Shown here piece after piece: positions 1 through 36,898 of a stretch of 36,898 nucleotides of DNA (positions are counted from its first letter, which is position 1; the number at the start of each line of letters is the position of its first letter). The translations under genes and the position numbers were made by a program. The notes beneath the pieces were generated by a model. It saw only the letters and a program-made list of their open reading frames with translations, did no database searches and had not been told where the DNA came from. The stretch covers positions 1-36,898 of the forward strand of contig JAUSCU010000025.1 in NCBI GenBank assembly GCA_030651065.1. The letters run 5' to 3'. Origin of the DNA: Candidatus Omnitrophota bacterium (GTDB taxonomy: Bacteria; Omnitrophota; Gorgyraeia; 1-14-0-20-64-10).

Positions 1-339
1 CTTCTCGTAAAAGCGCTGGGTGCGGACCAGGTGGTCCTTGTGAAAGAAGCGGGAATCCTCCCGGCTGAAGATGCGGGGACCTAAGTGGTAGCCGATCGCG
101 TAACCGGTGCTGTCGCCGGCGATGGCGGCCACGCAGAGCAGACCGATCAGCGGCAGGATGTTCAGGGGACCGCCGGGCGCCGCGGCGATGAGACCGGCAG
201 TCACCAGCAGGGAGTCGCCCGGAAGGAAGAAACCGGCCAGCAGCCCGGTCTCGGCGAAGACGATGATAAACAGCGCCGTGTAGCCGCCGGCCCGGATCAG
301 CTCGTCAAAATGGTAAAGGTTGGAGAGAATTTCCAGCAT
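1..339 (-). CDS. dedA: DedA/VTT family membrane protein (5' part; runs off the window)
   Basis: Not in the ORF track. Manual translation gives MLEILSNLYHFDELIRAGGYTALFIIVFAETGLLAGFFLPGDSLLVTAG...AIAGDSTGYAIG...TQRFYEK, with the DedA FAETG/FLPGDSLL and GDxxGY motifs. Confidence 0.92.
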   Translation of the reverse strand, partial: MLEILSNLYHFDELIRAGGYTALFIIVFAETGLLAGFFLPGDSLLVTAGLIAAAPGGPLNILPLIGLLCVAAIAGDSTGYAIGYHLGPRIFSREDSRFFHKDHLVRTQRFYEK

Positions 340-371
340 GGCGCTCATCTTAGCATGATAGGATCAGACCG

Positions 372-968
372 ATGATGAACTCTCTGAGGCGCTATTTCGT
401 GGCGGGGCTGGCGACCCTCTTCCCGGTCGCGGTCACCCTCCTCGTGGTGATCAAACTGTTCCAGTTCTCCGAGGGCTGGGCCCACCGCCTCTTCGGTTTC
501 ACGGTCCCAGGGCTTGGGCTGCTGATCACCGTTTCCATCATCCTGGCGGTCGGTTTTCTCTCCACACACGTGATCGGCCGGCTGATCTTCCCCACCCTGG
601 ACACCCTGTTAGGCCGGATCCCTCTGATCAAGAGCATCTACCCGGCCCTTAAGCAGCTGACACAATTTCTGTTCCAGCAAGGCCAGGGAGCCTCCATGCT
701 GCGGCAAGTGGTGCTGGTGGAGTATCCCAAGACCGGGATCTACTCGCCGGCTTTTGTCACGAACGAGATCCCGGCCCCGGCACTCGGAGGGAAAACGATG
801 CTGGCCCTGCTCATCCCCACGCCCCCCTCCCCGTTTAGCGGGCCGATGATCTTCGTTCCGAAAGAGTCGGTGATCCCGCTGGCTCTCTCGGTAGAGGAAG
901 CGCTGAAGATGGTGGTGTCGGGAGGGGTACTCTCTCTGCCGCTTAATTCCCCGCGAGGTGGTGCTTGA
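372..968 (+). CDS. DUF502 domain membrane protein
   Basis: RYFVAGL N-terminus, two TM segments, RIPLIKSIY, VVLVEYP, PTPPSPFSG, LSVEEALKMVVSGG are typical of DUF502. Confidence 0.88.
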   Translation: MMNSLRRYFVAGLATLFPVAVTLLVVIKLFQFSEGWAHRLFGFTVPGLGLLITVSIILAVGFLSTHVIGRLIFPTLDTLLGRIPLIKSIYPALKQLTQFLFQQGQGASMLRQVVLVEYPKTGIYSPAFVTNEIPAPALGGKTMLALLIPTPPSPFSGPMIFVPKESVIPLALSVEEALKMVVSGGVLSLPLNSPRGGA

Positions 969-1605
969 TCGTGGTGCCTTTGACCAGGTAGTAGACGTCC
1001 TCGGCAATGTTGGTGGCATGGTCGGCCACCCGCTCCAGGTGCCGGCCGATCAGGATCAGGTCCATCGCCCGCGTGATCGTTTTCGGGTCCTGCGCCATGT
1101 AGACCAACAGCTCGTGGTAGACTTCGTCGTTCAGGTGATCCACCTCGTCGTCCCGCCGGCAGACCTCCCGCGCTAGCTCCGCGTTCTGGTTCACGAAAGC
1201 ATCCAGCGAATCCTTGAGCATCTGCTGCGCGAGCACCGCCATCTTCGGGATGTCGATCAGGGGCTTGAGCAGCGGTTCCTTCAGTAAATCCAGCGTCCGC
1301 TCGCTGATGTTGACCGCCTGGTCCCCCACCCGCTCCAAATCGCTGACGATCTTGAAGATCATCGCCACCATCCTCAAATCCTTCGCCTCCGGCTGGTAGC
1401 GGGCCATGAGGCTCAGGCAGCTCTCCTCGATCTCCACCTCCAGCTGGTTGATGGCGGCGTCGTCGTTCCTCAAGAAACCGGCCAGTTTAGGATCCCGGTC
1501 CACCAGCGCCTTCACCGATTTCCCGACCGCCTGCTCGGCCAGCCCCGCCATGCTGAGCAGCCGTTCCTTGAGTGTTTTAAGCTCCTCGTCAAAGCGCCTC
1601 TGCAT
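943..1605 (-). CDS. phoU: Phosphate signalling complex protein PhoU
   Basis: Start at ATG 1605 (MQRRFDEEL) overlaps the pstB TGA. Contains DLERVGD and LERVADHATNIAE PhoU repeats. Confidence 0.96.
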   Translation of the reverse strand: MQRRFDEELKTLKERLLSMAGLAEQAVGKSVKALVDRDPKLAGFLRNDDAAINQLEVEIEESCLSLMARYQPEAKDLRMVAMIFKIVSDLERVGDQAVNISERTLDLLKEPLLKPLIDIPKMAVLAQQMLKDSLDAFVNQNAELAREVCRRDDEVDHLNDEVYHELLVYMAQDPKTITRAMDLILIGRHLERVADHATNIAEDVYYLVKGTTIKHHLAGN

Positions 1606-2393
1606 CAGCCAAACCTCCCCGTAATGTAAGCTTCCGTGCGGGAATTGGTGGGGTTGGTAAAAATCTTGGCCGTCAAAGCAAACTCCACCAACTCCCCCAG
1701 CAGCATGAAACCGGTATAGTCGGAGGCGCGGGCTGCCTGCTGCATGTTGTGGGTCACCAGCACCACCGTGTAGCTCTTCTTCAAATCCATCAAAAGCTCT
1801 TCGATCTTTGCGGTGGCGATCGGGTCCAGCGCCGAGCAAGGCTCGTCCAGCAGCAGCACCTCCGGGCCCACCGCCAACGTCCGCGCGATGCAGAGCCGCT
1901 GCTGCTGCCCTCCGGAAAGGGCCAGCGCGCTCTGCTTGAGCTTCTCCTTCACTTCGCCCCAGAGAGCGGCCTTGCGCAGGCTCTCCTCGACGATGGCATC
2001 CAGCTTGGAGCGGTCCTTCTCCCCGCAGAGGCGGGGTCCGAACGCGACGTTATCGTAGATGGATTTCGGGAACGGGTTTGGTTTCTGGAAGACCATGCCG
2101 ATCTGCAGCCGGACCTGGATCGGGTCCAGCGCCGGATCGTACAGGTTTTGTCCCTTGAAAGCGATCTGGCCCTCCACCCGGAAACCGGGGATCAGGTCGT
2201 TGATCCGGTTCAGGCAGCGGATCAGCGTGCTCTTGCCGCAACCGGAAGGGCCGATGATGGCGGTCACCCGTTTTTCGGGGATGGTCATGGAGACCCCCTT
2301 GAGGGCGTGGAAGGAGCCGTACCAGCTGTTCAGCCCCTGGATGGCGAACGCCTGGGTCAGTTCCTCTTGGGTCTCAACTGTTGCCGGGGTCAC
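1605..2393 (-). CDS. pstB: Phosphate ABC transporter ATP-binding protein
   Basis: GPSGCGKST Walker [33 protein letters not shown]-terminal YITGRFG. Confidence 0.98.
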
Positions 2394-3271
2394 AGAGTCA
2401 TTCTCCTTTGGGTGCGGTGGCGCAGGAAGACAGCTACCGCGTTCATCGCCAGCAGGATCGCCAGCATCACCAGAATAGCAGCGGCAGCGCAGTTAAGGAA
2501 GGCCTTCTGAGGCCGGGAGACCCAGTTGAAGATCTGGATCGGAATAACGGTGAAGGGAGAGGTGAGGCCATCCGGCAGGAAAGCAATGTAGGTCAGCGCC
2601 CCAAGGGTGATCAGAGGAGAGGCCTCCCCAATGGCCCGGGAAAAGGCCAGGATGGAGCCGGTGAGCATCCCAGGGAAAGCCACCGGAAGGACCTGGTGCC
2701 AGACCGTCTGCCAGCGGCTGGCCCCCAGCGCGTAGGAGGCTTCCCGGATCGGGTTCGGCACGGTCCGGATCGCCTCTCGCGCCGCGATGATGATGATCGG
2801 CAGGACCAGCAGGGCCATCGTCAAGGCGCCGGCGATCAGCGACCTCCCCAACCCCATCGTCCGGACGAACAGCTCCAGCCCCAAAAGACCGTAGATCACA
2901 GAGGGAACACCGGCCAGGTTGGCGATGTTCACCTCCACGATGCGGGAGAACCAGTGCTTCTTGGCGTACTCTTCCAGGTAAATGGCCGCCCCCACTCCGA
3001 GAGGGAACGCGATCAGGATCGTCAGGATCATGAGATAAAAGGTGCCGGCCAGCGCGGAGAGGATGCCGGCCTGCTCCGGCTTGCGGGAGGGAAAATGGGT
3101 TAGGAAATCCCAATCCAGCCACCCGAGCCCGTCCCGCAGAACATCAAGCAGCAGCACCCCGAGGGTGCCGAGCGCGAAGAGCAGCGCTCCGCTCGCGGCG
3201 ATCTTGAAGATCCATTCCGCCCGCCGCCGTCTCGCGAGCAAATTCCGAAGAACTGCCCCCTCCAGCTTCAT
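2390..3271 (-). CDS. pstA: Phosphate ABC transporter permease PstA
   Basis: [40 protein letters not shown] motifs; operon position. Confidence 0.96.
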
Positions 3272-4176
3272 CCGTATTTCTCCGAAAACCGCTCGCGCAG
3301 GCCGTGGCTGAGCAGGTTCAAAACGAGCGTCGCCAGGAAAAGGGCCATGCCCACAGCGAAGATCGTCTTGTACTCGATGGTGCCGGTCGGCGTGTCGCCC
3401 AGGCTTACCTGAACGATGTAGGCGGTCATCGTTTCGACCGGATGCGTCGGATCCAGCGTCAGCCTCGGCTGCTGGCCGGCCGCGATCGCCACGATCATCG
3501 TCTCGCCGATCGCTCGGGAGACCGCCAACAGGAAGGAGGCCGCGATCCCGGAAAAGGCCGAGGGCACCACGACGCCGAACGCGGTCTGCAGGCGGGAAGC
3601 GCCCAGCGCTTGGGCCGCCTCCCTCAGATTTTGCGGCACCGCGTACATGGCATCCTCGCTCAAGGAGGAAATCATCGGGATGATCATGATCCCCATCACG
3701 ATGCCGGGGCTCAAGGCGTTGAAGCCGGCCATGCCGGGGATAAACCTCTGGAGCAACGGCGTCACGAACAAGAGCGCGAAATAGCCGTAGACGACTGTTG
3801 GGATGCCGGCCAGGATCTCCAGCACCGGCTTGACCGTCCCGCGTAGTCTGTCCCCCGCGTACTCGCTCAAAAAGACGGCGGTCAGGAGGCCGACCGGCAT
3901 CGCCACCGCGATGGCGATCGCGGCCGTGAGGAAGGTGCCGCAGGCCAAGGGCAGGATGCCGAAATGTTTATCGGAAAAAAGGGGCGTCCATTGGGTGTCG
4001 GTCAGGAAGCTCCACAGAGGGACCTCCCTGAAGAACTCGATCGTCTCGAACAGGAGGACCCCGACGATCCCCAGCGTGGTAAAGACGGAGACCGCCGCGC
4101 AAAAGAACAGGACAGCCTGCACCAGCCGTTCCTGCGTCTTCCGCCGCGGCGGCCGTTTTCGAATGGTTTCCGTCAA
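3268..4176 (-). CDS. pstC: Phosphate ABC transporter permease PstC
   Basis: [25 protein letters not shown] motifs; TTG start; 4-nt overlap with pstA. Confidence 0.96.
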
Positions 4177-4200
4177 GGCACCCCTTTTCTCAAAAAACGC

Positions 4201-4239
4201 GAGCCCCCCTTCTCCGGAGGGAGGGAGAAGGAGGGTCTC
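4201..4239 (-). terminator. Intergenic stem-loop between pstS and pstC (attenuating or mRNA-stabilising hairpin)
   Basis: Inverted repeat CTTCTCC...GGAGAAG with flanking GAG-CCC/GGG-TCTC pairing, directly after the pstS stop. Confidence 0.55.
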
Positions 4240-4241
4240 GC

Positions 4242-5243
4242 TTACTTCAACAGATCGGCTAGAGTCGTTCCCGGCTTCGGCTTCTTGGCGAAAACAGTCC
4301 CGGTCTTCCGGCTTCCAAACCGGTCCATCGCCAGCTGGTACACCTGGGAGGGAAGCGAGATGTACCCTACTTCCTTCACCAGCTCCGGCGCGTTGTCCAG
4401 ATAGAAGCGGACGAATTCATCCACCTCCGGCCGGTCCGCCGCTTTCGCGCTGACATAGATGAAAATCGGCCGGGCCAGCGGCTGGTAAGTCCCCCCTTCC
4501 ACCGTCTCCGTGGAGGGCAGGATCGGCCCCGCGCCGTTGGAGGAATCCTGATCGTCAACCGCCACCAGCTTGAGCCGGTCCTTGTTGTGCTCGTAGTAGG
4601 CCAGCCCGAAATATCCCAGCGCCAAGGGATCGCTGGCGATCCCCTGCACCAGGACGTTGTCGTCCTCGCTGGAGGTGAAGTCGCCCCGGCTGGACTGCGA
4701 CTTTCCGCAGATCACCTCGGTGAAGTAGTCGAACGTGCCGGAATCGGTGCCGGGCCCGAACAGGTGGATCTCATCCGACGGCCAGCCCGCCCGGATGTCG
4801 CTCCAGCGCATGATCTTCCCCTGCGCCGCCGGCTCCCAGAGCTTCTTGAGTTCTTTCACCGTGATGCTCTCGGCCCACGTGTTGCTCGGATGCACCAACA
4901 CGGCCAGCCCGTCGAAGGCGACCGGCAGCTCGATGTAATCGATCTTGTTTTTTACGGCCGCCGCATCCTCGGAGCTCTTGATCGGCCGGGAGGCGTCGGA
5001 GATGTCGGTCTCGCCGCGCGTGAACTTCTTGAACCCGCCGCCGGTGCCGGAGATGCCGACCGTCACCCGCACATCGGAGTTCTTGATCTGGAACTCCTCG
5101 GCCACCGCCTCGGTGATCGGATAGACCGTGCTCGACCCATCCACAGTGACACGGCCCTTCAGGTTCGCCGCGAAGGCAGGGACGACCGCCACCACTACTG
5201 CCAAGCCCGCCATCGCAATCTTTCGGATCGTTCTCTCGTTCAT
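4242..5243 (-). CDS. pstS: Phosphate ABC transporter substrate-binding protein PstS
   Basis: Signal peptide (...PAFA/AN), [38 protein letters not shown]. Confidence 0.96.
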
Positions 5244-5289
5244 CTTTTTCTTTCTCCTGTTCGAAGCCTACAGCACCCGGATGTGGAAC

Positions 5290-5319
5290 TTATAGAGGTC
5301 CTGTAAGGTTTTTGTAAGG
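5290..5319 (-). promoter_or_regulatory. Pho-box-like direct repeat and -10 element upstream of pstS
   Basis: Minus strand reads CCTTACAAAAA-CCTTACAGGAC-CTCTATAAGT: TTACA repeats exactly 11 bp apart followed by a TATAAG -10-like hexamer. Confidence 0.75.
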
Positions 5320-5323
5320 CGCC

Positions 5324-6628
5324 TCAGAACTTCATCTGCAGGTCGGCCTGGAACGTGTCGTGGTGCGCCTGGGACCCCTCGATCTCGTCGGTCCGGAAGT
5401 ACTTCAGGCCGACGCTGGCCCACTCGTTGAGGCCCATCGAAGCGTACAGGATGTGCCCCTTGTGGTTGGTGCCACCGGTCCCGAAGTCGGAATCAGAGAT
5501 GGCGCCGAACGCGGCGTCCGACTCCAGCCGCTTGTAGGAGTACCCGGTTTGCCAGCTCCCGAACTTCTCGGTCACCTTGCCCACGTCCAGTCCGGCCATC
5601 CAGCCGCCGTTGTCGTCCTTGGCGCCGGTGTTGTGGACGTAATCCCCGCGGAGCGACACCGGCTGGCCGAGGATTTTCGGAAGTGACAGGTGATTCGTGA
5701 ACGTCACCATGTCGTAGTCGTCCCGGAAGTACCCACGCTCGACCGTGTTCCGGGTGGAGGCGGCGGTGATGTCGGAAGTCTGCTTGCCCTCGACGCCGGT
5801 CATCTCGTGGTAGGCGCCCGCGGTCTTCAGCTTCATCTTCATCGGAAGGGCGATCTCCGCGCCGCCCTGGAACACGAACAGGCCCGGGTCTCCGTAGTCG
5901 CCCGAGAGCTCTGAAAACGCGTAAGCGCCGGCGGTCAGAAACGGCTTGACCGACAGGATCCGGTCCAGACCGGGGACCGGGTCCGGGGCTTTCAGTTGCA
6001 CCGCGACTCCTTCCGGCGTCACGTCGCCGTCCCAGACCATCCCCTCCGAAACGGTGAAGAGGGGGTTTTCCATCTTTCCGCCGATCAGGCTCAAGCCCGA
6101 AAAGAGCCCGGAGCCGCCTTCCCAGGGAGTGTACTTGCCGTACGCCTGGTCTATGAAAATCGCCTTCTTGTCGAACGAGCTGCTGAAACTCTGGTTCGTG
6201 GAGGTGGGGTCTCCCGAGGCGCCGGAAGCCAGCTGCACACCAACTTCGAGCGTATCCACCGGAGTGGCGACGAACCCGAACCGGAGCCGGAACCGCTGCC
6301 GATTCCGATCCACCGCCGGTTCCCTCTTCTGGGTCTCATGCCTCAACCGAAGGTCCCCCTTCCACTTGACCTTGTCGAGCCAGGCGCCGCCCTTCATCCC
6401 CTTGGCAGTGTCCTTGACCTCTTCCGCCCGGGCCTTGGTCATCCGGGCCGATTCCTCCGCCACTTCCTGTTTGATCTCCCGCGCGTCCTCCCGGGAAAGA
6501 ACACCCTTCTTCACCAGCTTGTGGATCAGGATGTCCATCATTTCGTTCTCGCCCGCCCAGGCGGGAGTGGATCCCGCGGTCAGAACGCAGCCAAGGATAA
6601 AGGCTGTGAAGCGTGCAACCCGTTTCAT
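5324..6628 (-). CDS. Putative outer-membrane porin (likely phosphate-regulated)
   Basis: Start MKRVARF (ATG 6628, GGGGAG RBS). Signal peptide (...PAWA/GE), LIHKLVKKGVLSREDA coiled N-terminus, KGDLRLR...RFRLR beta-barrel start, DSDFGTGGTNHKG, terminal Phe (QADLQMKF). Confidence 0.85.
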   Translation of the reverse strand: MKRVARFTAFILGCVLTAGSTPAWAGENEMMDILIHKLVKKGVLSREDAREIKQEVAEESARMTKARAEEVKDTAKGMKGGAWLDKVKWKGDLRLRHETQKREPAVDRNRQRFRLRFGFVATPVDTLEVGVQLASGASGDPTSTNQSFSSSFDKKAIFIDQAYGKYTPWEGGSGLFSGLSLIGGKMENPLFTVSEGMVWDGDVTPEGVAVQLKAPDPVPGLDRILSVKPFLTAGAYAFSELSGDYGDPGLFVFQGGAEIALPMKMKLKTAGAYHEMTGVEGKQTSDITAASTRNTVERGYFRDDYDMVTFTNHLSLPKILGQPVSLRGDYVHNTGAKDDNGGWMAGLDVGKVTEKFGSWQTGYSYKRLESDAAFGAISDSDFGTGGTNHKGHILYASMGLNEWASVGLKYFRTDEIEGSQAHHDTFQADLQMKF

Positions 6629-6846
6629 CGAATCTCCCCTCCTTGATTTAAAAGTCTCGGATCCAACGCGTCCAACCGGCCGCGGCTGGTTTCGATCAGT
6701 TCCCGCGCGACCCTCCGCAGCGTGCTCCGGCAATAGGTCAGATCCTCTTCGGACCAACTCCCCTGGCTTTCCAGGTAATGAAGCAGCGCTTGAAGGACCT
6801 GCAGCTGGCTCCGGATTTCCTGGATCAGTTTCTCTGCTTCGTGCAT
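6625..6846 (-). CDS. Small helical hypothetical protein (73 aa) translationally coupled to the porin
   Basis: AAAGGAGAG RBS before the ATG; TGA overlaps the porin ATG (ATGA); lies directly below the second Pho-box-like repeat. Confidence 0.7.
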   Translation of the reverse strand: MHEAEKLIQEIRSQLQVLQALLHYLESQGSWSEEDLTYCRSTLRRVARELIETSRGRLDALDPRLLNQGGEIR

Positions 6847-6909
6847 TCGCTCTCTCCTTTTCTCTTTTTTTGGATTCAGGGAGAGTGTATGCGCGGGGCG
6901 TCAGGGAGC

Positions 6910-6937
6910 GGTGAGGAAGATGTAAAGATGCTGTAAG
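6910..6937 (-). promoter_or_regulatory. Pho-box-like direct repeats upstream of the 73-aa ORF/porin
   Basis: Minus strand reads CTTACAGCATC-TTTACATCTTC-CTCACC: two TTACA plus one degenerate repeat at 11-bp periodicity, with TACACT further downstream. Confidence 0.72.
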
Positions 6938-6950
6938 TTACGAAAGGGGG

Positions 6951-8075
6951 CTATGCGAGAGGGAACATGAGCGTGAAGCGGGAGCCGAGCCCAAGCCGGC
7001 TCTCGACTTCGACGGAGCCGCCGTGCGCCTCCGCGATGTGCTTGATGATCGAAAGCCCGAGGCCGGTGCCGCCGGTTTCGCGGGAACGGCCCTTGTCCAC
7101 CCGGTAGAACCGCTCGAAGATGCGCGCGAGGTCTTCCGGCGGAATCCCGATGCCGGTGTCCTCCACCTCGATCCGGCAAACACCCGAATCAGAAAAGGCC
7201 TTGAGCGTCACCCGCCCGCCGGGCCGGTTGTACTGGATCGCGTTGTCCAGAAGGTTGCCCACCGCTTGCGCAAGATGTTCGCGGTCGGCAGGCAGGGCCA
7301 ACCCGGGAGGAACCGGCTCCAAATTCAGGGAAACCGCGCGGGACCGCGCGGCGGGCTGGTGCCGTGCCACCTCTTTTTCCAAAAAGGCCTGGAGCGCTAT
7401 TGTCTCCGGCCGGATCTCCTCTTGCTTGGATTCGACCTGGGCCAGCGTCAGCAGGTCATCCACCAGCCGGCGCAGGCGGCCCGACTCCTCGGCGATGGAC
7501 TCCACGAACGGCTTGCCCCGGTCGGCGTCTTTGAGCGCCCCACCCAGCAGCGTTTCCACCGCGCCCTGGATGGCGGTCAGCGGGGTTTTCAGTTCATGCG
7601 AAACGTTGGCGACAAAATCCCGGCGGAGGTTCTCGAGGCGCTTCAAATCGGTGATGTCATGGAAGACCAGCAAAACGGCCGGGCCCGCAGGGGACCGGCA
7701 GATGTCCCCCCGCACCCGAAGATGGCGCTCCGAGGGGGAATAGAGCGTGAGGTCTCTGGAGCGGGGACGGCCCCCGGCCCGAACCTGTTCGATCATCTCC
7801 TGGAGCACCGGGTGCCGGATCAGGTCGCCGGAGCGGGTGCCGGGGGGAACCTCCCCTTCTAGTCCCAAGATGTTCCGGGCGGCCGGGTTGATTGCCAGGA
7901 TGGCTCCGTCGGGCCCTTCTACCAAAACCCCTTCGGTCATCCCTTCCAGGATCCCCTCCAGCTGGCTGCGCTGCGCCTCTAAGTCCCGGATCTGCGCTTG
8001 CAGCTGGACCGCCATGGAATTGAGCGTTTCGGCCAGCTTCTCCGTTTTTCTTTTACGCCGCAGAAATTCGAACAA
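6951..8075 (-). CDS. phoR: PhoR-type sensor histidine kinase (PAS-HisKA-HATPase, no TM segment)
   Basis: DFVANVSHELKTPLT H-box, NLLDNAIQY, DTGIGIP, FERFYRVDKGRSRETGGTGLGLSI; adjacent to phoB and pst. Confidence 0.92.
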   Translation of the reverse strand: MFEFLRRKRKTEKLAETLNSMAVQLQAQIRDLEAQRSQLEGILEGMTEGVLVEGPDGAILAINPAARNILGLEGEVPPGTRSGDLIRHPVLQEMIEQVRAGGRPRSRDLTLYSPSERHLRVRGDICRSPAGPAVLLVFHDITDLKRLENLRRDFVANVSHELKTPLTAIQGAVETLLGGALKDADRGKPFVESIAEESGRLRRLVDDLLTLAQVESKQEEIRPETIALQAFLEKEVARHQPAARSRAVSLNLEPVPPGLALPADREHLAQAVGNLLDNAIQYNRPGGRVTLKAFSDSGVCRIEVEDTGIGIPPEDLARIFERFYRVDKGRSRETGGTGLGLSIIKHIAEAHGGSVEVESRLGLGSRFTLMFPLA

Positions 8076-8077
8076 CC

Positions 8078-8779
8078 CTATTCCTCGTCCGGCATCCGGA
8101 ACCGGTAGCCGGCGCCGGTGACGGTGAGGATCTGCTTCCCGGGTGTGCCCAATTTCTGGCGGAGCTGGCTGATGTGCAGATCTACCGTCCGGCTCTGGAT
8201 CTCCGAGGCCTGATCGTACCCCCAGACCTTCTCCAGCAGCATCTCCCGGGAAAGGACGCGGCCGGAGGCCTCCACGAGCACCTTGAGCAGCTCGAATTCT
8301 TTCGGCGTCAGCTCCACCAGTTTTTTCTTGGACTTAACCTTGCGCCGATCCCAATCCACCTCGATCTCCCATCCCTTCCAGAGGGTAGGCGCCTCCGAGG
8401 ATTGGCCCCGCCTCAACACCGCCTTCACGCGGGCCGCCAGCTCCCGAACGCTGAACGGTTTGGCAACGTAGTCGTCCGCCCCCATCTCCAGGCCGACCAC
8501 CCGGTCCGCTTCCTGCGTCTTGGCGGTCAGCATGATGATGGGGATGCGGGCCGTCTTGGGGTCCGATTTCAACTGGCGGCAGACCTCCAGCCCGTCTGTT
8601 TTGGGGAGCATCAGGTCGAGGATGACGAGGTCGGGAAGTTCTTTGCGGGCTTTCGCGAGCCCCTCTTCCCCATCCCGGGCGGTGATCACCTGGTACCCTT
8701 CCCGCTCCAGGTTGTAGAGAACCACCTTGGCGATGTTCTTCTCGTCTTCGACGAGGAGGATCTTATGGCGAGGTTTCAT
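8078..8779 (-). CDS. phoB: OmpR/PhoB family response regulator
   Basis: Start MKPRHKILLVEDE; LDLMLP, IMLTAK, GADDYVAKPF, winged helix SRTVDLHISQLRQKL...GAGYRF. Confidence 0.92.
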   Translation of the reverse strand: MKPRHKILLVEDEKNIAKVVLYNLEREGYQVITARDGEEGLAKARKELPDLVILDLMLPKTDGLEVCRQLKSDPKTARIPIIMLTAKTQEADRVVGLEMGADDYVAKPFSVRELAARVKAVLRRGQSSEAPTLWKGWEIEVDWDRRKVKSKKKLVELTPKEFELLKVLVEASGRVLSREMLLEKVWGYDQASEIQSRTVDLHISQLRQKLGTPGKQILTVTGAGYRFRMPDEE

Positions 8780-8780
8780 T

Positions 8781-10415
8781 TTAGATTGGGCAGACCGTGT
8801 GCCCAAGCTGTTCGGTGAGACGGACGTGTTCCTGCTTATCGATGGGGATCTCAATCACGCTGGGAACCTTCAGCGCCAACGCCTCTTTAAGAACCTTCCG
8901 GAAGTCACGGGCTGATTCGATCCGCCAGCCCCGGGCGCCGAACGATTCGGCGAATTTGACGAAATCCGGGTTTCCGAATTCCACCCCGAAGGACCGCCCG
9001 AACTTGGCTTTCTGTTTGGCCTGGATCAGCCCGAACCCATTGTCGTTGAATAGGATGATCACCGGGTTCACCTTGAGCCGCACCGCCGTCTCCAGCTCGT
9101 GCGAGTTCATTAGGAACCCGCCGTCGCCGCAGACCGCCACGACCGGGCGGGCCGGGTCAATCAGCTTGGCCGCGATCGCCCCCGGCAGCGCGATCCCCAT
9201 CGAGGCGAACCCGTTGGAGATGATCACCGTGTTCGGCTCGGTGGGCAGGAACATCCGGGCGATCCAGAGCTTGTGGGCGCCGACATCGCTGATCACCAGG
9301 TCGTTGCGGCCCAACACGTCGCGGAGGTCCCGCAGGATCCGCTGCGGCTTGATCGGGGAGGAATCGTCCCGCGCGCAGCGCTCCAGATCGGCGAGGATGT
9401 ACTCCCGCAGCTTCTTCGGAAAGGAAAGTTGCTTCCGCTCACCGATCAGCGGGCTCAGCAGCTCGAGCGTCTCCCGGATGTCGGCTGCGATCTCGACGCT
9501 GGGCTGGTAGGCGGCGTCCACCTCGCTCGTCGTGAAATCAATGTGGATGATTTTTTTGTCCCGCTTCGGGTTCCAGAGGGAGGGGGCGTACTCCACGAAA
9601 TCGTAGCCGACGGCGATCACCAGGTCCGCCTGGTCGAAGCCGCAGTTCACATAGTCGTGCGCTTGAAGCCCGATCGCCAGCAGCGAGAGGTCGTACTCCC
9701 AGGGAACCACCCCTTTCCCCATGAAGGTATTGGCGACCGGGATTCCGGTCGCTTTTGAGAATCTCAGGAGCTCCTCCGAAGCGCGGCCGCGGATCACGCC
9801 ATTGCCGGCCAGAAGGATCGGGCGGGCGGCCGCCCGAATCAGTTCCGCGGCACTCTGCAGCGAGGGGCGATCCGGCGAGGGGCGGCGCGCCCGCTCCGGC
9901 TCGAGCGGCTGTCCCTCCACCTCCGAGCCGGCGACATCCTCCGGAAGTTCGATGTGGCAGGGCCCCGGCTTCTCGGTCTGTGCCACCTTGAAGGCCTTGC
10001 GGACAATCTCGGGGATGGCGCTGCCTCGGTCCACCTGCGCGTTCCACTTCGTGATGGTCCGGAACATCCCCACCACGTCGATCGCCTGATGGGATTCTTT
10101 GTGGAGGCGGCCCAAGCCGGCCTGCGCCGTAATGGCCACCAGAGGGGCCCGGTCGAGGAAAGCGTCGGCCACGCCGGTGACCAGGTTAGTGGCCCCCGGC
10201 CCCAGCGTGCTCAGACAAACACCTGCCCGGCCGGTGATTCGCCCGTAGACGTCGGCCATGAAAGCAGCCGCCTGCTCGTGGCGGACCGGGATGAATCGAA
10301 TGTGGGATTCGGAGAGAGCGTCCAGGAATTCCAAGTTCTCCTCCCCGGCAAGTCCGAAGATGAACTCCACCCCTTCGGCTTCCAGACAGCGGACGAACAG
10401 CGAGGCGGCTTTCAT
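8781..10415 (-). CDS. ilvB: Acetolactate synthase large subunit (TPP-dependent)
   Basis: RHEQAAAFMA, STLGPGATNL, TFMGKG, SDVGAH, TPP motif GDGGFLMNSHELETA...NDNGFG. No small regulatory subunit nearby, so it may be the catabolic type. Confidence 0.88.
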   Translation of the reverse strand: MKAASLFVRCLEAEGVEFIFGLAGEENLEFLDALSESHIRFIPVRHEQAAAFMADVYGRITGRAGVCLSTLGPGATNLVTGVADAFLDRAPLVAITAQAGLGRLHKESHQAIDVVGMFRTITKWNAQVDRGSAIPEIVRKAFKVAQTEKPGPCHIELPEDVAGSEVEGQPLEPERARRPSPDRPSLQSAAELIRAAARPILLAGNGVIRGRASEELLRFSKATGIPVANTFMGKGVVPWEYDLSLLAIGLQAHDYVNCGFDQADLVIAVGYDFVEYAPSLWNPKRDKKIIHIDFTTSEVDAAYQPSVEIAADIRETLELLSPLIGERKQLSFPKKLREYILADLERCARDDSSPIKPQRILRDLRDVLGRNDLVISDVGAHKLWIARMFLPTEPNTVIISNGFASMGIALPGAIAAKLIDPARPVVAVCGDGGFLMNSHELETAVRLKVNPVIILFNDNGFGLIQAKQKAKFGRSFGVEFGNPDFVKFAESFGARGWRIESARDFRKVLKEALALKVPSVIEIPIDKQEHVRLTEQLGHTVCPI

Positions 10416-10432
10416 AGGACTCCTAGCTTAGC
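10411..10432 (-). repeat. 22-bp direct repeat, copy 1 (start region of the acetolactate synthase gene)
   Basis: TTCATAGGACTCCTAGCTTAGC, identical to 11847-11868. Confidence 0.9.
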
Positions 10433-10438
10433 CGGAAA

Positions 10439-11851
10439 CTATCCTTTAAGCCAGCGGACGCGGCGGTCCGACTCCCGGCGCGCCAGGAAGCGCTCCCATT
10501 GAGCCAAACGGAGCGGTTCCTCCGGCATCGGAAACCGGGCGTGGATCTTCTCTTTCAAGTCGGGATGAAACCGGAAGTAGACCCCCAGGTCATAAGGATA
10601 GGAGGCCTCATCGACTCCGATGAAATCGCCCTGGAGGCGGGCCTTGCGAAGGATCGACCTCCATTCTTGAATGGAGGTCTGGCCCATCCCCAGCACGGAG
10701 TTCGCGAAGAGGGTCAGGTAGACCTCGTTGAACGGTCCCCGCCGCCGGATATACCGCTCCAGTTCCCGGGCCGATCTGCCCGTGTTGAAGACCATCCAGA
10801 AAGGGATCGATCCCGTCCGCAGGCACCACCAGGGATCCAGGAGAAGGAAGTCTTCCGCCAAAATCCGGCTGGAACGAATCCCACGCTTCCGGTACCAGTC
10901 CCGGTACAAGTCGGCCACCAATGGGCTGACATCGGCCGGATCTTCGAAGACGAGGCGGCGCACGCGCCACCCCTGGCGCTTGGCCAGCCGCCGGAGATCT
11001 TCCAACAGCTCCGGCTCGAACCCCCATTCCGCCTCCGGGCGGTTCGCGTCCGGCTTCGGGATATCCCAGCGCCGGAAACGGGATCCCTGTTCTTTCAGAA
11101 AACGGGCCACCCTGGGGCCGCCGGAAAGGTACCCCTTCGCCTCCAGCCCTCCGTACCCGCCCACCTGAAAATAGTGCCGGGGGCCCAGCTGGCTCATCGG
11201 CCACGAATAGCGGCATTCGGCCACCATCAGCGTTCCGCCGCGGGGAAGGCTCTTTTTCAAGAAGCGTTCGTACGTTTCGTCCAGCCGCAAGTACTTGATC
11301 CGGAAATATCCCATCTGCCGGATCATCAGCCGGTCTTGGACAGGATCGCGCATCTGGTTGATCTGCATCCCGGGGTTCCGCTCCAGGAAACGGGCGGCAG
11401 GCTCCTTGAACGATTCCATGTCCTTTCTCACCGCGTCCGGATCCAGCCGGGAGCGGCGGCGCACCGGGACCAGGACCGTTTGCGGCAGCCACGGAATCCC
11501 CAGCGCCGCGCACAAATGGATCAGCGCCCCCCCGGAAGAACCGATCATCACCGCAGGGTAAGTCCTCTTCCTGGGGTACTTCTGGACCACCCACTGGGAG
11601 ATGTTCTTGGAACTCAGCCGCGCGATCTCTTTGGGGAGAACCGCTTCGCGGCGCCCGCCGAAGATATAGATGAGTTTACGAAATAACTTGGGCGGCGCGT
11701 TCACCCACGCCGCCATCGCGCGGCTGGGCGGCACGAACCCCATTCCGGATATGTCTTTCCCGCGCAGGTAGTTCGCCGTCGCCAGCAGCATCGTCGAAGA
11801 AGAATCAATCTTGGCGATGCAGCGGTCCGCCAGCGATACCGGTTTCTTCAT
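10439..11851 (-). CDS. Hypothetical protein (470 aa, very basic)
   Basis: Long ORF with AGGAG upstream, co-directional with its neighbours. Motif-like stretches (MIGSSGGALIHLCAALGIPWLPQT, QVGGYGG, PEAEWGF), but no function recognised. Confidence 0.8.
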   Translation of the reverse strand: MKKPVSLADRCIAKIDSSSTMLLATANYLRGKDISGMGFVPPSRAMAAWVNAPPKLFRKLIYIFGGRREAVLPKEIARLSSKNISQWVVQKYPRKRTYPAVMIGSSGGALIHLCAALGIPWLPQTVLVPVRRRSRLDPDAVRKDMESFKEPAARFLERNPGMQINQMRDPVQDRLMIRQMGYFRIKYLRLDETYERFLKKSLPRGGTLMVAECRYSWPMSQLGPRHYFQVGGYGGLEAKGYLSGGPRVARFLKEQGSRFRRWDIPKPDANRPEAEWGFEPELLEDLRRLAKRQGWRVRRLVFEDPADVSPLVADLYRDWYRKRGIRSSRILAEDFLLLDPWWCLRTGSIPFWMVFNTGRSARELERYIRRRGPFNEVYLTLFANSVLGMGQTSIQEWRSILRKARLQGDFIGVDEASYPYDLGVYFRFHPDLKEKIHARFPMPEEPLRLAQWERFLARRESDRRVRWLKG

Positions 11852-11868
11852 AGGACTCCTAGCTTAGC
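11847..11868 (-). repeat. 22-bp direct repeat, copy 2 (start region of the 470-aa gene)
   Basis: Identical to 10411-10432; on the minus strand it contains TAAGCT, AGGAG and ATG. Confidence 0.9.
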
Positions 11869-11983
11869 ACAGAGGCATTTCCCTGATGGAAGATCGAGAG
11901 GTTGCCCTGATTGCCCGGTTCCGGCCTCAGGTTTTACACTGTTCTTAGATGAAGAACGGTGCTTAAACGAGGAGGGAACTGCG

Positions 11984-12190
11984 ATGGAACGATCCGTTTC
12001 TGTGGTGTTATTGGTGGTGGGCGCGGCGCTGTTCTTTTATGGGCTTCAAGCCGCCGATTCGATGAGTTCCGCTCTTTCGGAGCTGTTCAGCGGCGCTCCC
12101 AGCAACAAGGCAATTTGGCTGACTGTCGTCGGCGCGATCGTGGCAGGCCTGGGCCTGACAGGATTATTGCGCGGAAGATCGTCGGTTTAA
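11984..12190 (+). CDS. DUF3185-like small membrane protein
   Basis: GAGGAGGG RBS; 68 aa with two TM helices around ADSMSSALSELFSGAPSNKAIW. Confidence 0.8.
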   Translation: MERSVSVVLLVVGAALFFYGLQAADSMSSALSELFSGAPSNKAIWLTVVGAIVAGLGLTGLLRGRSSV

Positions 12191-12208
12191 ACTAAGAAAC
12201 GGAACAGC

Positions 12209-12241
12209 GTCACGGGGGGCCTCTACGGCCCTTCCCGTGAC
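12209..12241 (+). terminator. GC-rich stem-loop after the DUF3185 gene
   Basis: GTCACGGG-GGGCC-tctac-GGCCC-tt-CCCGTGAC inverted repeat; no U-tract. Confidence 0.5.
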
Positions 12242-12257
12242 CTGATACACTGTCTCC

Positions 12258-14474
12258 ATGTGGATGAGATGGCTGCCGTGGAGGATGTTCATTAGCATCT
12301 CGGCCAAGCGGAACGGTTTTCTGGATCCGATCCAGCTGCTCTCGCGGCTGCAGCGGTTCTCTCAGCCGGCCTCCGTGCTGGCCCCCACCGAACTGCTCCG
12401 CTCAGGCGCCATCCTCCACGCCCGCGGCCTGGTGAACAGCCATGCGATCCAGAACAACATGGACTGGGTCTGGCCCTACTGGGTGGCCCGCCAGTTCAAT
12501 CCCCATGACGAATCTTTCATCCCCCGCGCCTTCGCGCTGACCCACATCAACATGACTCACCGGAATTGGACCGCCGTGGGGTTGCCGGATCTGGACGCGT
12601 TCCCCATCGTGGATGAGCGCGGTCTGCTCACCCCCCTGCTGGACGGCTGGTCGCTGGATGCCTGGGTGATCTGCCCGGGCAAGCAAGCGCTGATCCCGGC
12701 CCGGCTGGCCGGGGCCCGGCAGAGTATGCATTTCAACGGAGGGCTGGCGGTGATCACCGAGGCGGTGGGGGACTGGGCTTCCCTCAATCTGCACGCCGAG
12801 GTGGTCAAGGAAGGAGACCGGGCGGTCTGCCGCCTTCGGATCAGCGCGCAGGCCGACCGTCGGGCCTGGCTGGCACTCGCGCTGCGGCCTTACAACCCGG
12901 AGGGGATTAGTTTCATCCACGACATTGAGCTGCTGCCCGGCCGGACCGGCTGGAAAGTGAACGGCCGGGAGGAAGTCCATTTCGACGCGGTTCCCGACCT
13001 GCACGCGTTCTCCCATTACCGGCTCGGGGACGTGTTCCACCTGCTGCCGCTGGACGATCCGGCTCCTAAGGTCCGGTCCCATGTCGGGATGGCAACCGCC
13101 GCAGCGCTGTTCGCGCTGGAGCCGGACAAGCGGCGCGAGATCAGCGCGGGGGTGCCGCTGGCCCCCGCCGAACAGGCCGGTGACTGGGATCGGGTCACCC
13201 TGGAACACGGACGCGTGCGGTTGCCGGACGCGCGCGCGCAGTACGTCTGGGACACCGCGGTACGGGCGCTCATTCTCCACAGCCCCGGACCGGTCTACCC
13301 CGGCCCTTACACCTATAAACGGTTCTGGTTCCGTGACGCGGCGTTCATCGTGCAGGCATTGCTCTGCACGGGCCAGGCGGAGCGGGCGGAGCGGGCGCTG
13401 GACCTGTTCCCTTCCAAACAGACGGCGTTCGGCTATTTTCTTTCACAGGAAGGAGAGTGGGACTCCAACGGGCAGGCGCTCTGGGCGTTCCAGCAGTTCT
13501 GCCAGCTGACCGGCCGGCCCGTCAAGCCGGCCTGGTGGCCCTGCATTCTGCGGGGCGCGCAATGGATCATCCGGAAACGGCTTCCGGACGGCGATCTTGC
13601 CCATTCCGGCCTTCTGCCGGCCGGGTTCAGCGCGGAGCACTTCGGACCGAATGATTATTATTACTGGGACGATTTCTGGGCGGTGGCCGGGTTGAGAGCG
13701 GCGGCTTTCCTGGCCGACTCTTTCGGGAACCAAGCCACCGCCCGGCAATTTCGCGAGGAGGCCGCGGATCTGCTTGTCTGCATCGAGCGCAGCCTCGAGC
13801 GATGCGCGCAGCGGCTGGGACAGCCGGCCATGCCGGCCTCTCCGTACCGGCGCCTGGATGCCGGCGCGATCGGCTTGTTGACCTCCGGATACCCGCTGGA
13901 GATCTTCGACAGGCAGGATCTCCGGCTCCTGAAGACTGCCGAGTACCTCTACGATCATTGCCTCGTGAACCGGGCTTTCTTCCAGGAGATCAGCCACTCC
14001 GGCATGAACCCGTATCTGACGCTTCACTTGGCCCAAGTCTTCCTGCGCGCCGGCGATCCCCGCTGTTTCGAGCTGATCGATGGGGTGCTGGATCTGGCCT
14101 CCTCAACCGGTCAGTGGCCGGAGGCCGTTCACCCCCGCACGGGGGGCGGCTGCATGGGGGATGGGCAGCACATCTGGGCTTCGGCGGAATGGCTGATGAT
14201 GATCCGCAACTGCTTCGCGCGGGAAGAAGGGGACCGGCTGGTTCTGGGATCGGGGCTGTTGCCCCGATGGTTGGCCAGCGGGGAGCCGATGTCGATCCAG
14301 CAGGCCCCCACCCGTTTCGGGACCGTCTCGGTCACCGTAAAGCCGGGCCCGCGCGGCGCCCATGTCCATTGGAGCGGCGTGTGGCACGGGTCACAGCCGG
14401 CCATCGAGCTCCGTCTGCCGGGTCACTCTCCGCTGTTGGCGGACCCGGATCAGAATTCAGCAGAACTGCCTTGA
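12258..14474 (+). CDS. Six-hairpin glycosidase-like protein (GH15/GH63-like fold)
   Basis: PGPYTYKRFWFRDAA, GEWDSNGQALW, GLLPAGFSAEH, YYWDDFW, GQWPEA, GDGQHIWA suggest an (alpha/alpha)6 glycosidase; substrate unknown. Confidence 0.7.
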   Translation: MWMRWLPWRMFISISAKRNGFLDPIQLLSRLQRFSQPASVLAPTELLRSGAILHARGLVNSHAIQNNMDWVWPYWVARQFNPHDESFIPRAFALTHINMTHRNWTAVGLPDLDAFPIVDERGLLTPLLDGWSLDAWVICPGKQALIPARLAGARQSMHFNGGLAVITEAVGDWASLNLHAEVVKEGDRAVCRLRISAQADRRAWLALALRPYNPEGISFIHDIELLPGRTGWKVNGREEVHFDAVPDLHAFSHYRLGDVFHLLPLDDPAPKVRSHVGMATAAALFALEPDKRREISAGVPLAPAEQAGDWDRVTLEHGRVRLPDARAQYVWDTAVRALILHSPGPVYPGPYTYKRFWFRDAAFIVQALLCTGQAERAERALDLFPSKQTAFGYFLSQEGEWDSNGQALWAFQQFCQLTGRPVKPAWWPCILRGAQWIIRKRLPDGDLAHSGLLPAGFSAEHFGPNDYYYWDDFWAVAGLRAAAFLADSFGNQATARQFREEAADLLVCIERSLERCAQRLGQPAMPASPYRRLDAGAIGLLTSGYPLEIFDRQDLRLLKTAEYLYDHCLVNRAFFQEISHSGMNPYLTLHLAQVFLRAGDPRCFELIDGVLDLASSTGQWPEAVHPRTGGGCMGDGQHIWASAEWLMMIRNCFAREEGDRLVLGSGLLPRWLASGEPMSIQQAPTRFGTVSVTVKPGPRGAHVHWSGVWHGSQPAIELRLPGHSPLLADPDQNSAELP

Positions 14475-14495
14475 TCTCCGAGACATTGGAAACGG

Positions 14496-16790
14496 ATGCT
14501 GGACCGGATTGAGGTTTTTCTCCGAAGGTTTCACCGGAGTTTCAACCGGGCCAAGTGGGCCGTCCGGCTCCTCCGGCTGAAGCAGCTCCCTCCGGGCAAT
14601 AACGCGCCCGGCCTTCTGCTGATCCAAATCGACGGGCTGGCCTTCCCCCAATTCCAACAGGCTTTGAAGGACGGGCGCCTGCCATTCCTTCACCGCCTGA
14701 TTCAACGCCAGGGCTACCGTCTCCACTCCCTTTATTCCGGCCTTCCCTCCGCCACGCCGGGCGTGCAGGGGGAACTTTTTTACGGCGTGAAGGGCTGCGT
14801 GCCCTCTTTCAGCTTTCTGGTCCGGAAGGACGGCCGGATCCGGAAGATGTACGACCCCCGCTCCGTCCAAGAGGTGGAGAAGAGCCTGGCGAAGCAGGGA
14901 CAGCCGCTGTTGGAAGGGGGCAGCGCCTACTGCGACATCTTCTCCGGCGGAGCCGCGGAGTGCCATTACAGCGCCGCCAAACGGGGCTGGGACGGTATTC
15001 TGAGGGTGGCCAACCCGTTGATATTTCCTTTTTTCCTTCTACTGTTCGCGAATGTCGTGGTCCGGATAGCCAGGCTGTTGATTTGGGAGTTCGCGGTGGC
15101 TCTGTTCGAAGCGCTGCGCGGAGCGCTGAAAGGATTTTCGCTGATTCAGGAGTTGGAGTTCATCTCCATCCGCCTGAGCGTGTGCGTCTTCCTGAGGGAG
15201 ATGCTGGCCGCCGCCGTCCCGCTGGACATCGCGCGGGGCCTGCCGGTGATCCACCTGAACTTCTTCGGCTACGATGAGACCTCTCACCGCCGCGGGCCCG
15301 GCTCGAAATTCGCGCACTGGGCCCTGCCCGGAATTGACGCGGCGGCGGCCCGCATCTGGCGGGCCGCGCGGCAGACCGGGCACCGAAGCTACGACCTCTG
15401 GGTTTATTCCGACCACGGGCAGGAAGAAACGGTCCCCTACTCGCTGGGGCATTCCAAAACACTGGAGCAGGCCGTCTCGGAGATCCTGCGCCGGGATCTG
15501 CCGGACGTCCGGCTGGAGACCGTCGCCGGCATGGGGCCGATCGCGCACCTCTACCTTTCCCGCCCGCTGAATGAATCGGAGCGGGAGCGGCTGGCCCGCG
15601 CGCTGGTGGAGTCGGCGGGGATCCCGACAATCTTGGCGCCGGCCGGACCCGGCAAGGCCGCCGCTTGGAATGGGACCGGGACCTTATCTCTTCCGGAGGA
15701 CGCCGCAAGAGTATTGGGCCCAGAGCACCCGTTCTTGGCGGAGGCGGCGCAAGACCTCGTTTCCCTCTGCCATCACGCCCGTGCCGGGACCCTGCTGGCG
15801 CTGGGCTGGCGCCCGGGACAGCCCGCGAAAACCTTCCCGATGGAAAACGGGTCCCACGCGGGTCCCGGTTCCCAGGAGACGCATGCTTTCGCACTGCTGC
15901 CGCCCGACGCGCCGGTCGACCCGGACAAACCTTACCTGCGTCCCCTGGATTTGCGCCGGGCGGCTCTGCGGTTCCTGGGACGGCTGGAAGACCCGGAAAA
16001 ACAGGTGGTTTCCCTGCCGGGCCCCGCGCCCGCGGCGCGCCCAAAACTCCGGATCATGACTTACAACGTCCACAACTGTTTCGGACTGGACGGGAAGCTC
16101 TCCCCGGAACGGATCGCCCGGGTGATCGCCCGGCACCAGCCGGACGCCGTGGCGCTCCAGGAGCTGGATGTGAACCGGCTGCGAACCGGCCGCGTGGACC
16201 AGGCGGAGCAGATCGCGAAGAAACTCCGGATGACGTTCCACTTCCACACCTCGTTCCGGCTAGCGGACGAGCAGTACGGCAACGCGATTTTTAGCCGCTT
16301 TCCGATGCGGCTGATCCGGGCCGGCGGCTTGCCCCGCTTACCCGGCTCCCCCGTCGGCGAGCCGCGGAGCGCGCTCTGGGTGGAGCTGGATGTGCATGGA
16401 TCAGCAGTCCATCTGATCAACACGCACTTGAGTCTCTGGCCCGCCGAACGGCTGCTTCAGGCGGAAGCGTTGCTGGGGCCGGAGTGGGTCGGCAGCCGGG
16501 AGGCGCTGGGGCCTTTCCTTCTCTGTGGCGATTTTAACTCCACGCCCGGATCGGCCGTCTACCGGCGCCTCACGCGGTCATTCCGGGACGCCCAGCTGGC
16601 CCTGAAGAAACACTCACCCCGAGGGACTTGGTTCGGCCGCCACCCGTTCAGCCGGATCGACCACATCCTGATCAGCCCGGGCATTGAAGTGCTGGAGGTG
16701 GTTGTTTCGGACACGGAGTTGGATCAGGCGGCATCGGATCATCTCCCCCTGCTGGCGGAGCTTCGCATTCTGCTCCGCCGAAAACCTTAG
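14496..16790 (+). CDS. Alkaline-phosphatase-superfamily (phosphodiesterase) + endonuclease/exonuclease/phosphatase fusion
   Basis: N-part: IQIDGL, PSATP, YDETSH, SDHGQ, GSHAG. C-part: MTYNV, ALQE, YGNA, NTHL, GDFN, RIDHI, SDHLP. Confidence 0.85.
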   Translation: MLDRIEVFLRRFHRSFNRAKWAVRLLRLKQLPPGNNAPGLLLIQIDGLAFPQFQQALKDGRLPFLHRLIQRQGYRLHSLYSGLPSATPGVQGELFYGVKGCVPSFSFLVRKDGRIRKMYDPRSVQEVEKSLAKQGQPLLEGGSAYCDIFSGGAAECHYSAAKRGWDGILRVANPLIFPFFLLLFANVVVRIARLLIWEFAVALFEALRGALKGFSLIQELEFISIRLSVCVFLREMLAAAVPLDIARGLPVIHLNFFGYDETSHRRGPGSKFAHWALPGIDAAAARIWRAARQTGHRSYDLWVYSDHGQEETVPYSLGHSKTLEQAVSEILRRDLPDVRLETVAGMGPIAHLYLSRPLNESERERLARALVESAGIPTILAPAGPGKAAAWNGTGTLSLPEDAARVLGPEHPFLAEAAQDLVSLCHHARAGTLLALGWRPGQPAKTFPMENGSHAGPGSQETHAFALLPPDAPVDPDKPYLRPLDLRRAALRFLGRLEDPEKQVVSLPGPAPAARPKLRIMTYNVHNCFGLDGKLSPERIARVIARHQPDAVALQELDVNRLRTGRVDQAEQIAKKLRMTFHFHTSFRLADEQYGNAIFSRFPMRLIRAGGLPRLPGSPVGEPRSALWVELDVHGSAVHLINTHLSLWPAERLLQAEALLGPEWVGSREALGPFLLCGDFNSTPGSAVYRRLTRSFRDAQLALKKHSPRGTWFGRHPFSRIDHILISPGIEVLEVVVSDTELDQAASDHLPLLAELRILLRRKP

Positions 16791-16814
16791 ACCGGCTCCC
16801 TTAGGGCGGCCGGG

Positions 16815-18026
16815 CTACCGTCTCCCGCGGCCGGAATGCCCGTGAGAGGACCTTCTCGGGGGAGAGCTCCGGTCGGCCTTCCGGTAATCGAAACGGGGCA
16901 GCGTCACGCGCGGCAGCGTGCGGCCCAACGTCTGCTCGATCTCCTGCACTAGGGATTCCTCTTCTTTGTCCATCAGCGTGAAGGCGTCGCCGGTGGCCGC
17001 CGCTCGCGCGGTCCGGCCGATCCGGTGAACGTAATCGTCGGGACTGTGAGGCACATCGAAGTTGATCACGTGGCTGATCTGCTCAATGTCGATGCCGCGC
17101 GCCGCGACGTCGGTGGCCACCATCACCTGCGAGTCCCCATCGCGGAACCGCTCCAGCGCGAACATCCGCTGCTCCTGGGTGCGGTCTCCGTGCAGCACCG
17201 ACACGTGGACGCCCCGCCTCATCAGGTCGTGGGCCAACCGATCAGCCGAGCGCTTGGTACGGGTGAAGACCAGCACCGACTCCATCTCCTTCCCGCGCAG
17301 TAGCTCGTCCAGCAGGTCAGTTTTCAGGTGGTTCGGCACCGGATAGATCGCCTGCCGGATGCCGACCGCCGGCGACGAGCGCTGGCCGATCTGGACCGTC
17401 ACCGGATCGCGGAGAATATCGCGGGTCAGCCTCAGAATCTCCGGCGGCATCGTCGCGGAGAAGAGCAGGCTCTGCCGCTTGGGCGGCAAGAGGCGGAGGA
17501 TATTTTCGATGTCCGGAAGGAAACCCATGTCCAGCATCCGGTCCGCTTCGTCCAGCACGAGCACTTCCAGGTCCACGAAGTCGATCCGCCCGGAGTAGAT
17601 GTGGTCCAGAAGCCGGCCCGGCGTAGCGGAGAGGATGTCCACCCCCTTCTCCAGCGCCGAGATCTGCGGCGGCATCGGCGACCCGCCAAAAACGGCCAAT
17701 CCTTTCAGATGGACATAGCGGGAGAGAGACTTCAGGTGGTCCATGGACTGGTCGGCCAACTCACGGGTAGGGGCGATGATCAGGGCCCGGACGTGCTTGC
17801 CGCTCTTGCCCTGCAACAGCCGGTGCAGGATCGGAAGCACGAAGGCGGCCGTCTTGCCGGTCCCGGTCTGGGCGCAGCCGATTAGGTCGCGGCCCGCCAG
17901 AATGTGGGGGATCGCCTGCGCCTGGATCGGCGTGGGGTGCAGGAACCCCAAGTCGTGGATCCCTTTTAGGAGGTTCGAGTCGAGGCCAAGACCCTCAAAC
18001 GTGAGCCCCTCCGCGGGCGCGTTCAT
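16815..18026 (-). CDS. rhlE: DEAD-box RNA helicase
   Basis: PTPIQ Q-motif, AQTGTGKT, PTRELA, DEAD, SAT, ARGID, HRIGRTAR. Confidence 0.93.
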   Translation of the reverse strand: MNAPAEGLTFEGLGLDSNLLKGIHDLGFLHPTPIQAQAIPHILAGRDLIGCAQTGTGKTAAFVLPILHRLLQGKSGKHVRALIIAPTRELADQSMDHLKSLSRYVHLKGLAVFGGSPMPPQISALEKGVDILSATPGRLLDHIYSGRIDFVDLEVLVLDEADRMLDMGFLPDIENILRLLPPKRQSLLFSATMPPEILRLTRDILRDPVTVQIGQRSSPAVGIRQAIYPVPNHLKTDLLDELLRGKEMESVLVFTRTKRSADRLAHDLMRRGVHVSVLHGDRTQEQRMFALERFRDGDSQVMVATDVAARGIDIEQISHVINFDVPHSPDDYVHRIGRTARAAATGDAFTLMDKEEESLVQEIEQTLGRTLPRVTLPRFDYRKADRSSPPRRSSHGHSGRGRR

Positions 18027-18430
18027 GAAGCGGTGGTCTGCAGGGCGACCCGCTCAATTCCCAGTTTTCGCATTTCATCCAGCGCCTTTACCACGTTACC
18101 GAAATCGGAACCGGCGTCCCCCTGCAGGATCACCTTCAGGCCCGGATCTTTCCGCTGAAGCGCCTGGAGCTGGCGGCGCAGCGCCTCAAAGCTCACCGCC
18201 TGCTTGTTGAGGTAGAAAGCCCCTTGCTTTGAGACGGAGACCGTCGCCGGAGCGTCCGCCAGGTTAGGCTTGCCCGTCGCGGCGACCGGAAGCCGGACCG
18301 GGATCCCCTGGTTCTTCACCATCGAGAGGGAGACCATCAGAAAAGAGGCCAACAGAAAGAAGATGACATCGATCAGCGGGATGATTTCAATTCGAGGACG
18401 GCGTTGGAGAGAATCGAAGGGTACTTTCAT
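18023..18430 (-). CDS. exbD: Biopolymer transport protein ExbD/TolR
   Basis: IEIIPLIDVIFFLL TM with the conserved Asp; ILQGD...VVKALD periplasmic domain. Confidence 0.92.
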   Translation of the reverse strand: MKVPFDSLQRRPRIEIIPLIDVIFFLLASFLMVSLSMVKNQGIPVRLPVAATGKPNLADAPATVSVSKQGAFYLNKQAVSFEALRRQLQALQRKDPGLKVILQGDAGSDFGNVVKALDEMRKLGIERVALQTTAS

Positions 18431-19028
18431 AGGGGACCCCTAATGTTTCCAACTCCGTGGCGGCCTGCTCGATCCGCCGCTTGGTCTTGGAAAAGGTGGC
18501 ATTCAGGACGTTCAGAGGCACCAGCGCCAGGATCGCGATCATCAGGCCGAACCCGGTGGCGATCAGCGCCTCGGCGATGCCGCCGGTGATCGCCGCGGAG
18601 GCCTCCAGCTCCCGGCCGCCCAGCATCCCAAAGGCCCGGACCATGCCGGTCACGGTCCCCAGCAGACCCAGGAGGGGTGCCAGCGTCACGATCGTATCCA
18701 GCGTGGAGATCCAGCGGCTGTAAGACTCCAATTCCTCGGAGGCGGACCGCAGTAAAGCGGCGGACAGGAACCGGTCCCGGTTCACGAGCCCGTGCACCAG
18801 CACTCTCACCACCGGGTCCTGGCTGCGCCGCCCTTTCTTCAACGCCTCTTCCGTTTCCCCCGCCTCTACGTGCAGCAGCATCTCCCGTGCCAGATGGGGC
18901 TCCACTGTCTCGAGGTGGCGCAAAAGAAAGAGGCCCCGCTCGATCGCGACGGCGAGGCCCACGATAGAGACGATCAGTAGCGGCCACATGACCGGGCCGC
19001 CTTTGAGGAACAGGGTGTAGAGGTTCAG
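18387..19028 (-). CDS. exbB: MotA/TolQ/ExbB proton channel protein (probable CTG start; alternative ATG at 18989)
   Basis: APLLGLLGTVTGM and GIAEALIATGFGL motifs. The typical FLKGGPVMWPL N-terminus extends upstream of the ATG to a CTG at 19028. Confidence 0.88.
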   Translation of the reverse strand: MNLYTLFLKGGPVMWPLLIVSIVGLAVAIERGLFLLRHLETVEPHLAREMLLHVEAGETEEALKKGRRSQDPVVRVLVHGLVNRDRFLSAALLRSASEELESYSRWISTLDTIVTLAPLLGLLGTVTGMVRAFGMLGGRELEASAAITGGIAEALIATGFGLMIAILALVPLNVLNATFSKTKRRIEQAATELETLGVPYESTLRFSPTPSSN

Positions 19029-19399
19029 GTGAGTGCCTTCTCCATGACCACTTCAAGATCGCTTAAGGGGGTGCCCTTCCGGAAAACTGCCGAGATTCCA
19101 AGGTCCTCCGCCTGCTGGATCATCTCGTCGGAGGTGTGCGCGGTAACCACGATGACCGGCAGCTCTTTCTTGATCCGCCGGATTCGCCTCAAGGTCTCAA
19201 TGCCGTCCACGCCGGGCATCCGCAGATCGAGGAAGACGACGTCCAGCGGGACCGTCTTGATAAGGTTCAGCCCCGTCTCGCAGTTGAGGGCGGTCATCAC
19301 CTTGTGGCCCCGCTTGCCGAACTGGAGGGAGGCCAGCGCGAGAAAACCTTCCTCGTCGTCGATGACCAGGATGCGCCGCGGAACAAACTTTTCGTCCAA
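19025..19399 (-). CDS. Single-domain response regulator (receiver)
   Basis: ILVIDDE, FLDLRMPGVDG, VVTA, FRK; TTG start. Confidence 0.9.
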   Translation of the reverse strand: MDEKFVPRRILVIDDEEGFLALASLQFGKRGHKVMTALNCETGLNLIKTVPLDVVFLDLRMPGVDGIETLRRIRRIKKELPVIVVTAHTSDEMIQQAEDLGISAVFRKGTPLSDLEVVMEKALT

Positions 19400-19463
19400 A
19401 CAAGAGCCCCCTTATCCTTTGACTATACCCGAAACGCCCCGGGAACTGCAAATCCCGGCGGGG

Positions 19464-20477
19464 CTACGCGCGGGGACCGACGAGGTTGGCGGGCCGGTTC
19501 TCAAGGAAGCCGCGGAGGTTGAAGACGGTCGTCTCCAGGATCCTCTGGAGCGCTTCCCTGCTGTCGAACGCGATGTGCGGTGTGATCACCACATTCTCCC
19601 GGTGGAGCAGAATGTGGTTCTTGAGCAGCGTGATGAGCCGTTCCTTCGGGAAATCCTTCTCCAGGAGCTGCCTCTCCTCCTTGACCAGCTCCTCCCCCTC
19701 CAGCACGTCGAGCCCCGCGCCGCCGACCTTTCCCTGGTCGAGCGCCCACACCAGGGCATCGGTATCCACCAGCCCGCCCCGGGCGGTGTTGATGAGCAGG
19801 GCGCCCCGCTTCATCAGTGAGAAGGTTTTCCGGTTCATCAGGTGACGGGATTCGGCCGAGTAGGGCAGGTGCAGTGTGACGATGTCGGAGCGGCTCAGCA
19901 GCTCCGGCAGCTCGGCGTACCGGAAATCCAATACCTCGGCAAGAAACGGGTTTTTCTTCGAGTCGCAGGCCAGCACCTCCATGCCGAATCCCCGCGCCAT
20001 CTTGATCACGTGCAGGCCGATCTTGCCGGCCCCCACAACGCCGATCGTCTTGCCCTTCAGATCAAACCCCTGAAGCCCCTCCAGAGAGAAATCTCCCCGG
20101 ACCGTCCGCACGTAGGCCTTGTGCAGGTTGCGGGAGAGGGCCAGGATCAGAGCGAAGGTGTGCTCGGCGACGGTGTTCTCGCCGTAGGACGGGACGTTCG
20201 CCACCCGGATCTTCCGGGCACGGCAGGCTTTCAGGTCGATGTGGTCGAACCCGGTGGAGCGGGTGGCGATCAGCCGGGCTTTTCGGAGCTTAGCCAGTAG
20301 AGGGCGGGTCAGCCGGGAATAGATGAAGACCGACAGGATTTCAGCATCACGGGCGGACGGCAGCGTCCGCTCAGTGAGCGGTTCCGGAACGAACTGGACC
20401 TTCAGCCCCAGCGGTTTCAGCGCCCGGGCTAAGAACCTTTTTTCCCACGGTTCCGTCTCGAAAAAGACCGCTTTCAT
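19464..20477 (-). CDS. ldhA: D-2-hydroxyacid dehydrogenase (D-lactate dehydrogenase-like)
   Basis: TRSTGFDHID, NVPSYG..VAEH, GAGKIG, NTARG, LDVLEGE, TPHIAF. Confidence 0.85.
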   Translation of the reverse strand: MKAVFFETEPWEKRFLARALKPLGLKVQFVPEPLTERTLPSARDAEILSVFIYSRLTRPLLAKLRKARLIATRSTGFDHIDLKACRARKIRVANVPSYGENTVAEHTFALILALSRNLHKAYVRTVRGDFSLEGLQGFDLKGKTIGVVGAGKIGLHVIKMARGFGMEVLACDSKKNPFLAEVLDFRYAELPELLSRSDIVTLHLPYSAESRHLMNRKTFSLMKRGALLINTARGGLVDTDALVWALDQGKVGGAGLDVLEGEELVKEERQLLEKDFPKERLITLLKNHILLHRENVVITPHIAFDSREALQRILETTVFNLRGFLENRPANLVGPRA

Positions 20478-20481
20478 CTTT

Positions 20482-22599
20482 CTATTCCTTCCTTAACAGG
20501 ATCCGGACGTCCGCGGCGGCCGCCCCCTTCCCTTCAGCATAAGCGATCAGCGGGTTGATATCCAATTCCTCGATCTCCTCCAAATCCACCGCCAGCTGCG
20601 ACACCCGCTCGATGCACTCGATGAGTTTCGGGAGATCCGCCGGAGGCTGGCCGCGGAATCCCTGCAGGATCCGGAAGGACCGGAGGGACTTCACCATCCG
20701 TTCCGCCCCCAACTCCCGAACCGGCGCCAGGCGGAACGTCACATCCTTGAACACCTCCACATAGATGCCGCCCAGCCCGAATAGGAGCAGCGGCCCGAAT
20801 TGACGGTCCCGTTTGAGCCCCAGAATCATCTCGGTTCCCGGCGGCACCATCTTCTGGATGAGCACCCCATCGAGCCGGGCATCCGGTTGGCGAAGGCGCA
20901 CCGTGTCCAGGATTTCGCTGAATGTTTTCTCCGCCGCCGCCGTGTCCGGGATCCCCAGCCGCACGCCGCCCACATCCACCTTGTGCAGAACATCGGGGGA
21001 AAGGATCTTCATCGCCAGAGGGAACCCGGTCTTCTCCGCCGCGCGCCGGACCTCCTCCGGCGAGCGGGCGATGGCGAACGGAGGGACCGGCAAGCCGTAG
21101 GCTTCCATCATCGCGAGAGATTCAGCCTGGTCCAGCCAGACCCTCCCTTCCAACCGGGCCTTGCGGATCAGGACTTTGGCTGCCGCCTCGTCTACCCGGA
21201 ACCGCTTGACCATAGTGCGGGGCCGCTCAAGCCACTCCCGGTACTGGCTCATCCGGGCCAGCGCCCGGACGGCCGCCTCCGGAAACCGGTAATGCGGGAC
21301 CCGCTCCTCCCGGAGGATCCGGCTGCCGTTGGAAACGTCGGTCACCCCCATGAAGCAGGCCAGCACCGGCTTACGCGTCCCTTTCGCCGCCTGACCAATC
21401 ACCCGGGCGATCGCCTCCAGGTCGGTCATCGCCTGCGGGGTCGCCAGCGCGATGAGGCTGTCCACGTTGGGGTCCTCAAGGACCGCTCCAAGCGACGCCG
21501 CGTAGCGGTCTTCCCGCGCGTCTCCGACCAGATCCACCGGGTTGCGCGTCGACGCCGTGGGGGGAAGCGCCGTTTTTAACTTGGCGACGGTGCCGGCCTC
21601 CAGCGCCGGAAGCGTCAGCCCCTGCCGGATGCAGGAATCGGTCGCCATGATCCCGGGCCCTCCGGCGTTGGTCACGATCGCCACCCGCCGCCCAGCCGGC
21701 AGCGGCTGTTCGGAAAACGCCCGCGCGGTGGCGAACAGCTCCTCCACGGAATCCACTCGCATCACGCCGGCCTGCGCGAAGAGGGCGTCGTAGACCTCGT
21801 CGCTGCCGGCCAGCGAGCCGGTGTGGGAGGAGACCGCCTTGGCCCCCTCCGGGGTCCGGCCTGATTTGATCGCCAGCACCGGCTTGCCCTTCTTTTCATC
21901 CCCGGTAATCTCACGCGCTACCTCGATGAAGCGCCGGCCGTCGGCCAGATCCTCCAGGTACAGCAAAATCACTTTGGTTTGAGGGTCGTCCCTCAGCCCG
22001 ATCAGCAGGTCCACTTCGTCCAGACCGGCCTTGTTCCCCATGCTGATGATCTTAGAGAAACCGATCCCCTCGGACTTGGCGTACTCCAAAACCGCGGTGC
22101 AGAGGGCGCCGCTCTGCGAGAGAAACGCGATCGAGCCGGCCGCCGGCATCTCCTTGGCGAACGTGGCGTTCATGCGGACCGCCGGGTCGGTGTTCAGGAT
22201 CCCGAGGCAGTTCGGGCCGATCAACGGCAGGTTGTGCAGCCGAGCCTGCCGCTTCACCGCCTCCTCCAGCAGGCGGCCTTCCTCCCCGGTCTCTTTGAAC
22301 CCGGAGGAGATGACGACGATCCCTTTCACCCCTTTCTGCCCGCACTGGTCCACCACCTCCGGGACCAGCGGGGCTTTCACGATCACCACCGCCAGATCCA
22401 CCGGCCCGGGTATTGCGGCAAGGCTGGGATGGCAGATCATCCCCTCGATCTCTCGCGCCTTCGGGTTGACCGGGTAGATCTTCCCCTTGAAACCACCCAG
22501 GAAGAGGTTTTTCAAGACGGCGTGCCCCACGCTCGCTTCATCGCGAGAAGCACCGATCACCGCGACCGATTTAGGGGAAAACAAGGGGTCCAGATTCAT
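20482..22599 (-). CDS. Acetate--CoA ligase (ADP-forming), alpha-beta fusion
   Basis: Start MNLDPLFSPKSVAVIGAS; GPNCLG, SQSGA, SHTGSLAG phospho-His, HKVDVGGV, ATP-grasp C-terminus DINPL. Confidence 0.92.
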   Translation of the reverse strand: MNLDPLFSPKSVAVIGASRDEASVGHAVLKNLFLGGFKGKIYPVNPKAREIEGMICHPSLAAIPGPVDLAVVIVKAPLVPEVVDQCGQKGVKGIVVISSGFKETGEEGRLLEEAVKRQARLHNLPLIGPNCLGILNTDPAVRMNATFAKEMPAAGSIAFLSQSGALCTAVLEYAKSEGIGFSKIISMGNKAGLDEVDLLIGLRDDPQTKVILLYLEDLADGRRFIEVAREITGDEKKGKPVLAIKSGRTPEGAKAVSSHTGSLAGSDEVYDALFAQAGVMRVDSVEELFATARAFSEQPLPAGRRVAIVTNAGGPGIMATDSCIRQGLTLPALEAGTVAKLKTALPPTASTRNPVDLVGDAREDRYAASLGAVLEDPNVDSLIALATPQAMTDLEAIARVIGQAAKGTRKPVLACFMGVTDVSNGSRILREERVPHYRFPEAAVRALARMSQYREWLERPRTMVKRFRVDEAAAKVLIRKARLEGRVWLDQAESLAMMEAYGLPVPPFAIARSPEEVRRAAEKTGFPLAMKILSPDVLHKVDVGGVRLGIPDTAAAEKTFSEILDTVRLRQPDARLDGVLIQKMVPPGTEMILGLKRDRQFGPLLLFGLGGIYVEVFKDVTFRLAPVRELGAERMVKSLRSFRILQGFRGQPPADLPKLIECIERVSQLAVDLEEIEELDINPLIAYAEGKGAAAADVRILLRKE

Positions 22600-22700
22600 A
22601 CCTCTATTGTACGGGGTTTTTCGTCCGGGTTTTATGACCTGGCTCATAGATTCAGCCGGACAAGCAAGGTATGCTGTTAGATGCAAGGAGGACGCCGACC

Positions 22701-23108
22701 ATGAAGATCAAGGAATGGATCACGCGGGAGATTGTCACCATCAAGCCGGAAGCGTCGGTGAAAGAGGCTTTCATGCTCTTGAAATCCATGGGGATCCGCC
22801 ACTTGCCGGTGGTCAAGAACGGCGTCCTGAAAGGAATCGTCACCGACCGGGACCTGCGCCGCCCGAAACTCTCGGACGTTTTCAAGAGCTGGGACCAGCT
22901 CTACCGGATCAACGACGAGATCCAGGTGGAAGACATCATGGCCAGCCCGGCCCTGACGATCTCGGAAGAGGCCACCATTCAGGAAGCGGCCAAGATCATG
23001 GCCAAGAACCGGATCGGGGCCCTCCCGGTCACCGACAAGAAAGGGAAGCTGGACGGCATCATCACGGAATCGGATATCCTCCGGGCCTTTGCCGCCGGTA
23101 AGAAATAG
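22701..23108 (+). CDS. CBS-pair protein (AcuB-like)
   Basis: AAGGAGG RBS; IRHLPVV...GIVTDRDL and IGALPV...GIITESDI. Confidence 0.9.
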   Translation: MKIKEWITREIVTIKPEASVKEAFMLLKSMGIRHLPVVKNGVLKGIVTDRDLRRPKLSDVFKSWDQLYRINDEIQVEDIMASPALTISEEATIQEAAKIMAKNRIGALPVTDKKGKLDGIITESDILRAFAAGKK

Positions 23109-25530
23109 CGAAGAAAAGCTGACGGGCCTCTCCGCGCAGGAAGCCGCCCGCCGGCTCAAAATCGAAGGCCGCAATGAGCTGCCTTCCGGGAAATCCCGCA
23201 CGCCGCTCCGGCTAGCCTGGGAGCTCGTTCGGGAACCAATGATCCTGCTTCTGCTCGCCTGCGGGATCATCTATCTTTTCCTCGGGGACTTCCGCGAAGC
23301 CCTCCTGCTGGCCGCCTCCATCGGCTTGATCCTCGGGATCAGCCTTGTTCAGCAGGGCCGAACCGAGCGGGCGCTCCAAGCCCTCAAAGACCTCTCCGCT
23401 CCGCGCGCGCTGGTGATCCGGAACGGTAAGCGGACGCGGGTCTCCGCCCGGGAGCTGGTGCGGGAAGATCTCGTCGTGCTGATCGAGGGGGACCGGGTCC
23501 CGGCCGACGCGCGGGTGATCTCCTGCGCCCACCTCTCGGTGGATGAGTCCCTGCTGACCGGCGAATCGGCGCCGGTCCGGAAATCGGCCTCACCGGACCC
23601 CCTGCCTCCCCCGCGTCCCGGCGGGGAGGACCTCCCTTTTGTTTTCGCCGGCACCCTGGTTATCCAGGGAGACGGTCTCGGTGAGATTCACGCCACCGGC
23701 CTCCGCACCGAGATGGGAAAAATCGGAAAATCCCTGCAAGCCATCGGACGGGAGGAGACCCGCCTGCAAGGGGAGGTCCGGCGGATCGTCCGGATCTTTG
23801 CCGCGGCGGGACTTTCCGTCTGCGCGGGGGTGGCTCTCCTGCACGGGCTGCACAGCGGCAACTGGCTCCAGGGGTTCCTGGCGGGACTAACGCTGGCGAT
23901 CTCGCTGGTACCGGAGGAGTTCCCCGTCGTGCTGACCGTCTTCCTGGCGCTGGGGGCCTGGAGAATCTCCCGCCGCGGGGTGCTTACCCGCCGGGTGCCG
24001 GCCATCGAGATGCTGGGGGCCGCCACTGTTCTCTGCACCGACAAGACAGGCACCCTCACGCTCAACCGGATGCGGGTTCAGCGCCTGATGGCGGACAGCT
24101 CCGTATTTAACCTTCCCTCCGGGGAGATCGTCTCTGTGCCGGAGGGGTTCCGCGCAATGGTCTCCCGCGCCGCGCTGGCCAGCCATCCGGAAGCGTTCGA
24201 CCCGATGGAGCTGGCGATCCACGCCCTCTCAAAGCAGGCCCTGCCAGACGCGCGGCCGGAGAACTGGAAACTGGTACGCCGCTATCCCCTTTCCAAGGAG
24301 CTGATGGCGATGTCCCAAGTTTGGCAGCAGGAGAGCGGTCCCCTCCGGGTTGCTTCCAAGGGAGCGCCCGAAGCGATCGCGGATCTGTGCCGGATGCCGG
24401 AGGCCGCTCGCCGGCTTCTGCTGGAGGCGGCCCACGCGATGGCCCGGGATGGTTTGAGGGTCATAGGTGTGGCCGAGGGAACGGCCGCTTCCGGTCCCCT
24501 GCCGGAGCGGCAGGACCGGTTTTCCTTTTCCTTCCTCGGACTGATCGGCCTTTCCGACCCGATCCGGCCGGCGGTGCCCGCGGCGATCCGTGAATGCCGC
24601 GGGGCCGGCATCCGGGTCGTGATGATCACTGGTGACTATCCGGAGACCGCCCGCCAGATCGCCCGGCAGATTGGGCTGGAACCGCTGGATCAAGTTTTAA
24701 CGGGGCGGGAGATGGAGGCCCTGGACGACGCGGGACTGCGGGAGAAAGCCAAACAAGTCAGTATCTTCGCGAGGATCGTTCCGGAACAGAAGCTGCGGCT
24801 GGTCAACGCCTTCAAAGCGGACGGCGAGATCGTCGCGATGACCGGCGACGGCGTCAACGACGCGCCGGCCCTCAAGACGGCCCACATCGGCATCGCCATG
24901 GGCGGGCGCGGCACCGACGTCGCGCGGGAGGCAGCGTCGCTGGTGCTGCTCAACGACGATTTTTCATCCATCGTCCGGGCGATCCGGCTCGGCCGGCGCG
25001 TGTTCGACAATCTGCGCCGGGCGATGTCCTATCTCTTCGCGATCCACGTGCCGATCGCCGGCATGGCGCTGATCCCAGTTCTGCTGAGGGGGCCCCTGGT
25101 GCTGCTGCCGGTACACATCGTTTTCCTGGAAATTATCATCGACCCGGCCTGCTCGATCGTTTTCGAAGCGGAACCTGCGGAGAAGGATGTAATGAACCGG
25201 CCGCCGAGGAACCCGAAGGAGCCCCTATTTAACCGGAGCCGGGTAGCCAGAAGCCTTCTGCAGGGGGCAGCCATGCTGGGAATCGCGCTGGGGGTCTATC
25301 TCGCCGCGTGGGCACTCGGAAAACCGGAGTGGGAGATCCGGTCCCTGACCTTCACCTCGATGATCCTCGCCAACTTGGGGCTCATTCTGGTGAACCGCTC
25401 CGGAGGCGGGCTCACCGCGCTGCGTTCGCCCAACCCGGCCCTCTGGTGGGTGATGGGGAGCGCGCTGGCGGTGCTGGGTCTCGTTCTTACCGTGCCGTTC
25501 CTGCGGGAGATCTTCCGCTTCGCCCCTTAA
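23089..25530 (+). CDS. P-type cation-transporting ATPase (type II-like)
   Basis: TGES, PEEFP, DKTGTLT phosphorylation site, KGAPE, MITGD, GDGVNDAPALK. Confidence 0.93.
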   Translation: MPPVRNSEEKLTGLSAQEAARRLKIEGRNELPSGKSRTPLRLAWELVREPMILLLLACGIIYLFLGDFREALLLAASIGLILGISLVQQGRTERALQALKDLSAPRALVIRNGKRTRVSARELVREDLVVLIEGDRVPADARVISCAHLSVDESLLTGESAPVRKSASPDPLPPPRPGGEDLPFVFAGTLVIQGDGLGEIHATGLRTEMGKIGKSLQAIGREETRLQGEVRRIVRIFAAAGLSVCAGVALLHGLHSGNWLQGFLAGLTLAISLVPEEFPVVLTVFLALGAWRISRRGVLTRRVPAIEMLGAATVLCTDKTGTLTLNRMRVQRLMADSSVFNLPSGEIVSVPEGFRAMVSRAALASHPEAFDPMELAIHALSKQALPDARPENWKLVRRYPLSKELMAMSQVWQQESGPLRVASKGAPEAIADLCRMPEAARRLLLEAAHAMARDGLRVIGVAEGTAASGPLPERQDRFSFSFLGLIGLSDPIRPAVPAAIRECRGAGIRVVMITGDYPETARQIARQIGLEPLDQVLTGREMEALDDAGLREKAKQVSIFARIVPEQKLRLVNAFKADGEIVAMTGDGVNDAPALKTAHIGIAMGGRGTDVAREAASLVLLNDDFSSIVRAIRLGRRVFDNLRRAMSYLFAIHVPIAGMALIPVLLRGPLVLLPVHIVFLEIIIDPACSIVFEAEPAEKDVMNRPPRNPKEPLFNRSRVARSLLQGAAMLGIALGVYLAAWALGKPEWEIRSLTFTSMILANLGLILVNRSGGGLTALRSPNPALWWVMGSALAVLGLVLTVPFLREIFRFAP

Positions 25531-25789
25531 GAAGCTTCCGGGTTTTTTCCGCGCGGCTCCACCCTTTGATCTCGGCTTCCCGCTTCAAGGCGGAACTTCG
25601 GGTGGACTGCGCTTCCCGGAAAACCAGCCGGACCGGTTTCCGGGAGCGAGTGTAGGCGCCCCCCTTTCCGGCGTTGTGGGTTTTGATCCGGCGGCCCAAA
25701 TCGGTCGTGATGCCGGTGTAAATCGATCCGTCGCGGCACCGGACCGCGTAAACGAACCAACGGGAAGGGGCTGCTTTTTTAAGCTTCAA
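25487..25789 (-). CDS. GIY-YIG nuclease family protein (YhbQ/UPF0213-like); start uncertain
   Basis: WFVYAVRCRDGSIYTGITTDLGRRIKTHNAGKGGAYTRSRKP...ALKREAEIK. Confidence 0.88.
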   Translation of the reverse strand: MKLKKAAPSRWFVYAVRCRDGSIYTGITTDLGRRIKTHNAGKGGAYTRSRKPVRLVFREAQSTRSSALKREAEIKGWSRAEKTRKLLKGRSGRSPAGTAR

Positions 25790-25853
25790 GGGAGTGAAAC
25801 GGGCCAAACTGTCGAGAGTATTGTACCAACCGCGCATGCTAAAATAAAAACGA

Positions 25854-26129
25854 ATGAATGGAAAACCTAAAAAAATAGGCCGGTCGCCGAACATAAGCTC
25901 CCATGAAACCCCCGGAGGATCGGTTATCCTCTCTCATGAAACGGGTAATCTCTTTTCACTCAATGTCACTGGAACGGAGATTTGGGATCACTGCAGAGAA
26001 GAGCGCTCTATCGATGAGATCGTATCGTTTATGAGCCAAAAATATGGCCTCCAAACAGAGGCTTTCCGGACCGAAATCTTGTCTTACGTGGAACAGCTGC
26101 AGCAGGCGGGTTTCTTCAGAATGCTCTGA
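25854..26129 (+). CDS. PqqD family protein / RiPP recognition element (RRE) 1
   Basis: 91 aa with VILSHETGNLFSLNVTGTEIWDHCREERSIDEIVSFMSQKY...YVEQLQQAGFF PqqD pattern. Confidence 0.9.
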   Translation: MNGKPKKIGRSPNISSHETPGGSVILSHETGNLFSLNVTGTEIWDHCREERSIDEIVSFMSQKYGLQTEAFRTEILSYVEQLQQAGFFRML

Positions 26130-26133
26130 GTCG

Positions 26134-27189
26134 ATGGACGCGAACCCCGTTATCCCAAAGTTGATTCGAGCCGCCCTTGAGAAGGAACCTTGCCTGAAGA
26201 TTTCCTCCACCGGCACAAGCATGCTGCCCACGATCCGCCCCGGCCAGACAATCTGGATTGCTCGAGTTCGGCCCGAAGAAATCCGGCCCGGAGATATCAT
26301 TTTGATCCAGAGCTCTTCGTCCTTGGTCCTCCACCGGCTCCACCGTATCGAAAAAAGAGAGGGCGCTTCGCCTGTTTTTATCACGAGCGGGGACGCCTCG
26401 GGAAAGCTGGATACCCCCTGCCGAGCCGAATCCATTCTGGCAAAAGTCATCAAGATTCAGGAGGATTCGGGAAGCGGTTTCCTGGATAAATTTTCCAATG
26501 GGTTTATCCGTTCTTACGAAAACCTCTTCGCTTTTCCATACCGGACCTATCAACGGTGTGTAGGAAAACAATGGTACGGCCTCCTTCACCGCACCGTCCG
26601 AAAAGTGTCGGGCGGACGTCCGGTGGCAGCCCCGCTGATGGCCCTTTTCCCAATGGGTTCCCGAGCCATGGCGTTGGTTCCCCTAAGGAGGGCCCTTCGA
26701 AGGAAAGCGGCTTCGCTCCATCGTTTTCTGCCGGGAGGAACCGTTGAAAAACGGGGAACGCCGGACTCCGTCGAGCCGATCCTCGAACTGTGGAACCGCT
26801 CCGTTCCCCATCCCTCCGGCGAAAGCGCAGACAACCTGAAAAAGGAGTTCCTTGCGGCTGATCTTCCCGGGCAAAACTCATTCTGTTTTACTTTTACACG
26901 GCACGGAAAGACGCTGGGATTCCTGTCGGGATACGGGAGTTCTATTCAAGCCATTGCCGTGGATCCTGATTTTCGAAGAAAAGGCATCGGCTCCGCATTG
27001 CTGGAGGCGCTGTTGAAAGAGGCCCGGCGGCGAGGGGTTCGACAACTGGTCGTCTCGAGAAATCAGGGTATTTTCCCTAAGGTGGAGTTTTCAAAGTATG
27101 AGTCTGTGGTGCTTTTCTTTTCACGATGGGGATTCTCCGTTGAAACGACCTGGGAGGGACAGCTTGTCTGCCTGAGGTTTGCGTTATGA
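26134..27189 (+). CDS. S24/S26 peptidase - GNAT acetyltransferase fusion
   Basis: N-terminal GTSMLPTIRPG...PGDII...LHRL...ITSGD (S26, Ser/His). C-terminal IAVDPDFRRKGIGSALL...FFSRWGF (GNAT motif A). Confidence 0.85.
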   Translation: MDANPVIPKLIRAALEKEPCLKISSTGTSMLPTIRPGQTIWIARVRPEEIRPGDIILIQSSSSLVLHRLHRIEKREGASPVFITSGDASGKLDTPCRAESILAKVIKIQEDSGSGFLDKFSNGFIRSYENLFAFPYRTYQRCVGKQWYGLLHRTVRKVSGGRPVAAPLMALFPMGSRAMALVPLRRALRRKAASLHRFLPGGTVEKRGTPDSVEPILELWNRSVPHPSGESADNLKKEFLAADLPGQNSFCFTFTRHGKTLGFLSGYGSSIQAIAVDPDFRRKGIGSALLEALLKEARRRGVRQLVVSRNQGIFPKVEFSKYESVVLFFSRWGFSVETTWEGQLVCLRFAL

Positions 27190-27301
27190 AACTGCCGCTC
27201 TCCCTCCTCGTTCTTACGCTGAATGAGGCCAAAACGCTTCCCTTCTGTCTCGCGCCGCTGAAAGACCATGTTTCGGAGATCCTGGTCTGCGACACCGGAT
27301 C
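27149..27301 (+). repeat. 153-bp near-identical block, copy 1
   Basis: Matches 29444-29596 with 4 mismatches by manual alignment; spans the GNAT 3' end and the GT 5' end. Confidence 0.9.
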
Positions 27302-28406
27302 GGCGGACGGGACCCCTCGCATTGCAAAGCGGCATGGCGCAACCGTTTTTTTTCGACCGCCCGTGAAAGACGGCCGGCTGGACAGGGCGAGGAATTTCCT
27401 GATTGAGAAGGCCGCGCAGCCGTGGATTTTGTTTATTGACGCGGATGAGCAAATCGCTCGAAAGAGCATCCCCTTGCTCAGAGCTCTGATCCTGCGTCCA
27501 AAAGCGGACACCTATTATTTTCCGAGAAGAAATTATTCCGATACCCTTCCCGTTTTGTATGAATGGCATCCCTGCCGCCGGGAATATCCGCGGGAAGAGC
27601 GATTTTCCCGTTGTCACGGTTATTATGAAACGCCCCGGATCTGCCTTTTCAGAAATCAACCCCGGCTTCGCTATGAAGTTCCGGTTCATGATTCGCTCCT
27701 GCCTGCCATACAACGCCACGGCATTTGCATTCAACCGGCCGATCTGCCGATTCACCATTTTGAGTTTCACAAAGGAATGGGGCATCACATCGAGAAACAC
27801 CGGTTCTACGCGAAAATCCTCAAAAGGCTCATCCGCCGCGTCCCCGCATACACCCCCGCCTATTTTTCCGTTGTTCGCGATCTGATAGCCAGCGGCTCCA
27901 ATCCCAAGGAAACACTCCGCTTCGCGCAGCGCCTGACGGCGAAAGCTTCGCACTCGGACGACGCCTGGACATTACGGGGGGTCGTCGAAATGGAAGCTGG
28001 GCGATACCTGGAAGCGGAAGCTCATTTTAAAAAAGCCATCCGGCTTGAAAAATCCGCCCGGAACCTGTGCTTACTCGGCTGGCTTTATCTGAAAAAGGGG
28101 GATTATTCGTTATCCGAGAAAATCCTGAAGGAATCGCTTGGAAAATCGCCTCTCCAACCGCTCACCTTGAATCTGTTGGGAATCGCGCGGGAAAGGACGG
28201 GGGAAATAAAAAAAGCGCTCCGCTCTTTTTCAGAAGCCGGCAGGATCCATCCCGGCTACGCCGAGAGCTTTTATAATCAGGCCGTGATCCGGGGGCGTTT
28301 AGGGGACCTGCGCGGGTCGAGAAAGAATTACGAGAGGTCGCGTCAGCTCTTTTCGGCGATGAGGATGTGGCGCATCGAGTCGGGCGTCGGCGGATCGGCA
28401 TCGTAG
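27186..28406 (+). CDS. GT2 glycosyltransferase with C-terminal TPR repeats (copy 1)
   Basis: TLNEA..LP.CL, DTGSADGT, ARN, WILFIDADE, VHD; TPRs AWTLRG...AEAHFKKAI, LNLLG, FYNQA; ATGA coupling to the upstream gene. Confidence 0.9.
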   Translation: MKLPLSLLVLTLNEAKTLPFCLAPLKDHVSEILVCDTGSADGTPRIAKRHGATVFFRPPVKDGRLDRARNFLIEKAAQPWILFIDADEQIARKSIPLLRALILRPKADTYYFPRRNYSDTLPVLYEWHPCRREYPREERFSRCHGYYETPRICLFRNQPRLRYEVPVHDSLLPAIQRHGICIQPADLPIHHFEFHKGMGHHIEKHRFYAKILKRLIRRVPAYTPAYFSVVRDLIASGSNPKETLRFAQRLTAKASHSDDAWTLRGVVEMEAGRYLEAEAHFKKAIRLEKSARNLCLLGWLYLKKGDYSLSEKILKESLGKSPLQPLTLNLLGIARERTGEIKKALRSFSEAGRIHPGYAESFYNQAVIRGRLGDLRGSRKNYERSRQLFSAMRMWRIESGVGGSAS

Positions 28407-29158
28407 TTTCCGCAGACCTGCTTGAGCGCGAGGCCAGCTTTTCGAAACATCGCTTCAAGTTCTTCAACGGCGTAGATTCGAATAGAAAACGAGAACTCCT
28501 TGCGTTTCCCGTTCTTTAAAATTCTAATTCTCTTCTGGACGTTGCGCCCCGTGGCGGGGTCAAATTGTCTTTCCACGAGGACCGCCGAACCATCGGAAAA
28601 TTGCTGCCAGTCCTTTACCTTCTCGCGGTAGGTACGGGCGATGTAGTCCCGGTTCATGATGTCGAGCACGAACCTGCCACCCCGCTTCAACGCCTTCGCT
28701 GTTTGATCAAGGGTTTTTTGATCTTCTTCATCGCTTTCCAGGCAACCGAAAGCACTAAAGAGGTTCAGCGCGACATCGAACGTGTCCTCGAAAGGAATCT
28801 CGCGCATGTCTCCCCTGACCCAACGCACAGAAACCTCGGCACGGTTTGCCGCTTTTTTCGCTTCGTCGAGGAAAAACGAGTTAAGGTCCTGTCCGGTGAC
28901 ATGGTAGCTGCGGCGCGCCAACTCGATCGAATGGCGCCCGTGGCCGCAGGGGCAATCCAAGATTTCATCGCCTCGCTTGAGCGCGAGCGTCTTTTCAAGA
29001 AAATCAATCTCCGCGAGAGTTCTCTCCGGCGTGAGATCGTATACGTACTCTTTCAGATAATGGGGGCCGAAAAATCCGGCCTTTTCACTGTACCAGGGGG
29101 CTTGAAACGGATGAACACGCGCAATCGCAGACCTAACAGCTTGCCGCAGGGGCAACAA
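28343..29158 (-). CDS. Class I SAM-dependent methyltransferase (copy 1, intact)
   Basis: ILDCPCGHGRHS motif I, TGQD, GDMREIPF, FDVALNLFSAFG, LKRGGRFVLD; TTG start uncertain. Confidence 0.9.
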   Translation of the reverse strand: MLPLRQAVRSAIARVHPFQAPWYSEKAGFFGPHYLKEYVYDLTPERTLAEIDFLEKTLALKRGDEILDCPCGHGRHSIELARRSYHVTGQDLNSFFLDEAKKAANRAEVSVRWVRGDMREIPFEDTFDVALNLFSAFGCLESDEEDQKTLDQTAKALKRGGRFVLDIMNRDYIARTYREKVKDWQQFSDGSAVLVERQFDPATGRNVQKRIRILKNGKRKEFSFSIRIYAVEELEAMFRKAGLALKQVCGNYDADPPTPDSMRHILIAEKS

Positions 29159-29179
29159 GAACCCTTTTGGGCCGCTCTC

Positions 29180-29293
29180 TTAGGTGGCTGAAGAAACCAT
29201 GAAACGGATATTCCCCTCGCGAGTCGCCTTGGGCGGCTCGTAGACCGCTTTCTTATCCGAACCGGATTGTTTTGAGGCTTTCTTGTTCTTCAT
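29180..29293 (-). CDS. Putative RiPP precursor peptide 1 (37 aa)
   Basis: Not in the ORF track. AAAAGGAGGG RBS; MKNKKASKQSGSDKKAVYEPPKATREGNIRFMVSSAT*; lasso-type YxxP..G leader motif; paralogous to 31517-31651. Confidence 0.85.
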   Translation of the reverse strand: MKNKKASKQSGSDKKAVYEPPKATREGNIRFMVSSAT

Positions 29294-29443
29294 GGAGTCC
29301 CTCCTTTTTATCCTTCAACGTTTTACAGCGCTACTCTATAAAAGATATCATAGATATGACACTCTGGGAAAATTAACTGACCTTTTTCTTGGAGCTGGTT
29401 TTTATTCTTCACGCTTTTGCACAGCTTTCATAATATAGGGCAT

Positions 29444-29596
29444 CCTGGGAGGGACAGCTCGTCTGTCTGAGGTTTGCGTTGTGAAACTGCCGCTCTCCCT
29501 CCTCGTTCTTACGCTGAATGAGGCCAAAACGCTTCCCTCCTGTCTCGCGCCGCTGAAAGACCATGTTTCGGAGATCCTGGTCTGCGACACCGGATC
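29444..29596 (+). repeat. 153-bp near-identical block, copy 2 (duplication junction)
   Basis: Begins with an orphan remnant of the GNAT gene 3' end (WEGQLVCLRFAL*) directly after AT-rich intergenic DNA. Confidence 0.9.
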
Positions 29597-30692
29597 CACG
29601 GATGGAACCCCTCGAATCGCGAAACAGCTCGGCGCGACCGTTTACTTTAAACCACCCCTAAAGAACGGGCAGTTCCATCAGATCAGAAACTTTTTGCTAA
29701 AAAAAGCCGCGCACCCCTGGATTCTGTTTATTGACGCGGATGAGCGAATTGCCCAAAAAGACATTCCTTCTCTCAAAGAACTAATCTTGCGTCCAAAAGC
29801 GGATGTCTATTCCTTTACAAGACGAAATTACTCCAATCTGCTTCCCTTCCTGTATGAATGGCATCCGTGCCGCGGAGAATACCGAAAGGAAGAGCTGTTT
29901 TCCCGCTGCCACGGTTATTATGAAACATCCCGGATATGCCTTTTCAGGAACATCCCTCAACTCCGTTACGAACTTCCAATCCACGAAACGCTAGCGCTTT
30001 CCATACAACACACCGGCATTCGCATTCAATCGGCCGCTTTCCGAATTCACCATTTTGAATTTCGTAAAGGGGTGGCGCATCACCTTAAAAAACACCGTTT
30101 CTACGCGAAAATCCTTAAGAAGTCGGCTCATCGTTTGCCCGAATACACGCCGGCCTATCTTTCCCTGGTCAGCGATTTGATGGCCTGCGGCGGCTCGGCC
30201 AAAGAAACAATCCATTTCGCCCGGCGGTTGACTACACAAGTTCCATGGTCGGACACCGCTTGGAACCTAAGGGGCGTCGCAGAAATGGAAGCCGGCCGGC
30301 ATAGGGAATCGGAATTGCATTTCAAAAAAGCGATCCAACTAAAAAAATCGGCCCGAAACCTGTGCTTGCTTGGTTGGCTCTACCTGAAGAAAAGAGATTA
30401 TTCATTATCTAAAAAAATGCTGAAAGAATCTCTCGGAAAATCGCCTTCCCAGCCCCTTACTTTGAACCTGCTGGGGATCGCTCACGAAAGGACCGGGGTG
30501 ATGCGCGAAGCTCTTCGTTTTTTCTCGGAAGCCGGACGGATCCATCCCGGCTACGCCGAGAGTTTTTACAATCAAGCGGTGGTCCAGGGACGTTTAGGAG
30601 ACCTGCGCCGCTCAAAACAAAATTTCAACCGAGCGCGCCGGCTTATGTCAGCTTTTATCGGCGACGACGATGCAGCGCAGAGAGTCCGCTGA
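29481..30692 (+). CDS. GT2 glycosyltransferase with C-terminal TPR repeats (copy 2)
   Basis: Colinear paralogue of 27186-28406; GTG start; DTGSTDGT, WILFIDADE, IHE, TPRs. Confidence 0.9.
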   Translation: MKLPLSLLVLTLNEAKTLPSCLAPLKDHVSEILVCDTGSTDGTPRIAKQLGATVYFKPPLKNGQFHQIRNFLLKKAAHPWILFIDADERIAQKDIPSLKELILRPKADVYSFTRRNYSNLLPFLYEWHPCRGEYRKEELFSRCHGYYETSRICLFRNIPQLRYELPIHETLALSIQHTGIRIQSAAFRIHHFEFRKGVAHHLKKHRFYAKILKKSAHRLPEYTPAYLSLVSDLMACGGSAKETIHFARRLTTQVPWSDTAWNLRGVAEMEAGRHRESELHFKKAIQLKKSARNLCLLGWLYLKKRDYSLSKKMLKESLGKSPSQPLTLNLLGIAHERTGVMREALRFFSEAGRIHPGYAESFYNQAVVQGRLGDLRRSKQNFNRARRLMSAFIGDDDAAQRVR

Positions 30693-31472
30693 GAGGGGAT
30701 CGGCATTGTGGCTTCCATACATCTTCTTAATCGTCAGCCCGGCTTTGCGCAACATTCCCGCAAGCTCCTCAACGGTATAGACGCGAATGAATAACGAGAA
30801 TTCTTCGCGATGGCCGTCTTTGCGAATCCTGATTCGCCTCTGAAGATTGCGTCCGGTCGCGCGGTCAAACTGCCTTTCAACCATAACCGCTGAGCCGTCG
30901 GAAAACTGTTACCAGTCCTTCACTTTCTCACCGTAGGCGCGGACAACATATTCCCGGTTCATGGTGTCGAGCATGAATTTGCCGCTGCGTTTCAGCGCCT
31001 TTCCTACTCGATCGAGAGCATTCTGATCCTCCTCGTCGTTCTCCAAGCAGCCAAAAGTGCTGAAGAGGTTCAGCGCAATATCGAACTTGTCCTCGAAAGG
31101 AATTTCGCGCATATCGCGCTTGATCCAACGCACCGAAACCTGAGCGCGCTGGGCGGCATTCCGCGCTTCGCGAAGAAAAAACGAGCTAATGTCCTGTCCG
31201 GTGACCTGATAGCCGCGCCGCGCTAATTCAATCGAGTGGCGCCCGTGACCGCAGGGGCAATCCAAAATCTCAGCGCCCGGTTTGAGCGCGAGCGCCTTTT
31301 CGAGAAAATCAATCTCTGCCAGAGTTTTTTTGGGCGCGATATCGTACGCGAATTCTTTCAGATAGTCCGGGCTGTAAAAACCGGCTTTTTCGCTGTACCA
31401 CGGAACTTGAAGGGATTCCTGCCTTGCAGCATAAATGAGGGCGCGCATCCGGGTAACGACAGGCCTAACCAC
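30648..31472 (-). pseudogene. Class I SAM methyltransferase copy 2, interrupted by an in-frame TAA at 30909-30911
   Basis: KVKDW*QFSDGSAVMVERQFD versus KVKDWQQFSDGSAVLVERQFD in copy 1; the frame is preserved on both sides of the stop. Confidence 0.85.
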
Positions 31473-31516
31473 CCGTTTGGCAATGCCGATAATTCCTTTA
31501 ATGGGAGAGACTGCTA

Positions 31517-31651
31517 TTAATAAATAGCTGCAATCATCTGGCGGATGTTTCCCTCCAGGGTCATGCGGGGAGGTTCATAGGAAGCTTGCTTGCCTGAATC
31601 CGCCGGGCGATCTGAAACCGATTTACCCTGAAGTTTTCTCTTTTTGTTCAT
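31517..31651 (-). CDS. Putative RiPP precursor peptide 2 (44 aa)
   Basis: Not in the ORF track. GGAGGG RBS; MNKKRKLQGKSVSDRPADSGKQASYEPPRMTLEGNIRQMIAAIY followed by a TAA TAG double stop; directly downstream of PqqD 2. Confidence 0.85.
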   Translation of the reverse strand: MNKKRKLQGKSVSDRPADSGKQASYEPPRMTLEGNIRQMIAAIY

Positions 31652-31705
31652 ATTCGCATCCCTCCGTCTTCTAGTGAATTATGCCATAAAAATTCCCCAG
31701 GCTAT

Positions 31706-31975
31706 TCAAAGGAATCGAACGAATCTCTCTCTCCGAAGTTCTTCAAAATATTGCTCGACATCCATGGCGGCTTGCTCGCGAGGAATTCCATATTTTTCAG
31801 AAAAACGACCGGCGATCTCGCTGAGCAATCTTTTTCCGTCCATTTCCTTCCATAGATACCCACCGGCTTTGTTCAAAAAACGATAGTTGCCATTTTCAAC
31901 ATCCAGAATGATCCCCTCTTTCCATTTGGACTTAAAAAGAACGCCTTTGGCTGGTGCCGGTCTCTTGTTTTTCAC
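31706..31975 (-). CDS. PqqD family protein / RRE 2
   Basis: IILDVENGNYRFLNKAGGYLWKEMDGKRLLSEIAGRFSEKYGI...DVEQYFEEL; GTGA coupling to the upstream gene. Confidence 0.9.
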   Translation of the reverse strand: MKNKRPAPAKGVLFKSKWKEGIILDVENGNYRFLNKAGGYLWKEMDGKRLLSEIAGRFSEKYGIPREQAAMDVEQYFEELRRERFVRFL

Positions 31976-33633
31976 GCTTTTTCTACCGCCTTTACCATAT
32001 CCGGTATTCCGGAGGGACCATAGGTCAGCTCAAATCCCCGCGCCTCATGCGCCAGACGATTTAGAATGGCGCCGTGCGTTCGCCACAATAGGTCCCGCTG
32101 TCCATAACCGCAGTTCATCTTGTAATAATCATCGGACTTCAACCTATCAAGCGTTTGAGCGACAGACAACGGCTTCAGCGTCAACCCCCCGTTTTCCCGA
32201 AACTTGGGGAAAATGAGTTTTCTCACGCGGCAAACACTCCCTAATGGACCATCCCAAACGGCCTGAGGATGAATGCAGTGCTTGCCAACCGATCTTTCAT
32301 AATGGAATTTCTTTCGAGCCCCCGGAAAATTGCGCAAAGATACCGCCGGCAACGCTATCCGGTTTGGAAAACTTTTTCCGACCACTCCAGTTCCATCCAT
32401 TTGGATAATAGGATGCTCATCGGAATAATAACGGTATCCGGACCGCAAAAAGACCACGGATAAGGTGCTTTTCCCTGCCCCGCTTTGCCCCATGAACAGT
32501 ATCCCGTTATTTTGTTTTGAGACCAAAGCCCCATGCACCAACGTGGCTCCGCTTCTTAACAGCAAAAAGGATACCGGGAAGAGGAGGATGTTGTGATACA
32601 ACGCGTTTTCAGGGAGCGCTTGCCCCGTTTTCAAAAGAATCAGCGCCTCGGCATGGCGGGACGAAAAAGAGCATCCGATGCCGTCTTCCCACCATCGGCG
32701 CAGAGCGCACGCTTCGAGATCGCTGCCGGGATAGAATACCCCGGAACTTTTGTGACGCATATTGAGAAGCAGATCGGATGGGCCAAATTTCGCCGGAACG
32801 CTCCAAGGCCGGACGGGACAACAGAGATTTTTTCTGAGCAGAGAAAAACATTCCGGATCCGCCGAAAGAAGCCGGATCTTCCAGCCATGAAGCTGAAAGC
32901 TGACGCCGCGCGAAGCCTGCGGCAGATCGATCGCGTCCCGGGTGAGCACATTCGCGCTGCCGTCCCACCGGACAAGCCGATCCGTTAAACTGCCGGAACG
33001 CAACCGCTGAACATAGACGCAACGATCGATAAAATAAAACCGGGTCTTGCCCCAAAGACGCATAAGAAGATTCGTATCATGAGCGACCTTCAATCCAGGA
33101 TGATAACCGCCTGCGGCCCGGAGAACCGATTTCCTGAACATCACGCCTCCGTGAAAAGTGTGCCAGGGAAAACGCTGAAGGAGGCCGCTCTTCATCGGAA
33201 AACGGTTCGATTTATTTCCAAGAGGACTCGCCCACCCGAGTATTTCTTCTCGATCCCTTTTAAAAACAATGGCGTTCCCTAACACAACTCCAACTTGGGG
33301 GTATTGGTCAAAAATGCGCGCCCCCTCCGCGAGCCTTCCCGCCAGCATGATATCGTCGGAATCGTGAGGCGCTATGTACCTCCCGCGGGCATGCTTGCGG
33401 ATGTGGTTATGCCCGTATGAAGCGCCGCGATTCCGCTTGACCCGAAAAATCCGGACCCGGGCATCCTTCGCGTAAGACTGTGCTATCGCAAAAGTTCGAT
33501 CGGTTGAGCCGTCGTCATAAATGATGAGTTCGAAAGAGATTCCCTTCTGCTTCAGAACGCTTTCGATGGACGCGGCGAGAAATCGTTCGGCATTGTAGGC
33601 GGGCATTGCCACGGTGACCTTGGGATTTTTCAT
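31972..33633 (-). CDS. GT2 glycosyltransferase - HprK-related kinase fusion (alternative start 33654)
   Basis: N-terminal VAMPAYNAE, YDDGSTD, HDSDD (GT2). C-terminal LVHGA...LFMGQSGAGKSTL...YYSDE (HPr kinase-like P-loop). Confidence 0.85.
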   Translation of the reverse strand: MKNPKVTVAMPAYNAERFLAASIESVLKQKGISFELIIYDDGSTDRTFAIAQSYAKDARVRIFRVKRNRGASYGHNHIRKHARGRYIAPHDSDDIMLAGRLAEGARIFDQYPQVGVVLGNAIVFKRDREEILGWASPLGNKSNRFPMKSGLLQRFPWHTFHGGVMFRKSVLRAAGGYHPGLKVAHDTNLLMRLWGKTRFYFIDRCVYVQRLRSGSLTDRLVRWDGSANVLTRDAIDLPQASRGVSFQLHGWKIRLLSADPECFSLLRKNLCCPVRPWSVPAKFGPSDLLLNMRHKSSGVFYPGSDLEACALRRWWEDGIGCSFSSRHAEALILLKTGQALPENALYHNILLFPVSFLLLRSGATLVHGALVSKQNNGILFMGQSGAGKSTLSVVFLRSGYRYYSDEHPIIQMDGTGVVGKSFPNRIALPAVSLRNFPGARKKFHYERSVGKHCIHPQAVWDGPLGSVCRVRKLIFPKFRENGGLTLKPLSVAQTLDRLKSDDYYKMNCGYGQRDLLWRTHGAILNRLAHEARGFELTYGPSGIPDMVKAVEKA

Positions 33634-33634
33634 C

Positions 33635-34879
33635 CTAGCCCTTGGCCTTTCCATGGATCACGCGCGACAAGATGCCGATCATTCGCATGGGAAGAACACC
33701 GATCCTCTTCATGAAGTACAAGGGCCTGCTCGAAAGATATTCCGAAGAGGCCCGGGCCCTTTGCCGTTCAAATGAAATCCACCATTCCAGGAAAACACCC
33801 CAACCAAAGGCAAGCGCAGGACAATTCAGCAGCGACATCCGGATCTCCTCCGCCCCGGAAATTCCTTGCTCGATCTCCTGCGGGCGCCGCAAGACGTTCG
33901 GAACCTGGAGATCGGAACCTAAGGCCAGGGAAAGGACCGTTTTTCTGTAGCGGACCGGGAGACGGATCCCCCGGAAACGCTCTACCAGACCCAGAGACAC
34001 TGCCATCGCTGTCGTCAGTCCGGTACGGTGTGCGATTCCGAAAACATCCTCCCAGTCGATTTCTGTTCCATGTCGCTCGATAAGACAAGCCATGTCATTC
34101 ACAAGGTAGATTTGCGGCTTTCCGTCTTTCAGCAAATTAATACTTAAATAGATTATATGCCCCGCAGGGGACAACCCGGGGCAAGAGTGTGCGGTTTGGG
34201 TCCGGTAAGAATTCCACGGAACGGGACGGCATTGCCCTCGGAGCCACTGCAGAAGACGGCCGGCGGAATCCCCCTTTAGATGAAAATTGGAAGGCGTTCG
34301 GAGGAGCTCGAGAGCGATGGGGTTTTCCTCTACGCCGGTTTTTATGAACGGGAGGTCGTGATCTATTTTCCAGTGCTCTTGCCAAGTAAGCGGAAACCGG
34401 GGTTGGAACCTAAAATCCAAGGATTCGACAATGCGTACAGCGTCCGAAAGCTGCTTCTCTTCTCCGAATATCAGCACATCCAGATCGGCGCTTCCTCTGG
34501 AAATGGGAATTTCCCCATAAATCCAGCGGTGCGAGAGAGGACCCTTGACCGCGGCGAACGGGAGATCGGAATCGGACAAGGCGGAGCACAGCTGCTCAAG
34601 AGCAGCTCCTTGAATAAAATCCTTTCCCATCGCCCAAGAGTACTCCGCAGTCATCTTGCGGTTGATTTCAGCCGGCAGTTCTTTCGAAATCGGCTCCAGA
34701 TGAAACCAGAGGTAGCCGTTCAAATGGTGCGCGTTCATGAGAGAGAAAATGCGCGGCCAATCCGTTGGGCGAAGAACCCGAAGCTTGTTTAAGTACTCTT
34801 CTTTGGGATGACGGTGATAAGAGGAGCAGAGGAAGACGAACTCTTCGCAAGCCGTAAGGGGATCGGAGCTATCGCTCAT
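33635..34879 (-). CDS. Nucleotidyltransferase family protein (NTP_transf_5-like)
   Basis: DWPRIFSLMNAHHL helical N-terminus, then AVKGP....IYG...RGSADLDVLI (KG...R..DxD). Start at MSDSSDPL; the longer ORF-track version runs into tRNA-derived DNA. Confidence 0.82.
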   Translation of the reverse strand: MSDSSDPLTACEEFVFLCSSYHRHPKEEYLNKLRVLRPTDWPRIFSLMNAHHLNGYLWFHLEPISKELPAEINRKMTAEYSWAMGKDFIQGAALEQLCSALSDSDLPFAAVKGPLSHRWIYGEIPISRGSADLDVLIFGEEKQLSDAVRIVESLDFRFQPRFPLTWQEHWKIDHDLPFIKTGVEENPIALELLRTPSNFHLKGDSAGRLLQWLRGQCRPVPWNSYRTQTAHSCPGLSPAGHIIYLSINLLKDGKPQIYLVNDMACLIERHGTEIDWEDVFGIAHRTGLTTAMAVSLGLVERFRGIRLPVRYRKTVLSLALGSDLQVPNVLRRPQEIEQGISGAEEIRMSLLNCPALAFGWGVFLEWWISFERQRARASSEYLSSRPLYFMKRIGVLPMRMIGILSRVIHGKAKG

Positions 34880-34924
34880 AACCCTATTGTCCCTTCCTTG
34901 CGTCTGGTTCGTCTGGTACCAAAA

Positions 34925-35076
34925 TGGTTGCCCCGCTAGGATTCGGCGCCGAGCCCGGCCGCTCCGCGGCCACGGTGCTCGGTCGCCACTCGGCCTCGGT
35001 GGAGTCCCGTGCTCCTGCACGTCGCACGGCCTGCATAAAAGAAGCTCGGCCTCACTTCGAATCCCAGAGGGAAACC
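34925..35076. repeat. Palindromic tRNA-3'-end-derived element
   Basis: Left arm TGGTTGCCCCGCTAGGATTCG (34925-34945) contains an exact 18-bp copy of the tRNA-Gln 3' end plus CCA. Right arm CGAATCCCAGAGGGAAACC (35058-35076) is an imperfect inverse. Inner pair GCCGAGC/GCTCGGC. Confidence 0.75.
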
Positions 35077-35078
35077 TG

Positions 35079-35116
35079 ATGAAGCCGTTCGAACCAAAAG
35101 GTTCAGCCGGCTTCAT
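35079..35116 (-). terminator. Hairpin immediately 3' of tRNA-Gln
   Basis: ATGAAGCCG..GAACC-AAAA-GGTTC..CGGCTTCAT. Confidence 0.65.
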
Positions 35117-35120
35117 AAAA

Positions 35121-35191
35121 TTGCCCCGCTAGGATTCGAACCTAGACAAGCAGATCCAGAATCTGCTGTGCTACCGTTACACCACAGGGCA
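35121..35191 (-). tRNA. tRNA-Gln (anticodon CTG), CCA not encoded
   Basis: TGCCCTGTGGTGTAACGGTAGCACAGCAGATTCTGGATCTGCTTGTCTAGGTTCGAATCCTAGCGGGGCAA folds as a cloverleaf with anticodon arm GCAGA-TTCTGGA-TCTGC and T arm CTAGG-TTCGAAT-CCTAG. Confidence 0.97.
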
Positions 35192-35207
35192 AGAGAAACA
35201 GTCTTTG

Positions 35208-35217
35208 ATTATATAAT
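35208..35217. promoter_or_regulatory. Overlapping bidirectional -10 elements (tRNA-Gln / DCC1 gene)
   Basis: The palindrome ATTATATAAT gives TATAAT on both strands in the 45-bp divergent gap. Confidence 0.65.
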
Positions 35218-35236
35218 ACCGGGGGAGGGGACGGGG

Positions 35237-35632
35237 ATGGAACGGGTGATCTTCTTCGATGGGGTTTGCGATTTCTGCTCCTTCTGGGTCAAGTTCGTGA
35301 TCCGGCGGGACCCCCAGGGTAAATTCCGTTTCGCGCCGCTGCAGTCTCCGATGGGCCGGGAGGTCTGCCGGACGCTGAATCTCCCAGAGGATCCGCCTCA
35401 ATCGGTCATCCTGAAAGAAAACAACCGGACCTTCACCCAATCCGCGGCGTCGCTTAGGATCCTTAAGGAACTCACCGGCCTTTGGCCTCTCCTGTACGCC
35501 CTCATCGCCGTTCCCGCCCCGCTGCGGAATTTGGTCTACCGGTTCATCGCGACTAACCGGTACCGGTGGTTTGGAAAAGAGGAGTCCTGCTTTGTGCCGG
35601 CACCGGAGATCCGGAGCCGGTTCCTCAGTTAG
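35237..35632 (+). CDS. DCC1-like thiol-disulfide oxidoreductase (DUF393)
   Basis: MERVIFFDGVCDFC (DxxCxxC), FRFAPLQS, YRFIATNRYRWFGK..SC; GGAGG upstream. Confidence 0.92.
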   Translation: MERVIFFDGVCDFCSFWVKFVIRRDPQGKFRFAPLQSPMGREVCRTLNLPEDPPQSVILKENNRTFTQSAASLRILKELTGLWPLLYALIAVPAPLRNLVYRFIATNRYRWFGKEESCFVPAPEIRSRFLS

Positions 35633-36474
35633 ACCGTCTTAGAGTGGACCGCGGCGCGCAAGAGTTCTTCGTCGAACCCTTCCGGCGTTTTCTTGTAGCG
35701 AGCGTATACATACAGGGCCGTCTGAAATACCGTCGTCAAGGTATCGTACAAAGCCTGCGCCAGGATCAGGTAGGCGACGCCACAGGTCTTGAACATCCAT
35801 CCGGGTGTGAAAAGGAGCCCAACACCCGGCAGCATCAACACCCCGAAGATCGCCCCGAAGCTGATCTGCCCTACGAGCTGCTTGCCCCATGTCTCGCGAA
35901 GCAACTCCGCGGACCTGGCCAGCGCTTTCAGCGGAGGTTTTCCCTCAATGATGATCACGGGAACCGCGAAAAAACTTAGCAGGTTGAAGGCGATGTTCGA
36001 GACGTCCGCGACAATCTTTTCAATCCTCGTTCGGCCCAGCAATCCAAGGAGGAACCTCAACCCTGTCACCACCGCAGCCCAGCCAAGCAACGCGGGCAAA
36101 CGCTTGAACGCCATCCGGAAGCCTGTCTCCAACGTGGGGTCTTCCCCGATAAACCGGGTAATCACGCAACCCACGATCGCAGCTGTGGAAAAATAAATCG
36201 CCGCGTTGGCAGCCAGCATCCAAAGGAACAGGGCCACGAAAGGTTTGATGCCGAAATAAAACAGGTTGGACTGAAACTTGTCTCCGGCGCCGGCCAGAAT
36301 GCCGGCCCGTCCGCCCATGATCGAGTAGATCGCGATCATAAAAAGACCGAACGAAGAGAGGATCAGGACCCACTCGAGTAAGGAGAACAAGATCATCTCC
36401 TTGTCTTTTCGATAGACGTTCCACGAAGCGGCCATCAATTCCCAGGCGTGCGGATCTCCCGTCATGGGTCTCAA
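35629..36474 (-). CDS. Membrane protein, DUF6159-like (start TTG 36474 or ATG 36465)
   Basis: About 6 hydrophobic segments; SWNVYRKDKEM, FAVPVIIIEG...ALARSAELLRETWG, FQTALYVYA. Confidence 0.7.
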   Translation of the reverse strand: MRPMTGDPHAWELMAASWNVYRKDKEMILFSLLEWVLILSSFGLFMIAIYSIMGGRAGILAGAGDKFQSNLFYFGIKPFVALFLWMLAANAAIYFSTAAIVGCVITRFIGEDPTLETGFRMAFKRLPALLGWAAVVTGLRFLLGLLGRTRIEKIVADVSNIAFNLLSFFAVPVIIIEGKPPLKALARSAELLRETWGKQLVGQISFGAIFGVLMLPGVGLLFTPGWMFKTCGVAYLILAQALYDTLTTVFQTALYVYARYKKTPEGFDEELLRAAVHSKTV

Positions 36475-36898
36475 GAAGAGCAGAGGGTCTCGGCGGCTTT
36501 GCGCAGGCGCGGGATCACGCGCCCCTTGCCGGCCACTTGCAGAACGTGGAACAGGCTGGGCCCGACCGAACGGCCGGTGACGGCGACACGGGTCGGGTGG
36601 ATGAGATCCGCCGCTTTGAGTTTCAGCTCCTGCGCCAACGCGCGGCAGGCTGCTTCCGCTCCGGCGGCGTCCCAGGTCTCCAGCTTTTCCAGCCGGTCGG
36701 CGTAAGCGGTAAGATTCGCCCCAACTCCTGGCTGCTTCAGCCGGGAATTAACCGCCTCCTCATCGAACGGGATCTCCTCCGTAAAGAGCCCCTGGGTCTG
36801 CCGGACAAGGTCCTCTACTGTTTCGGCGCGGCTCTTGTAGAGCTCCACCACCTCGGAGAGCCAGGGGCCGTCGGTCACCGTCCAGTTTCTCTCCCGGA
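36471..36898 (-). CDS. gltX: Glutamate--tRNA ligase, C-terminal anticodon-binding domain (partial)
   Basis: LKAADLIHPTRVAVTGRSVGPSLFHVLQVAGKGRVIPRL; the ORF is open to the window edge; near tRNA-Gln. Confidence 0.9.
   Translation of the reverse strand, partial: RERNWTVTDGPWLSEVVELYKSRAETVEDLVRQTQGLFTEEIPFDEEAVNSRLKQPGVGANLTAYADRLEKLETWDAAGAEAACRALAQELKLKAADLIHPTRVAVTGRSVGPSLFHVLQVAGKGRVIPRLRKAAETLCSS

Follow-up and report, generated by a model that had tools for sequence, protein, structure and literature searches.

Phosphorylated lasso peptides of the paeninodin/pseudomycoidin type, reportedly the subject of studies by Zhu et al. in 2016 and Zyubko et al. in 2019, are tailored by an HprK-like kinase, whose target is a Ser located at the C-terminus of the RRE-bound precursor or close to it, and by a partner enzyme of nucleotidyltransferase fold that makes an addition to the phosphate. 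[quoted passage not shown] According to that report, the S26-type peptidase LppS cuts the precursor after T-1 only when the RRE is present and loses its activity in the S29A, H68A and D93A variants; the kinase polyphosphorylates Ser3, with LppK inactive on S3T and S3Y variants, and no activity was detected for the NTP-transferase (PMC13381572). As this enzyme showed no activity and the end product was left undefined, glycosylation is a conjecture even for the LPP family.

Here we analyze a window of 36,898 nucleotides and a 9.3-kb island within it that, in our judgment, probably encodes an LPP-type RRE-dependent pathway for tailoring the extreme C-terminus, a few residues long, of a small peptide made by the ribosome. 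The initial annotation saw an undescribed combination and a candidate new class; the same core is that of the published LPP family (PMC13381572), and the cluster is a divergent variant of this family. Both lack a cyclase and have a Ser/His/Asp-triad S26 leader peptidase of the archaeal/SipW type, a discrete RRE for a YxxP leader (leader cleavage and binding being predicted here), an HprK-like kinase and a PF14907-type NTP-transferase. The distances that separate YxxP from the -1 residue and from core residue 3 agree as well, and both clusters lie in glycosyltransferase-rich surroundings. New here are cores of 3–5 residues (9 in one peptide), as against 45 aa in the LPP case studied (LPP precursors span 35–200 aa); a peptidase with one or two fused GNAT domains and a kinase fused to a GT2 domain; paired RREs, each encoded with one enzyme; a GT2-TPR accessory enzyme that is conserved with this peptide subfamily; and a host that is a diderm-type groundwater MAG outside the Bacillota, to which LPPs are said to be restricted (PMC13381572). 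The leader consensus is GN[IL]R rather than the HQxIxFE of LPPs, the accessory enzymes include SAM-MTases, and the window, unlike LPP clusters, has no MsbA-like exporter. The chemistry is read by analogy, no modification having been observed here.

Borders and gene content of the island

The whole cluster lies in a low-GC island (25796–35121; GC 0.529, compared with 0.633 in the rest of the window and 0.619 in the genome). An empty-site allele is present in a second metagenome (run X2), where a contig of depth 9.2 runs from position 25795 straight on to 35122, with 6 other letters in place of the 9326 bp left out; the junction at 35122 falls at a tRNA-Gln(CTG) gene (35120–35192, minus strand; ARAGORN) on the right border. 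The cluster is a discrete, horizontally acquired island adjoining tRNA-Gln.

Every ORF within the island was accounted for. All genes listed in the initial annotation, including two paralogous short peptides, lie where it placed them (Pfam, NCBIfam, ORFs), and the absence of a lasso cyclase, B2 protease, radical SAM or exporter among the genes at 25854–34879 is borne out; a 2.3-kb tandem duplication and an in-frame TAA in one methyltransferase gene are to be added to its description. Because the host genome (1.40 Mb) is 88.7% complete, the absence of genes elsewhere is not proven: a search for the PF13471 B2 protease gave 0 matches, and the only MsbA-like gene found is on contig C38. The Asn-synthase homologue on contig C80 fails the lasso-cyclase model, with 274.7 bits against the cut-off of 525, and passes the AsnB model (502.7 vs 267.1).

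An HprK-like kinase, a nucleotidyltransferase-fold partner and a lasso-type leader motif are common to the island and paeninodin-type clusters, whereas the Asn-synthetase-like cyclase is absent, an S26 serine peptidase replaces the B2 cysteine protease and the peptide tail is much too short for a lasso. In the NCBIfam HprK-related kinase A/PqqD cassette (TIGR04352) and the SynChlorMet cassette (ScmC/ScmD), too, a P-loop protein distantly like HprK is paired with a member of the PqqD family, but the window scores far below the cassette cut-offs (TIGR04352 45.5 vs 200, ScmC 20.1 vs 125) and has no radical SAM partner.

Precursor peptides and their RREs

Precursor A1 (29180–29293, minus strand; 37 aa) has a basic N-terminus, a YEPP motif and the tail SSAT, and A2 (31517–31651, minus strand; 44 aa), which begins 54 nt after the RRE gene pqqD2, has a YEPP motif and the tail AAIY, in which Tyr is the sole hydroxyl residue. 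Their ribosome-binding sites are GGAGG and GGAGG-type, respectively, and they are the only two ORFs with a YEPP motif in the 1.40-Mb genome. A1 belongs to a family with 22 distinct members, which come from 11 loci and 16 database proteins (19–77 aa, E<=0.001, 5.77 billion searched) and share the motif Y/G-x-x-P-x5-G-N-[IL]-R. At position 16, 17 of them have T, 3 have I and 2 have V. The tail that follows measures 3 aa in 11 of the 22; five others have a 4-aa tail, five a 5-aa tail and one a 9-aa tail. The third tail residue is Ser in 16, and every tail contains S, T or Y. The family spacing Y1, P4, T16, S19 is the same as that of the LPP motif YxxPxVLxHQxIxFETxxS. A1 and A2 break with the family pattern at the two sites of greatest weight in LPPs, with V or I rather than T at -1 and A or I rather than Ser at tail position 3.

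These small ORFs weigh against reading the island as a plain glycan-modification locus, without any peptide pathway, where the presence of PqqD-like genes and small ORFs is incidental. The generic nature of the GT2, GNAT and MTase families, and the fact that no island family reaches an NCBIfam equivalog cut-off, fit such a locus; but the small ORFs are protein-conserved across loci whose enzymes are <45% identical, always adjoin PqqD genes and carry the RRE-binding YxxP motif, and the related locus L051 encodes a sulfotransferase-PqqD fusion, i.e., a tailoring enzyme with a built-in RRE. We regard this explanation as highly improbable.

The only 2 PqqD matches in the genome are PqqD1 (25854–26129, plus strand; PF05402, E 4.4e-15), a discrete RRE heading the peptidase operon, and PqqD2 (31706–31975, minus strand; PF05402, E 1.3e-15), a discrete RRE in the kinase operon whose start overlaps the stop of the kinase gene by 4 nt. 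The profile of this RRE family matches the lasso and LPP RRE structures TbiB1 (3.3e-20), PbaB1 (1.3e-13) and LppB (8.1e-12), with PqqD itself ranking lower (3e-8), a likeness to LPP RREs by profile that does not establish membership of their clade. As single sequences, PqqD2 matches PbaB1 at E 0.0026 and LppB at E 0.13 and PqqD1 gives no LppB match at E<=1, so that neither, taken by itself, resembles LppB more than it does the lasso B1 proteins. A predicted PqqD2-A2 complex (ipSAE 0.53; runs 0.52, 0.53 and 0.56; partner pLDDT 58; best of 3 controls 0.00) passes a mark that, in the calibration of the tool, was reached by 58 out of 80 solved complexes and by 2 out of 110 mismatches. This weakly supports binding of A2 by PqqD2, and the pass may reflect the similar RRE-leader complexes that are already solved.

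Tailoring enzymes and the proposed pathway

The S26 peptidase-GNAT fusion (26134–27189, plus strand; TIGR02228 E 1.7e-12, Acetyltransf_1 E 1.7e-10) is the proposed leader peptidase and N-acetylase. Its S26 domain scores 47.4 bits against the archaeal-type signal peptidase I model TIGR02228 of NCBIfam, just below the 51.85 cut-off, and S29, H67 and D87/D93 are invariant in the alignment of 5 of 5 fusion homologues. Its start probably lies 4 nt past the pqqD1 stop, as judged from that alignment and a 351-aa homologue, 89% identical, from another data set.

If this peptidase acted on some other substrate, the product could be the whole, strongly basic 35–44-aa peptide with a decorated C-terminus. 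The N-terminal part is indeed Lys/Arg-rich in all 22 peptides (5–11 K+R vs 0–3 D+E), the -1 and -3 residues are unlike the small ones typical of signal-peptidase sites, and A1 and A2 lack T at -1. We nevertheless consider an uncleaved product quite unlikely, given that S26-type peptidase and RRE genes are translationally coupled in the window, L052 and L023 and that LppS cuts its precursor after the aligned position in an RRE-requiring manner (PMC13381572).

The GT2-HprK-like P-loop kinase fusion (31972–33654, minus strand) matches Glycos_transf_2 (E 1.4e-27) and HprK_rel_A, TIGR04352 (E 4.9e-12), the latter at the sub-threshold score given above, and Hpr_kinase_C at E 8.9e-6, under the gathering score. 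The P-loop and 20 further invariant columns are kept across 9 kinase domains, and a model of residues 299–560 (pLDDT 75.9, pTM 0.77) matches the PEP carboxykinase and HprK/P folds. Upstream lies the LppN/PsmN-type NTase (33635–34879, minus strand; longest ORF to 35116), which matches PF14907, NTP_transf_5 (E 1.6e-24; 87.3 bits, cut-off 31.2); its start is likely the Met at 34879, because the domain begins at residue 117 of the longest ORF.

A [GT2-TPR, MTase, peptide] unit is tandemly duplicated (27149–31750; period about 2295–2305 bp, 71–84% identity, repeat families D1-D3). GT2-TPR1 (27186–28406, plus strand; Glycos_transf_2 E 9.5e-17 and TPRs), whose start overlaps the S26-GNAT stop by 4 nt, and GT2-TPR2 (29481–30692, plus strand; E 1.2e-16 and TPRs) are 71% aa-identical, with dN/dS 0.18. 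As in the glycocin S-glycosyltransferases SunS/ThuS and the flagellin O-GlcNAc transferase GmaR, the GT2 domain is followed by a TPR-type (helical) domain, where a peptide substrate might be bound. The analogy to glycocins originally drawn comes down to a weak match in the N-terminal part of the GT2 domain (PDB entries: GmaR E 5e-9, SunS E 2e-7; N-terminal 85 residues only; 36–38 bits against TIGR04195 (SunS), cut-off 350), and the peptides, unlike glycocins, lack a Cys-bearing helical hairpin and a double-glycine leader. MTase1 (28343–29158, minus strand; Methyltransf_25 E 6.7e-18) lies 21 nt downstream of A1. MTase2 (30648–31472, minus strand; Methyltransf_25 E about 1e-17) is a 187-aa ORF followed by TAA (30909–30911), after which the same frame reads on to full length; the TAA also occurs in a contig of run X1, which may be the source sample. 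The dN/dS of MTase2 against MTase1 is 0.14; by these values the duplicated GT2-TPR and MTase genes are under purifying selection.

The stop in MTase2, the lack of an exporter, the loss of Ser and Thr from the A2 tail and of T-1 from both peptides, and a related strain entirely without the island are what a decaying or incomplete cluster—a lasso or LPP remnant, or a partial transfer—would display if its product were no longer made. We find this very doubtful: apart from MTase2 every gene is intact, the catalytic motifs and ribosome-binding sites are in place, and translation is tightly coupled; the duplicated genes have dN/dS of 0.14–0.18; the S26-GNAT recurs at 89% identity in another data set; and tails of 3–5 aa are much too short for a lasso, while the short tail is kept in 21 of the 22 family members and is therefore not a truncation.

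By homology to the LPP and paeninodin-type systems, the LPP-type pathway that we favor would begin with translation of the 37- and 44-aa peptides and binding of their YEPP motif by the discrete RREs. PqqD2 would hand the peptide to the GT2-HprK-like enzyme, which would phosphorylate a hydroxyl residue within the short C-terminal tail; the PF14907 NTase, the fused GT2 domain and the two GT2-TPR enzymes could then attach and lengthen a sugar or phospho-sugar, which a methyltransferase may cap. PqqD1 would hand the peptide to the S26 domain for cutting after motif position 16 (V/I here, T in most relatives), and the fused GNAT would acetylate the newly exposed N-terminus, giving a 4-residue peptide that is N-acylated and phospho-glycosylated. 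Counting against this pathway are the departures of A1 and A2 at -1 and tail position 3 (A2 offers Tyr alone, and LppK does not act on S3Y), the lack of a dedicated exporter in the island, the premature stop in MTase2, the kinase and S26 scores below curated cut-offs and the single-sequence RRE comparisons with LppB. The RRE-guided, linear and decorated micro-peptide with S26 leader removal of the initial annotation agrees with the findings on the homologous Bacillota LPP system (PMC13381572), its chemistry here being drawn by analogy.

Related loci and their glycan-type surroundings

The peptides recur in homologous clusters, the same cassette surrounding them in the same-class genomes L016, L017, L021 and L023, and the closest GT2-TPR and kinase homologues are on metagenome contigs L051-L053. 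GT2-TPR1 is 42–45% identical to GT2-TPR genes adjoining subfamily-II peptides in L051 and L052, and full-length GT2-kinase fusions are also present in L052 (two copies) and L017.

These clusters sit within glycan-type loci, and the peptide might accordingly be a primer or carrier for a phospho-linked glycan that S26 frees with a 3–5-residue stub for polysaccharide-like export. L052 encodes sugar-nucleotide dehydratases/epimerases, a GT4 and an amidotransferase of the AsnB type, for which the XrtA/PEP-CTERM amidotransferase is the nearest model (572 bits), and its ABC-2 (Wzm/Wzt-like) pair directly adjoins PqqD1-S26; PMT-like GT-C enzymes occur in L051 and L017, related loci hold three to five GT2 genes each, Bacillota LPP clusters are also located in capsule loci (PMC13381572), and a 3-residue core leaves little beyond the appended groups. 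Even so, a carrier role appears rather unlikely to us, as the window's island lacks sugar-nucleotide genes and an ABC-2 transporter and has only three GT2 domains, genes for a polymerase, a flippase or chain-length control were not seen, and a neighborhood by itself is no proof that the peptide serves as the site of glycan assembly. Beside the cassette that we read as an LPP-type pathway, L017 additionally carries an MsbA/HepA-like ABC exporter and a PF14907 protein.

Gene content and mobility of the island

The host genome (1.40 Mb in 109 contigs, 88.7% complete, the window being contig C94) has a GC content of 0.619, and within the window GC stands at 0.529 at 25.8-35.1 kb against 0.633 in the surrounding sequence. 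Every ORF of this low-GC stretch was assigned by means of Pfam, NCBIfam and an ORF listing. On the forward strand, the PqqD-like RRE gene PqqD1 (25854-26129; PF05402, E 4.4e-15) is followed by a peptidase-acetyltransferase fusion (S26-GNAT, 26134-27189) and by GT2-TPR1 (27186-28406), which overlaps the fusion gene by 4 nt; GT2-TPR2 lies further along at 29481-30692 (+). On the reverse strand, the gene for precursor peptide A1 (29180-29293) has MTase1 (28343-29158) downstream of it, and a long operon begins with the nucleotidyltransferase gene (NTase, 33635-34879/35116), continues with the glycosyltransferase-kinase fusion (GT2-HprK-like, 31972-33654), PqqD2 (31706-31975; PF05402, E 1.3e-15) and peptide A2 (31517-31651), and ends with MTase2 (30648-31472). 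Peptidase and kinase are each translationally coupled to an RRE gene of their own, a pairing that recurs in the related metagenome locus L052. The PqqD, GT2, TPR, GNAT, MTase and PF14907 matches pass their Pfam cut-offs. Between the flanking genes there is no cyclase, B2 protease, radical SAM enzyme, YcaO, LanC or exporter, so that the inventory confirms both the gene set listed in the initial annotation and the lack of class-defining enzymes that it had noted.

The flanks hold housekeeping genes: acetyl-CoA-synthetase-like, P-type ATPase and GIY-YIG genes on the left, and tRNA-Gln, DCC1-like, DUF6159 and tRNA-synthetase anticodon-binding-domain genes on the right. The tRNA-Gln(CTG) gene (35120-35192) marks where the low-GC stretch ends on the right. 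The sequence occurs in two groundwater metagenome runs that come from two studies, with 0.97 of the sampled words in X1 and 0.39 in X2; X1 may be the source sample. An X2 contig of depth 9.2 joins 25795 straight to 35122 with six other letters between, and its flanks carry many substitutions; it therefore represents a related strain without exactly these 9326 bp, that is, an empty-site allele, which makes the cluster a discrete insertion/deletion unit. Contigs identical to the island are also present in X2, at a depth of about 2-3. These sequence features are consistent with horizontal acquisition of the island; a comparison of the tRNA-Gln border with the left one showed no att-like direct repeat of ≥10 nt. 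A scan for promoters and terminators was uninformative, with 4 promoter-like sites against 4.9 expected. The longest GIY-YIG frame (25487-25894, -) extends about 100 nt into the island across the left border at 25795/25796, and hence its true start or 5' end must differ between island-bearing and island-free strains. Elsewhere in the window, two ORFs of 470 and 738 aa (10439-11851, -, and 12258-14474, +) have no Pfam match at E<=1e-5.

The unit consisting of GT2-TPR, MTase and peptide is duplicated in tandem with a period of ~2.3 kb and a nucleotide identity of 71-84%. Between the copies, dN/dS is 0.18 for GT2-TPR and 0.14 for MTase at a dS of about 1-1.4, and both duplicated genes have been under purifying selection. 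MTase2 has an in-frame TAA at 30909-30911, after codon 187 (W-stop-Q versus W-Q-Q in the paralogue), beyond which the frame is open through to its normal end at 30648; given the low whole-gene dN/dS, this stop must either have arisen recently or be an assembly error, and X2 coverage over it is too thin to count as a second confirmation. Another X2 contig (depth 3.2) jumps from 29539 to 27245, a step back of 2295 bp over the tandem duplication with 57 letters in common; either the duplicated unit varies in copy number or the repeat has misled the assembly.

Enzymes and their relation to linear polyphosphorylated peptides

The initial annotation proposed a candidate new RiPP class, a proposal overtaken by the published account of the linear polyphosphorylated peptides (LPPs), which already describes the core of S26 peptidase, RRE, HprK-like kinase and PF14907 protein (Popov et al., 2026; Nat Commun, PMC13381572). 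In that account, which defines the LPPs, two thirds are without a lasso cyclase, the clusters sit within glycosyltransferase-rich capsule loci, and the precursors are of 35-200 aa with the motif YxxPxVLxHQxIxFETxxS (Px9Fx[T/A]). The peptidase LppS cleaves after T-1, requires the RRE LppB and is inactivated by each of S29A, H68A and D93A; the kinase LppK places up to four phosphates on Ser3 and rejects S3T and S3Y substrates; and the NTP-transferase LppN gave no activity, the final product and the role of the nucleotidyltransferase not being identified there (Popov et al., 2026). The authors call the LPPs restricted to Bacillota, their data set having been gathered in February 2019 by a single BLASTP search against NCBI proteins. 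In the literature searched, a cyclase-free S26/RRE/kinase/NTase family is described in this paper alone, whose supplements may list non-Bacillota or fused forms; a literature search on the HprK-related kinase found no paper.

Like the LPP clusters as published, the window encodes an archaeal/SipW-type S26 peptidase with a Ser/His/Asp triad, a discrete PqqD-like RRE encoded with peptidase and kinase (here as two genes), an HprK-like kinase and a PF14907 NTP-transferase. The S26 domain matches TIGR02228 (E 1.7e-12) at 47.4 bits, under the cut-off of 51.85 that relatives exceed (56.7 and 59.4 bits); its residues S29, H67 and D87/D93 are invariant in an alignment of five of five S26-GNAT homologues, and the domain is 38% identical to a stand-alone 115-aa S26 protein in L032, a cluster on a Bacillota MAG contig. 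The HprK-like domain also scores under its cut-offs, for PF07475 (E 8.9e-6, 25.8 bits versus 33.3) and for TIGR04352 (E 4.9e-12, 45.5 bits versus an equivalog cut-off of 200, which relatives at 41.7-49.3 bits miss too), and the P-loop, together with 20 further invariant columns, is present in nine of nine homologous kinase domains. Modelled with AlphaFold, residues 299-560 (mean pLDDT 75.9, pTM 0.77, first 50 residues <50) have structural matches to ATP-dependent PEP carboxykinases, at E 1.9e-7 and a TMq of 0.46-0.55, and to HprK/P, at E 3.5e-6 to 1.2e-5; these two families have one P-loop fold in common. The NTase matches PF14907 at E 1.6e-24 (87.3 bits versus a cut-off of 31.2), and a PDB sequence search with it returned nothing better than E>0.3.

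The RRE family profile matches TbiB1 (3.3e-20), PbaB1 (1.3e-13), LppB (8.1e-12) and TfuB1 (1.8e-11), all ahead of PqqD proper, and the two PqqD matches found in the 88.7%-complete genome both lie inside the island. Taken singly, PqqD1 and PqqD2 have E-values slightly nearer to the lasso B1 proteins than to LppB, a member of the monophyletic LPP RRE clade (Popov et al., 2026). A lasso macrolactam cyclase (C protein) is absent from the window. The genome-wide search for one proposed in the initial annotation gave a single strong PF00733 match, on contig C80, which passes the AsnB model TIGR01536 (502.7 versus 267.1) and fails the lasso-cyclase model NF033535 (274.7 versus 525), as well as a weak match on C61 (E 6e-7, 267-aa frame); PF13471, the transglutaminase-like B2 protease, has no match in the 88.7%-complete genome. 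That the island is a lasso remnant is rejected on account of the tail of the peptides (the residues after motif position 16): at four residues in the window it is below the core length for a 7-9-residue ring plus tail, and its shortness is itself conserved. The likeness of the GT2-TPR proteins to glycocin enzymes of the SunS/ThuS type, also raised initially, did not hold: they score 36.4 and 37.7 bits against the SunS-family cut-off of 350 (TIGR04195), and A1 and A2 contain no Cys; a glycocin is rejected on these two grounds.

Precursor peptides and related loci

Six-frame motif searches of related regions revealed short ORFs adjoining PqqD genes, with a basic N-terminus, then Y-Q-K-P-T-L-K-R-L-G-N-L-R-Q-[IV]-T and then 3-5 residues only. 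A seven-peptide profile has strong matches (E <= 1.5e-10) in six genomes, among them that of the window, out of a sample of 301 from the class, with four further weak matches (E 0.002-0.007), and at E <= 0.001 a collection of 5.77 billion proteins contains 16 family peptides of 19-77 aa; a search of the PDB with the profile gave no relevant match. Pooling all sources gives 22 distinct sequences, with tails of 3 (11 peptides), 4 (5), 5 (5) and 9 (1) residues, so that 21 of the 22 fall within 3-5 residues. The residue before the tail (-1) is T in 17, I in three and V in two; Ser stands at tail position 3 in 16/22, all 22 have S, T or Y in the tail, and S-F-S and F-L-S are the commonest tails. 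The register of the family is like that of the LPP precursors as published (Y1, P4, hydrophobic residues at 6 and 12, T16 and S19; Popov et al., 2026). Its leaders have GN[IL]R where those of the LPPs have HQxIxFE, and beyond the presumed cleavage site there are just 3-5 residues.

In A1 (Px9FxV, tail SSAT) and A2 (Px9QxI, tail AAIY), the -1 residue is V and I, respectively, and the third residue of the tail is not Ser. For the RRE-peptide prediction proposed at the outset, the modelled complex with the YEPP peptide reaches an ipSAE of 0.53 against 0.00 for controls, which gives weak computational support to binding of the YEPP motif, solved look-alike complexes being in existence. The peptide at L023:704-820 (-) (G008) has G-E-K-P where all others have Y-x-x-P, with the rest of the motif kept and a tail of S-F-S-S-Y; the missing Tyr is the residue of YxxP that RREs normally bind. 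At ~9194 (+) on L035, a contig of GC 0.39, a peptide with Y-A-K-P-E-L-I-T-H-G-N-M-E-D-I-T and then a ~50-aa core lies upstream of an HprK-like kinase gene (9695-10573), and the contig also carries PqqD, an ABC exporter and a PF14907 gene; in sequence the peptide stands midway between the LPP motif as published and the G-N-[IL]-R motif.

Searched against 60 relatives, the GT2-kinase fusion protein gave kinase-domain matches in at least eight genomes among the matches listed. In the eleven kinase-matching regions inspected from those genomes a cassette recurs in which PqqD and GT2 genes accompany a 517-530-aa S26-GNAT-GNAT fusion and a kinase of the HprK-like type, free or GT2-fused. Scanning metagenomes with an alignment of two kinase sequences found the closest relatives of the window's cluster on three contigs, L051-L053 (GC 0.41-0.44; GT2-TPR 42-45% and kinase 38-42% identical to the window's), with PqqD1-like and PqqD2-like genes; their peptides share the subtype of those in the window, Y-E-x-P-x-x-T-x-E-G-N-[IL]-R, and bear the tails TASTT, SSSH and SCY. 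L052 also has an NTase, and its S26 and GNAT are separate genes. A GT2-TPR gene accompanies this Y-E-x-P subfamily. Related clusters further add ABC-2 transporters, sugar-nucleotide enzymes and AsnB-type amidotransferases, and one locus, L017, has all five LPP core components, with an MsbA/HepA-like ABC gene directly after the GT2-kinase. Motif searches recognised no precursor peptide in L015, L018-L020, L022, L024, L025 and L032, where other peptides may be in use or the peptide may lie off the contig.

On the basis of the peptide register, the S26 residues S29/H67/D87/D93, the RRE profile matches and the five-component core of L017, we read the island as belonging to the LPP kind in the functional sense and not as a new class. 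Against simple membership count the lack of the MsbA-like ABC exporter of the LPP core in the island and window (the best genomic match, on C38, is 34% identical), the V/I at -1 and missing Ser3 of A1 and A2 set beside the substrates that LppK rejects, and the single RREs that are no nearer LppB than lasso B1. Unlike in the published systems, the leader peptidase is GNAT-fused, with one domain in the window or two in subfamily I; the kinase is GT2-fused in the window, L052 (two copies) and L017; there are two RREs, one per enzyme, in the window and L052; and the hosts are not Bacillota, the window having an outer-membrane Porin_5 gene and one same-class genome being titled 'uncultured Planctomycetia bacterium'. 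The initial interpretation, a cyclase-free system for a decorated linear peptide, thus survives in part: its core was already described, and the variant features are not reported in the LPP account, supplements aside. By sequence, the 3-5-residue cores, the peptidase-GNAT and GT2-kinase fusions, the paired RREs and the non-Bacillota hosts appear to be new here.

Possible pathway and wider setting

Homology and the gene fusions suggest a pathway in which the peptide tail would be phosphorylated, glycosylated and methylated; from the S26-GNAT fusion, a cut after position 16 and subsequent N-acetylation are predicted. We consider the main value of the island to lie in its being a minimal, fusion-rich version of an LPP-type pathway: with the substrate cut to three to five residues and partner enzymes fused, it would offer a much simpler system for finding what the kinase, nucleotidyltransferase and glycosyltransferases build. 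The presence of the family in small-genome groundwater bacteria, moving as a 9.3-kb island, widens the known range of RRE-dependent chemistry, and its genomic surroundings hint that RiPP logic and the assembly of glycans may be linked. A bolder and rather improbable reading is that these are scaffold-peptide pathways, in which the leader-like peptide would only hold a 3-5-residue stub (mostly S-F-S or F-L-S) for a phospho-linked, methylated or sulfated glycan, S26-GNAT would cut off and N-acetylate the stub, and RiPP recognition would prime a glycoconjugate, surface-bound or secreted, with no lipid carrier involved, for export via polysaccharide-type ABC transporters. If true, it would tie RiPP biosynthesis to exopolysaccharide assembly and account for LPP and paeninodin clusters in capsule loci.

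Several related loci carry further enzymes. The AsnB-type amidotransferases at L052:10756-12525 (+), inside the related cluster, and C80:257-2128, on an own-genome contig with GT2 genes, are nearest the XrtA/PEP-CTERM amidotransferase model (572 and 553 bits, cut-off 817), and both are well under the lasso-cyclase cut-off. The Bacillota MAG cluster (L032:9491-15699) combines an HprK-like kinase, a radical SAM/SPASM enzyme, PqqD and the stand-alone S26 with a 466-aa sigma-70-like fusion protein and a 604-aa PF14907 protein. Finally, L051:14568-15716 (+) encodes a 382-aa sulfotransferase with a C-terminal PqqD/RRE domain and L017:2647-4608 (-) a 653-aa PF14907 nucleotidyltransferase-sulfotransferase fusion, and these domain combinations suggest peptide-directed sulfation in related clusters.

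What the first reader, a model, noticed from the sequence alone, without database searches (positions are those of the whole stretch)
29180..31651. Two hidden precursor peptides: lasso-like leader with only a 3-4 residue core ending in Thr or Tyr
Seen: 29293-29180 encodes MKNKKASKQSGSDKKAV-YEPPKATREGNIRFMV-SSAT, and 31651-31517 encodes MNKKRKLQGKSVSDRPADSGKQAS-YEPPRMTLEGNIRQMI-AAIY. Both have strong RBSs, divergent basic N-termini, a conserved YEPPxxTxEGNIRxM block and an identical distance to the stop. Established: the lasso leader consensus is YxxPxLxxxGxxxxxT, with cleavage after the residue following T. Inference: in that register the cores are the tripeptides SAT and AIY. These are far too short for a lasso ring and have no Asp, Glu or Cys, but each ends in a hydroxyl residue, reminiscent of the C-terminal Ser phosphorylated in paeninodin. 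Cleavage elsewhere (e.g. after EG) would give 10-mer cores.
Basis: partly seen in the sequence, partly recalled or inferred. Interest (0 to 1): 0.88.

Follow-up and report, generated by a model that had tools for sequence, protein, structure and literature searches.

The report
Short-core peptides of a lasso-related pathway
Two tiny genes encode real precursor peptides with a lasso-type leader and a tail of only a few residues, in a gene cluster that looks like a distant, sugar-adding cousin of the recently described linear polyphosphorylated peptides.

Summary
Both small ORFs are in the sequence as described, and they are real genes. They belong to a rare family of 10 distinct 37-44 aa peptides found here, in Ca. 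Omnitrophus fodinae, in a Parcubacteria MAG and in metagenomes. All 10 have a Lys/Arg-rich N-terminus, a YE(P/A)PxxTx(E/Q)GNxR block, and a tail that ends 4-6 residues after that block's last Arg+2 position. No homologue has a long core, so these are not truncated relics.

The peptide gene keeps the same neighbours: a GT2-TPR glycosyltransferase (nearest solved relatives GmaR and SunS), a discrete PqqD RRE (nearest TbiB1), and a Ser/His/Asp signal-peptidase-like protease fused to a GNAT. The window also has a GT2-HprK-like kinase fusion, a PF14907 nucleotidyltransferase and a methyltransferase. No lasso cyclase or B2 protease was found in the locus.

The closest described system is the LPP family (Popov et al., Nat Commun 2026), reported as restricted to Bacillota. 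This locus is a distant variant with a 2-5 residue core. Every tail holds at least one Ser, Thr, Tyr or Cys. The C-terminal residue is a hydroxyl residue in only 5 of 10 peptides. The cleavage site and the chemistry are inferred, not shown.

The parts
25854..26129 (+). Discrete PqqD-family RRE, copy 1. It lies just upstream of the peptidase-GNAT gene.
   Evidence: PF05402 56.2 bits against a cut-off of 23.4. The best NCBIfam hit is lasso_PqqD_Bac at 43.6 bits, under its cut-off of 80. 25-36% identical to the PqqD genes of 6 related loci.
26134..27189 (+). Signal-peptidase-I-like (S24/S26, archaeal/SipW type) protease fused to a GNAT acetyltransferase. The ORF lister starts it at 26044, overlapping the PqqD gene. 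The likely start is the ATG at 26134.
   Evidence: TIGR02228 sigpep_I_arch 47.3 bits (cut-off 51.85), PF00717 21.1 bits (cut-off 23.3), GNAT PF00583 41.4 bits. H67 and D93 are invariant among the 6 aligned homologues; Ser29 of the SMLP motif is conserved in the 5 rows that cover it. In the model, residues 18-111 match SipA (Z 9.3) and SEC11C (Z 8.5), and residues 199-343 have the GNAT fold (Z 9.5; RimI Z 8.5). BLASTP alignments to homologues begin at residue 31 of the long ORF.
27186..28406 (+). GT2 glycosyltransferase with a C-terminal TPR domain, copy 1.
   Evidence: PF00535 61.9 bits plus TPR families. Solved relatives of the GT part: GmaR 38.9 bits and SunS 33.5 bits; the TPR part matches OGT TPRs. 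42-49% identical to the peptide-adjacent GT2-TPR genes of 5 related loci.
28343..29158 (-). Class I SAM-dependent methyltransferase, copy 1. It lies 21 nt downstream of precursor 1 on the same strand.
   Evidence: PF13649 65.6 bits. The best NCBIfam hit is daptide_MTase at 62.8 bits, far under its cut-off of 175. No homologue was seen in the related loci.
29180..29293 (-). Precursor peptide 1 (37 aa): basic N-terminus, the YEPP..T.EGNIR block, tail VSSAT.
   Evidence: (family HMM 64.6 bits).
29481..30692 (+). GT2-TPR glycosyltransferase, copy 2 (73% identical to copy 1). It is transcribed divergently from precursor 1.
30648..31472 (-). Methyltransferase copy 2, interrupted by one in-frame TAA (30909-30911). 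Probably a pseudogene.
   Evidence: 69% identity to copy 1, 1 TAA inside; read-through translation. The same letters stand in a contig of run X1 (record 6), which may be the source sample.
31517..31651 (-). Precursor peptide 2 (44 aa): basic N-terminus, the YEPP..T.EGNIR block, tail IAAIY.
   Evidence: (66.8 bits). A contig of an independent groundwater run (X2, record 15) covers 31491-31646 with no difference.
31706..31975 (-). Discrete PqqD-family RRE, copy 2. It lies between the GT2-HprK gene and precursor 2.
   Evidence: PF05402 57.9 bits; lasso_PqqD_Bac 38.6 bits.
31972..33654 (-). Fusion of a GT2 glycosyltransferase (N-terminal half) and an HPr-kinase-like P-loop domain (C-terminal half).
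   Evidence: PF00535 97.1 bits. PF07475 25.8 bits, under its cut-off of 33.3. TIGR04352 HprK_rel_A 45.5 bits, cut-off 200. PDB HprK E 0.003 over residues 372-430. The P-loop GQSGAGKST is visible in the translation. Homologues occur in L030, in the Parcubacteria contig and in a second O. fodinae contig.
33635..35116 (-). PF14907 'uncharacterised nucleotidyltransferase'. This family is seen in paeninodin-type lasso clusters and in LPP clusters.
   Evidence: PF14907 87.3 bits against a cut-off of 31.2, residues 117-381. The start codon is uncertain.

Best explanation
The two ORFs are genuine precursor peptides of an RRE-dependent, lasso-related but non-cyclising RiPP pathway. It is a distant variant of the linear polyphosphorylated peptide (LPP) type.

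Proposed course:
- The PqqD proteins bind the Tyr-x-x-Pro-x-hydrophobic part of the leader. This is inferred from homology to TbiB1, PbaB1 and LppB.
- Tailoring enzymes then act on the Ser/Thr/Tyr/Cys of the last few residues. The GT2-TPR enzyme, which is the conserved neighbour of the peptide gene, adds a sugar. In this window the HprK-like domain adds phosphate, and its fused GT2 and the PF14907 enzyme build on that. The methyltransferase adds methyl groups.
- The signal-peptidase-like Ser/His/Asp protease cuts after position 15 or 16, counted from the Tyr. Its fused GNAT acetylates the new N-terminus.
- The product would be a decorated peptide of only 2-5 residues.

Shown here: the genes, their conservation, their synteny and their domain content. 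Inferred: binding, every chemical step, the order of steps, the cleavage site and any export.
For: Real gene family:
- There are 10 distinct peptides of one build.
- All 9 genes seen as DNA start at ATG. 8 of the 9 have a Shine-Dalgarno-like motif upstream.
- Codon variation is mostly synonymous: third position variable in 15 of 15 codons, second in 4 of 15.

Synteny, among 9 family loci of 1.6-13.8 kb:
- A peptidase(-GNAT) homologue is present in 7, a PqqD in 6 and a GT2-TPR in 5.
- In L021, L028, L032 and L033 the peptide gene lies between the peptidase gene and the GT2-TPR gene.
- ABC-2 transporter genes lie beside the set: a permease confirmed by Pfam in L027, and similar ORFs seen in the ORF maps of L028 and L033.
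- A GT2 gene plus an HprK-like gene occur in L030. Four HprK-like genes and 2 PqqD genes lie on the Parcubacteria contig. An HprK-PqqD-GT2/HprK module lies on a second O. fodinae contig.
- L030 holds a sulfotransferase-PqqD fusion.

Leader and RRE:
- Y, P(+3), T(+6), G(+9), N(+10) and R(+12) are invariant.
- RRE profile against solved structures: TbiB1 65.6 bits, PbaB1 (9x90) 52.4, TfuB1 50.8, LppB (9x8z) 24.7 (the entries are identified).

Protease:
- Ser29 of the SMLP motif (conserved in the 5 of 6 rows that cover it) with H67 and D93 invariant. LppS is inactivated by S29A, H68A or D93A.
- The fold matches SipA and SEC11C.

GNAT: the nearest solved relatives are RimI and N-terminal acetyltransferases.

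Tail:
- At least one S/T/Y/C in 10 of 10 tails.
- Position 16 is Ser, Ala or Thr in 10 of 10.
- Position 18, which equals Ser3 of LppA, is S/T/C in 8 of 10.

Precedent from papers:
- LPP (section 6, section 7, section 11): a SipW-like peptidase, an RRE, an HprK kinase and an NTP transferase; cleavage needs the RRE; Ser3 is polyphosphorylated.
- Paeninodin and pseudomycoidin kinase and nucleotidyltransferase chemistry (passages).
- BsfK with Ile(-2) leaders (abstract and passages).
Against: - No expression or product data exist for any family member.
- The RREs score higher against lasso B1 proteins than against LppB, and the leader shares only YxxPx-hydrophobic with the LPP motif. Kinship with LPP may therefore be convergent or very deep.
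- The HprK-like domain and the peptidase domain score under their curated cut-offs.
- LppK did not accept Thr or Tyr in place of Ser3, whereas the window's tails offer Thr and Tyr at the end. Copy 2 (AAIY) has Tyr as its only acceptor.
- No exporter gene was seen in the ORFs checked around the cluster.
- Methyltransferase copy 2 carries a stop.
- The variable, Lys/Ser-rich N-termini could be the modified part instead.
- The structural model of the peptidase-GNAT is poor overall (mean pLDDT 57.5).
Confidence: 0.7

Rival explanations
1. The conserved block is an internal docking site, and the modified part is the variable Lys/Arg/Ser-rich N-terminus, or the whole 37-44 aa peptide is the product. 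The short tail would then be only a spacer or a cleavage tag.
For: The N-termini vary as cores usually do. Each holds 6-11 Lys+Arg and 2-5 Ser+Thr, which are possible acceptors for a GNAT, a kinase or glycosyltransferases. No cleavage site has been shown.
Against: In the homologous lasso and LPP systems the modified core lies C-terminal of the YxxP motif. Lasso leaders also vary upstream of YxxP. The tail obeys rules: its length is 4-6 residues after the block, position 16 is always small, and an S/T/Y/C is always present.
Confidence: 0.13
2. A scaffold-peptide pathway: the C-terminal residue or residues are elaborated into a small molecule (sugar, phosphate, methyl), which is then released, and the leader is reused. 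This resembles other pathways that build small molecules on a peptide's C-terminus.
For: The variable part is extremely short. There are many small-molecule-type tailoring enzymes (3 GT2 domains, a methyltransferase, a nucleotidyltransferase). A protease is present.
Against: No enzyme that would add amino acids to a C-terminus was seen among the cluster ORFs. The tails vary in length and sequence more than a fixed small-molecule precursor would. This rival overlaps with the main reading and differs only in what counts as the product.
Confidence: 0.07
3. A decaying remnant of a lasso or LPP cluster acquired by horizontal transfer. The small ORFs are conserved only by recent duplication and make nothing.
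For: The cluster is a low-GC island (51-56% against 61-66%). Methyltransferase copy 2 is broken. There is no cyclase, no B2 protease and no exporter in the locus. Distribution in the phylum is patchy: 5 of 400 other genomes have a GT2-TPR homologue at E <= 1e-30.
Against: Ten distinct peptides from different lineages keep the same start, block and stop, with mostly synonymous codon change. All other cluster genes are open. Both peptide copies keep ribosome-binding sites.
Confidence: 0.05
4. Small basic proteins with a role unrelated to peptide modification (for example nucleic-acid binding or regulation) that merely lie beside glycosylation genes.
For: The N-termini are very basic. No modification has been shown.
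Against: The invariant YxxPx-hydrophobic...G motif is the one bound by lasso-type RREs. A PqqD gene is present in 6 of 9 loci, and the peptide gene keeps a fixed place between the peptidase and GT2-TPR genes.
Confidence: 0.05

Closest known systems
Linear polyphosphorylated peptides (LPP), Popov et al., Nat Commun 2026 (PMC13381572; sections 6-8 and 10-12 read)
   Same: - A linear product with no cyclase.
- A discrete RRE that binds a YxxP leader.
- An archaeal/SipW-type Ser/His/Asp signal-peptidase-like leader protease. The catalytic residues sit at nearly the same numbers: S29/H67/D93 here, S29/H68/D93 in LppS.
- An HprK-like kinase and a PF14907-type NTP transferase.
- Embedding among glycosyltransferase genes, and a patchy distribution.
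- An acceptor residue two to three positions after the cleavage site.
   Different: - LPP was reported as restricted to Bacillota. These loci come from Omnitrophota-type and Parcubacteria-labelled genomes and from metagenomes.
- The core is 2-5 residues, whereas LppA has a 45-residue core and LPP precursors are 35-200 aa.
- The leader motif differs after YxxPx-hydrophobic.
- The RRE scores higher against lasso B1 proteins than against LppB.
- The peptidase is fused to one or two GNAT domains.
- A GT2-TPR enzyme is the conserved neighbour.
- The kinase is fused to a GT2.
- The transporter is of the ABC-2 type in related loci, and none was seen in this window.
Phosphorylated and phosphoglycosylated lasso peptides (paeninodin, pseudomycoidin, Bsf; PMC8498205 passages, PMC10368454 abstract and passages)
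   Same: - The leader has Tyr, Pro, a hydrophobic residue and Gly at lasso spacing.
- Val or Ile occupies the position that equals -2 in both window peptides, as in Bsf-type leaders.
- A B1-type RRE.
- An HprK-like kinase that acts on the linear precursor.
- A nucleotidyltransferase that adds hexose to the phosphate.
- A sulfotransferase as an accessory enzyme (seen in L030).
   Different: - No Asn-synthetase-like cyclase in the locus, and no transglutaminase-like B2 protease found in the genome (88.7% complete).
- The tail has no Asp or Glu and is far too short to form a ring.
Peptide and protein glycosyltransferases SunS/ThuS (glycocins) and GmaR (flagellin O-GlcNAc transferase)
   Same: The GT2 catalytic domain's best solved relatives are GmaR and SunS. 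A helical repeat domain follows the GT domain. Cys replaces Ser/Thr at the candidate acceptor position in one family member, which would fit an S- or O-glycosyltransferase.
   Different: Similarity covers only about 85 residues at 33-39 bits. The SunS equivalog model scores 36-51 bits against a cut-off of 350. Glycocin precursors are helical hairpins with disulfides and double-glycine leaders, and they have no RRE.
Albusnodin (acetylated lasso peptide)
   Same: A GNAT is an integral part of a pathway with a lasso-type leader. The true lasso precursor found with the same DNA pattern (L026) lies beside an albusnodin/ikarugamycin-family cyclase.
   Different: According to the review passage read, albusnodin is a cyclised lasso peptide whose acetyltransferase is a separate tailoring enzyme. 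Here the GNAT is fused to the leader protease, and its nearest solved relatives are N-terminal acetyltransferases.

Membership tests
LPP (linear polyphosphorylated peptides) | SipW/archaeal-type signal peptidase I homologue with a Ser/His/Asp triad as leader peptidase | tested here: met
   TIGR02228 47.3 bits, just under its cut-off of 51.85. H67 and D93 invariant in 6 homologues and Ser29 conserved in the 5 rows that cover it, against LppS S29/H68/D93. Fold match to SipA Z 9.3 (rmsd 2.5, 88 aligned) and SEC11C Z 8.5. Activity was not tested.
LPP (linear polyphosphorylated peptides) | Discrete RRE encoded beside the peptidase | tested here: met
   Two PF05402 genes, 56.2 and 57.9 bits. Copy 1 ends 4 nt before the peptidase start.
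LPP (linear polyphosphorylated peptides) | RRE belongs to the LPP clade (LppB-like) | tested here: inconclusive
   The RRE profile scores LppB (9x8z_B) 24.7 bits, against TbiB1 65.6, PbaB1 52.4 and TfuB1 50.8. This points away from the LPP clade, but no tree was built.
LPP (linear polyphosphorylated peptides) | HprK-like kinase | tested here: inconclusive
   The domain is present but under curated cut-offs: PF07475 25.8 against 33.3; TIGR04352 45.5 against 200; PDB HprK E 0.003. The P-loop is present.
LPP (linear polyphosphorylated peptides) | Uncharacterised NTP transferase (PF14907 type) | tested here: met
   PF14907 87.3 bits against a cut-off of 31.2.
LPP (linear polyphosphorylated peptides) | MsbA-like exporter in the core set | tested here: not met
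   No ABC transporter among the ORFs checked at 12258-36474. Related loci carry ABC-2 type genes instead.
LPP (linear polyphosphorylated peptides) | Leader consensus YxxPxVLxHQxIxFETxxS | tested here: not met
   Only Y, P, the hydrophobic residue at +5, the aliphatic residue at +11 and (in 8 of 10) S/T/C at +18 agree. The rest is T.EGN.R.
LPP (linear polyphosphorylated peptides) | Polyphosphorylation of a core Ser | not testable with these tools
   This needs mass spectrometry.
Lasso peptides | Leader with Tyr(-17), Pro(-14), Leu(-12) and Thr(-2) | tested here: inconclusive
   Y and P are present in 10 of 10. The -12 position is A/M/I/L/V. The -2 position is V, I, A, S x5, I, V and never Thr. 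Ile/Val(-2) is known in phosphorylated lasso peptides.
Lasso peptides | B2 transglutaminase-like leader protease | tested here: not met
   PF13471 gave no match at E <= 0.1 in the genome, which is 88.7% complete.
Lasso peptides | Asn-synthetase-like macrolactam cyclase in the cluster | tested here: not met
   None in the window. The genome's one strong PF00733 match (367 bits, 623-aa ORF) lies on another contig and matches the full model, as a housekeeping enzyme would.
Lasso peptides | Core with Asp or Glu at position 7-9 for ring closure | tested here: not met
   The tails are 2-5 residues long and hold no Asp or Glu.
Glycocins (SunS-type) | SunS-family S-glycosyltransferase (TIGR04195) | tested here: not met
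   36.4 bits (window) and 50.7 bits (L030) against a cut-off of 350.
Daptides | Daptide methyltransferase (NF041820) and an invariant C-terminal Thr | tested here: not met
   62.8 bits against a cut-off of 175. A C-terminal Thr occurs in 2 of 10 family peptides.

The most novel reading that the evidence does not exclude
This is a RiPP class of its own. A lasso-type leader and RRE are used to make N-acetylated, O- or S-glycosylated (and, in some loci, phospho-glycosylated, sulfated or methylated) peptides of only two to five residues. The leader is removed by a signal-peptidase-GNAT fusion enzyme. The class occurs in small-genome groundwater bacteria (Omnitrophota, Parcubacteria-labelled bins) and arose apart from the Bacillota LPPs.
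Probability: 0.35. Interest if true: 0.8.

Novelty: new variant of a known kind. Interest (0 to 1): 0.64.

Why it matters
The LPP family was described only in 2026, was reported as confined to Bacillota, and still has no known final product. A second, distant group would show that pairing a signal-peptidase-like protease with a lasso-type RRE is a wider strategy. This group shares the protease type, the RRE logic and the kinase and nucleotidyltransferase toolkit. It differs in having a core of a few residues, a fused acetyltransferase and a conserved peptide-type glycosyltransferase.

The tiny core makes the chemistry easy to track by mass spectrometry. It offers a minimal substrate for asking what the PF14907 enzyme and the GT2 partners do. 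That question was left open for LPPs and pseudomycoidin.

The finding also adds ten unannotated small genes to lineages with few known natural products.

Tried and rejected
- Word-index search with the 44-aa peptide found only the peptide itself.
- The search for related loci with the two-peptide alignment in genome contigs matched 41 pattern stretches, none confirmed.
- Close relatives were searched with the methyltransferase. Only about 30% identical homologues turned up, and none had a family peptide nearby. The methyltransferase is therefore an accessory of this window.
- GT2-TPR homologues at 30-33% identity in 4 other genomes of the phylum (L038-L041) have no family peptide in the stretch fetched.
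- I considered the idea that a hydroxyl C-terminus goes with the presence of a kinase. I dropped it because the O. fodinae genome, whose peptide ends in Ala, has HprK-like genes on another contig, and the loci are too short to score absence.
- Complex prediction (RRE, peptidase residues 1-135, and the precursor as partner) returned 'no answer'. The score was not specific, because a control with the peptidase replaced scored as high. It is not used as evidence either way.
- The look-up of sequencing runs listed no RNA holder, so nothing can be said about expression.
- Contigs of run X2 leave parts of the stretch uncovered, including the stop in methyltransferase copy 2.
- The promoter and terminator scan was uninformative: 1 promoter-like site against 2.5 expected.
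- The precursor profile found nothing in the PDB at a useful E-value.
- The word-index search with the peptidase-GNAT found 4 proteins only, including the window's own.
- Literature: searches found no description of this peptide family or of a peptidase-GNAT / GT2-TPR / PqqD set. The phrase 'linear polyphosphorylated peptide' occurs in one paper. RRE-Finder and the 2025 RRE paper mention only RRE-glycosyltransferase fusions (passages).
The LPP paper's Supplementary Data 1-2 (peptidase list, domain co-occurrence, precursor list) might hold short-core or non-Bacillota members that I could not see.

Full report
**Observation.** Each starts at ATG, with GGAGGG 6 or 9 nt upstream. They share 14 of 24 residues over the block (E 5e-10 for the pair), and both stop five codons after the block's Met. 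They belong to a tandem duplication of about 2.3 kb that carries a GT2-TPR gene, a methyltransferase gene and the peptide gene. Methyltransferase copy 2 has one in-frame TAA.

**Is it a real gene family?** The word-index search found only the query. A profile of the two peptides, run against 1.84 billion representative proteins, found 7 proteins at E <= 0.001. These were the two window peptides, three more short peptides of the same build, and two unrelated repeat proteins.

A degenerate DNA pattern for the block hit 7 stretches in genome contigs and 9 in metagenome contigs. Nine of these 16 are small ORFs of the same build. Two are lasso-type precursors (L026 from an Actinoplanes genome, L029). 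Three lie inside one large Myxococcota-type protein. Two are other ORFs.

Together this gives ten distinct peptides:
- The N-terminus is 17-24 residues long, with 6-11 Lys+Arg.
- Y, E, P(+3), T(+6), G(+9), N(+10) and R(+12) are invariant.
- The tails after position 14 are VSSAT, IAAIY, ASTTA, SSMTA, SAMS, SSMS, SSMTL, ITASTT, SSMC and VSSSH.

All 9 genes seen as DNA start at ATG, and 8 of 9 have a Shine-Dalgarno-like motif. In the 15-codon block the third codon position varies in 15 of 15 codons and the second in 4 of 15. The search pattern fixed some first and second positions. The residues it left free, and the start and stop, are conserved all the same.

**Surroundings in the window**:
- PqqD1.
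- A signal-peptidase-like domain fused to a GNAT. The likely start is 26134. H67 and D93 are invariant among six homologues, and Ser29 of the SMLP motif is conserved in the five rows that cover it. The N-terminal domain of a low-confidence model matches SipA (Z 9.3) and SEC11C (Z 8.5). The C-terminal domain has the GNAT fold, and RimI and N-terminal acetyltransferases are its best sequence relatives.
- GT2-TPR in two copies. The GT part is nearest to GmaR and SunS among solved structures.
- A class I methyltransferase in two copies, one broken.
- PqqD2.
- A fusion of GT2 with an HprK-like P-loop domain.
- A PF14907 nucleotidyltransferase.

The genome (88.7% complete) gave no PF13471 (lasso B2) match. 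Its one strong Asn-synthase match lies on another contig and looks like a housekeeping enzyme. The cluster is a low-GC island: 51-56% against 61-66% in the rest of the window.

**Surroundings elsewhere**. The 9 family loci are 1.6-13.8 kb long, so absence cannot be scored.
- A peptidase(-GNAT) homologue is present in 7, a PqqD in 6, a GT2-TPR (40-49% identical) in 5, and GT2/HprK-like genes in 2.
- In L021, L028, L032 and L033 the peptide gene sits between the peptidase gene and the GT2-TPR gene.
- An ABC-2 permease lies beside the set in L027 (Pfam). Similar ORFs stand in the same place in L028 and L033 (ORF maps only).
- L030 adds a sulfotransferase-PqqD fusion and a PMT-like glycosyltransferase.
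- The whole Parcubacteria-labelled contig holds four HprK-like genes and two PqqD genes.
- The O. fodinae genome holds an HprK-PqqD-GT2/HprK module on a second contig.
- In a sample of 400 other genomes of the window's phylum, 5 have a GT2-TPR homologue at E <= 1e-30. Only one of these carries a family peptide; it has the same peptide as the named O. fodinae record.

**What it resembles.** The RRE profile's best solved relatives are the lasso B1 proteins TbiB1 (65.6 bits), PbaB1 (52.4) and TfuB1 (50.8). LppB scores 24.7 (the entries are named).

The leader keeps Tyr, Pro, a hydrophobic residue and Gly at lasso spacing. The true lasso precursor L026 lies next to an albusnodin/ikarugamycin-family cyclase (241 bits). 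It shows the same register, with Thr at position 15 and the core starting at position 17.

The lasso literature that I read in passages puts Tyr at -17, Pro at -14, Leu at -12 and Thr at -2, and reports Ile/Val at -2 in phosphorylated lasso peptides.

The closest described system is the LPP family (PMC13381572; sections 6, 7, 8, 10, 11 and 12 read). Its features:
- A SipW-like signal peptidase, LppS, inactive as S29A, H68A or D93A.
- A discrete RRE that presents the leader to the peptidase.
- An HprK kinase that polyphosphorylates core Ser3.
- An NTP transferase of unknown role, and an MsbA-like pump.
- No cyclase.
- The leader motif YxxPxVLxHQxIxFETxxS, with cleavage after T(-1).
- Described as restricted to Bacillota.

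In the LPP register (Tyr = -16) the cores here are 3-5 residues long. The new N-terminus is Ser, Ala or Thr in 10 of 10 peptides. The position that equals Ser3 is S/T/C in 8 of 10; the two window peptides have Ala and Ile there, with Thr and Tyr one position later. In the lasso register, position 16 (always S/A/T) would be the -1 residue and position 14 (always aliphatic) the -3 residue. That fits what I recall of signal peptidase preferences. I cannot choose between the two cut sites.

**Mechanism proposed.** The RRE binds the leader. The GT2-TPR enzyme glycosylates a tail Ser/Thr/Tyr/Cys. In this window the HprK-like domain phosphorylates, and its fused GT2 and the PF14907 enzyme extend that, by analogy with paeninodin and pseudomycoidin. 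The methyltransferase methylates. The peptidase cuts after position 15 or 16, and the fused GNAT acetylates the new N-terminus.

Only the gene content, conservation and synteny are shown. Every biochemical step is inferred. Points against this reading:
- LppK did not accept Thr or Tyr.
- The kinase and peptidase domains score under their curated cut-offs.
- No exporter was seen in the window.
- There are no expression data.

**Novelty.** Six literature searches and passages from two RRE-mining papers gave no description of this peptide family or of its gene set. Supplements were closed, so the LPP paper's data tables could not be checked. I file it as a new variant of a known kind: it works like an LPP or lasso tailoring pathway, but it fails several LPP and lasso membership features (exporter type, full leader motif, likely RRE clade, cyclase, B2 protease).

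**Verdict.** Confidence in the main reading is 0.70. Interest is 0.64.

Noticed in passing
window 26001-36000 against 1-26000: The cluster is a low-GC island (0.51-0.56 against 0.61-0.66). A GIY-YIG domain gene (25487-25894, -) lies at its left edge, and DCC1-like and DUF6159 genes lie at its right edge. This suggests horizontal acquisition. Related loci have 40-49% GC.
   Followed up: partly
window 30909-30911 (-): Methyltransferase copy 2 has a single in-frame TAA where copy 1 has Gln. The rest of the frame is open. The same letters stand in a contig of run X1, which may be the source sample. Run X2 does not cover the place.
   Followed up: partly
L030 10583-10711 (-): The database protein for this peptide (P0007) runs four residues past the TGA that ends the ORF in table 11, with Trp at that codon. 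Its source therefore read TGA as a sense codon. The neighbouring large ORFs are open in table 11, so the true end of this peptide is uncertain.
   Followed up: partly
L030 11525-12673 (+) and 7640-9220 (-): A sulfotransferase fused to a C-terminal PqqD domain and a PMT-like (GT-C) glycosyltransferase lie beside a family peptide. These are further candidate tailoring enzymes for hydroxyl groups.
   Followed up: no
L050 (G420:C20, 13411 bases): The Parcubacteria-labelled contig packs four genes with HprK-like domains (three fused to GT2), two PqqD genes and several GT4/GT2 genes next to one family peptide.
   Followed up: partly
L021, L027, L028, L034 peptidase genes: In these loci the peptidase-GNAT protein is about 530 aa, with a further C-terminal domain of about 180 residues that the window's 351-aa protein lacks. 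From the conserved motifs it may be a second GNAT-like domain, but this was not tested.
   Followed up: no
L020, L023, L025: Three Myxococcota-type records share a larger protein that contains a 'PPMTIEGNLSV' stretch and matched the DNA pattern. It is a homologous protein family of its own and is unrelated to the small peptides.
   Followed up: no
L026 1711-1953 (-) and 1-1695 (-): An apparently unannotated lasso precursor in an Actinoplanes genome lies directly upstream of an albusnodin/ikarugamycin-family macrolactam cyclase, with a GT2 gene on the other side.
   Followed up: partly
window 12258-14474 (+): A 738-aa ORF with no Pfam match at E <= 1e-4 lies next to a 764-aa phosphodiesterase / endonuclease-exonuclease-phosphatase fusion.
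   Followed up: no
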